From Anthoceros angustus (Eukaryota > Plantae > Anthocerotophyta): DNA of 64,000 nucleotides. The notes beneath the pieces were generated by a model. It was not told the DNA's origin and ran no database searches. It saw only the letters and a list, made by a program, of their open reading frames with translations. Shown piece by piece: positions 1 through 64,000 of the stretch. The stretch is taken from the NCBI GenBank assembly GCA_010909165.1, contig MU008215.1, positions 1-64,000 of the forward strand, read 5' to 3'. A program made the translations under genes and the position numbers. How positions within the stretch are numbered: position 1 is the stretch's first letter; each line of letters opens with the position of its first letter.

Positions 1-830
1 GATTTTAGTAGAACACTATCACCTTCACAAAACTTGTGACTCCCAATGCAGTCACAACAGGAGTTTTCGCAGATTCATTTACATCAATTAAAACAACATT
101 TGATGATTTGGATTTACATCCATTAACGGATTTAGTAACCGAATAACTACCTGTAAGTGAAGCGAAATATTGCAAACCTGAGGCGCCCGCAAGTAAACCC
201 CCATCTCTATACCATTGGATCCCGGTGCTATCAACTGAAGAAATTTTCAACAGTGCACTATCTCCCTTGCAAAATAGTATAAGATTCAGGTGTTAAAATG
301 TTTAGCTCCTCTGGCAATTTTTAACCATAACTAATATAGTATTGGATTCTAATGATAAGCACGATCCGTTAAAATTCTAACTGAATACTGACCACTTTCT
401 TGTGCCAAAAAGATTGATTGTTTGCTCCTGGAATACTAACATCATTTCTATACCATTGATTATTCGTAGTAGAGGAAGAAGTAAGTTCGACGTTTCCCCT
501 TTGCAAAAAGTATAGGATCCTTGCGCAGTGATAACTGGTTGATCAGGTCGATTTATCGAAATAACAATACTGTCTTCATTTTACAACCAAATATATTAGT
601 TACAGTAAGGTTGTAGGTTGTGGTACTGTTAGGATTAGCAATTGTCCTGGCACTAATTGGAGAAACTAATCCATTGGTTGGGGACCAGGAATAAGTATTG
701 TCTTCAATAGCATTCATTCCAATATTAACTCCAACTCCCCTAAACAAAGGCTGGTATCCTTACCTGTTCGCAATTGGGATTTGATTTACGGCTAGAATTG
801 TAGTAATGCTTGAATCATTGTTGGATAAGC
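1..830 (-). CDS. Fragment of a Bacteroidota-type large secreted/surface protein with Ig-like/PKD repeats (frameshifted, both ends truncated)
   Basis: AT-rich, intron-less. Joined frames read ..AVNQIPIAN(A)GKDTSLCLGGVGVNIGMNAIEDNTYSWSPTNGLVSPISARTIANPNSTTTYNLTVTNIFGCK..PVITAQGSYTFCKGE..QWYRND..QWYRDG..GSYSVT..NGCKS... The ANAGxDxxxC, YSWSP, TTTYxLTVT and QWYxDG repeats are typical of Bacteroidota T9SS cargo proteins. Confidence 0.8.
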
Positions 831-3041
831 ATCGAAACAGGGAGGGCACCAGCAGGAGGAACCCACACCACACCTGTGGTCACCAGTGTCAAGACGGCAG
901 CAGGAACGCTAAAGGAGGAAAAGTAAAGGGAAATGGCAAGTTGCTCCTCCTGTGTGCAGGATGAATCGCCGCTAGGGGAGAATGAAGGGGAAGAGGCAAG
1001 GCACCAACCCCTAGGAGAGGAGGGGTTAACTTCACGCCGAGACCGCAACGAGCTCCGGACATTTTTGGCGACATTTCACCGAACCGTCCGAGGTGGGGAT
1101 AGGAGACACCGCCGACACGAGAATTGTTGTGGAGGCGGATGGGCAAGGGACAGCCCAATTTGGGATTTGCAGGGTTTGACTTCGGCCATGGCACGACGCA
1201 GTGATCTCCTGATCAAGCCATGGCCTCACCGAGTGTGCAAGGCCAACAGGAGAAGGAGAAGTTGGAGAGCCTGAAGGCGAGAGCAAGGCGGCCGAGGAGC
1301 GCAGACGGAGCGGGCCTTATGCAAGGCAGAGCATCCAACAGAAGCTTTAGTAAATCAGTCAAGGGGGCATGCTACAATTGAGCTTCAGATGAGGTCTCAT
1401 GAGTTGTGGAAGCGGCGCCTTGGAGAAATTCAAGAAGCGGAGAGGTACAAGCGAAAGAGACGCTAGGGCCGAGTCAAGAGAGAGGTGGCCAAACCAAGAA
1501 AGGCCGAGCAACAGCCCACCGCAGAGCAAACAACCACCGTGGAAGAAACCACCACGGTGGCTAAACCAGCCACCGCCGTGGAACGGGAACCGAGGTGGGG
1601 AAGTCACCGATGAGTGTCGCAGATGGAGGGATGATCCGAGAATCAGCAGCCGCCTGTGATTGTCCACGGAGGAGAGGGTAAGGACCTCTCGACGAAGGAC
1701 AGTTAAGGCGTCCGGATGAGGATGCTCATGTCCTGTCGCATGGTGTGCTCACCTAAACGGTGGTTGTTGGGATGAGGGGCGTAAACCATCACATCTTGAC
1801 CGCCACAGCGCTACTGGGTTCCTTCGAGTAGGAGCGGGCCATCCTCCGCAAGTGGTGCCGAAGAGATGAGCGAGGCGCAGCGAGCATGGAGGGAGGAGCA
1901 TGGTGTTGTCCAAATGAGGAGGAGGGACAATGGACATAGAGGCAAGGCGCAACGTCCGCTGGAAGGCGCGAGGGAAATTCAGCAAAGGAGAGCGAGGTGG
2001 AGGTTGTGGGGAAAATCGCCGGATCGAGGCGAGGTCAAGAGCGAGAGGGGTCCCCATGGGCCGAGGGCGAGGCAAAGAATCGCGAGGCGGCAGCGCTGAT
2101 TTTAGGAGAGTCGCGATAGCCTAGGACCGGGTTTTTCGTAGAGGATAGGGAGTTCCATCACCGTAGAGCCGCTGTTGCTTAGATTGGTAAGGGGCGCCGT
2201 GGTAGGAGCTACAATTTTAGACACTAAAGAGAAGTGAGTGTTGGACCATGTATAAGAGACCCTCCGGGTGTCTCTCTCAAGACGATTTCGTGTGAACTTC
2301 CGTATCGAACCGCCGAGGGGTTGATTGGAGACGCCCGTCGTCAAGATCAAACGGGTTCGCGCACCGCCTTCCGTCACAAGACCGGAAGATCTCGGATGGT
2401 CGAGAGCGGAGTGGCCAAGCTCCACGCCTGGGTAACGGAAGGTAGCCACGAAAGGTAGGAGTGCCGGACGGCCGAGGCGGAATCCGGAAGGCGAATCGCC
2501 CAAGCACCGACCGGGTTTTCCCGATCCTCTTTCCAACCGCCACTGTGTGTTCATTCCATGAGAGGGGTCTGTGGCCCAAGGAGGTCCGTGGCCCAAGGGA
2601 AAAGGGGTCTGTGGTGGCCCGTGAGACGAGGGAGAGTTCATTGGAAGGGAAAGGTTCCTGAGGGGTAGTTGTGCTACCGGGAGGGATTGTGAGAGTGCGA
2701 GGGAAAATCGGAAACGCGAGGGGAGTGGAAGGTAGGATCGCAAATTCCGGGCAGGAGGCGAGCAGTCCGATAGCCCTAGGTCCGTGTTAGAGAAGTCGGT
2801 GGCAGATAAAGGCGCGCGGCGGGGGGCCCGCCACGGCGAACCGCCACGCGTGGCCGAGTCTACCACTGGTGGGTTTGGGTGGTAGCCGGAGAAGGTGGGT
2901 AGCGAGCGACGGGTGTCTAGAATCCATAGATTTAGCACACCTTGACACAACACCATTCCCTTGGGATCGAATCCTAGGACTATAACGACATAGAGGGTAA
3001 ATGTGGCCTCTTTGCGCTTCGATGCAAAACCCATTCTGACA
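831..3041 (+). mobile_element. Family B gypsy LTR, distal ~2.2 kb (5'-truncated at the bacterial junction)
   Basis: Aligns by eye with the reverse complement of 57801-60110. Contains TATAAGAG at 2251 and the conserved U5 motif CCATTCCCTTGGGATCGAATCCTAGG. Ends ..CCCATTCTGACA at 3041 and is followed by non-PBS sequence. Confidence 0.85.
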
Positions 3042-4180
3042 TGCTTATACATTTTCAACTCCCATGTCTTCCTATTTGCAGAAAGTTACTATGATGCATC
3101 CCATTCCTCAATGGGTATATTTGAGTTATCCTCAACCCAGACGCCGATTTCAGGAGATACATTGTACTTACCAAAGGCATTCTTAGAGGAACACATATGG
3201 TTTGACGCACCAACGTCCAAAACCACGATTCCCCTACCGACACCGAAGATAGACAGATTAAATCACAGCCCCTTTGTTGCAGCCTCGTCACGCTAGATTC
3301 ATGTTGCTTGCCTTTCCTATCATCACTGCTTTCCTAAAGTCTCGACTCCACGACCCGGCCAGGCGTGAGTTGCACACCAAAGTTTTTTGCCGGGTCAGCA
3401 GATTGACGAAGCCCGTGTAGTTGGACGCTTTGTCCTCTACCCCTTCCAAACTTCCCTGGCCCACGCCTCAACCTCGGCCACTACCGCTGGCCGCAAAAGA
3501 GTCAGATCACTGCTTAAGGGTAGAGCGAACCTCCTTGTTCATGTGTTTTATTGGCCTCGTCACAGGAGAGCACCAACAAGTCAACCGTGAGATTCAGAAT
3601 CAGTGTGGTGGTGGCTACCGGAGGACCGTGGCGTGAGGCTCAATACTAGAGCTCCAAATTTCGAGCTGAGGAAGGCTCACCGTGAATTGAACCGCCTCCC
3701 TGATAGATCACTCCACAAGCAGCTTGGCTTCCGTCATTTAAATCGCCACATGACTCTCATCGAGTCACTTTCCTTCATGCGCGCAGTTCCTAAATGGCTT
3801 GTTGCTACCGCCCGAGATGACATCTTTTGATTCATAAGGTCATTCAAGAAGACCAAACTTCATGGAGAATTTAGTCGGGCTTGATATGTGGAATCATCTC
3901 CTCGAGAAATCGATCCCACAAGGATCGCCCTAGCTTTATGCATCCTTGGAATGCCAATCAAGTTTTATCGCCCACAGCTCCTAAACTCCTCCAAGAGTCT
4001 ACCGTAGTCTGGCCAACAACACGCCTGTGGATCGAGCCATGCTAACATCCATAAGTAGCGTTTCTCTGAGAATACACCACCCGAGCGACCTGCATCAAAG
4101 TTAAGTGAGTCTGCCTTTCGAGGATATGGTGAGGGATTGATCGCGCCATGATGCCTCTGTGGACGTGAGAGAACTACTCT
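3042..4180 (-). pseudogene. Degraded Ty1/copia gag-protease remnant
   Basis: Minus-strand frames give KARAILVGSIS..EMIPHIK..EVWS.LNDL(Y)ESK (UBN2-type gag, ~3830-3940), MKESDSMR, a decayed zinc knuckle, and VLDVGASNHMCSSKNAF (copia protease DSGAS-H-M motif, ~3194-3218). Cut at 3041 by the family B LTR. Confidence 0.75.
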
Positions 4181-4726
4181 GCAGAGGTTCTCGTGCAAGA
4201 CATCTTTGCCCCGAGCCCATCAATTGACGGCGGCTTCGATTTCTAATTCCTGGTCCCTCACGCAAAGAATAAACTCTCGATTCACCAATTTCTAGACGTA
4301 TCAAGACGTTTTGATAAGATGTCTACTTAGAGAGGTTTCTGACGTAAGACTTGAGGCATTTTCAAGAGAATTGAGAAGAGAATCAAACTGCTTCTGCATC
4401 TTCAGAACGTAGGGTTTACGGTGGATTCACGCTGCATCGCGGAGATGACCTGCTTCGGCGTGCGTTGTAAATTGCCGAAAAGCAGTTCTCTCGACCGCTC
4501 GACATCGACTGGTACGCTGATTGGATGATTCTCGAATTATACGACCAAAATGCTTTCAAGAAACGCACTCCGCCTTCCTACCGAATCGAGATAGTGATTT
4601 CTTGAAGTACAACACCAAACTCCTCACCGAAACACTCAAATTCAGATGTAGGTAATAGTCTCGGCCCTGCTATTCCAGTACGGCTACTCCGCCTCGCGCC
4701 TTCCGAGGCATGGATGCCTTAATACA

Positions 4727-7700
4727 TGTAAACGACCTAGTCTCGAAACCCTCAAAATGTGCTCAAGTGAATTTTTGTTTTTCCGAGTGGTGTGAAAATA
4801 AGTCGATTGAGTAGTTGGGATATTCATAGTAAAATGTCCTTGGCCTATGGAGTTCTTTTTGTTTTATTGCCTAGGTTAGAAAATAAATGGTCCGAATTTG
4901 GTGTTCCTTGGCCCATGGACTGAATGTTCCCTAAAAAGTCTATATATGTGAGATAGGGGGTTTGGAATATTAGAGTTAGAGTCTATAAGTTGGGGTCGAC
5001 CGACGCCAGAGCGAATGAGTGTGGGTTGTGGATTGGGATGTGGAAGCGAGAGGTAACAGAGTAGGGGAACCCGGGAAACTTAACCCTAGGAAATGATGTA
5101 ATCCCGCTCAAACAACGGAGCGCAACGGGCCGGACGGAGCGAGCGGCGGAGCGACGACGGTAAGCGCGACGAAGTCGAGGAGCCGTCCGGGGCACCGTGA
5201 TCGCAGGAGGGCGCGAGGCGCAACGACGAAGGGAAGGAGCTCAACCCCTCGCCGACATCGCGAGGCGCGACGCAGAGGAGGAAGGCGCGTGCAGCGCGCC
5301 CTTGCCGAGGAGGTAGGAACCCCGAGACCGACTCCGTGAAATTCGCAGAGGTGGCGTTGGTTTGTGGCGCGAGACCAGAAGACTGAGGAGAGGATGGCGC
5401 CCAAGGTCACCACCGAATTGTGCTTGCCCAATGGCCGAACATGGATCATTGGAAAGTTCGATGGGAGTGAAGGAGTCAAGCCGGGTTTCATGGAAGAGCG
5501 GTGGAATTACATGAACTCGACCGGTGCAGGAGTGTGCGCGACACCGGCGACAGGGGATTTAGAAGCCGCAGGATTGGGACCCGGAGTTAGGAGGGTGTAT
5601 GGGCGGCAAGGAGGAGGCGGGTTGGTGATGGAGCCGCCCAGAAAAGAAGCACGGCAAAGAAGCAGCACCGCCCGTTAAAGGCGACTGCGAACCCAACGGG
5701 CCGGTTGACGAGGGATTTGGCAATGCAGCTTGATGGGTCCGCCAGTGGCTCCTATGTTTCGCAGACAAGAAGTGGATTATTTGTCCGACCACTTGCCGTT
5801 CCTTCATGAAGTGGTCAAGGGGCGAAGATCGATTGCTCTCGACAAGTTGTGTGAAGAGAGGTTGAACTTGATTTCCTCCTCGGCCCTCTCTAATCTCACC
5901 ATTTCGTCCATCTTTATGTTTACGCTAACTGCCCCGCGAGGTGGAGATTGTAGCCTCCTCCACATGTGGAAGCCGGTTAGGGAGGTGAAATGGAAGGCGG
6001 AGGAGCCCAAGGAGGAAAAATCGGATAGCCGGGAGTCGGTGGCGGGGCCTGGAGGAGGAGAAGGAAATTCCCACCAAAGAAAAGGAGGAAGACCGGGGTG
6101 AAAGGCGGGCAAAAAGGTGAAGGATGCACACGGCCAGTGTCAAAAACGGCGCTACAGAAATGAAAGCCAAACGGCATGGCGAAGAGGAGGCGCGATCCGA
6201 GGACAATTTTGCCGACTGGATGCGATGATGAATCAACTCGAGGGTTTAGGGCGACCTCAGGCGGACCCTCAAAGATGGGAAGAGATTTTCAAGGGGACTC
6301 CACCGGCAACAGAGGTGGATGCAACCGAATTGGTGAGGGTGCGCACCTTGGGAGGAAAGTTCTCGACAGAGGGATGGCGTCGCGGGCCGCCACAACAAGT
6401 GGACTTGGTGAGCGACCACGCCGATGATCCGGGCCCAAGTGATTTGTTGGATCAAGCGGCTTTAGCTCTCACCGCCTGGGTGGGGCGACGGAGGAAGTGG
6501 TGAAGGCCAGTTTGACGAGGAGGCCAAGCGCAAGCAACCGGAGGAAGACAAGCGGAACCTAGAGGAAATAAGGGCCAAGATTCAAGAAGATTTGTGCAGG
6601 CCTGTGAGAAGTTGCAAGCCATGACGAGCCAGGAAGCACTCATGGCTCAAATTAAGGATGCCCACGAGACGAACCAGAGATGGTGGGGAGTTGTTGCGAG
6701 CCCAGAGCGTGAGGCCTCTGGAAAAGGCCCATAAGCTAGCGGAGCGGCGGAGCGGATGAGGCACGTGGCCGGGCCGAAAAGACAAAGGGAAGGGGAAGCG
6801 GGTAGCAGGACCACGATCGAAGTAGCGGAAGGCCTACCGAGCGAAGGAAGCAAAGAACCGAGGTAGCCGAAACCTCACCTACCGCGTTGCGAACGAGCGA
6901 CGGCCGTGGAGTCCACTACGGTAGTCGAAACCGCCACCGACATTGGCGCAACCAACCCAAGGTGGCGCGGGCGACAGGATGCGACGTGGCGCCTCGCGAG
7001 GACATAGGCCAGCAACTGTAGCCTACGGAGGGGGGTAAGCACCTCACCGCAGCAGGGGTCCTATTATATTACGGCACATGGATGAGGAAACTTATGTGCC
7101 CGGGTCTATATGTGAATGGAGAACGCGTGCTTAACCTCACCGCCCATGTGCGTGTGGAAATAGGAGGGATCGGGCCTACCCATCGCAAGTGAGGACCAAG
7201 TGCATACTTCTACCACCGCGCCTGTGGGGTTGGCTCCCTATTATGCGGAGGCGACTTTGGAGGAGTTGAGCGAGGAGGAGGTCCAGCTTGGGTGGACGAG
7301 GAGCCGAATAATCCTCGAATAGGCGGCCGGAAGATGCGGAAGCCCAAGGTGGTACACCTCAAATTCGTCCAGTGGCTGAGGTGGAAGTAGTGGGAGAACC
7401 CGTCACCAGGCAAGGTGAGAGCTCGTGGCAGCAATGGAGGACGTGACGGCCAAGTCGAGGTAGGGCGCGCAGACAGCGAGGGTGAGGTAGCAACCTAAAG
7501 ATAATTTGGTTAGGATGTCGACCGACCTAGGATCGCCCAATTGTGGGCGCGTCTTCGCGATAGCCATCTTAGGACCTAAAATCAGGGGTGCCCCACCGAT
7601 GTATAAGAGGGGCGAATTAGGTCCCTCACGCCGATAACTGGTTGAGATCCCCACGCCTGGCTGGTTGGAGACGTCCGATTGATGAGGTGGTGTGCGCGAG

Positions 7701-7909
7701 ACGCCCTAGGGGTGGTCGAGCTTGCTCCGCACCGGGGAGAGGGGTGAGGTGAATCTGGCAAAGGAGGAGGAAACCAAGGGATTGGCGCGCGGTCCGGAGC
7801 TTGCTCGAACGCCTGCCGGACGCCTGGGGTTCTTCTTTCCTTCACACTTGTCCGAGTTGTGTTCAAATTGAGAGAGAAGTGTTGAGTGGATGGTTGGAAG
7901 CCCAGGCTT

Positions 7910-7941
<32 letters not shown>

Positions 7942-9342
7942 GGTGAAGGAGTGACTAAATCAGACGCTGGCGCGAGGTGTGAGAGAGAGGAGTTGAGAAG
8001 GGGAACTAATTGAGAGCGGGAGATTGTGTGAATCCAAAAGAAACCAAACCGGTGCTGGTGGAAGTGCGCAAGGGGAACAGCGTTCCTTGTAAAATTGTGT
8101 GAGTGTGGCGCCTTTGTGTGTGTGTGGAGCGTGAGGATTTGTGGAATTTAGGTCCCTAGGAATCGGTGTGTGTGTGTGCATGAAGTGTGGAGAACCCGTC
8201 CAGGCGTGGCGGTGAGAGCTCGTGGCGGCAGCAATGGAGGACGAGGGGCCGACGCCAAGTCGAGGTAGGGCGCGCAGACAGCGAGGGTGAGGTGGTAGCA
8301 ACCTAAAGATAATTTGGTTAGGATGTCTCGGACCTAGGATCGCCCGAATTGTGGGCGCCCCTTCGATAGCCATCTTAGGACCTAAAATCCGGGCATGGTG
8401 CCCCACCGATGTATAAGAGGGGCGAATTAGGTCCCTCACGCCGATAATTCTGGTTGAGATCCCCACGCCTGTGGCTGGTTGGAGACGTCCGATTGACAGA
8501 GGGTGGGCGCAGACGCCCTAGGGGTGGTCGAGAGCTTGCTGCACTGGGAGGAGGGTGATAAAGCAATCTTGGCCGACAAAGGAGGAGGAAACCAAGGGAT
8601 TGGCGCGGGGCGGTCCGGAGCTTGCTCGAACGCCTGCCGGACGCCTGGGGTTCTTCTTTCCTTCACACTTGTCCCTAGTTGTGTTCAAATTAAGAGAAGT
8701 GTTGAGTGGATGGTTGGAAGCGAGTTGAGGGAGAGAGAGAGAGGGAGAAGATTGGGTGAAGGAGTGACTAAACAATCAGACGATGCGAGGTGTGAGAGGG
8801 GTTGAGAAGGGGAACTAATTGAGAGGCTAGGAGATTGTGTGAATCCAAAAGAAACCAAACCGGGGAAGGCATGCAAGGGGAACAGGCTTCCTTGTAAAAT
8901 TGTGTGAGTGTGGCGCCTTTGTGTGTGTGTGGAGCGAGGGATTTGTGGAATTTAGGTCCCTAGGAATCGGTGTGTGTGTGTGTGAGTGTGGTGAATAAAG
9001 CCGGATCCGTGCACGTGTGGACGCCTGCGATCCGCGGCGCGGCGCCCGGAAATAAGTCGCTAGGGTTTGGGTGTGGGACCCACCTCGGTGGTCAAGCAAC
9101 TAGTGGAATGAGATTTGCGGTCGTGGAATAAGAGTGGTAGGACAAGTCGGGGGTAGTAGTGGTTGAGTAGATAGGTAAGAGGAGTAATAGCAAGTAAGTC
9201 TTGACTTAGGTGAAGGTCGAGCGATAGAAGTTAGCGCCTCTTGGCACAAACCATTCCCTTGGGAGCGAATCCTAAGCCTACAACGACATTGAGGGTGAAT
9301 GTGGACCTCACGGTGTCCCCGGACACGAATCCACACTCCACA
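4727..9342 (+). repeat. A1 5' LTR (~3.8 kb plus a ~0.8 kb internal tandem duplication at ~7395-8990)
   Basis: Starts TGTAAACGACCTAGTCTCGAAACCC after unrelated flank, the same start that follows the PPT at 19136 and 39324. Ends CCACACTCCACA directly before the PBS. Contains (GA)n and (GT)n tracts and TATAAGAG at 7602. Confidence 0.88.
5093..7450 (+). CDS. LTR(U3)-embedded gene of A1, 5' LTR copy (frameshifted in this assembly)
   Basis: Overlapping ORF pieces LCLPNGRTWIIGKF, DYLSDHLPFLHEVVKG, VHLYVYANC, KWKAEEPKEE, DLLDQAALAL, QEALMAQIKDAHE, HMDEETYV recur in all A LTR copies with frameshifts at different places. End coordinate approximate. Confidence 0.65.
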
Positions 9343-9345
9343 TTT

Positions 9346-9362
9346 TGGCGCCGCTGCGGGAA
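9346..9362 (+). other. Primer binding site, tRNA-Asp type
   Basis: TGGCGCCGCTGCGGGAA lies 3 nt after the LTR end. The consensus with the copy at 28919 is TGGCGCCGCTGCCGGGAA, matching at 16/18 the complement of the plant tRNA-Asp(GUC) 3' end (TGGCGCCGTTGCCGGGGA) used by Athila elements. Confidence 0.85.
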
Positions 9363-9756
9363 TGGAATCGGGCGTGAGGTAGAACTAACCATAGCTAAGT
9401 AGAGTCTAGCATTACTAGATTGATGGATGCCTCGGGTGGAGACAAGCGATTCGATCCGACTGGGGAAACGCTCGCAAGACGGCAACGCCAAGCATGGAAA
9501 GATTGCAGAGAGTTACGAGGAGAGCACGGGCGGAGATCACACTGCGGACGAGGAAGAGGCAGAGTCGACTAGTTGGATCGGATCTTATCGGATTCCCCCA
9601 ACTCTCGACTACGCGGTACAAGGGCCGTACCGATTCCACCTTGTCTTTTGATCTCGCCCAGTGCCTAGATCCGCGGTCCAAATAACTGTGAATGTAGAGG
9701 TCACCGCATTTAGTGGCGGCCAACTACCGCAGCTGCTGAAAGTACTACCCGTAGTT

Positions 9757-12700
9757 ATGGCGATCTGCTCTACTACTAAGCAATCTTACCCGCTGTACGG
9801 AGAAAAGAAGGGCCATGAGGATCCCGACGAGTTTGTCGAGCGCTTTGAGCTGACGCCAACCGTGAGGATGCGATCGTGCCCACTGCTTTATGGAGTCAGC
9901 GAGCGCGGCCAAGTGGTACAAGCGAGTACATAGCTTCGCCACACCCCGCCTACTTTTGGGGCCTTGAAGAGAGCTTTTGTGAAAGATCTGGAGGGGTCGA
10001 TGTGGAAGGATATGTCTTGTCCAAACTCGAGGGACGGAGAGGGAAGAAGGAGACACCGCAGCTTATGTGGAAAGGTTCCACACCACGGATCGGGCCGGGT
10101 CCGCACTGAGCTAATGGCCATTCGGTTTGCAAGAGGATTGGCGCGAAATGGGAAGGCACGCGTCCTGAGAAAGATTTGGATCGGGCGATTAAAGCCGCTC
10201 GAACTATGAGGAGTCCAACGGAAGAGAAGAAGAACTCGAACAAGGGCGCACGGAAGGACAAAAAGAAATACAAAAAGAAGAAGAAGTACTATTCGCCTCC
10301 TCGATGCTCATGGAGGAGGATAGTTTTCAACCGACTCCTAGCTCCACGGAAGAGGAGACCAATGAGGATTCGGAGGAGAATTCGAAGGTGAGCGCAACCG
10401 AAGGGATAGAAGGAAGAAGGGAAAAAATGACTGGGAAACAAGACGACGTACAAAAGGGAAGGAGCTGCTATATGCACGAAAGGACGCGGAGCAGGTGAGA
10501 AGAGAGGTGGAAACAGCAGCCAAAAAGTGGAGCAACAAGGGAACAAGATGGAGGAAATGATGGTCAAACTGGAGAAACTCCATCTTAATGCCATCAAGGA
10601 CCATGATAGAAGAAGGGTTGCTCTTGGAGCGAATCTCTTCGCTCAACTTGTGGATGCAGGGCACTCGAGGTCGAACGTCCCACAAACAAAAGTGCAACCA
10701 TCGGGCTACGAGGAGAGGATGAGGAGATGTGCTTGGAAGATACATACCAAATTCAAGAGGCAACACCGATCTCGGGTACCAAAACTTTGTACCTCGAGTT
10801 TGCGAAACCCCAGGCATGGGCATTCGCAATCGATGGCAAGGAACCCGGGCAAATGAGTGCCCCGTGTTACAATTGCCGAGGGTTCGCATCTTGCTGGATG
10901 CCCCTCCGCATCTCGCCAGGGAATGGTGATTTTGAAAGGTGTGTGGACCGCAAGCAATCACGTGCGGCAGCCCCTCGCCAGACAAAAACAGTGAGGATCG
11001 CTCAACCTCCGGTTACGGGCGACCCACCCCGCATGAAAGCCTGCCGCAATGCAAGTCAAGATGCGCTCATGGTCAGTATGGGAGGATTCCGAGGCTGCAA
11101 TCGAGGAGCCCGGAAGGGTTGGGGATGTGGATGGGTATTACGGAACTCCGCGGTCGCTCGGACGCTGGGCGAGAGGAAGGCGGACACCCTAAGAAGGGGG
11201 AGCGAGGGAAAAAGGAAGAAGAACGGAGTGGGAGCTTCCATAACGTCCGCAAGTGAGGAGGAAGAGGCGTCTTCATCGGGAAGGAAGAGAAGTCCAACCA
11301 CAAAACGACGAGGGACTGATGGGAGGGGCATGCGAATCCAAAATGGACGGGAGCACGAACGCCACACTTAACGCGAGGGTTGCGATTTGGATGGCATCAC
11401 GGTGTAACTCCCTTAGCAGGAGACCGCTGGATTCGAGGGTGAAGTGCAAACGAGGACACGGCGGGGACTCGAGTCGACACATGGGGCGAAAACCCGCAAG
11501 AGGAAAAAAGGATGAGTCGGCGCTGGCGTCGTGGGAAGGTTATGGATATGATCCGACAAGAATCGAACAGACTCGTGATTTTGGCCATCGACCCACCGAC
11601 CCACCCCCCGCATGCAAGAAAGCCTGCCGCAATGCAAGTCAAGATGCGCTCATGGTCAGTATGGGAGGATTCCGAGGCTGCAATCGAGGAGCCCGGAAGG
11701 GTTGGGGATGTGGATGGGTATTACGGAACTCCGCGGTCGCTCGGACGCTGGGCGAGAGGAAGGCGGACACCCTAAGAAGGGGGAGCGAGGGAAAAAGGAA
11801 GAAGAACGGAGTGGGGAGCTTCCATAACGTCCGCAAGTGAGGAGGAAGAGGCGTCTTCATCGGGAAGGAAGAGAAGTCCAACCACAAAACGACGAGGGAC
11901 TGATGGGAGGGGCATGCGAATCCAAAATGGACGGGAGCACGAACGCCACACTTAACGCGAGGGTTGCGATTTGGATGGCATCACGGTGTAACTCCCTTAG
12001 CAGGAGACCGCTGGATTCGAGGGTGAAGTGCAAACGAGGACACGGCGGGGACTCGAGTCGACACATGGGGCGAAAACCCGCAAGAGGAAAAAAGGATGAG
12101 TCGGCGCTGGCGTCGTGGGAAGGTTATGGATATGATCCGACAAGAATCGAACAGACTCGTGATTTTGGCCATCGACCCACCGACCCACCCCCCGCATGCA
12201 AGAAAGCCTGCCGCAATGCAAGTCAAGATGCGCTCATGGTCAGTATGGGAGGATTCCGAGGCTGCACCGAGGAGCCCGGAAGGGTTGGGGATGTGGATAG
12301 GGTATTACGGAACTCCTGCGATGGTCGCTCGGACGCGGGCGAGAGGAAGGCGGACACCCTAAGAAGGGGGAGCGAGGGAAAAAAGGAAGAAGAACGGAGT
12401 GGGGAGCTTCCATAACGTCCGCAAGTGAGGAGGAAGAGCGTCCTTCATCAAAGCGGGAAGGAAGAGAAGTCCAACCACAAAACGACGAGGGACTCGGTGG
12501 GAGTCGAAAAAGAAAAGGGCATGCGAATCCAGGACGGGGCAAGGCACGAACGCCACACTTAACGCGAGGGTTGCGATTTCGGATGGCATCACGGTGTAAC
12601 TCCCTTAGCCGAGACCGCTGGATTCGAGGTGAAGTGCAAACGAGGACGGACGGCAGTGGGACTCGAGTCGACACGGGGGCGAAAACCCGCAAGAGGAAAA

Positions 12701-12850
12701 AAGGATGAGTCGGCGCTCACCGATGTCGGGAAGGTTATGGATATGATCCGACAAGAATCGAACAGACCGATGTATTTTGGCCATCGACCACGACCCACCT
12801 CGCCACTGTTTCAACGACCGCAACATCTCAAACAGCTACCGCGTTGCGAA
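9757..12850 (+). CDS. A1 gag (retrotransposon capsid plus CCHC zinc knuckles), frameshifted, with a triplicated 584-bp block
   Basis: YGEKKGHEDPDEFVERF..AKWY..FGALKRAFCERF..YVLSKLE capsid motifs. The zinc knuckle is legible in A2 as CSTCGQQGHSRSNC, and a second CYNC..HL..CP follows. Confidence 0.8.
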
Positions 12851-15800
12851 ATGACGGTGGGGTTGGCGAGAAAGCAGCACAGTGTGTTCCTTTCAATTTG
12901 GCGACGCTATCATGGACCAAAAGTTCATGATAACGCTCGACTTCTCGTGGACAATCCGCGACCGCCAAAGAACTGGGGGCATTGAAGGCGGCACAACCCA
13001 AGAAGAGACGGAACCTTTCCACCCCAAGGCCGAAAACCTTCTGTGAATATGGTGGCCATGATGGACTGTGTCCTGAGCTCTGATAGAAATTGCGGATGTG
13101 TAATCAAGAAGGTGCCGCTAGATTCCGGGTCGAGTCAACATCATGACAGGAGACCGCTAAGCTTGGGTTGCGATAGAACATACATCAAAGGTGTTGCTGG
13201 CGGACATGTCCAAAATGGCGTAGGGGAGTGACGGAGTCCTAACCCATATTGGTACCATTCCGCACTCATGGACTACGTGGTCATTAAACAAAAAGCGCTG
13301 TGGTATGAGGTTCTCATTGACGAACATGGATGTATGGGGCACGTTGCACCTTCAAATGGGCGAAAGGAAGTGGGATTCAAACCTCCGGAGGGACCCCAAA
13401 ATTAAGGAGGAAGGATATGTTTGACTTGGAGCAGATACGACGCAGGGGGAGACACCCACAAACGGAGGGATACACCTCAAGATACCTCTGGGAGAGGATG
13501 AGAAGGAGAAATTCCCATTCGCATATTTCGTGGTCGATGAAGAGGACGACACGGAGAGATATTCCCATTCCATCAACCTATTAGGGTGCTATGGAGTCAC
13601 AATTGACAACCCGGTGGTCGGACCGAGACCAGACGAGGTCGAGGAACAAGAAGTAGAGGTCGAGCCGGGAGCGACGATCCGGACAAACTTCGGAGGGTGC
13701 GAGGAGGGTGTCTCACGCTTTACCTCACGACCTATTCCGGAATGGGGAATGCGCAAGGAGAACCAAGACTGGAGGAAGGGTTCGCATCACATCCGCGCCG
13801 GAGAGAGAGTGGCAGACGGATGAGGTCAAGGATGTGGAAGTGTTGCCCGCAAGGTCCTTAAGTTTTCGAAGGATGAATGCAGACTTGGAAAGGGGTATGA
13901 AACAAATTACATGGAATTTATCCACGTTTTGCTTTTGACGTTCTGACATGAAGGGTATACCGAGGGAGTGGGGAGCACAAGATTGATCTCGAGCCGGTGC
14001 GTCCCGGATACCGCAATACAAGCTAAATCCAAAGTATTCATGAAGGTAAAGGAACAATTGGAGCTCTACTTGCGCTGACGTCATATATCCTATTGTGACA
14101 TCGGAGTGGGTAGCCCCAATTGTGGTGGTTCCCAAAAGCGTAAGGGAAGATATGGGTCCGTCAGATTGGAGGAAGTTAAACAAGGTGACCAAAAAGACCA
14201 TTACCCGCTTCCATTCATAGACAACATAATCGGACTTAGTTGCGGTGGAGAATGGTCTACCTGCTCGGATGGGTATTCGGGTATAACACATCTCGTGGAG
14301 AGTGATTGGCCCAATGCCTTCTTCACTGATCGGGAACCTATGCCTACAAACGGAGTGCTCGGATTAACAGGGCACCGTGATCCTTCATGCGATTGTCAAG
14401 ATTTTCAAGGAATACCTTAGGGACTTCATGGAGGTCTTCTGGATGACTGCGTGTTTGGAGCGAAGATCACCTCAACCACCTTCGCAAATGTCCGAACGGT
14501 GTCATGCACAATTGTGTCTACATCCCGAGAAGTGTTATTTCGGCATGCCAGAGGGTATTTTGTTGGGGCACCGCATTTCTGCGCGGGGGATAGAGGTCGA
14601 CCCGGATAAGGTCAAAATCATTACCGCCCTCAAGCCACCTACCACACTGAAGGAGCTTAGGGGATTCCTCGGAATGGTAGGCTATTATCGAAGGTTTGTG
14701 AAGAATTTCTCCAGAAGGGCAGCTCCGCTTACAGAATTGCTTCGCAAGGACCAGGAGTGGGAATGGACGCAAAAACGAGAGGAGGCCTTCAATGATCTTC
14801 GCACCACCGATCACAAAGACCCACACGATCGAACAAGAAGTTCCACGTGTTTGTAGACGTTTCGGCCTATGCAATCGGTACCATTCTAAGCCAAAGGGAT
14901 GACAAGAAGCACGATTATCCAATCTATTATGCAGGGAGGCAGCTCACTGACGCAGAAAGGAAGTATACCACCACCGAGAGGGAGGCGCTAGGGATGGTGT
15001 ACTCGGTTCGCAAGTTTCGTCACTATTTGCTATCCTACGAGTTCGTCTTCCATGTGGACCACTTCGCCCTCAAACACCTGGTAAACAAAACTGACTTGTC
15101 TGGACGCATAGCAAGATGGATCCTACTCCGCAAGAATTCACGCTCACGGTGGAGACCAGAGGAGGAGTAAACATGTGAATGCATTACATTTCGATGAAAC
15201 AGAGGAGGTTACACAGACCAAAACGACGATTTTCCCGATGAAGCTGTCATGATGAGTTAGAGGGGAAGCGCACGGCCAACCATAAGGCGAGGGTAAATGG
15301 TGGCTCGGGGAAATGAGAAGGGAGAACGGATACACAAGGCCCACTCACGAGGAGATGATGGAATTCTGGAACGGGAAAATACCATCGGATCTTTCAAACC
15401 CCAGGCTTGTGCACTATTCGCGTCCGCTTGTACGACGCAAAGACAATCTGCAAATCGGGACCGGATGGGCGGACAGTTATGGGTAACAAGGAGCAGTTAT
15501 CCGAAAGCCGACGAGATGCACGAGGGGAAGCGGAGGACATTTTGCGCACATATCACGTGCAAGAAGGTGCTTGAAACGGGTATTGGCAAACCATGCATCG
15601 TGATGCTAGGAGTTTGTTAAACGCCGCGATGCTGCCGAGGGTTGGGAAACCGTCCGCAACCACTCAATGGCCAATGGTTCCGATATTGGCGGCGCCATTC
15701 GAGAAATGGGGAATAGACTTTGTTGGTCCCATACAAAAAAACGAGGACGCGACAAAACCAATACATCCTCGTGGCCACGACTATTGCACGCGTATGGTGG

Positions 15801-16493
15801 AAGCCCAAGCCGCAGTAGACACTCATGTAGTGGCCAGTTCCTCTATGAATGATTATCACCGATATGGTCTGTCCCTTGGAGCTTGTCACGATGAGGGTCA
15901 CATTTCAACGGTTATATCTCATATGACGATCTACTTCAACGTCGCAGAAAACGACTCCTTATAATCCCAAGGCAAATGGCTTAACGGAAAAGGCGAATGG
16001 GCTCTTGTGCAGGATCCTCAACAAGCTAACGGTGGAATACGACGATCGGGATCTTAAGCTTCACTCCGCCCGGGCATACAGGATCGCAGAGAAAATAACA
16101 ACGCAACAAACACCGTACTACCTCACCTACGGCCATTCTCCTAATGCCTATTGAGTTTGAAATTCCCACCGCGATCCAGAAACTAACCGCATGGCGAGAG
16201 GAAAGTCACCGAACGCCTGGTCACCGCTAAACATACAGAGGATAGAGCGGCGTGAGTCATGCGTGATATTAAAGGAAAATATGGCATGACAATCGGTTGG
16301 AAGCAAGAGTGGTAGATTGGTGACTTGGCCTCATTGCATTACAATAGGTACATGCACTTTCCGCAAGCTCCACCTTCGATGGATGGGGCCAAAGTTCTCA
16401 AGTCTTCAAAGAATGGCTCAAGACAACCGCAAGAGTTAGCGGACCTCCACTACCACCGAGTCAATGGGTGGAGGGTCAAGAAGTATTATATAA
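12851..16493 (+). CDS. A1 pol (protease, RT, RNase H, integrase), frameshifted
   Basis: VPLDSGSS protease; IYPIVTSEWVAPIVVVPKK and LGHRIS..GIEVDPDKV (RT); FVDVSAYAIGTILSQ..YTTTEREALGMVY (RH); PFEKWGIDFVGP and RVNGWRVKKYY (INT). Confidence 0.92.
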
Positions 16494-19135
16494 GTTGGCG
16501 GGACGCCAACAAATGAGAAGGGAGTAAACGATCTAGTCTCGAAACCCTGCTAAAATGTGCCCAAGTGAATTTTTTGTTTTTTCCGAGGTGTGAAAATATT
16601 GAGTAGTTGGGGATATTCATAGTAAAAATGTCCTTGGCCTATGGAGTTCTTTTTGTTTTATTGCCTAGGTTAGAAAATAAATGGTCCGGAATTTGGTGTT
16701 CCTTGGCCCATGGACTCGGAATGTTCCCTAAAAAGTCTATATATGTGAGATAGGGGGTTTGGAATAATTAGAGTCTATAAGTTGGGGTCGACCACGCGCG
16801 GTAGTGAATGAGTGGGGTTGTGGATTGGGATGTGGGAAAGCGGTAGAGGTCAACAGAGTAGGGGAACCCGGGAAACTTAACCCTAGGAATGATGTAATCC
16901 TGCTCAAACAACGGAGCGCAACGGCGGACGGGAGCGAGCGAGCGACGACGGCGCGCGACGGTCGAGGAGCCGTCCGGGGCACCGTGATCGCAGGAGGGCG
17001 CGAGGCGCAACGACGGGAAGGAGCTCCAACCCCGCCGACATCGCGAGGCGCGCAGAGGAGGAAGGCGCGATGCGCAGATATTCGAAAACGGAAAATATGG
17101 CATGACAATCGGTTGGAAGCAAGAGTGGGTAGTGGTGACTTGGCCCCTGCTACAATAGGTACATGCACTTTCCGCAAGCTCCACCTTCGATGGATGGGGC
17201 CATATAAGTCTCTCTTGAGAATCAGACAACCGCAAGAGTTAGCAGACCTCCACTACCACCGAGTCAATGGGTGGAGGGTCAAGAAGTATTATACATAAGT
17301 TGGCGGGACGCCAACAAATGAGAAGGGAGTATGTAAACGATCTAGTCTCGAAACCCCGTTAAAATGTGCCCAAGTGAATTTTTTGTTTTTGGGAGTGGTG
17401 TGAAAATAAGTCAGTTGTAGTTGGGGATATTCATAGTAAAAATGTCCTTGGCCTATGGAGTTCTTTTTGTTTTATTGCCTAGGTTAGAAAATAAATGGTC
17501 CGGAATTTGGTGTTCCTTGGCCCATGGACTCGGAATGTTCCCTAAAAAGTCTATATATGTGAGATAGGGGGTTTGGAATAATTAGTCTATAAGTTGGGGT
17601 CGGCCGCCGGTATGAATGAGTGGGGTTGTGGATTGGGATGTGGGAAAGCGGTAGAGGTCAACAGAGTAGGGGAACCCGGGAAACTTAACCCTAGGAATGA
17701 TGAATCCTGCTCAAACAACGGGCCAGGGCCAGGGAGCGGCGGAGCCGACGGAGCGCGGCAAGTCGAGGAGCCGTGTCCGGGGCACCGTGATCGCAGGAGG
17801 GCGCGAGGCGCAACGAAGGGAAGGAGCTCAACCCCGCCGACATCGCGAGGCGCGAGACCAGAGGAGGAAGGCGCGACAGACAGTGGCTCCTTGAGAGGAG
17901 GTAGGAACCGAGACCGACCTCCGTGAAATTCGCAGCGAGGTGGCGTTGGTTTGTGGCGCGAGACCGGAGTGAGAGGGATGGCGCCCAAGGTCACCAAATT
18001 GTGCTTGCCCAATGGCCGAACATGGATCATTGGAAAGTTCGGTGGGAGTGTGAAGGAGGCTAAGGGTTTCATGGAAGCAAGAGTGGGTAGTTCGTGACTT
18101 GGCCTCATTGCAAACAATAGGTACATGCACTTTGGCAAGCTCCACCTTCGATGGATGGGGCCATATAGGGTTCTCAAGTCTTCAAGAATGGCTCAAGACA
18201 ACCGCAAGAGTTAGCAGGACCTCCACTACCACCGAGTCAATGGGTGGAGGGTCAAGAAGTATTATACATAAGTTGGCGGGACGCCAACAAATGAGAAGGG
18301 AGTATGTAAACGATCTAGTCTCGAAACCCTGTAAAATGTGCCCAAGTGAATTTTTTGTTTTTTGAGAGTGGTGTGAAAATAAGTCGATTGAGTAGTTGGG
18401 GATATTCATAGTAAAAATGTCCTTGGCCTATGGAGTTCTTTTTGTTTTATTGCCTAGGTTAGAAAATAAATGGTCCGGAATTTGGTGTTCCTTGGCCCAT
18501 GGACTCGGAATGTTCCCTAAAAAGTCTATATATGTGAGATAGGGGGTTTGGAATAATTAGAGTCTATAAGTTGGGGTCGACCACGCGCGGTAGTGAATGA
18601 GTGGGGTTGTGGATTGGGATGTGGGAAAGCGGTAGAGGTCAACAGAGTAGGGGAACCCGGGAAACTTAACCCTAGGAATGATGTAATCCTGCTCAAACAA
18701 CGGAGCGCAACGGCGGACGGGAGCGAGCGAGCGACGACGGCGCGCGACGGTCGAGGAGCCGTCCGGGGCACCGTGATCGCAGGAGGCGCGAGGCGCAACG
18801 ACGGGAAGGAGCTCAACCCCGCCGACATCGCGAGGCGCGCAGAGGAGGAAGGCGCGATGCGCAGATATTCGAAAACGGAAAATATGGCATGACAATCATG
18901 GAAGCAAGAGTGGGTAGTTCGTGACTTGGCCTCATTGCAAACAATAGGTACATGCACTTTGGCAAGCTCCACCTTCGATGGATGGGGCCATATAGGGTTC
19001 TCGAAGTCTTCAGCAATGGCTCAGTACAACTGCAAGAGTTAGCAGGACCTCCACTACCGACCCGGGTCAATGGGTGGAGGGTCAAGAAGTATTATACATA
19101 AGTTGGCGGGGACGCCAACAAATGAGAAGGGAGTA
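16260..19135 (+). repeat. Tandem repeats of the integrase end/PPT/LTR start unit
   Basis: GAGAAGGGAG followed by the LTR start at ~16525, 17332, 18305 and 19136. Copies 1 and 3 share the same junction GAAGGCGCGATGCGCAGATATTCG. Confidence 0.9.
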
Positions 19136-19320
19136 TGTAAACGATCTAGTCTCGAAACCCTGTAAAATGTGCCCAAGTGAATTTTTTGTTTTTTGAGAGT
19201 GGTGTGAAAATAAGTCGATTGACTAGTTGGGGATATTCATAGTAAAAATGTCCTTGGCCTATGGAGTTCTTTTTGTTTTATTGCCTAGGTTAGAAAATAA
19301 ATGGTCCGGAATTTGGTGTT

Positions 19321-19502
19321 CCTTGGCCCATGGACTCGGAATGTTCCCTAAAAAGTCTATATATGTGAGATAGGGGGTTTGGAATAATTAGAGTCTATAA
19401 GTTGGGGTCGGCCGCCGGTATGAATGAGTGGGGTTGTGGATTGGGATGTGGGAAAGCGGTAGAGGTCAACAGAGTAGGGGAACCCGGGAAACTTAACCCT
19501 AG
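19321..19502 (+). promoter_or_regulatory. Candidate upstream promoter for the LTR gene: CCTTGGCCC, TCTATATATG (TATA), AACCCTAG (telo-box-like)
   Basis: Motifs at 19321, 19356 and 19495. The same three motifs occur in the same order in the A2 and B LTRs. Confidence 0.6.
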
Positions 19503-19504
19503 GA

Positions 19505-21900
19505 ATGACAATCCCGCTCAAACAACGGAGCGCAACGGCCGGACGGGAGCGAGCGAGCGACGACGGCCGGGCGCGACGGTCGAGGAGCCGGTCCGGGGCA
19601 CCGTGATCGCAGGGCGAGGCGCAACGACGGCGGAAGGAGCTCGCCCCCGCCGACATCGCGAGGCGCGACGCAGGAGGAGGAAGGCGCGGCGCAGGCGCTG
19701 CCGAGGAGGTAGGAACCGAGACCGACCTCCGTGAAATTCGCAGCGAGGTGGCGTTGGTTTGTGGCGCGAGACCAGAAGACTGTGAGAGGGATGGCGCCCA
19801 AGGTCACCACCGAAATTGTGCTTGCCCAATGGCCGAACATGGATCATTGGAAAGTTCGAGTGGGAGCTGTGAAGGAGTCAAGCCGGGTTTCATGGAAGAG
19901 CGGTGGAATTACATGAACTGGACGTGCAGAGCCACCGGCGACATGACCAAAGGGGATTTAGAGCAAGCCGCAGGATTGGGACCGGGTTAGAGGGTGTATG
20001 GCGAAGCAAGGAGGAGGCGGGCGGGTTGGTGATGGAGCCGTCAGAAAAGAAGCACGGCAAGAAGCAGCCGCCCGTTAAAGCGGGCGATCGCGAACCCAAC
20101 GGGTTGGTTGATTTGGACGGCAATTTGATGGGTCCGCCAGTGGCTCCTATGTTTCGCAGACAAGAAGTGGATTATTTGTCCGACCACTTGCCGCTCCTTC
20201 ATGAAGTGGTCAAGGGGCGAAGATCGATTAGCGAATTCTCTTGACAAGTTGTGTGAAGAGAGGTTGAACTTGATTTCCGCCTCGGCCCTCTCTAATCTCA
20301 CCATTTCGGTCCATCTTTATGTTTACGCTAACTGCCCGCTGAGGTGGAGATTGTAGCCTCCTCCACATGTGGAAGCCGGTTAGGGAGGTGAAATGGAAGG
20401 CGGAGGAGCCCAAGGAGGAAAAATCGGATAGCCGGGAGTGGGCGACAGGCCTGGAGGAGGAGAAGGAAATTCCCACCAAAGAAAAGGAGGAAGACCGGGG
20501 TGAAAGGCGGGCATCAAAAAAAGGTGAGCGGATGCGCGGCCACTGTGTCGAAAACGCGCCGCTACAGAAAATGAAAGCCAAACGCAGCTTGGAGGTGGCG
20601 AAGAGGAGGCGCGATCCGAGGACAATTTTGCGACTGGATGCGATGATGAATCAACTCCGAGGGTTTAGGGCGACCTCGAGGCGGACCCTCCTCAAAGATG
20701 GGAAGAGATTTTCAAGGGACTCCACCGCAACAGAGGTGGATGCAACCGAATTGGTGAGGGTGCGCACCGGGGAGGAAAGTTCTCGATGGAGGGATGGCGT
20801 CGCGGGGCCGCCACAACAAGTGGACGGCAGAGCTGACCACGCCGATGATCCGGGCCCAAGCATTTGTTGGATCAAGCGGCTTTAGCTCTCACCGGCTCGG
20901 TGCAGGGGGCGACGGAGGAAGTGGTGAAGGCCAGTTTGACGAAGAGGAGGCCAAGCGCAAGCAACGGAGGAAGACAAGCGGAACCTAGAGGAAATAAGGG
21001 CCAAGATTCAAGAAGATTTGTGCAGGCCTGTGAGAAGTTGCAAGCCATGACGAGCCAGGAAGCACTCATGGCTCAAATTAAGGATGCCCACGAGACGAAC
21101 CAGAGATGCGGGGGAGTTGTTGCGAGCCCAGAGCGTGGAAGCGGCCTCGTGGAAAAGGCCCATAAGCTAGCGGAGCGATATAAGCGGAGCGGATGAGGCA
21201 CGCGGCCGCCGAAAAGACAAAGGGAAGGAAGCGGGTGACCACGACCGAGTAGCGGAAGGGCCTACCGAGCGGAAGGAAGCAAAGAACCGAGGTAGCAACC
21301 TCACCTACCGGTTGAACGAACGATCCGTGGAGTCCACTACCGCGGTAGTCGAAACCGCTACCGACATTGGCGCAACCAACCCGGTGCAGGCGGGCGGCGG
21401 TGTGCGACGTGGCGCCTCGCGAGGACATAGGCCGTGCAAGTGTAGCCTACGGAGGAGGGGCACCTCACCGCAGCAGGGGTCCTATTATATTACGGCACAT
21501 GGATGAGGAAACTTATGTGCTCGGTCTATATGTGAATGGAGAACGCGCGGCTTAACCTCACCGTCCCATGTGCGTGTGGAAATAGGAGGGATCGGCCTAC
21601 CCATCGCAAGTGAGGACCCGGCATACTTCTACCACCGCGCCGGGGTTGGCTCCTATTATGCGGAGGCGACTTTGGAGGAGTTGAGCGAGGAGGAGGTCCA
21701 GCTTGGGTGGACGAGGAGCCGAATAATCCTCGAATAGGCGGCCGGAAGATGCGAAGCCCAGGCGTGGTACACCTCAAATTCGACGCCCAGCGATGTGAGG
21801 TGGAAGTAGTGTGGGAGAACCCGTCACGGCAAGGTGAGAGCTCGTGGCGGCAGAATGGAGGACGTGAGGCCGACGGCCAAGTCGAGGTAGGGCGCGAGAT
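19505..21900 (+). CDS. LTR(U3)-embedded gene of A1, 3' LTR copy (consensus about 750-800 aa, frameshifted here)
   Basis: ATG at 19505 directly after AACCCTAGGA. Successive ORF pieces 19748-19990, 19903-20244, 20367-20885, 20864-21196, 21367-21555 and 21707-21928 carry motifs shared with family B. Length estimated by eye. Confidence 0.7.
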
Positions 21901-23311
21901 AGCGAGGGGTGAGGTGGTAGCAACCTAAAGATAATTTGGTTAGGATGTCGACCGACCTAGGATCGCTCCGAATTGTGGGCGTCCTTCGCGATAGCCATCT
22001 TAGGACCTAAAATCCGGCGGTGCCCCGATGTATAAGAGGGGCGAATTAGGTCCCTCACGCCGATAACTCTGGTTGAGATCCCCACGCCGTGGGCTGGTTG
22101 GAGACGTCCGATGAGAGGCGGTGCGCGAGACGCCCTAGGGGTGGTCGAGAGCTTGCTCCGCACTGGGGAGGAGGGGTGATAAAGCAATCTTGCCGACAAA
22201 GGAGGAGGAAACCAAGGGATTGGCGGGCGGTCCGGAGCTTGCTCGTAACGCGCCGTGACGCCCGGGGTTCTTCTTTCCTTCACACTTGTCCGCTAGTTGT
22301 GTTCGAGAGAGAAGTGTTGAGTGGATGGTTGGAAGCGCGCGAGTTGAGGGAGAGAGAGAGAGGGAGAAGATTGGGTGAAGGAGTGACTAAACAATCAGAT
22401 GGCGAGGTGTGAGAGGGGTTGAGAAGGGAACTAATTGAGAGGCTAGCGGAGATTGTGTGAATCCAAAAGAAACCAAACCGGCAGCTGGTGGAAGCGCGCA
22501 AGGGGAACAGCGCCTTGTAAAATTGTGTGAGTGTGGCGCCTTTGTGTGTGTGTGGAGTGAGGGATTTGTGGAATTTAGGTCCCTAGGAATCGGTGTGTGT
22601 GTGCATGTGTGGAGTGTGAATAAAGCCGGATCCGCATGCCGTGGACGCCTGGCGATCCGGAAATAAGTCGCTAGGGTTTGGTGTGGGACCCACCGGTGGT
22701 CAAGCAACTACCCGTGAGAGCCGCCATGGCCGTGGAATGAGACGGCTCGTGGAATAAGAGCGTGGTAGTGGACAAGTCGGGGGGGTAGTAGTGGTTGAGT
22801 AGATAGGTAAGAGGAGTAATAGCAAGTAAGTCTTGACTTAGGTGAAGGTGAGCGATAGAAGTTAGCGCCTCTTGGCACAAACCATTCCCTTGGGAGCGAA
22901 TCCTAAGCCTACAACGACATTGAGGGTAAATGTGGACTCACTTGTCCCCGGACACGAATCCACACTCCACACCACATCGACCACGCACACCTCGCCTCAC
23001 TTGCCTAAAGAAGACATTTTAAGAATCAAGAACAAAATGTTAGGCAATTTCGCATGATGATTCATCCGATCAACACATGAGGGGCATTCGCCTCGCCTGA
23101 TACTATGTAAACTTTATGTGCTCACGAATCACAAGCATGCACAAAAAAGAGTTGTAGATTAAAGAACAAAGTTCACTATACATATAAAGAAGGCACAAGC
23201 CAAACGCAGAAAGACCTAACTACCCAAAGTAGACCCTGGGAGTATAGGCAATGTACTAACAACTAACATTTATTTATTTTTTCAGCAATTTCTACTCGAA
23301 TGAGCTCGCAC

Positions 23312-26300
23312 TGTAAACGATCTAGTCTCGAAACCCCTCAAAATGTGCGAATTTTTTGTTTTTCCGAGAGGTGTGAAAATAAGTCGATTGACGAGTTGGG
23401 GATATTCATAGTAAAAATGTCCTTGGCCTATGGAGTTCTTTTTGTTTTATTGCCTAGGTTAGATAATAAATGGTCCGGAACTTGTTCCTTGGCCCATGGA
23501 CCTCGATATCCACTACAAGGTCTATATATGCGGGGGGGTTATTTTTTGTCACCTGGGTTAGTCGACCCAGTAGCGAATGAGTATGGGGTTGTGGATTGAT
23601 GAGCGGTCGAGAAGACAACCAGTGGTAGTGGAGGCCAAACTTAACCCTAAGGAAACCGTGTAGGGTGACCGAGCTGCTCAAACGGAGCGCAATGGGGCCG
23701 GAGCGGAGTGGAGCGAACGCGGCCGGAGCGTGAGGTCCGAGGAGTCCAGAGGCGGACCGTGATCGGAGAGCGAGAGGGCGCGATCGGAGGAGCTCAACCC
23801 TCACCGCTGAAGTCGCAACCCCGCTGTGGAAGGAAGGCATGCGCGGCCTGAGGAGGAGGTAGGAACCTCGAGACCGACCTCCCTGAAATTCGCGCGAGGT
23901 GGCGGAGGAAGAGGCGCGAGACCGGGGACTATCCGGAAGGATGGCGCCCGGTCCACCACCGAGATTGCGCTTGCCCAATGGCCAAACATGGATCATTGGA
24001 AAGTCCGAGCGAAGGCCGGGTTTCATGGAAGCGGTGGAATTACATGAACCGGGTGCAGTGCGCCGCCACCTAAAAGACAAGCAACCGGCGAGGGAATTAG
24101 AGCAAAACCTCGGGATTGGGACTGGCATTGGTTAGGGAAGTGTATGGGCGCAAGGAGGAGGAGGCGGGGTTTGGTGATGGAACCTTCTCGGAAAAGGAGC
24201 ACAGCCGCCACAGTGGCGGCGATCCGAACCCAATGGTTGGTGGCGAGGTGGCAACGATTAATGGGTCCGCCAGATGGCTTCTCGCTTCCTACAGCAAGAA
24301 GCGGGATTATTTGTCCGACCACTTGCTTGTTCCTCCATGAAGTTGTCAAGGGAAAATCGATTGAGACGAATCCTCTTTGAGAAGTTGAGTGAAGAAAGGT
24401 TGAATGATTTCTCCTACCCGGCCCTCTCTAATTTCACCATTCCTAGTTCATCTTATGCGCATGCTAATTGCCCGAGGTAGAAATTGTGGCCTCCTTCATA
24501 TGTGGAAGCCGGTAGGGAGGTGAAGTGGAATTACATGACCGGGATCGGTGCAGAGTGCGCCGCCACCTAAAAGACAAGCAACAAGGGGAATTAGAGCAAA
24601 ACCTCAGGATTGGGACCGCATTGGTTAGGGAAGTGTATGGGCAAGAAGGAGGAGGCGGGGTTTGGTGATGGAACCTTCTAAAAAGCACAAGCAGCGGTTA
24701 AGGGCGAATCCGAACCCAATGGTTGGGAGCGAGAATTGGCAACAGATTAATGGGTCCGCCAGATGGCTCTATTCCTCTGACAAGAAGCGGGATTATTTGT
24801 CCGACCACTTGCATTGTTCCTCCATGAAGTTGTCAAGGCGAAAATCGATTGGGCGATCTCTTTGAGAAGTTGAGTGAAGAAAGGTTGAATCGATTTCTCC
24901 TACCCGGCCCTCTCTAATTTCACCATTCCTAGTTCATCTTATGCGCATGCTAATTGCCCGGGAGGTGTGGCCTCCTTCATATGTGGAAGCCGGTTGGAGG
25001 TGAAGTGGAATTACATGACCGGGATCGGTGCAGAGTGCGCCGCCACCTAAAAGACAAGCAACAAGGGGAATTAGAGCAAAACCTCAGGATTGGGACCGCA
25101 TTGGTTAGGGAAGTGTATGGGCGCAAGGAGGAGGAGGCGGGGTTTGGTGATGGAACCTTCTAAAAGAGCATGAAGAAGGAAACCGTGAAGGCGGGCGAAT
25201 CCGAACCCAATGGTTGACGAGAATTGGCAACAAAGAGCTTAATGGGTCCGCCAGATGGCTTCTCCTCGCACAGACAAGAAGTGGATTATTTGTCCGACCA
25301 CCGCCGTTGTTCCTCCATGAAGTTGTCAAGGCGAAAATCGATCGGGACGAATCTCTTTGAGAAGTTGAGTGAAGAAAGGTTGAACTGATTTCTCCTACCC
25401 CCGCCTCTAATTTCACCATTCCTAGTTCATCTTTATGCGCATGCTAATTGCCCGCGAGGTAGAAATTGTGGCCTCCTTCATATGTGGAAGCCCGTGTGGA
25501 GGTGAAGTGGAAAGCGGAGGAGCCTAAGGAGGAAATTGAGGAGGAATCGACACTGGGAGTCCATGGCGGCAGGCTGAGGAAGAGAAGGAAATTCTACCAA
25601 AGAAGAAGAGGAAGACCGTGGCACGGTCCCATAAAAAAGTGAAGGTGGACGCCACGTCACTGTCGAAGTGCCGCCACAGAAAAGCAAAGAAAATGAAAGC
25701 CAAACGCAGCTGAGGTGGCGGAGGAAGAGGCGCGATCCGAGGAAGAAAATTTTGCCGACTGGATGCGATGATGAGCCACCAGAGGAATTAGGTGACCTCG
25801 AGCGGACCCTCCTCAAAGATGGGAAGAGATTTTCAAGGGACTCCACCGGGCAACAGAGGTGGATGCAATTGGTGAGGGTGCGCACTTTGTTGGGAAGGAA
25901 AGTTCGGCGAGGGATGGCGTGCACGGGCCGCCGCAAGTGTGGAATTACGTGAGCCGACGACATCGGCGATCCGGGCCCAAGCGGATTTGTTGGACCAAGC
26001 GCCTTGGCTCTCACATGGCTCGGTGCAAGGGCGGAGGAAGTGGTGAAGGCCAGTTTGACGAAGAGGAGGCCAAGCAAGCAATCGGAGGAAGACAAGCGGC
26101 CTTAGAGGAGATAAGAATCAAGATGTGGAGGATTTGTGCAGGCCTGTGAGAAGCCGCAGCCATGACGAGTCAGGAAGCGCTCATGGCTCAAATTAAGGAT
26201 GCCCACGAGTCAAACCAGAGATGGAGAGTTGTTGCAGCCCAGAGCGAGGCGGCCTCGGTGGAGAAGGTCCATAAGCTGGCGGTATAAACGGAGGGATGAG

Positions 26301-28144
26301 GCACGTGGCGGGCGGAAAAGAGAAGGGAAGCGAGGTGGCGGGACCGACGGGGTAGTGGAAGGCACTACCGGAGGAAGGACAGCCAAGGTATGAAACACCT
26401 ACCACGGACCAACGACGGTCGTGGAGAAGGTCCATAAGTCGGCGGAACGATAAACGGAGCGGATGAGGCACGTGGCCCGTAAAAGAGAAGGGAAGCGAGG
26501 TGGCGGTGACCGACGGGGTAGTGGAAGGCACTACCGAGGAAGGACACAAGCAGCCAAATAAACACCTACCACCGGACCAACGACGGTCGGAGACTACCAC
26601 CGGGTAGCGGAAGCGAATGGACGGCGGCTGACGACGCGCTCGAGGACATGGTGCAACTGTGTAGTCTACGGAGGAGGGTAAGCACCGCAGCAGGTCCTAT
26701 TATATTACGCACATGGATGAGGAAACTTATGGTCTATATGTGAATGGAGAACGCGGCTTAACTCACCGCCCATGTGCGTGTGGAAATAGGAGGGATCAGT
26801 CCTACCCATCGCAAGTGAGGACCAAGTGCATACTTCTACCATTGCGCTGAGTGGGATTGGCCCCTATTATGCGGAGGCGACTTTGGAGGAGTTGAGTGAA
26901 GAGGAGGTCCAGCTTGGGTGGATGAGGAACCGTGGTAATCCTCGGCAATAGGCGGCCAGCCAAGAGGCGGAAGTCTGTGGTATGCCCTCAATTAGGACGC
27001 CCAAGCGTGAGGTGGAAGTGGAAAACCCGCCGATCCGGGCGTGGCAGGGCTCGTGGCGGCGATGGAGGACGGGGGCAAAGTGACGAAGTCGGGAGGGCGC
27101 GGATAGCGAGGCGAGGTGGTAGCATCCTAAAGATAATTTGGTTAGGATGCCCACCGGACCTAGATCGCGAATTGTGGGTGCGCTTTAGCTTTTTAGGATC
27201 TAGAAACCGGGGAAAGCAGCCACCGATGTATAAGAGGGGCAACTTTGCCCACCACAGATAACTCCCGGTTGAGATCCCCACGCCTGTGGATGGTTGGAGA
27301 CGTCCGATTGATGAGGTGGTGGCGCGACGCCCTAGGGGTGGTCGAGAGCTTGCGCAACGGAGGAGGAGGAGGTGATGGAGCAATCTTGCGACAAGGAGGA
27401 GGAAACCAAGGGATCGCGGGCGGTCCGGAGCTTGCTCGAACGCGACGCCTGTTTTCTTCCTCCTTCACCTTGTCCCGAAAGTTGTGTTCAAATCGAATTG
27501 TGGAGTGCATGGTTGAATGAGGGAGGGGAGAGAGAGAGAAGAGATCGAAGGAGAGATCAAATCAGACGCGATGCGAGGTGAGATCAAAGTGGGAAGAGGA
27601 GTGAGCGAATTGGAGCGCTAGCAAGGAGAATTGTGTGAATTGAGAAACTCAAACCGGGGCGTGGAAAGTGCACAAGGAAAACAACGTCTCTAGTAGAAAC
27701 CGTGGGGTGGCGCCTTGTGTGTGTGTGTGTGTGTGTGAGGAGAGGGAGGTATCCTAGGAACTTTGGTCTCTAGGAATTGGTGGGTGCATGAAGTGTGGAG
27801 TGCCAAATAAAGTCCGATCCGCGAGCCCGTAGCTGCGTTAGGGATCCGCGCGCGCCCGAGATGAGTCGCTAGGGTTTGGTGGGACCCACCTCGGTAGTCG
27901 TAGCAACTACCCGTGTGGAATGAGATTTGCGGTCGTGGAATGAGATTTGCGGTCGTGGACAAGTCGGTAGTAGTAGTTGAGTAGATAGGTAAGAGGAGTA
28001 ATAGCAGTAAGTCTTGACTTAGGCAAGGTCATGTGATAGAAGTTAGCGTCTTGGCACAAACCATTCCCTTGGGAGCGAATCCTAAGCCTACGACATTGAG
28101 GGTGAATGTGGACCTCACGGTGTCCTGGACACTTACACTCCACA
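23312..28144 (+). repeat. A2 5' LTR containing the LTR gene (a ~480-bp block is triplicated at ~24034-25505)
   Basis: Same termini as the A1 LTRs. Contains DYLSDH..FLHEVVK and SNFT(P)FLVHLYAHANC motifs. Confidence 0.85.
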
Positions 28145-28918
28145 TTTTGGCCGCGGGAATGGAATCACAAGGACGAGGAAGGACTAACCTAGCTTACGTA
28201 GAGTCTAGCATTACTAGATTGATGGATGCCTCGGTGGAGACAAGCGATTCGATCCGACGGGGAAACGCTCGCAAGACGGCAACGCCAAGCAGGAAAGATT
28301 GCGAGAGTTACGAGGAGAGCACGGAGATCACACTTGCGGACGAGGAAGGGGACGAGTCAACTCGGAACTAGGGATCGGATCTTAGCATTGATTCCCAACT
28401 CGACTACGAGCGGTACAAGGGCGGTACCCGATCCCACCTTGTCTTTTGATCTCGCTCCAGTTGCCTAGATCCGCGTCGTCACTTCGTGAATGAGAGGTCG
28501 ATCAGACGTAGCGGCCGTCAACTACCACATGATGAAAGTACTACCACGGCGTTATGGCGATACTCGGTGCTTGTTACTACTAAGCAATCTTACCCGTTGT
28601 ATGGAGAAAAGAAGGGCCATGAGGATCCCGACGAGTTTGTCGAGCGTTTTGAGCGGTGACGCCAACCGTGAGGATGCGATCGTGCCCACTGCTTTATGGA
28701 GTCTTACGGGCGGCCAAGTGGTACAAGCGGGGGTAGTAGTAGTTGAGTAGATAGGTAAGAGGAGTGATAGCAGTAAGTCCCGACTTAGGCAAGGTCGAGT
28801 GATAGAAGTTAGCCTCTTGGCACAAACCATTCCCTTGGGAGCGAATCCTAAGCCTACAACGACATTGAGGGTGAATGTGGACCTCATGTCCCTAGACACA
28901 AGGTTACACTCCACATTT

Positions 28919-28933
28919 TGGCGCTGCCGGGAA
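28919..28933 (+). other. PBS (tRNA-Asp type) of A2, with a second degenerate copy at 28148
   Basis: CCACA-TTT-TGGCGCTGCCGGGAA. Confidence 0.8.
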
Positions 28934-29326
28934 TGGAATCACAAGGACGAGGAAGGACTAACCTAGCTTACGAGAGTCTAGCATTACTAGATTGATGGAT
29001 GCCTCGTGGAGACAAGCGATTCGATCCGACTGGGGAAACGCTCGCAAGACGCAACGCCAAGCCGGAAAGATTGCGAGAGTTACGAGGAGAGCACGGAGAT
29101 CACACTTGCGGACGAGGAAGGGGGAGGAGTCAACTCGGAACTAGGGATCGGATCTTAACGGATTCAGATTCCCAACTCGACTACGTAAGCGGTACAAGGC
29201 CGTACCGATCCCACCTTGTCTTTTGATCTCCATATTGCCTAGATCCACCGCACCTCACTGAATGTGAGGCCACCGCGAGGGCCGCTGGCCACCACCGCAA
29301 TCGTGGAAAGTACTACCACGGTAGTT

Positions 29327-32300
29327 ATGGCGCGATCTCGCTTGTTACTACTAAGCAATCCTACCCGCTGGAGAAAAGAAGGGCCATGAGGATCCCGACG
29401 AGTTTGTCGAGCGTTTTGAGCACCGACACTTGCCCAGAGGAGGATGCGCATCGTGCCCAGCTGTTTTATGGGGTCTTACGCGGGGCGGCGGCCAAGTGGT
29501 ACAAGCGGGAGTACATAGCTTCTTCCACACCCCCAGCTACCTTTGGGGCCTTGAAGAGAGCTTTTTGTGAAAGATTCAGAGGGGTCGATGTGGAAGGGTA
29601 TGTCCTGTCCAAGTTGGAGGGATTGCAGAGAGGGAAGAAGGAGACCCTGCAGCTTATGTGGAAAGGTTCCACAGCCTACGGGATCGGGCTGGTCCGCACT
29701 CGGAGCTAATGGCCATTCGCTGGTTTGCAAGAGGATTGGGCGGAGATGGGAAGACACGCGTCTAAGCCGAGAAAGATTTGGATCGGGCGATCAAGGCCGC
29801 TCGAACTATGAGGAGTCCAACGCGAAGAGAAGAAGAACTCAACAAGGGCGCACAAGGACAAAAAGAAATACAAAAGAAGAAGAAGTACTATTCGCCCTCC
29901 GATGACAGCCTGGGAGGATAGTTTTCACCGACTCGGGTAGCTCCACCAAGAGGAGACCAGCGAGGATTCGGAGGAGAATTCGTCAGACGGTGAGCGCAAC
30001 CGAAGGGATAGAAGGAAGAAGGGAAAAAATGACTGGGAAACAAGACGACGTGCAAAAGGGAAGGAGCTGCTATATGCACGAAAGGACGCGGAGCAGGTGA
30101 GAAGAGAGGTGGAAACAGCAGCCAAAAAGGTGGAGCAACAAGGAACAAGATGGAGGAAATGATGGTCAAACTGGAGAAACTCCATCTTAATGCCATCAAG
30201 GACCACGATAGGAGAAGGGTTGCTACTGGAGCGCTGGCGAATCTCTTCTGCTCAACTTGTGGACAGCAGGGGCACTCGAGGTCGAACTGTCCACAAACAA
30301 AAGTACAACTGCTGGGCTACGAGGAGGACGAGGAAGAAATGTGCTTGGAAGATACGTACCAAATCCAAGACGCGACGCCAGTTTCTGGGTACTCAAAGAC
30401 CCTATACCCCTCAAGTTTACGAAACCCCGCTGGTATGGGTATTCGTACTCAGATGGTAAGAAACCCGTGATGATGAGTGCCATCGGTTACAATTGTCGAG
30501 GGTTCGCATCTTGCTGGTTGCCCCTCCGCATCTCGCCAGGAATGGTGATTTTGAAAGGTGTGTGGATTGCAAGCAATCACGTGAGGGCAGCGCCCGCTGC
30601 AGACACCAAAGAAACATGTGAGGATTGCTCAACCTCCGGCGACCCACCCCGCACAAAAGAAAGCCCGCTGCCGAATGCAAGTCAAGATGCGCCATGGTAT
30701 GGGAGGATTCCGAGGCCAGCATACTGAGGAGCCTGGAAGGGTTGGGGGATGTGGACGGTGGGTATTACGGAACTCCTGCGATGGCTGTTCGAACGCGGAG
30801 CGGCGAGAGGAAGGCGGACACCCTAAGAAGAGGGGAACGGGGGAAAAAGAGAAAGAAGAACGGAGTGGGAGCCTCCATAACGTCCGCAAGTGAGGAGGAA
30901 GAGGCGTCTTCGTCAGGCGGGGAAGGAAGGGGGGTCCAACCACAAAAGGCGACGAGGGACTTGTATGGGGAATCAGAAAAAAGGGCATGCGAATCCAAAA
31001 TGGACGGGAGCAAGGCACGAACGCCACACCTAACGCGAGGATTGCGATTTCGATGGCATCAGTGTAACTCCCTTAGCGCCGAGACCGCTGGATTCGAGGG
31101 TGAAGCAAAACGAGGACAAATGGACGGCAGCGGGACTCGAGTCGACACATGGGGCGAAAACCCGCAAGAGGAAAAAGGATGAGTCCACGTTTCCGCCCGA
31201 TGTCGAGGAAGTTATGGATATGATCCGACAAGAACTGGAGCAGACTCAAGCAGTCGTACCTTTTTGACCACGACCCACCTCCGCCATCTGTTTCAACGAC
31301 CGCAACATAACCTACATGTTCAAATGGTGGGGTTGGCAAGGAGAAAGCAGAAAAGTCGGTGTTCCTTTCAATTTGGCGGAAGCTATCATGGACCAAAAGT
31401 TCATGATAACATTGACGACTCTCGGGACAATCAGCGATACCGCAAATCCGTGGGGCATTGAAGGCGGCACAACCCAAGAAGAGAGAACCTTTCCACCCCA
31501 AGGCCGAAAACCCTTCTGTGAATATGGTGGCCATGATGGACCCGAGTCTGAGCTGAGATAGAAATTGCGGATGTGTAATCAAGAAGGTGCCGCTAGATTA
31601 TTCGAGTCAACATCATGACAGAGGAGACCGCTCGGAAGCTTGGGTTGCAGATAGAACATACATCAAAGGTGTTGTGGCGGACATGTCCAAAATGGCGCCG
31701 TAGGGAGTGACGGAGTCCTAACCCATATTGGTACCATTCCGCACCTCATGGACTACGTGGTCATTAAACAAAAGCGCCAGGTATGAGGTTCTCATTGACG
31801 AACATGGATGTATGGGGCACGTTGCACCTTCAAATGGGCGAGAAAGGAAGTGGGATTCAAACCTCGGGTGGGACCCCAAAATTAAGGAGGAAGGATATGT
31901 TTGACTTGGAGCGGAGATACGTCGGGGAGACACCCACGAAACGGAGGGATACACCTCTGCTGAAGATACCTCTGGGGGAGAGGATGAGAAGGAGAAATTC
32001 CCATTCGCACATATTTCGTGGTCAGATGAAGAGGACGACTACGGAGAGATATTCCCCATTCCATCAACCTATTAGGTTGCTATGGAGTCACAGTTGACAA
32101 CCCGGTGGTCGGGAGGAGGATCGACTGAGAAGGCTGGACGGAGGTCGAGGAACAGGAAGTAGAGGTGGTCGAGCCGGGAGCGACGATCCGGACAAACTTC
32201 GAGGGTGCGAGGAGGGTGTCTCACGTTTACCTCGACGACCTATTCCGGAATGGGGAATGCGCAAGGAGAACCAAGACAGGAGGAAGGGTTCGGCATCACA

Positions 32301-35300
32301 TCCGCGGTGGAGAGAGTGGGCAGACGGATGAGGTCAAGGATGTGGAAGTGTTGCAAGGTCCTTAAGTTTTCGAGCAGGATGAATGCACTTGGAAAGGGGA
32401 TGAAACAATTGTTGGCGGAATTTATCCACGTTTCCGCCCGATGTCGGGAAAGTTATGGATATGATCCGACAAGAATCGGAACAGCTCGGCTACCATTTTG
32501 GCCATCGACCCACCGACCCACCTACCGCCCCTGTTTCAACGACCGCAACATCTCAAACAGCTATCATGCTTTGAAATGACGGTGGGGTTGGCAAGGAGAA
32601 ACAGAAGCACCAGTGTTCCTTTCAATTTACGCTATCATGGACCAAAAGTTCATGATAACATCTCGATCTCGTGGACAATCCGCGGACCGCCAAAGAACTG
32701 GTGGGGCATTGAAGGCGGCACAACCCAAGAAGAGACGAACCTTTCCACCCCAAGAAAACCCCTTGTGAATATGGTGGCCATGATGGACTGACCCATGAGC
32801 TGCTGTATAGAAATTGCGGATGTGTAATCAAGAAGGTGCCGCTAGATTCCGGTCGAGTCAACATCATGATGAGGAGACCGCCTAAGCTTGGGTTGAGATA
32901 GAACATACATCAAAGGTGTTGCCGGACATGTCCAAAATGGCGCCGTAGGGGAGCCGACGGAGTCCTAACCCATATTGGTACCATTCCGCACCTCATGGAC
33001 TACGTGGTCATTAAACAAAAGCGCCAGGTATGAGGTTCTCATTGACGAACATGGATGTATGGGGCACGTTGCACCTTCAAATGGGCGAAAGGAAGTGGGA
33101 TTCAAACCTGGAGGGACCCCAAAATTAAGGAGGAAGGATATGTTTGACTTGGAGCAGAGATACGACGCAGGGAGACACCCACGAAACGGAGGGATACACC
33201 TCTCAGAAGATACCTGGGGAGAGGATGAGAAGGAGAAATTCCCATTCGCATATTTCGTGGTCGATGAAGAGGACGACAGGAGATATTCCCATTCCATCAA
33301 CCTATTAGGGTGCTATGGAGTCACAATTGACAACCCGTGGGAGGAGGATCGACCGAGAAGGCCGGACGGAGGTCGAGGAACAGAAGTAGAGGTGGTCGAG
33401 GGAGCGACGATCCGGACAAACTTCGAGGATGCGAGGAGTCTCACGCTTTACCTCGACGACCTATTCCGGAATGGGGAATGCGCAAGGAGAACCAAGACAG
33501 GAGGAAGGGTTCGCATCACATCCGCCGGTGGAGAGAGTGGCAGACGGATGAGGTCAAGGACGTGTGGAAGTGTTGCCGCAAGGTCCTTAAGTTTTCGAGC
33601 AGGATGAATGCAGACTTGGAAAGGGATGAAACAAACAAGCATGGAATTTATCCACGTTTTTGCTTTTGACGTTATGACATGAAGGGTATACCGAGGGAGT
33701 GGGGAGCACAAGATTGATCTCGAGCCGGTGCGTCCGGATACCGCAATACAAGCTAAATCCAAAGTATTCAAGGTAAAGGAATTGAGCTCTACTTGCGTGG
33801 ACGTCATATATCCTATTGTGACATCGGAGTGGGTAGCCCCAATTGTGGTGGTTCCCAAAAAGCGTAAGGGAAGATACGGTCCGTCAGATTGGAGGAAGTT
33901 AAACAAGGTGACCAAAAAGACCATTACCCGCTTCCATTCATAGACAACATAATCGGACTTAGTGTGGAGAATGGTCTACCTGCTCCTCGGATGGGTATTC
34001 GGGTATAACCACATCTCGTGGAGAGTGATTGGCCACCGACCCACCACCCACACCGCCACCGTTTCAACGACCGCAACATCTCAAACAGACCGCTGCCGAA
34101 ATGACGGTGGGGTTGGCAAGGAGAAAGAAAGCACAGTGTTCCTTTCAATTTGGAAGCTATCATGGACCAAAAGTTCATGATAACATTCGGACAGCTTCTC
34201 GGACAACCCGCATCGCCAAAGAACTGGTGGGGCATTGAAGGCGGCACAACCCAAGAAGAGACGAACCTTTCCACCCCAAGGCCGAAAACCCTTCTGTGAA
34301 TATGGTGGCCATGATGGACTGTGACCGCGGAGCTGATAGAAATTGCGGATGTGTAATCAAGAAGGTGCCGCTAGATTCCGGTCGAGTCAACATCATGACA
34401 GAGGAGACCGCCTAAGCTTGGGTTGAGATAGAACATACATCAAAGGTGTTACATGACATGTCCAAAATGGCGCCTAGGGAGCCGACGGAGTCCTAACCCA
34501 TATTGGTACCATTCCGCACCTCATGGACTACGTGGTCATTAAACAAAAGCGCCAGGTATGAGGTTCTCATTGACGAACATGGATGTATGGGGCACGTTGC
34601 ACCTTCAAATGGGCGAGAAAGGAAGTGGGATTCAAACCTGGACTGGGACCCCAAAATTAAGGAGGAAGGATATGTTTGACTTGGAGCAGTAGATACGCAG
34701 GGAGACACCCACAAACGGAGGGATACACCTCAAGATACCTGGGAGAGGATGAGAAGGAGAAATTCCCATTCGCACATATTTCGTGGTCGATGAAGAGGAC
34801 GATCACCGGAGAGATATTCCCATTCCATCAACCTATTAGGGTGCTATGGAGTCACAATTGACAACCCGGTGGTCGGAGGAGGATCGGGACTGAGAAGGCC
34901 GGACGGAGGTCGAGGAACAGAAGTAGAGGTGGTCGAGGGAGCAACGATCCGGACAAACTTTGAGGATGCGAGGAGGGTGTCTCACGTTTACCTCGACGAC
35001 CTATTCCGGAATGGGGAATGCGCCAAGGAGAACCAAGACAGGAGGAAGGGTTCGCATCACATCCGCGGTGGAAAGAGAGTGGCAGTGATGAGGTCAAGGA
35101 CGTGAGGTGCCCGAAAGTCCTTAAGTTTTCGAATGGATGAATGCAGACTTGGAAAGGGATGAAACAAATTGCATGGAATTTATCCACGTTTTTGCTTTTG
35201 ACGATGTATATGAAGGGTATACCGAGGGAGTGGGGGGAGCACAAGATTGATCTCGAGCCGGGTGCCGTGCCAGTCCGGATACCGCAATACAAGCTAAATC

Positions 35301-38300
35301 CAAAGTATTCGCTGAAGGTAAAGGAACAATTGGAGCTCTACTTGCGTGCAGACGTCATATATCCTATTGTGACATCGGAGTGGGTAGCCCCAATTGTGGT
35401 GGTTCCCAAAAAGCAGAAGGGAAAGATACGGGTCTGTCAGGATTGGAGGAAGTTAAACAAGGTGACCAAAAAAGACCATTACCCGCTTCCATTCATAGAC
35501 AACATACTGGACTTAGTTGCAGGGAGAATGGTCTACTCGTTCCTGGATGGGTATTCGGTATAACCCTACATCTCGTGGAGAGTGATTGGCCACTAACTTC
35601 TTCACTCTGGGAACCTATGCCTACAAACGGAGTGCGTTCGGATTAACAGGGCACCGTGATCCTTCATGCGCGATTGTCAAGATTTTCAAGGAATACCTTA
35701 GGGACTTCATGGAGGTCTTCCTGGATGACTGCGTGTTTGGAGCGGCGAAGATCACCTCAACCACCTTCGCAAATGTTCGGTGTCACAGACCAATTGTGTC
35801 TACATCCCGAGAAATGTTATTTCGGCATGCCGGTATTTTGTTGGGGCATTTGCCGGGGATAGAGGTCGACCGGATAAGGTCAAAATCATTACCGCCTCAA
35901 GCCACCTACCATCAAGGAGCTTAGGGATTCCTCGGAATGGTAGGCTATTATCGAAGGTTTGTGAAGAATTTTCCGTAAGGGCAGCTCACTTACGAGGCCG
36001 CAAGGACCGGAGTGGGAATGGACGCAAAACGAGAGGAGGCCTTCAATGATCTTCGACCACCACGATCACGGCACACCCACTGCGGGACGGAGCAAGAAAT
36101 TCCACGTGTTTGTAGACGTTTCGGCCTATGCAATCGGTACCATTCTAAGCCAAAGGGATGACAAGAAGCACGATTATCCAATCTATTATGCAGGAGGCAG
36201 CTCACTGACGCAGAAGAAGTATACCACCACCGAGAGGAGGCGCGGGGATGGTGTACTCGGTTCGCAAGTTTCACTATTTGCTATCCTACGAGTTCGTCTT
36301 CCATGTGGACCACTTCGCCTCAAACACACCGGTAAACAAACCGACTTGTCCGGACGCATAGCAAGATGGATCCTACTCGCAAGAATTCACGTTCACGGTG
36401 GAGACCAGAGGAGGTAGTAAACATGTGAATGCATTACATTTCGAGGTCGAGACAGAGGAGGTTACACAGACCAAAACGACGATTTTCCCGATGAAGCTTT
36501 GTTGACGAGTTAGAGGGGAAGGCACGGCCGAACCATAAGGCGAGGGTAAATGGTGGCTCAGAAATGAGAAGGAGAACGGATACACAAGGCCCACCCACGA
36601 GGAGATGATGGAATTCGGAACGGGAAAATACCATCGGATCTTTCAAACCCCAGTGTTTAGGCACTATTCGCGTCCGCTTGTACGACGCAAAGACAATCAC
36701 GTCGGGACCGGATGGGGGAGTTATGGGTAACAAGGAGCAGTTATCCGAGTCTTGTGGAGATGCACGAGGGGAAGCGGAGGACATTTTGCACATATCACGT
36801 GCAAGAAGGTAAAGGAACAATTGGAGCTCTACTTGCGCTGACGCATATATATCCTATTGTGACATCGGAGTGGGTAGCCCCAATTGTGGTGGTTCCCAAA
36901 AAGCGTAAGGGAAGATACGGTCCGTCAGATTGGAGGAAGTTAAACAAGGTGACCAAAAAGACCATTACCCGCTTCCATTCATAGACAACATAATCGGACT
37001 TAGTTGCGGAGAATGGTCTACCTGCTCGGATGGGTATTCGGTATAACCACTACATCTCGTGGAGAGTGATTGGCCACAAACCTTCACTACAGATCGGGAA
37101 CCTATGCCTACAAACGGAGTGCTCGGATTAACAGGGCACCGTGATCCTTCATGCGACATTGTCAAGATTTTCAAGGAATACCTTAGGGACTTCATGGAGG
37201 TCTTCCTGGATGACTTCGCGTGTTTGAGCGAAGATCACCTCAACCACCTTCGCAAATGTCCGAACGGTCAAGACCCAATTGTGTCTACATCCCGAGAAAT
37301 GTTATTTCGCATGCCGAGGGTATTTTGTTGGGGCACCGTGATTGCACGGGATAGAGGTCGACCGGATAAGGTCAAAATCATTACCGCCTCAAGCCACCTC
37401 AAGGAAGGAGCTTAGGGATTCCTCGGAATGGTAGGCTATTATCAAGGTTTGTGAAGAATTTTCCGTAAGGGCAGCCCGCATGTAATCGCTTCAAGGACCG
37501 GAGTGGAATGGACGCAAAACGAGAGGAGGCCTTCAATGATCTTCGGACCACCGATCACAAGACCCAGCCGGGGACCGGATCGAGCAAGAAATTCCACGTG
37601 TTTGTAGACGTTTCGGCCTATGCAATCGGTACCATTCTAAGCCAAAGGGATGACAAGAAGCACGATTATCCAATCTATTATGCTGGAGGCAGCTCACGAC
37701 GCAGAGAAGTATACCACCACCGAGAGGAGGCTGGGGATGGTGTACTCGCCTGCAAGTTTCGCCACTATTTGCTATCCTACGAGTTCGTCTTCCATGTGGA
37801 CCACTTCGCCCTCAAACACCTGGTAAACAAAACTGACTTGTCTGGACGCATAGCAAGATGGATCCTACTCCTGCAGGAATTCACGTTCACGGTGGAGACC
37901 AGAGGAGGTAGTAAACATGTGAATGCAGATTACATTTCGAGGCTGAGAACAGAGGAGGTTACACAGGACCAAAACGACGATTTTCCCGATGAAGCTTTGT
38001 TCGCGACAGAGTTAGAGGGGGAAGCGGCACGGCCGAACCATAAGGCGAGGGTAAATGGTGGCTCGGCAGGAAATGAGAAGGGGAGAACGGGATACACCAG
38101 GCCCACCCACGAGGAGATGATGGAATTCCTGGAAACGGGGAGAATACCACCGGATCTTTCGAAACCCCAGCGGCAGGCGTTTGTGCACTATTCGCGTCCG
38201 TTTGTACGACGCAAAGACAACTGTATAAGGACCGGATGGGCGGACAGTTATGGGTAACAAGGGAGCAGTTATCCGAGTCTTGTGGAGATGCACGAGGAGA

Positions 38301-39288
38301 AGGGAGGACATTTTGCGCACATATCACGTGCAAGAAGGTGTTGAAACGGGTATGGTGGCAAACCATGCATCGTGATGCTAAGGAGTTTGTTAAACGCTGC
38401 GATGCCGCCGAGGGTTGGGAAACCGTCGCAACCACTCAATGGCCAATGGTTCCGATATTGGCCCCGCGCCATTCGAGAAATGGGGAATAGATTTGTTGGT
38501 CCCATACCAAAACGAGGACGCGACAAAACCAATACATCCTCGTGGGCTGCACTATTGCACGCCAGATGGTGGAAGCCCAAGCACTGCAGTAGACCATGTA
38601 GTGGCTGTTCCTCTATGAACACATTATCACTCGATGGTTGCCCTTGAGCTTGTCACGACAGAGGGTCACATTTCGTCAACGGTTATATCTCATATGACGA
38701 TCTACTTCAACGCGCCACAGAAAACGACTTTATAATCCCAAGGCAAATGGCTTAACGGAAAAGGCGAATGGGCTCTTGCGTGATCCTCAACAAACTAACG
38801 GTGGAATATGACGATTGGGATCTCAAGCTTCACTCCGCCCGGGCATACAGGATCGCAGAGAAATAACGACGCAACAAACACCGTACTACCTCACCTACGG
38901 CCATTCTCCTAATGCCTATTGAGTTTGAAATTCCCACCGCGATCAGTGAAACTAACCGCATGGCGAGAGGAAAGTCACCGAACGCCTGTCGCCTTCGCTA
39001 AACATACAGAGGATAGGAACGGCGTTGAGCGCTGCGTGATATTCAGCGAAACGGAAAATATGGCATGACAATCGGTTGCGGAAGCAAGAGTGGGTAGTTC
39101 CCGGTGACTTGGCCCTGCTGTACGACAATAGGTATATGCACTTTCCAGGGAAGCTCCATCTTCGGTGGATGGGGCCATACAAAGTCCTGGACGTCTTCAG
39201 CAATGGCTCAGTACAACTGCAAGAGTTAGCAGGACCTCCACTACCGACCCGAGTCAATGGGTGGAGGGTCAAGAAGTATTATACATAA
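29327..39288 (+). CDS. A2 gag-pol, frameshifted, with protease and RT regions each present in about three copies
   Basis: CSTCGQQGHSRSNC knuckle; KIRVCQDWRKLNKVTKKDHYPLPFIDNILDLVAGRMVYSFLDGY (35141-35563); RH (37508-38257); GKLHLRWMGPYKV..RVNGWRVKKYYT stop at 39288. Confidence 0.92.
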
Positions 39289-39323
39289 GTTGGCGAGGAC
39301 GCCAACAAATGAGAAGGGGAGTA

Positions 39324-42300
39324 TGTAAACGATCTAGTCTCGGAAACCCCTGTTAAAATGTGCCTCAAGTGAATTTTTGTTTTTTTTGCCGAGAGTGGTG
39401 TGAAAATAAGTCGATTGACGAGTTGGGGATATTCATAGTAAAAATGTCCTTGGCCTATGGAGTTCTTTTGTTTTATTGCCTAGGTTAGATAATAAATGGT
39501 CCGGAATTTGGTGTTCCTTGGCCCATGGACTCGATATCCACTAAAGGTCTATATATGTAGGGGGTGGTTATTTGGGGTTTGTCTATAAGTTGGGGTCGAC
39601 CAAGCAGAGCGAATGAGTGTGGGGTTGTGGATTGGGCGAGCGAGAAGACAACCAGGGTAGTGGAGGCCAAACTTAACCCTAAGGAAACCAGTGACCAGAA
39701 CAAACGGCGGAGCGCAACGGCCGGAGCGACAGAGGAGTGGAGCGCAACGGCCGGAGCGTGAGGTCGCCGAGGAGCCGATTCGAGAGGCGGACCGTGATCG
39801 GAGAGCGAGAGGGCGCGATCGGTGGAGGGCCGAACCTCACCGCTGAAGTCGCAACACTGTGGAAGGAAGGCAGGCGCGCGCTTGCGAGGAGGTAGGAACT
39901 CGAGCCGACCTCCAGAAATTCGCGCGAGGTGGCACCTTGAGGCGCGAGACCGGGGACTAATGGAAGGATGGCGCCCAAAGCCACACCGAGATTGCTTGCC
40001 CAATGGCCAAACATGGATCATTGGAAAGTCCGAGCGGGGCCGTGAAGGAGCTCCTGGTTCATGGAGAAGCGGTGGAATTACATGACCGGATCAGGAGTGC
40101 GCCGCCACCTAAAAGACAAGCAACCGGCGAGGGAATTAGAGCAAAACCTCGGATTGGGACCGCATTGGTTAGGGAAGTGTATGGGCGCAGCAAGGAGGAG
40201 GGGGTTTGGTGATGGAACCTTCGAAAAGGAGCACAAGAAGAAGCAGCCGCCCGTGAAGGCGGGCGAATCCGGAACCCAATGGTTGGCCGACGCGAGAATT
40301 GGCAACAGACAGCTTAATGGGTCCGCCAGATGGCTTCTCCGCTTCCAAAAGACAAGAAGCGGATTATTTGTCGACCACTGCCGTTGTTCCTCCATGAAGT
40401 TGTCAAGGCGAAAAAATCGATCGGGACTAACTTCGAGAAGTTGAGTGAAGAAAGGTTGAACGATTTCTACCGGCCCTCTAATTTCACCATTCCTAGTTCA
40501 TCTTTATGCGCATGCTAATTGCCCGCCAGAGGTGGAGATTGTGGCCTCCTTCATATGTGGAAGCCCGGTGAGGTGAAGTGGAAAGCGGAGGAGCCTAAGG
40601 AGGAAATTGAGGAGGAATCTGACACCGGGAGTCCATGGCGACATGCCCGAGGAAGAGAAGGAAATTCTACCAAGAAGAAGAGGAAGACCGGGGTGGCGGT
40701 CCCAAAAAAGTGAAGGTGGACGTCACTGGTCAAGGTGCCGCGCTACGTGAAAAAAGCAAAGAAAATGAAAGCCAAACGGCAGATCGAGGTGGCGGAGGAA
40801 GAGGCGCGTCCGAGGAAGAAAATTTTGCCGACTGGATGCGATGATGAGCGCCCAGAGGAATTAGGGCGACGTGGAGCGGACCCTCCTCAAAGATGGGAAG
40901 AGATTTTCAAGGGGACTCCACCGGCAAGAGGTGGATGCAATTGGTGAGGGTGCGCACTTTGTTGGGAGGAAAGTTCTCGACGGAGGGATGGCGTGCACGG
41001 GCCGCAAGTGGAATTACGTGAGCCGACGACATCGATGATCCGGGCCCAAGCGGATTTGTTGGACCAAGCGGCCTTGGCTCTCACATGGCTCGGTGCAAGG
41101 GCGGGAGGAAGTGGTGAAGGCCAGTTTGATTTAAGGAGAAGCCAAGCAAGCAATCGGAGGAAGACAAGCGGCCTTAGAGGAGATAAGAATCAAGCTTCAG
41201 GAGGATTTGTGCAGGCCTGTGAGAAGCCGCAGCCATGACGAGTCCAGGAAGCGCCATGGCTCAAATCAAGGATGCCCACGAGTCAAACCAGAGATGCAGG
41301 AGTTGTTGAGCCTGGGAGCGTGAGGCGGCCTCGTGGAGAAGGTCCATAAGCTGAACGATAAACGGAACGGATGAGGCACGTCGAACCGTAAAAGAGAAGG
41401 GAAGCGGTGGCGTGACACGACCGGGTAGTGGAAGGCACACCGAGGGAAGCAGCCAAGGTAGTGAAACACCTACCACTACTGACCAACGACGGTCGTGGAG
41501 ACTACCACCGTAGCGGAAGCGGCAATGGACGGGCGACAGACGCGACGCGACCATGGAGACATGGACCAGCAACTGTGTGTAGTCTACGGAGGAGGGGGTA
41601 AGCACCTCACAGGAGGTCCTATTATGTTGCACACATGGATGAGGAAACTTACGTGTCGGTCTATATGTGAATGGAGAACGCGTGCTTAACTTCACCGCCC
41701 ATGTGCGTGTGGAAATAGGAGGGATCAGTCCTACCTACTGCAAGTGAGGACCAAGTGCATACTTCTACCATTGCGCCAGAGTGTGGGGATTGGCCCCTAT
41801 TATGCGAGGCGACTTGGAGGAGTTGAGTGAAGAGGAGGTCCAGCTTGGGTGGATGAGGAACCGTGGTAATCCTCGAATAGGCGGCCGGAAGAGGCGGAAG
41901 CCCGGTGGTATGCCTCAATTAGGACGCCCAGCAGGATGTGAGGTGGAAGTCCTGGGGAAAACCCACACCGCGGGCGGTGAGGGCTCGTGGCGGCGATGGA
42001 GGCCAAAGTGACGAGTCGGGAGGGCGCAGATAGCGAGGGCAGGTGGTAGCATCCTAGGAATGAAATTTGGGTAGGATGCCCCATCGACCTAAGATCGCTT
42101 AGAATTGTGGGTGCGCCCTTTAGCTTTTTAGGATCTAGAAACTGGGGAAACGGGCGGCCGCCGATGTATAAGAGGGGCAACTTTGCCCACCACAACAGAT
42201 AACTCCCGGTTGAGATCCCCACGCCTGTGGATGGTTGGAGACGTCCGATCGATGAGAGGTGTGCGAGACGCCCCGGGGTGGTCGAGAGCTTGCTCCGCAA

Positions 42301-43851
42301 CGGGAGGAGGAGGAGGTGATGGAGCAATTTGCCGACAACGGAGGAGGAAGCCCGGTGGTATGCCTCAATTAGGACGCCAGCATGGGTGAGGTGGAAGTGT
42401 GGAAACCGTGACACGGGCGGCGGTGAGGGCTCGTGGCGGCGATGGAGGACGGCCAAAGTGAGTCGGGAGGGCGCGGATAGCGAGGCAATAGGTGGTAGCA
42501 TCCTAGGAATGAAATTTGGGTAGGATGCCCCATCGGACCTAAGATCGCTTAGAATTGTGGGTGCGCCCTTTAGCTTTTTAGGATCTAGAAACTGGGGAAA
42601 CGGGCGCCCCGATGTATAAGAGGGGCAACTTTGCCCACCACAGATAACTCCCGGTTGAGATCCCCACGCCTGTGGATGGTTGGAGACGTCCGATCGATGA
42701 GGTGGTGTGCGCGAGACGCCCTAGTGGTCGAGAGCTTGCTCCGCAACGGGAGGAGGAGGTGATGGAGCAATTTGCCGACAACGGAGGAGGAAGCCAAGGG
42801 ATTGGCGCGGGCGGGTCCGGAGCTTGCTCGCCCGCCGACGCCTGGGCTTTCTTCCCTCCTTCACCTTTAAACCGAAAGTTGTGTTCAAATCGTGAATTGT
42901 GTGAGGTTGGTATGAATTGAGGGAGGGAGAGAGAGAGAGAGATCGGGTGAAGGAGAGATCAAATCAGATGCGAGGTGTGAGATCGTAAGTGGGAAGAGTA
43001 AGTGAGCGAATTGAGCGTAGCAAAGGAGAATTGTGTGAATTGAGAAACTCAAACCGTGCAAGTGGAAGTGCACAAGGAAAACAACGCTCTAGTAGAAACC
43101 GTGTGGGGTGGCGGTGTGTGTGTGTGTGTGTGTGTGGAGGAGGCGAGGTATCCTAGGAACTTTGGTCTCTAGGAATTGGTGGGTGCATGAAGTGTGGAGT
43201 GCCTGGTGGGCGAATTGAGGGAGGGAGAGAGAGAGAGAGATCGGGTGAAGGAGAGATCAACATGACGCTGGCGAGGTGTGAGATCGTAAGGGAAGAGTAA
43301 GGAGCGAATTGGAGCAAGCGGAGAATTGTGTGAATTGAGAAACTCAAACCGGTGCAAGTGGAAGTGCACAAGGAAAACAAAGTCTCTAGTAGAAACCGTG
43401 TGGGGTGGCCTTGTGTGTGTGTGTGTGTGTGTGTGAGGAGCGCGAGGTATCCTAGGAACTTTGGTCTCTAGGAATTGGTGGGTGCATGAAGTGTGGAGTG
43501 CCAAATAAAGTCCGATCCGGTGAGCACGTAGCTGTGATCCGCGGCCGGCGCCGAGATGAGTTGCTAGGGTTTGTGGGACCCACCTCGGTAGTCGAGCAAC
43601 TACCGAGTGGAATGAGATTTGGTCGTGAAATGAGATTTGCGGTCGTGGACAAGTCGGAAGGTAGTAGTAGTTGAGTAGATAGGTAAGAGGAGTGATAGTG
43701 TGTAAGTCCCGACTTAGGCAAGGTCAAGAGTGATAGAAGTTAGCGCCTCTTGGCACAAACCATTCCCTTGGGAGCGAATCCTAAGCCTACAGCGACATTG
43801 AGGGTGAATGTGGACCTCACGGTGTCCCTAGACACAAGGTTACACTCCACA
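39324..43851 (+). repeat. A2 3' LTR (~4.0 kb plus two ~0.25-0.3 kb duplications) carrying the LTR gene at ~39680-42010
   Basis: Starts 36 nt after the pol stop, following PPT GAGAAGGGGAG-TA. TCTATATATG at 39548; ends ..CTCCACA. Confidence 0.88.
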
Positions 43852-44199
43852 AAGACTGTGCACACTTCTCTCGGCCGTCTTGGGTGGAGGCGACCATGTC
43901 CACACGAGCTCAGTGTGGGTGATTCATCTCTCCTCCTCCGGTCATCTCCCATCTTATTCCTTAGGCGGATGGAAATGTAGACTCCACCTTCAACGCGGAC
44001 AATGGACAATGCACCACATCGCCGCGGCAAGACATCGTGCATGCTTGCTTTATTAATCAACTGCATGAAGCATAAGAACTGCGACGTGAGGACAACTCAA
44101 GTGTAGCTACCTTCTATTCAGGTGTACCCCTACACAAATTAAAGTCTGTGGATAGGCCTTCTTCTTGCATGGTACAGTCTTGAGAGGGACAACGCACCA

Positions 44200-44660
44200 C
44201 GTAATGCACATGCCGTCGCATGGCACTACTCCGACTCAAATGAAGACCGATCCCACCTAGCATGCACAGGAGTGCACACAACCCAGGGCTCATGATTCGG
44301 CATGACGTCCCTGTGAGCGAAAACCTGTGTGACGTGTGCAGGAAATGTATAAGGCCCCATCTTGTGATTGCGGGCATACCGGTAGGGCTGCCTCGTGTCG
44401 ACTGCCCAGAACCCGTCCGTCCAGGGTCCCTCCCGTCCGGTGTACATCGTCCAAGCTGGGGTTCATGCATGCTCCAGTCTGACTGAGATCCAGCGGCCTC
44501 GTTTGGGCCGGAAATGACATTTGGGAAAACCCAGGTCGCCCTTGCGGGTCCAGGCATGTCCGAGCACAAGCGAGTGAGGCCGGCCCTTAGCGGCACTAGC
44601 CGCAATAAGGAAGGTGGCGGCAAACACCCACACTGATGGACATGTGGGCACGGGCGAATA
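44200..44660 (-). pseudogene. CACTA (En/Spm) transposase C-terminal (DUF4216-like) remnant
   Basis: Minus frame TDGFWAVDT..NHKMGPYTFPAHVTQVFAHRDVMPNHEPWVV resembles the DUF4216 pattern GFTLVD..EPFxLASQxxQVFYVxD..WxVV. Recognised from memory, not searched. Confidence 0.5.
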
Positions 44661-45679
44661 TGACTGGACGCCGTCATTTACTCATCCGCTACCAAGCATC
44701 CTGCTCGACTACCGTGTCCGGATATCGGATTTATGACGGAAATTCGTTGACGTCATTTCTAGCTCGTCATAAATCCTAATGCATTGTAGTAGAGCTAGTA
44801 GAACTCTTTATTCCGCTTGCACTAGAAACGTATGGGGCAATGGCTGAGGGCTTTGACAAATTTAAGCAGTCCTGTGCCAAAGCTTGCCATGCGCGCAGAC
44901 ACGGTGCGGGGCTGTCCCTCTCGTACTTCACATCATACTTCTGACAACAGGTTTCAATTGCCCTTCAACGGGCGCTCTCAACAGCGATCCTCCACAAGGC
45001 GGTGATAGTAGGTGACGCATCTTCCTCTACCTCCGTGGTTTGCAGGCCGTTTATTCTTCCTGCATATGACATTGTGGGTGCAGTAGGTGACTTTAGGTAG
45101 GGAACTTAGTTGCTCCTTTCTACCTCGACCCCCTAGTCACCTTTGGTTGTCCCCTCCTGGATGGGCTTTTCCCATCGTTTTTTCACCTCAATATAAACCT
45201 TCCCTTTATATGTTAGTAGAACTTATAGATCATTTGTTTACTATGATTTGTGGAGAGAGTTTGGCTCGAACTGAATTGAAAGATAGTCTCACATGACCGG
45301 ATGGTCTATGGTGACAACTATGTATCTTTCAGCTCAGACCATCTTTTGCTAGAGAATGTATAGTGCGTATATTATATCAAATATGCATACTTTACTCAAA
45401 TACTTGTTTGGAAGGTTTTTACAAAGGTTTTACTACATTGGTATAGCGAGGCTTGCACTCGCTTCTCTCCACTTTTGATACGCTTTAATTTCACTCAAAC
45501 CCTCTCCACTTCTTGATATATTTTTGTTCCACGAAACCTAGATGCCGCTATTCTTCATCCCGTACTTCACTCTCATGCGGTTCAATCATGTCGAGCAAGC
45601 CGTCTTTGGAATTAATACCCAATTTGACTTTAGTGTGTACTTTGTGAACACCAGCAAGGGTTGGATTACAAGTCTTTGA

Positions 45680-45906
45680 TTGAGGACAATACATTTCTTG
45701 GAGGCCTTGTGCTCCATCTTGTGTGTAGTTGCTTTATAAGATCTCTTAGTTTAATGGGTCGGGTTCTAGTGCTATGTATTGCAAGTAGCCCTTGTGCTTG
45801 AGGACAATACATTTCTTGGAGGCCTTGTGTTCCATCTTGTGTGAGTTGCTCCATAAGATCTCTTAGTTTAATGGGTTCTAGTGCTATTGCAAGTAGCCCT
45901 TGTGCT
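45680..45906. repeat. Two-copy ~118-bp tandem repeat
   Basis: TTGAGGACAATACATTTCTTGGAGGCC..AAGTAGCCCTTGTGC at 45680 and 45798; the second copy has small deletions. Confidence 0.9.
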
Positions 45907-46362
45907 GCGTGTGGAATCTAGAGAACATTTATTGCACTTTGATACTAATATTTATTGCATTTTGATACTTTGACTACATACTAAAAATATTATAGAAACT
46001 CAGCACGTTAACTATACAAACCTAATTTATTATGGATTGAAGCTCAAAGGTTGGTATTGCACATGGCATCCAGGATTTGAGCTATTCTAACAATCGAAAT
46101 CTCTATGCTATAACGGCTTTTCTAACAATTCAATCAAAAGCTGCTATGTTGTAACAGATTTTACCATGCTATACATGAACCGTCAGATGGGCTAAAAGAC
46201 CTGCATATGAATGGTACCTTCCTCACATGGGCTAAAACACTTGCACGTGAATGGTCTCAGCATAATGAATAATGGTGATGAACACCATTTAACAGGTACC
46301 TGGAAGCTCTACTTTGTATATCGACTCTAGCTACCTATGTAATTTCTGAAGTTCCATGTGAC

Positions 46363-48381
46363 TTATCCGGTCACTATGGTCCGTGCTTTTTCTCGAGGGG
46401 GGACTTTTAGCCAAGTCTTCAGAGTTTCGTACGCACCAAACCCGATGGCCACGGAGGTACCAACTGCACATAAGTGGCCGTTCCAAGGGTCAGTACGGTA
46501 GCAGGTTAGGAGAACGAAAGCAAATGAAAAGAGCCTCTCGAAACGCAGTAAAATGATAGCAGCCATCTCATTTGCCTCAAGACCTTGATGTAGTTAATGC
46601 TGAGCCCTGCATACATCTGCCTCCACCCATGAGTGCGGAAAATTGTGACTAAACCATGCCATGTTCCCTTGTAATGCACAGGGACCAATCCGGATCCTCT
46701 GTATGCGCCTTGGACCTGATCCCAGCAACAACTGTCAATTCTTGAAACAGGATATCAAGAGGAGAGTGCAGAAACAGAACAAACATGCCTTATTTAGTCT
46801 GTGATGAAATCTACCTGCATCTGCCGCCTAATTACATCAAGAGGATAGGTGCAAGTCTGGCCGACTAAACCAGCCACTCCCCCACACCCAAGTTTCCAGA
46901 ATATGGAAGGCTCATCATCACCTGGTATCTGCTTCTTCAATGATTCATATACATAAAACTTGAGACCGGCATATGGGAATATTCCCCACAAAGTTGGTCC
47001 TGCAAACACAACAAAAACAACAATATAGTATTGCACGAAAATGGACATGGCTGGAAGGCATGGTAAATTAATACCAGAAGTCAACCTAAAGAGGATCAAT
47101 CTTAGCTAGCACATTGATACACATACACTTCGACGCCAATTTCAAAACAGTTCTGATGTTGCAACCGTTTAAGGTCTTCTTGAAGGCACATACCAACCCC
47201 TCGGTACAATCCACGGATACCGCTCTCCTTGTAAACCCTGGAGAAGACATCTCCAACACCTTTATACACAACACCTCTAAAAGAACTATCCCCTGCTGCA
47301 GCGGAACCCGTCTGCCGAAAAGTGAACTTGTAAGTGGCCAGCATTACAATATCTACACATCTGAGCATCAGCAAAGCCCAAAAGCCTTCCATTATACTTA
47401 CATTGCATGCCAATCGAGTCCGTGCGAGATCTAACGGGTACGTGCTAATGACCGCTGTTCCCCCAGCTAATGACCCAGCAACGAGGTCAACCATGGGCCC
47501 TGAACCTGCTGGAGGATAGTATTGTATTATCCATCGACGATACTGCTCATAACTCATAAAATGCAGAGCAGCGTATGGAACGACCCTCATGACGTTTGCA
47601 CCATTTCCTCTGTTTCAAAAACAAGCCTTCTATCTCAGGCCACCAGCAATAGGAAAAACAATACCAGCAGCCAACAATGTTTGCCAATTGAAACCCACGC
47701 CACACTCATGTTCATAGACCGGGTGCTACTTCAAGGTGGAAGACCCACCGGTAGAACCCACGAATGCCTTCACTTGTCCATATAGACGTCAAGGACCGCC
47801 AGACTCCAAGTGTCTGAAAGTTGCCGTGCCTAGTCTGCAGTTCACCAGACTCTAGCTAAGTGCCCCTGACAGAAAAGCCAACAACCATACCATGCCATGA
47901 CCTTGAGTTCACACTTCAAACTCTGCGTTCACCGACCAAGATCACTGCCCAACCATGTACAAGCGATTCCTATTACATGGTTTCGTGAAAATATACGATA
48001 TGCAGTATCAGAATACCAAGCTTGACGGACCTCCGTGTTAAAGATATTGCTATACCGTCAATTGCCTTGGAAACCCTAAAGGCACTACGGAAATGCTTTC
48101 CCATCCGCAACAATTCACAATGACCTCATGCACAGGTTGAAGTGAAACGATTTGCAATAGTGGACCAAGGCCACTGCACATTTCCAGTGACAAGCAGTGC
48201 TCATGTCTGATGGACTAGCACAAGGAAAAGGAGCACCAACCTGGTAAAGAATCTTAACACGCTCAAGAGGAGCCACGGCAGACTTAGCAAACCCGCCAGC
48301 CACACCTCCAGCTATTAGCTCCTTCGCATAGGTCGGCATCGAATCCCTCCAAGAATCCAGACTTTGATCCTTTTCAGCCAT
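46363..48381 (-). CDS. COAC: Mitochondrial carrier family protein, CoA transporter (plant CoAc1/CoAc2, SLC25A16/A42-like), 7 exons
   Basis: Exons 48381-48241, 47834-47749, 47609-47402, 47311-47194, 46999-46815, 46715-46584, 46463-46363, all with GT-AG introns and consistent phases until the last exon, which is 1 nt short. Carries three Px[D/E]xx[K/R] signatures (PLERVK, PLDLAR, PLDVIR) plus [12 protein letters not shown] and AGLSINYIK. About 324 aa; an alternative upstream in-frame ATG lies at 48462. Confidence 0.93.
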
Positions 48382-49221
48382 TGACACAGTCCTGCTGTAA
48401 TCCGGATTAGAAACCAAACTCTGGGCTCCCGGGTCCATCCTTCCGGATTGATCGAAATCCACGGTAAAACAATCTTGTGATCAACACGGAATTCTCCGAC
48501 AGTGACTCTGAGGAGGACAATGAGAAGCTTCTTCCACACGCACGCTTCGTGAATCCTGCCCCTAATAAGACAGCAGGGCACCAGAAGGATAACATCCACG
48601 ATTCCTCCGATTTTGACGACAAAGAGTTGAAAACCTAGAAGACCATATCAACCTCTTTCAGGCAACAACCCCATCCTGCAAATGCCAAACTCCACCAACG
48701 TGTCTGATCCAGCTTCTTCACGCTATGACTGCCAAATCCGTAGCCCAACACTAAAACTCTGCCGGAACTCCTGGGCATCTTCCGATCACCTGCGGTTCTA
48801 AGAATTGCGAGATGGCGATTGCCATGGATCCTGCTCACCGCAGGATCTTCAGAGCACAGCCCATTCCTCCATCTGTTGCCCGCGACTATGCGCAAAAGTA
48901 TGGCAGATTTTTCACGCAGTTGGGGATCTGAGACGGCGTCAAAGGAGATATGTGGCAACCTGGACTTCCAGCGGAAGTCGAAGAAAAAGCGCAGCACAGC
49001 GCGCAGCATTCGGACACGCAACATGCACAACGGATCACCACCGCATAGCCCGCGGGCAACTCGAATTTCAGACCTGTTCTGAATGGCCCACCAGTTCCTC
49101 GTGCACATCGGCCGGGTGTGAACGGGTCGGTAAAACTCATGCGACCAGGGAATCAAAGGATGGATACAGGGTATTGGTGCGGGGTGCTGGAGGCTGGAGC
49201 TCGACCTAGACAGGGCCGCAG

Positions 49222-49242
49222 TATAAAATGTCGGTTTAGGGC
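49222..49242 (+). promoter_or_regulatory. Candidate TATA box and telo-box-like motif for the snoRNA cluster (divergent from COAC)
   Basis: TATAAAA at 49222 and TTTAGGGC at ~49235, about 150 nt upstream of the first snoRNA. Confidence 0.45.
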
Positions 49243-49375
49243 TTCGGAGAGTATTAGTCGGTCATTTCGCTCTGCGGGAGAGGCGGCTTTCCCGTGGCCT
49301 CTGCTGGTGGCTCCGTGTCTTAGCTGTCTCGTTATTCATGCTGTAGGTTCGAGCGTCCTTGTCATTCATGTTGTG

Positions 49376-49455
49376 GGTCATGTGATGAATGAGAAAACTG
49401 CAACAAGATGAGCGCGCCTTTGATTACAAGGAAACATTTCTCGATGCTGATGACC
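49376..49455 (+). ncRNA. Box C/D snoRNA 1 (probable plant snoR13-type 18S guide; candidate second guide to U6)
   Basis: GGTCA/TGACC terminal stem, box C GTGATGA at 49382, D' ATGA at 49408, D CTGA at 49447. Guide AACTGCAACAA pairs with 18S UUGUUGCAGUU; guide CATTTCTCGAT pairs with plant U6 AUCGAGAAAUG. Confidence 0.85.
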
Positions 49456-49620
49456 ACATGTTGCTAGGTCTGGTTGACAGCATCAACTGTCTGGTTTACA
49501 GTATCAACTAGTTGCAGGCGCTGACTGAGTTTCCCTGCCTGAAGCCGTGGTGTCTGGGCTGTGAAGTGGTGCAGACTCTGTGTGACATGTTTCAGTCTCA
49601 TTCTCTTGCTTCATGCCTTT

Positions 49621-49700
49621 CAGCGATGATGAGTTTTTTGATACATGTTAGACTGTTGAGATGATGCTTCATCCGTGAACACAAGACTTATCCTGAGCTG
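49621..49700 (+). ncRNA. Box C/D snoRNA 2 (snR58/snoR58Y-type, LSU Cm663 equivalent)
   Basis: CAGC/GCTG stem, box C ATGATGA at 49626, D' TTGA at 49656, C' ATGATG at 49661, D CTGA at 49693. The 14-nt guide ATACATGTTAGACT pairs with LSU AGUCUAACAUGUAU, and the D'+5 rule selects the C of GAGUC. Confidence 0.85.
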
Positions 49701-49770
49701 CGCGGCTGACCGGTGTTACGTGTGTTTTAGTTTTTAGGGTTCGGGTCTTGTGTAGGGCTTGCGAGTCTTC

Positions 49771-49847
49771 ATCAGTGAAGATGATTGGAATTGGTCCGTG
49801 TTTCTGACAGCCTAAGGCATATGAAGACACTTAACCTTTCTGATTCT
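49771..49847 (+). ncRNA. U18: U18 box C/D snoRNA (LSU Am649 equivalent)
   Basis: Guide TTGGTCCGTGTTT followed by D' CTGA (49791-49807) is the conserved U18/SNORD18 antisense element pairing with LSU AAACACGGACCAA. Box C variant GTGAAGA at 49775, C' ATGAAGA at 49821, D CTGA at 49840. Confidence 0.9.
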
Positions 49848-50045
49848 CTGTGAAACTCTGTTGGGACGGTGTTTCGTTTGATCTTCAGTGTAATAGCTAG
49901 GGTAGGGTGCCCGTCGTTGGTCCTGGTTAGTGTAATCGGTTGAATTGGTTCAGGTCTTTTTTTCCCTTGTGCAGGCAGTGACCTAAGATCGTTATCTGAT
50001 TTTCTTATTTTAGTGCCCTTGTCGGCTGGTCTCCGCTGACATTCT

Positions 50046-50136
50046 GGCAGGGATGATGATGCAATTAGATGTCAAAGGTGGTTTTACCACTTCTGATGAC
50101 AAAACCTTGAGGCATATCCATTCTTACTGACCTGCC
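50046..50136 (+). ncRNA. Box C/D snoRNA 4, target not identified
   Basis: 6-bp terminal stem GGCAGG/CCTGCC, box C ATGATGA at 50053, internal CTGATGA at 50093, D CTGA at 50127. Confidence 0.75.
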
Positions 50137-50877
50137 CTGGTTTCACATCTTTCGATTGTGAGCCTACTGTTAAACTTTTGTGGCCTAGAGATTTTTGTGA
50201 GTGTTGTTCTTGCTTGGCTTCGTGTTGGTCTCTCCGTGTCTGGTCCTGTCACACATTGGGTTCTTCGTGTCTTTTATTTCAGCTGTGGCTGGTTGCCGTG
50301 CTAGTCTGTCTCGAAGCAAGTACGAACCAAGTATAGTACGTCGCGGGAACAGTTCGACAATGGTAATGGATTGAAGAGGTGGGGAAGGCCAAATGATGAG
50401 ACCTTTCCTAGGTCAACCATGATGCGGGCAGATGGCATTGGCCATATCTGAGATCTAGATACTGATGGCCTTCCCAAAGAAAGTCGTCCCTGGATATTTG
50501 CCTACTTACTTTTTGCAGCCGAATCTTAGTTTCGTCGGCGGTTGTTTTCATGAGAGTCCAGGTGTGACAATTGCGTAGGTCTCCAATGCTCATGGGTAAG
50601 GTACCACTGAGAATCCCACATGAAAAGCGTAGGAGTCGGATGCCCAAGGTTATGAGATGTTTAAGATCAGCTTACCTGACGAACCACAGGGCCACCTATG
50701 TTTTTGGTTTTTTAGGTTTCAGTTGCATAGCTCAAGCTGCCGAACACGGCATACCGAACTTCCAAACACGGTCCAAGAACTCTGAATCTCATTTATCAGG
50801 CAGGTTGTGATGCAAGTCGGATGTCATCATCATTGGCGCCTGTCTACACTTTTACTCCATTCTTAATTGGCGCCTGC

Positions 50878-51840
50878 CTACACTTCTACTCCATTCTTAA
50901 TTTTGGGGTTTTCATCCGAAACAACATTTAAATCCATTGCGAATGTTTTTTGCACTTCTACTCCATTCTTAATTTCATCCGAAGTAATATTTTTATCCAT
51001 TGGGAATTCCTCTGCTAATGGGCTGTCTGCCTTGATCTCCTCAACTCTACTATTTTTTTGCATGCTAGGAAGATGTTGAAGTTTGAACAACTTTGTCTTG
51101 ATGAGCTTCTGCGTACAGTGCGTACGGACTTGTAGAGTGCTATTCTTTGCAAAGGAAAATATGTTTGCCAAAATAAATGTCTCCGATCTCAATATTCGAA
51201 TCAGATGCTTTGGTCGCTTCCTCCACTGTCGCAATCCCTCTCTATCACTGTTGTATGGAGCCAATATCTTCTCTGGTAGGTACCTACTCTGTAGGTACCT
51301 ACTGAGGTACCTTCCTTTGAATGCATTGTTATTCTTTGTCACCCACCACTGGACAACTAAGTAAGGTTCATCGCATAGGAAATCCAAGTCTTCGACTTCT
51401 GCAATTCAAAAAGGCTTATTTTGATCGTCTGTCTCACATGGAACTGCAATCATATGGCCTCATTTGATCTCGGACACATCTCCATCAAATCTCGCCAACT
51501 CGATGGCTACGGCACCCGATGGCCTATAATTCCCGAGATACATGTGACGCGGTTCAAGGTTTCACGAAACTGGAGCCGGAATAACAAAGACATCCGGAAC
51601 AACAATGGGATTCAAGTTCCGCTCAGCCTCGTCCCTGCTGTACCACTCCCATGGTCTATGAAGTTCTCTATCGACTCCTCCTCTGATTTTCTCACAACTG
51701 CTGTGATAAGGGTGCAGAAAGGAGTTTCTCCGGTAACCTCTTTTTGCACGGACTTCCGCAAACCCAAATTGCATGCTAAAATCCGCACTAAAAGCGGCCG
51801 TTTTGAAGAGTCGGTCTTGTTTACCGTGCACAAACATATT
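50878..51840 (-). pseudogene. Decayed reading frame of unknown, probably transposon-derived, protein
   Basis: One frame reads NLNPIVVPDVFVIPAPVS*NLEPRHMYLGNYRP..IK*GHMIAVPCETDDQNKPF*IAEVEDLDFLCDEPYLVVQWWVTK... The three stops are TGA, each one transition away from CGA or TGG. Confidence 0.45.
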
Positions 51841-52039
51841 TGATTTTAAACTTTATCAATTAAAGGCCTTCACGAAAGAAAGTCATTCTCTTAATGGTGT
51901 ACAAACATTTAGATTTTTGGGGCTTGTAATTGCGTGTGCACCAACCTTTCATTGCATGTCAATCCTAAGACTATACTCGCCTGAATTTTACAATACTTTG
52001 TTTCTTAGACATTGGGACAATAATATCTTCATTAACTGA

Positions 52040-55000
52040 TGCTCTTGATGCGTGCGGTGCAAGAATGAGAGTGGTATGGTCTACACTTGGGTAGGCCAAG
52101 CGTCTCAAGATTCAAAAGATGCAAAAAGTTCTCACTACTAGTTCAAAGTTTTACCACTAGAATAAAGATTAGGGCTAAGTAAAGATAAGAACATATCCAT
52201 AGGGAGGTGCACAAAAGGTTGAAAGCCAAAAGGAACCCTTCAAAAGAACAAAAATATAAAATATAGCAAAAATGCAAAAAAAACAAAATTTTAGGCAAGT
52301 GCGCGCATTTGCCTCAAAACTGGACTTTTGGGAATTTTTGGGATTTTCAGATTTTGCTCTTTTTCTTTGGTGAACTGTCGGAGTGCTATGAGGCATGAAC
52401 CATGCAGGTTCATACTCCTAGGCCCTTCTTGACCTTGGTGGACAAGTGCGCACTGGGCCTCCTTGCACCATGGTGCGCGCACCGCGCCCGCGCCCCATAC
52501 TGACGGGATCGCGGCCCACGACCCCAACGCGTCAAGACACAAGGACTAAGTTACGCACGCAAAGAATGTGAACTTGATGTATGCTTGCTTTTATAAACTA
52601 CATTTTGTTAGGCATTTTCATTAACCAAGGACATGGGAACATGTCCTTTATTTTGATTGGCCCATTGTCCAAGGATTCATTTCCTTTAAATATTAGTTAC
52701 GGAAATAGATCCGTTTTGAGCGGATAACTAGGTAGGCTAGAAAAGCCACTTAGTTTAGGTCGAAACAACGGGGGTACAAACCCAAATAAGGCACGATCAG
52801 CGTGGAAGGAGGCGGCACCAAGCGTGAGGGCTGCTTCCGCATCATGACGAGAACATCAGCTGGAAATCGAGTTGGGCGGAGCGTGAGGATGATAGCGGAC
52901 ACCGGCGTGAAGATGGGGAGGAGGGCGTCTATCTCCTTTGGTCTTCGAAATTGCGCCTCAAGAGCGCTGCTACTAGGAACATGGATATTGTGTGATTTTC
53001 TAGCCATCTGGGCATCAAACCTTGCAGATCTGGGCGTTTTTGCTCACCACGTGGCTCCCTTTGCAGCGCTGAGGCATGATTTACGAACCTCCAGCCAGCG
53101 CAAATTGTGCTGGCCCAGGAAACATCGAGATTTATATTGGTTGCGCAAGAGATCGCTTCATTTCGAAGACCAAATCTTCAAGGGCGCTTCTCCAAGATGG
53201 AGCGGTGGCATTTGAGGCGCCTCCTCTAGCCGGGGCGATGCCATCTTGGAGCCTAGAGCACAATCAGGCGATTCCGGTACGTGTGGCTAATCGAGCTCTA
53301 TGGGCATTCTGATTCAGCTAGGATTTGAGGTCTTCTAAGCATTCCTTCACCTCTGCTAGCTTCTTACGGTGATGGCGTGTTGGAGGAGGCCAAATCCGGG
53401 CCTAATCATGGGCTTTCCCAAATACAAATTGGGAATTCAAGATCTAGCAGCGCTTCTCATTCCTCTTTGTTCTTTGCGATGTGAGCTTGTGGGAGAGGGA
53501 GGACAGATCTTGCCATTCAAGATTTCCATCTCATGCGGGCTACAGCATGGTCTGATACTTTGGATTCCTAGATCAAGAGCAGGTGGATTGTAGCTTTGCC
53601 AACATTTCTGATTTTGGGAATTTTGGGGATTTTGGGATTTGCTGAGGCAGCGGCCCTTGCACTTTTGCTGGTTTCTTATAGTGACAGCGTGCTAGAAAGG
53701 AGGATAGATCCCACCATCAAGTTGCAGCTCGGTAGTCGAAAGTGGGAGGAGGATCCGTTTATTTGACACGTTTCAATTTCAAATCTGTGAGCGCTGTTTG
53801 TCGTTGCTAACCCTTAGAGGCGTGGGAGCTGACCCCAGACAATCCTATTACAGGAACTGTACAATCCCATTCCAGTGATTGTGGGGGCTGTCCCATACTT
53901 GGGACTGTCCCAGATTTAGCTTACACAATCCCAATCTAGGGCGAGGTCTCACGGTTTTTGATCCCCATCACGGACGCCTGATACAAGCATAGGGACAGGC
54001 CAGTGCTTTGCCAACATTTCTGATTTTGGGAGATTTATGAACCATTCAAGTCTTGTGAATTTCGAGGCAAGCTAGCTATTATAGCTACGGGAAGCCTTTG
54101 GTGGTGTGTTCTTGGCGCTAAGAGTGTGTTGGTGACCCAGCTAGCCCCATTTCAAAATTGGAAGGTCCCACTTCGGGTGGCCCCGACTATTGGGGATCCT
54201 TATACTGCTAGGGATAACTGGAAAGTCTCATTGCAAAAGGCATCTGATTTAGGCGCCTTATAACGCCATCTCCTTGGTCGCTTTTGTTCTTCTCCACCTG
54301 TCAAGGGGGCGCTGTCTCTTGTCTTGACGACAGCTCTCACCTCCAACTCCTCTAGCTATTGCAAAGCCTACTTCACCAGTGGAGTATCAATTAGCTGACA
54401 AATGATCTGTAAATCCTTCAAGGCTTTAGTTTTCTCATTCCCCTTTTGGGGTAGGTTCAGACTGCCTTTTTCCCATTGGGCAGTCTCTCCGCTCCTGACT
54501 GATGATGTTGGGTGGGATTCCTGCGACTCTATTATCTCCTGGGTGGGTTAGCTCCTTCATCCTGCTCCATGGGGGTTGCCTCCTATACACTTGGTGGCAC
54601 TGCCACCTCTTCCACTTGTGCCGCTGTCTCCTCTTGGGCGAGAGGCACCTCTCCTTCCTTGGCGTCAGACGCCTACGTGGTCGCATCATCCAAGACCACT
54701 ATCTGAGGTGAAGCACTCCCTTGCTCCACCTTGGGTTCCTCCTCCGCCTTCTTAACCTTCTTTTAGCGAGGGACCCCTGTACCATTCCAAAGAGGGACCA
54801 CTTCAAATGGCTGGTAAGACTCCTCCAGCTCCTCCTTTGTAAGTACTTCATGTGCCACTCACAAATGCACCAGGTAAGTGCTCAAATGACTGTGCCTTGC
54901 TCCTTCATTGTCCACTATGTTGACCTCGTGACTTGTCTCGGCGATGCTCATAGGCGATCGACATGTCCCCCCAGTGAGCTCCTTGCTTCAATTTCCACAT

Positions 55001-56600
55001 AAAATGAAAGAACGTAATGTAAGTGTGGTTGTGAGAAAGTCAGCCCCAGCACTATCCTTGTGAAAAGCTTCCATTTGAAACGCAATCTTATACGCCCTCC
55101 GGTATGCAGCGTCTTCGCATCCACCCCTCCGATAAGCATGTTGAGAGCTTCCTCAGGAAGATAAGCCACTACTGCCCTCTTGGCTTCTTCATTTCTCTCG
55201 GTGGGAGCCACACCCTCACTCTCACTTTCTAGCCTCCCATACACCTTGCGGATGTGCTGGACAGTCCATCCCTTTGGATCTGTCCGGACATCTCTTTCGT
55301 CCATCTTCTCCGTTTCTTCTTCTGTGAGCTAGAGCTGCCTGTAACAAGCCTCCATCAATTCCACGTTAGAGTATGCCCAATGCCTGTCGTAGGCCCACTG
55401 CAGCTGCACGTTGTCATTCGAAGCCCACTGCCGAAAATCCCACGAGTCTCTCGGAGAGACTTGCACACTGAAACACAAAAACCCTGGCCCCTCCTTGTCG
55501 GCCTGCTCTTTTTCGGCCTTCTCCTTCGCAGGTTTCTCCTTCTTCTTCTCTGTCGCCGATGGGGCCATCGTCTCCTTGCTGCTGGAAGGCTTACCCACAC
55601 CTCCTGGGCTGTTGCGCGTCTACATCTCCACTTTTCCTCCTGTTGGATAGTTCGGTCATTTGCGCGCTGAGGTGCCACCGCCATCCCTTGGCGATTTGCA
55701 AAGGAATCTAGCACAATGATCCAGCTGACCCCGTAGCCATTCCTTGGAAGAGAGAGGCACCCCAGGGAGGACAATACTGATGTTTTTCTGGAATATGACA
55801 GTATGGTGATTCCTTGGCCTTCGGACAGATAGTTGTTTTGTCCTTGGGCCTTTGGGGTTTTGAAATTGTCCGCAACAGTATATAAGGAGGGAGCTCGACA
55901 GTGATCAGACATTCGGACTAATAGGAGGGATTGAGAGGAGGAGCGACTGGAGCGCTCTGTGGAGAAGGAGTCATCGGAGCACTCGGCTGTGACTTGGAGG
56001 AACCCTCCCGCGTGTCCTTCAGTCGGAGTAGATGTTTACTCCCGTTGCATGCGGAGAGTGACGGGCTGACGTGGCCGGGGAGTAATCTGGTGCCGCCACT
56101 TCCAGGCCTGGTACCGATCCTTGGCACTACAGGTTTGGGATTTAGCGAATGTGCCTCCCTTACGCGTAAGTCCTCTGACCCTCCTCACCGTTCCTCCTTT
56201 TGGACTAGCCGTTGGACCCTTCCTCAGGTCCGGCTCCTCTCCATGCCGTCCATCCCGTCGGGGGACGGACGACCTGTCCTCCCGCATCTTTGCCAAGTCA
56301 TCTTCTCGTTACTACCTTCTCGTCAGCAATCTTCTCGGTAAGAAAAAGAAAAAAAGAAAAAAGAAACCTAACTAATATGAACAAAACTATGAGGCATCCA
56401 TCTCTTCTCTGACCGTGGACCCAAAATTCGGTGTTCCACACTATGGCTAAGAGGGCCAGAACTATCTTGCTGGGGGATGGATGGTGATAAAGGGTGTGTG
56501 GTGGGGAAGATAAGGGTAAGGTCCCCCCTAGGGTTTTGAAGAACTTGACATCTGGCTCTCTTATGATCATAGTTGATGCCTTGGAGGATTGCTTGTAGCT
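52040..56600 (-). mobile_element. Old LTR-like remnant (family C) carrying a homologue of the LTR gene; boundaries uncertain
   Basis: Minus strand ends ..GCACGCATCA at ~52046 after a T-rich U5-like tract. TATAAAAAG at ~52590; AAACCCTAG at 56528-56536; degenerate ORF 54100-55650. Confidence 0.4.
54100..55650 (-). pseudogene. Family C copy of the LTR-gene protein, with in-frame stops
   Basis: ORFs 55329-55598 and 54948-55304 join across one TAG. Downstream reads HWG..SHLSTYLVHL*VAHEVLTKEELEE, then an E/K-rich tract and a coiled-coil-like segment, in the same order as IDW..FTPFLVHLYAHANC in A and B. Confidence 0.5.
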
Positions 56601-57800
56601 AAGACTATTGTTAGCTAGGAGCCTTAAAGAGGAAGCTATGATCGTTGCAAGTGGATGAGGTAGATAAGGATTATTTAAAGGGCTGCTGACGGCTGGGGTA
56701 GGTTCCCAAGGAAAGTATTAATGAGGCCTTTTTGAAAGATCAAGAGATATTAGATTGTGTAGCTGGCAGGCGTTAAGGAGAGGGAGGCTGGCCTAAGAGA
56801 GGTCGTATGCGTATGTCCTATATAGGAGGACAAGTTTAAGAAGTAAAGTATCACGTCTTGCACTTCCAAACTCGCGAGTCCTTTGCTCCTTGTGAAGGAA
56901 TTTGGTGCCGGCTGCAAGCTAACGTAGTGTCTGGTAGAGAGGAAGTCTGCGGTGGTCGGAGTGCTTGGCAAAGGACTCGCTCCCTGCGGGCGCCTTGATG
57001 GGTTGCTCCCCTTGTGTATGGTTGTTGTGAAATTGCTTTGCTTTGGGTGTGTGGCGATGCCGAATGAACTCTCGGCTTGAGGGTAGACTACAGGGAGAGA
57101 CTCTTTGGAGGTTCTTGCTATCTCGTCTCAAACTCATAGCAACCGGCCCAAGGAAGAACTTGTTGGCTTGTAGGTGGACCCCAATGTTGTCTTAAGTAAG
57201 GGCGATGAGCTTGAAGTGAGGTTAGAGTAGGAGGATGATGAGTTGAGTCAAGTTGCGCGTTGAGGATGAGGAGGAGTGGAATGTTGAGTAGAGGATTAGA
57301 GTGTAGGAAATAGCGGAAGGCCCAAGGAGGAGCCTACGAGATGAATCCCAAAGCAGTGCAAGGGTGCAGCTGTTGTAGAGGGGAAGTTAGAGGGCGCCTT
57401 GCTTGTTGAGGGGGCTGATGTCGTGAGTGGGTGTAGGCAACGATTGATCTCTCAAAATCCGACGGTCCACACAAGTCTCATGGGATGAAATCCAACATGC
57501 TAAGCGACAGTGCGATAAGTGTGGCCACTAGAGGGTGAATATCGGAAGCCCCGGGATTTTCCTCCCACAGTGGGCACGCCAGGTTGTAGTTGGAGCATGA
57601 GGGCATGGAAGTTGGAGAGGCCTTAAATTGGGGCGAGATAGCCTATGCTCTGCCGCTAGGTGTGACCCTACCAATGGTAGGATGCGCCCCTATGTGCGTT
57701 GGGGTAGGGTGTCTTCTCCCCATGTAGGAGTGAGGGTGGCTGGCCCACCAGTGCGCTAGATCTCCTACAACTCTCCTACAAGTGGTAGGAGGGGTAGGAC

Positions 57801-60800
57801 TGTGGAATGGGTTTTTGCATCTGAAGACGCAAAGAGGCCACATTTACCCTCTATGTCGTTATAGTCCTAGGATTCGATCCCAAGGGAATGGTGTTGTGTC
57901 AAGGTGTGCTAAATCTATGGATTCTAGACCCCCGTCGCTCGCTACCCACCTTCTCCCCTACCACCCAAACCCACCAAGTGGTAGACTCGGCCACCGGTGG
58001 CCGGTTCGGCCACCAGCGGGCCCCACCCGCCGCCCGTCGGAGTCTATTCACACCGACTTCTCTAACACGGACCTAGGGGCTATCGGACACCTATATCGCC
58101 TCACCTTACTTGAGAATTTGCGATCCTACCACACGCTTCCACTCCCCTCCGATTTTCCCTCACACTCTCACAATCCCTCGGCACAACTACCTCAGGAACC
58201 TTTCCCTTCCCAATGAACTCTCCCTCGTCTCACGGGCCACAGACCCCTTTTCCCTTGGGCCACCACAGACCCTCCTTGGGCCACACAGACCCTCTCATGG
58301 AATGAACACACCTGGTGGCAGCAGTTGGAAAAGAGGATCAGGAAGAAAACCCGGTCGGTGCTTGGGCGATTCGCCTTCGGCAATTCCGCCTCGGCCGTCC
58401 GCGGCACTCCTACCTCTTTTCGGCTGGCCACCTTCCGTTACCCAGTGGAGCTTGGCCACTCCGCTCTCGACCATCCGAGATCTTCCGGCCTTCTTGTGAC
58501 GAGGCGGTCGCCCGAACCGTTTGATCTTGACGGGCGTCTCCAATCAACCCCACTCGGCGGTTCGATACACGGAAGTTCACACACGAAATCGTCCTTGAGA
58601 GACACCCAGGGTCTCTTATACATCGTGTGGTCCAACACGGCTCACTTCTCTTTAGTGTCTAAAATTGTAGCTCCTACCACGGCGCCTTACCAATCTAAGC
58701 AACAACTCTACGGTGATGGAACTCCCTATCCTCTCGCTGAAAAGGAAACCCGGTCCTAGGCTATCGCGACTCTCCTAAAATCAGCTGCCGCCTCGCGATT
58801 CTTGCCTCGCCCTCGGCCCATGGGGACCCCTCTCGCTCTTGCCTCGCCTCGATCCGGCGATTTTCCCCACAACCTCCACCTCGCTCTCCCTGAATTTCCC
58901 TCGCGCCTTCCAGCGGGCGTTGCGCCTGTGACCTCTATGTCCATTGTCCGCTCCTCCTCATTTGGACAACCATCAGTGTGCTCCTCCCTCCATGCTCGCT
59001 GCGCCTCGCTCATCTCTTCCGGCACTTGCGGAGGATGGCGCCCGCTCCTACTCGAAGGAACCAGCAGTAGCGCTGTGGCGGTCAAGATGTCTGACCCGGT
59101 GGTTTACGCCCCTCTGTCCCAACAACCACATACACGTTTAGAGTGAGCACCGCTCACCATGCGAGCGGGGACATGAGCATCCTCATCCGGACGCCGTAGC
59201 ACTGTCGCCCTTCGATCTGAGGTCCTTACCCTCTCCTCCGTGGACAATCACAGGCGGCTGTTGATTCTCCGGGATCATCCTCCATCTGCGACACTCCGTC
59301 GGTGACTTCCCCACCTCGGTTCCCGTTCCACGGTGGCTGGTTTAGCCACCGTGGTGGTTCTTCCACGGTGGTTGTTTGCTCCTGCGGTGGGCATTGCTCG
59401 GCCTTCTTGGTTTGGCCACCTCTCTCTTGACTCGGCCCTAACCCGTCTCTTCCGCTTGTACCTCTCCGATTCTTGAATTTCTCCAAGGCGCCATCGCTTC
59501 CACACCTCTGGACTCGCGAGACCTCATCTTGAAGCTCTTCAATTGTAGCATCGCCCCTTGACTGATTTACTAAAGCTTCTGAGTGGACATGTGCCTTAAG
59601 CTCCATGCCTTGCATAAGGCCGCCACTCCGTCTGCGCTCCTCGGCCGCCTTGCTCGCCTTCGGGCTCTCCAACTTCTCCTTGAGCAACTTCTCCGTTGGC
59701 CTTGCACACTCGGCCAAGTGAGAGCCATGGGCTTGATCGAGGAGATCCGCTGCGTCGTGCCATGGCCAAGTCAAACCACCAAATCCCCAAATTGGGCTGT
59801 CCCTTGCCCATCCGCCTCCACAACAATTCGTGTCGGCGGTGTCTCCTATCCCCACCTCGGCCGGACGGTTCGGTGAAATGTCGCCAAAATGTCCGGAGCT
59901 CGTTGCGGTCTCGGCTGAAGTTAACCCCTCCTCTCCTAGGGGTTGATGCCTTGCCTCTTCCCGCTTCATTCTCCCCTAGCGGCGATTCATCCCCCACGGA
60001 GGGAGCAACTTGCCATTTCCCTTTACTTTTCCTCCTTTACCGTTCCTGCGTCTTGACTGGTGACCACAGGTGTGGCTGTGGGTTCCTCCTCTGCTGTGCT
60101 GCCCTCCCTTCTTCGATCCCGTTCGGGTTGCCTTCGCTTCTTACCCTTGGAAACTTCCCTCCTCTTAGAACCTTCGAGCGCACTCCCAAGCTGGAATCCT
60201 TGCCCGAATCCTCCTTCAATTCCTCCTCTTCTACCTTGAGTTCCTGGCCGGCTTCCAACCATGCGGGACCACGACTTCAACTCCGTTAAACACCGGAATG
60301 CGCAAATACATGAATCGGAAAAGGCGAAATCAAGGAGGGCCGAGGGAAGAAGAGTAAATTCGCCTTCTCCTCACAGGCTCTTTCGAAAATCATCCTCCCC
60401 AATCAATTTGTGTACCCTTGACCACCTCGTGAAGAAAAACCAAGAAGTGATCCGCCATATGATCCGACTTCGGTTACGTAAGGAAACAAAATCCATTTGG
60501 CCAATCCCCACCGGTGCGAACACGAGTTGGCGAGTCACCCGACCATTGTTCACTCTCACTTCCCGAGGCTTCATGCGGCGCTGCAGCTTTCAAGGTCTTC
60601 TTTTTGGGGTCAATCACCAAGCTCCCATCCTCGATGCTTCGCCCATTTTGCTCGAAAGAGGGCCAATCCGATCTGCGGCCTTTTCCTCGCGTCACCCTCT
60701 TGCGACTTGGTCCTTAATTGCGGGCGCACTCTTGCACCAATGCACGGTACATCGTAGCACCATTTCTTCTCCATGAACTTGACAGCTCCCGCACTGGCTC

Positions 60801-61507
60801 TCACTTTCCGATGGTCCATGTTGGGCCCTGCGTGGATTTGACGCGGCTCGGGCGCCATCTCCTTCTCGTTGTCTCCCAAAACAAAACCTCGACTACCCTG
60901 CGGATCACGGTCGGAAGAGAAAAAAAATCGAGCCGCCCTCGCGCTCCTTCCACGCCTCCTCGCGAACTTGCGGTGATTTCTCTCCTCGCCCGCGCTCTGC
61001 CTCGATCGTGGCGCCTTTTCCTCCTGCAGGCGAGGCGGTGATTTGGCTGGCGTCGTATGCCGCGCCCCTCTTCTGACTCGCTCGCCCCTCACGGAAAGTC
61101 GCGACCTCGAGTCTTGGGTGTGCCCTTCTCCCGATTGCGCTCCGGTGGTGGTAGTCCCGCTCCGCCACTAGGGTTGTAAATTCCCCACAGTGCATGCGTC
61201 CGTTTCTCGGCCACCGTGGTGGAACTAGCCACCACCCACTTGACTACACAAGCGGCATATTGTGAGCATCCCTAGCATATATAGACACCTTTTATTCTAA
61301 AATTCCCAATACCCAAGGACTCTATTTCTACCCCCCTCGGGGTCAAACCTAAGGGTCGAAAAATTATTATTATCTCCAAGGGCCAAGGACCATTCCGTAT
61401 AAAAGACTCGACGATTCTCAAAGCACTGCTATTCTAACACACCCAAAACAAAAAAATCGTTCACCACGACACTTGAGGCGGGGTTAGTTCACATGTGGTC
61501 TTCCACA
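57801..61507 (-). repeat. Family B 3' LTR (3707 bp) with 7-bp terminal inverted repeats TGTGGAA..TTCCACA
   Basis: Starts after PPT GAGAAGGGAG-TA (61519-61508). TCTATATATG at 61285-61276, AACCCTAG at 61175-61168, TATAAGAG at ~58620. Confidence 0.9.
58790..61100 (-). CDS. LTR(U3)-embedded gene of family B (frameshifted)
   Basis: DHMADHFLVFLHEVVKGTQIDWG..IFERACEEKAN..SALLDFA(P)F.IHVFAHSG, DLLDQAH, HSEALVNQ, RPDEDAHVL. Coordinates approximate. Confidence 0.7.
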
Positions 61508-61541
61508 TACTCCCTTCTCATTTGTTGGCGTCCTCGCCAAC

Positions 61542-64000
61542 TTATTGGTAATATTTCTTGACCCGCCAACCGTTGGCGTTGGCAAGGTGAGCCACTAAAA
61601 TCTTGGAGTTGAATTGATCCGTTGTCGAAAACTTACGAAACTACGAAGGGCCCCATCCATCGAGATGTAATTTACGGAAAGTGCATGTATCGGTTATCGT
61701 ATAGTAAAGCGGATCCCGGGAACAACGTATTCTTGACGCTTCAATCTCTTGTCGTGCCACTCCTTCCTCCTGTCTTGGACATCCCGCATAACTTGGAGGC
61801 TTGTTCTCTCCTCCGTGTGTCGTCTGAAACCCACCAACCTTTCCAATGACTTTCCTCCACGGCATTCGACTTGGTTCCTGTATTCTCGGTGGGAACTTGA
61901 ATTCTATTGGCATGATGAATGCCGTAAGTAAGACTGGGGTTTCTTTGCGTTGTCACTTTTTGCGGTCCGATGCGATCTTGAATCATTTCATATCGATCAT
62001 ACGCATCGGTGAGTTTGGTTAGGATCTTGCACAACAAGCCATTTGCCTTTTCCGTCATTGGCTTTTGGGTTATAAGGCGTGGACTTCACAGTAGGCGCGT
62101 TGAAGTGGTTGGTCATGTTGGAATTACGATTGTGAAATGTGTTCCTCATCGCCCCGGCTCCAGTGAGCGGTGATGATTTGCTCGAGCAGAATCGCTCGAC
62201 GGCGCCGAATCTGGCGTGCTTCTACCATCCGCGTCGATGTCTGGCCACGGGATGTATTGGTTTTGGCGAGCCTTGGTTTTGTGGATAGGACCGACAAAAT
62301 CGATTCCCCATTTCTCGAATGGTGCGGTGCAAGTATGGGGACAAGGGGCCATTGGGTTGTTCTTTGTTGGCTTGCCGACCCTTTGGCGCGTCCGCGGCGC
62401 TTCACGAACTCCGGCATCCTTGTACATTGTAGGCCACCAATAGACCTCAAAATTTTCACGCATGTGACATGCGGCATAATGACCTCCGCCTCTTCTTCGT
62501 GTAAAGAGCTCGGGACTCGCTCACACGCTTGCCGCTTAGCTCCACTGCCGTCCGGGGCCGACGGTATAAATTCATATTGTGCCGTGTGAGATAGTGCGGA
62601 GTAGTGGACAAACGCTTTGAATCTGTCTTGGAAAGTGGAGGAATTTGGCCGTGCCAAGATAATCGTATATCTCTCGATATGTTGGTCTTAAGCCACCCTC
62701 CCTTCTCAATCGATCTTGGCTCCCCTCCTTCGAGGGGCTTCCTTTGGTTGGTTTGCAACTCCTGAGCAGTGTCTCATCGGGAAAGTCGTCTTCTGGTCCT
62801 TTCCACCTTCCTGTTTTCAATCGAGATATGAAGTCGGCATTGATATGCTTCCTACCTCTCTCGTTTCCCTTTGTGAAGGTAAACTCACAGCGGCAAGATC
62901 CGGCGTCTATCGTCCGAAAGGTCGGGTTTATTCACAAGGTGTTTCAAGGCAAAGTGGTCAACATGGAACACAAATTCATACGAGAGGAGGTAGTGTCTCG
63001 AATTTCGACCGAGTAAACCATTCCCGATGCTTGCGCTCCGTGGTGGTATACTTTCGCTCCGTCCGTTAGTTGTCTCGGCATAGTAGATCGGAAAATCCTT
63101 CTTCTTCTCATCCGCTGCTGGGGTACCCAATTGCAAATCTTTGAAACATCAGCAGCGTGGAACTTCTTACTCGATCCGGTCCTTTTAGCGTGGGGCTGTA
63201 GCGGTGTGGTGCGTAAGTCACGAAATGCTTCCTCCGTTCGTCGTCCACTCCCACTCCCGATCCTTCCTTAACAAGCTCGTTAGTGGGCGGCCGCTTGGCG
63301 AAATTTGGAGCAAGCGTCTATAATATCGACCATCCCGGGAACCGCGGAGTTCCTTTAGCGTTATTGGTGCTCTAAGGGTGGCGATGACCTTTACCTTGTC
63401 CGGATCTACTTCTATACCTCGGCTTGAAATTCGATGCTAGCGAATTCCTCGACATGCAGTAGCACTTTTACGGATGCGAGCATAATTGCGTTGCTCGGCG
63501 CTCGAGCACTTCCGGAGGTGCGACAGATGGTCCTTGACAGCCCCGAATACGCAGAAGTCGTCCAGGAAAACTTCCATAAAGTCGCGAAGGAAGTCCTTGA
63601 AAATTTTGACGATGGCTCGCATGAAGGACCCAGGTGCTCCCGTCAACCCAAATGCGCTGCGCTTGTAAGCATATGTCCCCCAGTCGGTTGTAAAAGCGGT
63701 CAGAGGCCAATCGCTCTCCCTAAGGTGCAGCTGATTATACCCAGAGTACCCGTCTAGGAATGAATACGCCATTCTGCCTGCGACCAGATCCAGGATATTA
63801 TCGATGAAGGGTAACGGAAAGTGATCCTTCTTGGTGACCTTATTCAACCTTCTCCGATCGACAAACTCGGATTTTGCTGGCCTCTTAGGTACTACCACTA
63901 TTGGAGCCACCCATTCGGTATTGACTATAGGATAGATCACGTCGCCTTGAGGTACATCTCCAAGCGATCCTTTACCTTGAGGAGTACTTGGATTTAACTT
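61542..64000 (-). CDS. Family B pol (RT, RNase H, integrase), frameshifted, truncated by the window edge
   Basis: RT, RH (YEFVFHVDHFALKHLVNKPDLS) and INT (KANGLLCKIL, FRKLHL) motifs. Confidence 0.9.

Follow-up and report, generated by a model that had tools for sequence, protein, structure and literature searches.

The 64,000-nucleotide window analysed here (contig MU008215.1 of Anthoceros angustus, positions 1 to 64,000) contains retrotransposons with giant long terminal repeats (LTRs), raising the question of whether a whole accessory gene can reside within an LTR and what such a gene would do for its element. The limits of the repeats could be read from their junctions. The sequence TGTAAACGA stands at the LTR start both after two different unrelated flanks (4727 and 23312) and after the polypurine tract (PPT; 19136 and 39324), each family A repeat, which opens with TGTAAACG, being preceded by one or the other, and CTCCACA closes the LTR and is followed by the primer-binding site (PBS; 9342 and 28144) or by two different flanks (22971 and 43851). 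These junctions, together with the 3707-bp span of the family B LTR, bear out the preliminary description of the locus. Its LTR size of 3.7-4 kb holds at 3.7-3.8 kb for families A and B; the longer copies, of 4.5-4.8 kb, were lengthened by tandem duplications arising from the assembly.

Two family A elements, A1 and A2, lie on the plus strand and are separated by a 340-bp spacer. The 3' LTR of A1 (19136..22971, 3836 bp) has the PPT upstream and CTCCACA followed by an unrelated flank, and it matches the 5' LTR at 4727..9342, which has its own copy of the gene (5394-7498) and is lengthened by an 800-bp tandem duplication. The intervening region (9343..19135) carries gag-pol, as indicated by a Pfam RT_RNaseH match and by polyprotein tblastn, and measures ~6 kb once ~3.8 kb of tandem duplications is taken out; the whole element amounts to ~13.6 kb, with LTRs of 3.8 kb. 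Its PBS (9346..9362), which we take to be of the tRNA-Asp type, recurs one base longer in the related metagenome loci L002, L005, L008 and L009. Element A2 comprises a 5' LTR (23312..28144) with a gene copy from 23941 and a triplicated N-domain segment, an internal region (28145..39323) with PBS, gag (Retrotrans_gag, zinc knuckle), pol and PPT, and a 3' LTR (39324..43851) with a gene copy from 39968 to ~42060. Family B is represented on the minus strand by a 3' LTR (57801..61507; gene copy 60858 to ~58780), its 5' partner not being seen in the window, and by the adjoining pol with reverse transcriptase (RT), RNase H, integrase and PPT (61508..64000; RVT_1 E 2e-11), which extends past the window edge. 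A 5'-truncated family B LTR on the plus strand (831..3036), 86.5% identical to 60117-57805, retains the 3' half of the gene. The order LTR-PBS-gag-RT-RH-INT-PPT-LTR with TG...CA ends is that of Ty3/gypsy elements.

As had been proposed, the gene lies inside the LTR, between PPT and PBS, with a copy in each LTR. A conserved pre-PPT block and the PPT (19102..19135, plus strand) stand immediately 3' of the A1 integrase stop, and the same block is found at 39289 in A2, at 61541 (minus strand) in B and in 8 of 15 related loci; the family B LTR follows the same PPT as family A. Since only 30-40 bp separate the integrase end from the LTR start, there is no space for an internal extra ORF. One could argue that the true LTR is short, that the gene is an ordinary 3' extra ORF of the internal region, and that mis-assembly or recombination produced the long repeats, so that the giant LTR would be an artefact. 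The many tandem duplications would agree with this, as would the internal arrangement that exists in L005 and the lack of a 4-5 bp target-site duplication in A1 and A2, where the flanks differ in both two-LTR elements, an absence that assembly chimerism or recombination could explain. However, the repeat starts after two different unrelated flanks and also after a PPT, in A1, A2 and B a PPT block of the functional type occurs solely upstream of the gene, the layout is common to three elements from two families, and independent contigs show the same order, all of which renders an artefact very improbable. Contigs from one sequencing run (2383 contigs; possibly the source sample) covered 28 of 30 bins, leaving the 340-bp spacer between A1 and A2 without coverage and yielding no contig across a junction, a gap that carries no weight as evidence, and a second run left the LTR uncovered.

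The LTRs of A and B barely align as DNA, in keeping with the preliminary description, their similarity being restricted to patches (58-63% within the gene and 74-85% in the last 70-130 bp). Nevertheless, two TATA-like boxes flank the gene in both families. The first (19355..19365, plus strand), a candidate promoter of the LTR gene, is the same 11-mer at LTR position ~220 in four A LTRs and in B, and the second (22027..22037, plus strand), a candidate promoter of the genomic RNA, is shared as the same 11-mer at LTR position ~2890 by A1 and B; with the second box as genomic promoter, the gene would fall wholly in U3. A candidate polyadenylation signal, AATAAA (22619..22624, plus strand), occurs in all four A LTRs and not at this place in B. 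The notion of a self-contained cassette thus holds at the level of sequence.

In A1, the gene runs on the plus strand from a conserved ATG (19791) to a likely stop (21928), spanning ~2.1 kb or ~710 codons, broken here by indels; its length across four copies is 692-713 codons, to which the earlier figures of ~2.3 kb and 750-800 residues must be corrected. The start ATG GCG CCC is conserved in A and B, and the layout comprises a folded N-terminal domain, a charged linker, a likely coiled region and a conserved C-terminal block. The motif order is indeed common to A1, A2 and B, and the LHEVVK codons are as first quoted, but the differences are not exclusively synonymous: seven hand-picked A1-B blocks contain 21 synonymous, 11 replacement and 20 identical codons. 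Where A and B share a conserved residue, roughly half of the codons carry a silent difference. In a tblastx comparison of A and B, short motif matches appeared amid noise, and a reading of EVEIV downstream of the N-domain probably lies out of frame in family A.

The gene had been called complete; its longest sense stretch without a stop is 249 codons, and indels break every copy in the window. Between sister LTRs there are ~5 gap events in every 100 nt, with 2.5-4.3% substitutions; tandem assembly duplicates show the same level (5.8-6.3 gaps per 100 nt, 2.8-3.5% substitutions), which suggests that the breaks stem from sequencing error and that the elements are young. Where read contigs depart from the window, they likewise do so by small indels, of one base in most cases. 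As each copy is broken at the assembly's own error rate, the gene is likely intact in life, although unproven. Selection between A1 and A2, for which a dN/dS comparison had been envisaged, was not detected by three unbiased tests (synonymous fraction 0.56 against a null of 0.54, p 0.30; best-frame permutation p 0.17-0.38). Frame was kept in four of eight tie-free intervals (31 intervals in total), which does not demonstrate continuity. Substitution spacing was flat for the LTR gene, a fraction of 0.34-0.41 of the pair distances being multiples of 3, and reached 0.49 for pol between A1 and B; pol between A1 and A2 was also flat (0.35), and the test therefore has no power. The non-significant A1/A2 tests, the lack of an open copy and a degenerate homologue with stops at 55600-54780 would suit a gene that was captured in U3 and is now a decaying passenger, its breaks being partly real. 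We find this improbable, given the match between break rate and assembly error, the mostly one-base indels of the read contigs, the fact that A and B, at ~40% DNA divergence, have each kept the start codon, the two TATA boxes and the length of the gene, and the open frames of relatives.

Those relatives, found in metagenomes, bear long open homologous frames. The N-terminal domain of this family (see below) lies downstream of integrase in 8 of 15 integrase-related loci, and in six relatives the pre-PPT block and PPT-TG directly follow integrase, a PPT-then-gene layout; the LTR limits of these loci were placed with the help of the pre-PPT block rather than of insertion junctions. L002 shows a PPT, a 1082-codon frame and a PBS within 4.5 kb and has no second block, and in L005 the gene is internal, the pre-PPT block occurs after the gene alone, and the LTR is 1 kb long. 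Near their ends, L002 and L004 carry a PPT-like tract without the pre-PPT block; it was not scored as the LTR start, though it may be one. The six PPT-then-gene layouts and the one internal layout suggest that the gene was captured in U3 through a switch of the plus-strand priming site. RT matches are Athila-like, with best identities to liverwort and environmental proteins. In a short integrase tree, which excluded the protein P0017, the window elements are unresolved, lie outside the starred angiosperm Athila clade and do not join the LTR-type relatives; an integrase scan of viral contigs found nothing.

What, then, might the protein be? Direct searches with window fragments (a word search and scans of viral and metagenome contigs) returned no homologue, nor did a full HMM search in which the profile of the window protein comprised 11 fragments and 67 positions, and Atlas scores of window fragments all fell below 0.9. 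A profile built from relatives alone, in contrast, had as its top seven of 158 windows N-domain copies of the LTR gene or the 55-kb relic, with five of six LTR copies scoring 22.6-27.3, above the background maximum of 19.8; one A1 copy (A1L) scored under background, and in a separate test the other (A1R) was no better than the best of its shuffles. HHalign of the N-domain against the relatives gave a probability of 69% and E 4.4e-5 over 23 columns, and a reciprocal profile among 143 proteins (23 of the family) ranked family members as the top 4 and as 10 of the top 14. The N-terminal domain at 19830..20340 (plus strand) is therefore likely homologous to the Transposase_32/ATHILA-like, VANC21-like domain of the relatives, a tie that rests on short motifs.

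AF2 models of two relatives (pLDDT 91 and 89) were compared with 48,161 solved chains, among which VANC21 bound to DNA was the sole chain with Z of at least 5 in both searches (Z 7.1 and 7.3, rmsd 4.1-4.2, 199-200 of 213-221 residues aligned). Identity is 10-12%, the runner-up reached Z 2.1 or was missing, and the Z values, obtained for relatives only, are middling. Foldseek on PDB and BFVD gave no match at E 0.001, VANC21 having no significant score, and a PDB sequence search gave none. In the Atlas, the relative P0122 neighbours PF20167 (features 0.91, TM 0.74) and PF03078 (features 0.90, TM 0.67), below the tool's family-naming bar; the relatives' N-domain resembles a Transposase_32/ATHILA ORF. 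The early guess of a Transposase_32-type or anti-silencing factor thus gains support from folds and Atlas neighbours of relatives and none from Pfam, where window fragments, six family ORFs and three family proteins produced no match above the gathering cut-off, PF20167 and PF03078 included, and PF04195 was likewise unmatched; DUF1985 was not matched by window fragments or scanned relatives. The other early option, an env-like membrane protein for cell-to-cell movement, accords with Athila ORFs having been named env-like (PMC7264820), but no 19-residue stretch exceeds a hydropathy of 1.45 in any of 21 relatives or four window copies, none of which has a transmembrane segment, and the modelled fold of the relatives is soluble and helical without a viral structural match; we deem it exceedingly improbable.

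Non-coding parts of the LTRs are rich in CCTAGG, a motif selected after the fact (observed against expected: 5 vs 0.4 in A1, 3 vs 0.4 in B and 2 vs 0.3 in A2), and relatives show palindrome biases specific to the family. In the available text of PMC5735166, short motifs in VANC targets show a similar enrichment. The CCGG bias of relatives extends into coding regions and could reflect methylation context, and AGCGCT is over-represented in L005, whose CpG is scarce elsewhere (observed/expected 0.12 in pol), a pattern that fits local protection from methylation.

We put at about even the chance that these are non-chromovirus Ty3/gypsy elements in which a likely intact accessory gene, in the likely U3 of a 3.7-3.8 kb LTR, likely encodes a protein of the ATHILA-ORF/Transposase_32 group that binds DNA in the nucleus; with a VANC21-like fold, as predicted from relatives, it would bind short motifs of its own element and keep it unsilenced. 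The predicted VANC21-like fold of its likely relatives suggests that the gene may be the element's way round host silencing, its product likely being a sequence-specific anti-silencing factor, although a shared fold does not by itself show function, which is read here from relatives. An Athila-like ancestor would have been arranged as L005 is, with a purine tract additional to the true PPT following integrase and the gene sitting between the two; a shift of plus-strand priming to the upstream tract would then have made the gene part of U3, to be copied to both ends at each round of reverse transcription. Expression from the first TATA box would be separate from the genomic transcript starting after the second, and because of this independence each LTR, solo ones too, would serve as an expression unit. 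The N-domain would bind a short motif typical of the family, oligomerisation would fall to the charged and coiled region, and silencing marks would be held off the LTR promoter.

The same U3 gene and DNA-binding fold could instead trans-activate the LTR promoter or oppose Polycomb rather than remove DNA methylation. Retroviral Tax and Tas are trans-activators of the LTR promoter. Acidic low-complexity regions are present, and according to the available text of two reports MAIN/MAIL1 PMD proteins, which oppose Polycomb, have the VANC-like fold too (10.1101/2024.09.27.615353, PMC13547354); that of a third proposes DNA binding and a regulatory role for Retand TRP28 (PMC11963269). We nonetheless think this unlikely, since the single solved match is an anti-methylation factor and the AGCGCT pattern of L005 fits methylation protection. 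Alternatively, the protein might act late, binding element cDNA or host chromatin and importing or tethering the integration complex, roles that have been suggested for extra ORFs (PMC7264820). An integrase without a chromodomain and the basic C-termini of most relatives would be compatible with this, yet a particle factor needs neither a separate U3 promoter nor two copies per element, and no similarity to known targeting domains was found, so we rate a late role as quite unlikely.

More broadly, and only tentatively, this may be a widespread non-seed-plant gypsy group in which a PPT switch moved a VANC-like anti-silencing gene to U3, the LTR or solo LTR being an autonomous cassette with its own binding sites and the Athila 'env-like' ORF family a retrotransposon branch of a VANC/PMD DNA-binding superfamily rather than an envelope. 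A whole gene within U3 alters what an LTR is, as the gene is doubled per insertion, and when a solo LTR forms, an event that as a rule disarms the element, the gene would here stay behind. Reviews place the extra ORFs of plant retrotransposons in the internal region and assign them no known function (PMC7264820, PMC6317226), and the VANC21 fold match offers a direct test of the long-open role of those of Athila type. If true, sequence-specific anti-silencing would no longer be confined to a single group of DNA transposons but would also serve LTR retrotransposons in early land plants. LTR finders with short length limits would overlook such elements, and gene annotators would label their LTR genes as host genes.

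Among known systems, Athila shares the PBS sequence type, RT neighbours, the lack of a chromodomain (the window integrase stops just past the GPY/F region), a sense-strand extra gene 3' of pol and, through the relatives, the domain nearest PF20167 (Transposase_32) and PF03078 (ATHILA ORF-1). An additional RNase H, which would separate Tat from Athila, may be absent: the noisy sequence gives RT_RNaseH matches only and is collinear with relatives that lack it. The available text of PMC2829016 reports an extra PPT after pol in Athila4 and Calypso. The window elements differ in that the gene, without a Pfam match, lies downstream of the working PPT, within the LTR and doubled; L005, unlike the window elements, has a sense-strand extra ORF after pol and ahead of the 3' LTR, and the window integrase falls outside the starred angiosperm clade. 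VANC21, from the Mutator-like DNA transposon VANDAL21 (PDB 9LNK, 9LNJ), shares the predicted fold over ~200 residues, the combination of folded domain, coiled-coil and variable regions, and short motifs enriched in non-coding parts, but it belongs to a DNA transposon, is 10-12% identical and has a DUF1985 domain unmatched here, and its motifs are tandem 9-mers, whereas the candidate motifs here are dispersed 6-mers. Rice Retrosat2/RIRE3 also combines very long LTRs (over 3.2 kb) with an extra ORF0, which in the available text of PMC3485330 is single, upstream of the gag-pol ORF and not doubled in the LTRs. The OTA elements with Ogre PMD and Retand TRP28 have an accessory domain with a coiled-coil and, as far as the available text goes, proposed DNA binding, but theirs is internal, mostly antisense and accompanied by an extra RNase H, and PF10536 and PF04195 are not matched here. 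Phygy and Selgy (REXdb) are likewise non-seed-plant non-chromoviruses with a polyprotein filling the internal region; they measure 4.4-10 kb (Phygy 7.7-10 kb), list no extra ORF and mostly use a tRNA-Trp or tRNA-Ala PBS, whereas our element is ~13.6 kb and has an LTR gene. In the literature searched, we found no description of a whole gene in U3 of a plant LTR retrotransposon. The retroviral genes MMTV sag, HIV nef and spumavirus bel lie in or overlap U3 and are therefore duplicated. The likeness to them lies in the position of the accessory gene, the proteins being unrelated; here, a whole gene about twice as long, its candidate promoter included, occupies the LTR of a plant element.

Self-comparison of the window delimited two family A Ty3/gypsy elements at 4727-22971 (A1) and 23312-43851 (A2), together with a family B element on the reverse strand (B; 3' LTR 57801-61507) that extends beyond the window edge and an extra truncated B LTR at 831-3036. 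At 19136 and 39324 the LTR starts directly after the polypurine tract (PPT), and at 4727 and 23312 it follows flanks that are unrelated and differ from each other. Its end meets the primer-binding site (PBS), probably of the tRNA-Asp type, at 9342 and 28144, and borders two further flanks, again not alike, at 22971 and 43851. Integrase ends 30-40 bp short of the LTR in all three elements (A1, A2, B). On these grounds the PPT-to-PBS span is entirely LTR, bearing out the preliminary description, which had placed an accessory gene inside the LTR and at both element ends. The LTR lengths of 3836 bp (A1) and 3707 bp (B) agree with the proposed 3.7-4 kb; copies of 4.5-4.8 kb were found by self-comparison to hold tandem duplications. 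No target-site duplication was found at the flanks of either A element. At the DNA level, A and B are most alike in the terminal 80-130 bp of the LTR (74-86%; 22862-22939, 2932-3010, 57834-57912), probably a structured U5 element beside the PBS. Elsewhere, the window holds a mitochondrial carrier gene with short introns (46794-48480, reverse strand; Mito_carr matches in three frames) and a match to C/D-box snoRNA Z266 above the Rfam cut-off (50042-50140, forward strand).

Between sister LTRs there are 4.8-5.1 gap events per 100 nt and 2.5-4.3% substitutions; the corresponding figures for tandem duplicates within one LTR are 5.8-6.3 and 2.8-3.5%. Contigs of run X1 depart from the window by small indels in at least 12 places. 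We take the assembly to be error-rich and the elements to be young. The tandemly duplicated stretches within the elements, 0.2-1.9 kb in length (7381-8995, 11020-12799, 16271-19135, 24034-25512, 27966-29513, 31184-38339 and 41891-43502), differ at the error rate and are likely assembly artefacts.

The LTR gene opens with ATG GCG CCC in A1, A2 and B, and its peptide motifs return in the same order across copies, confirming the earlier claim of a gene common to two families. A complete gene of about 2.3 kb had been proposed; the start and motif order are conserved, but the likely stop is reached after 692-713 codons (four copies) and the longest stop-free sense stretch is 249 codons. Across seven blocks (52 codons), a biased choice picked for amino-acid conservation, A1 and A2 showed 10 synonymous, 3 replacement and 39 identical codons, and A1 and B 21, 11 and 20, so that the differences in these blocks are mostly, but not exclusively, synonymous. 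Silent saturation beneath conserved residues is expected of coding sequence, within the bias of that choice. Unbiased A1-A2 coding tests gave no significance, and attempts to demonstrate frame continuity across the gene were unsuccessful; in our judgment the frame is probably intact. A C-terminal block (21499-21745 and homologues), without a Pfam match or a counterpart visible by eye in the relatives described below, is the most conserved A1-A2 part of the gene (9 fixed differences in 264 columns) and possibly a second small domain.

The reverse transcriptase is most similar to environmental polyproteins (up to 60% identity) and a Riccia protein (56%), followed by lower-ranked liverwort, fern, pine and angiosperm matches. 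A non-seed plant is the probable host. In an integrase tree (37 rows, 161 columns) the window elements had no firm placement; they were nearest by path to Riccia and fell outside the starred angiosperm Athila clade.

Error-rich window gene fragments used directly as queries retrieved no homologue in sequence, profile, Atlas or viral/metagenome contig searches. An integrase scan yielded 15 metagenome loci. In eight of them integrase is followed by one and the same N-terminal domain, and the four that contain the gene in full have open frames of 632-1082 codons; in five domain-less loci the contig ends less than 1 kb from integrase, and two (L011, L012) carry other ORFs instead. At L011, which lies closer to the angiosperm Athila branch, the different 3' ORF (11939-12391) weakly matches Transposase_32 (E 0.19). 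Eighteen additional proteins of 502-708 aa belong with these relatives. A relatives-only profile that included six of the eight loci (L006 and L008 left out) and no window sequence was scanned, with frameshifts allowed, across 158 windows of 800 nt. The seven highest scores all fell on copies of the N-domain or on a relic at 55 kb, and five of six LTR gene copies exceeded the maximum of 135 background windows (mean 14.7, maximum 19.8), the left-LTR copy of A1 falling below. End-to-end scores were 13-25 versus shuffle means of -5 to 5 (six shuffles each), the right-LTR copy of A1 not exceeding its best shuffle. HHalign aligned window gene and family over 23 columns (probability 69%), and the reciprocal profile placed family members first. 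By sequence comparison, the LTR gene thus appears, with good confidence, homologous to this family. The relic (55600-54780, reverse strand) is a degenerate N-terminal domain copy with stops and has the highest score in the window, 37 against the background maximum of 19.8; no pol or LTR pair lies near it in the window, and we regard it as an older family or a solo-LTR remnant.

The conserved block preceding the junction-validated PPT of the window occurs 83-109 bp after integrase, upstream of the gene, in L002, L003, L004, L006, L008 and L009. In L002 the block is followed by gene and PBS and does not recur, which makes the LTR 4.5 kb long, whereas in L005 the block lies only downstream of the gene and the LTR is about 1.0 kb; both arrangements therefore exist. 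In L005, L001 and L010 integrase is followed by a purine tract that lacks TG, and Athila4 and Calypso are reported to have an extra PPT at the corresponding place (PMC2829016). A priming-site switch, in either direction and once or more often, would interconvert internal-gene and LTR-gene states. The L005 contig has a 123-bp terminal repeat (1-123, 10730-10852) and forms a circular unit with one internal region and one LTR, either a repeat collapsed in assembly or a circle with a single LTR.

The N-terminal domain has no Pfam match. Two relatives, 27% identical, were folded with pLDDT 91 and 89; since their alignments overlap, the models are not independent. Foldseek gave no significant match for them. 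VIA-align against 48,161 chains returned DNA-bound VANC21, the anti-silencing protein of VANDAL21 transposons (PDB 9LNK, 9LNJ), as the only chain at Z of at least 5 (Z 7.1, rmsd 4.1, 200 aligned; second relative Z 7.3, rmsd 4.2, 199 aligned; 9LNJ Z 6.8). A Z below 8 may reflect a common arrangement, but the match spans the entire domain and the next row is at 2.1. Atlas features and structure point the relatives' domain to Transposase_32 and ATHILA clusters. The initial guess of a Transposase_32-type or anti-silencing factor gains support from the relatives. The env-like option was set aside, as 0 of 21 relatives and 0 of 4 window copies have a transmembrane segment. VANC21 is described as binding short motifs of its own element and causing hypomethylation (PMC5735166); VANC is similar to MAIN/PMD and, like the Athila domain, has been modelled as a coiled-coil pentamer (PMC13547354, bioRxiv 2024.09.27.615353). 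CCTAGG, a motif picked post hoc, is enriched in the non-coding LTR of A1 and B and weakly of A2, not in pol or flanks; the relatives show TCCGGA or AGCGCT bias. Whole loci L002, L004, L008 and L009 carry 17-26 CCGG per kb, an element-wide palindrome bias, and AGCGCT is enriched throughout L005 despite a CpG o/e of 0.12 in its pol.

The LTR gene is flanked by two TATA-like boxes, near LTR positions 220 and 2890, whose sequence and placement A and B share; from this we infer that it lies wholly in U3 with its own candidate promoter. The gene, presumably captured into U3 through a PPT switch, would be expressed from that promoter and encode a DNA-binding protein with a VANC-like fold. The best overall reading, which we hold to be about as likely as not, would be anti-silencing action. 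The literature searched, including text of PMC7264820, PMC6317226, PMC7466625, PMC11728184, PMC11963269, PMC3485330 and PMC10508981, yielded no plant element with a full gene in its LTR; LTR-borne genes might still be concealed among REXdb lineages that have ORFs both before and after pol. No link between Transposase_32/ATHILA and VANC was found in that literature; the VANC21 structure paper may already list such structural relatives.

The LTR-gene architecture is real and extends beyond the window, and the function hypothesis, which rests on the relatives, is specific and testable. Accessory genes in U3 are known from retroviruses (MMTV sag, HIV nef), and retroviral trans-activators provide a comparison class. 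Extra ORFs of plant elements have been placed in the internal region (PMC7264820); here, the accessory gene lies between PPT and PBS and is doubled, in two families.
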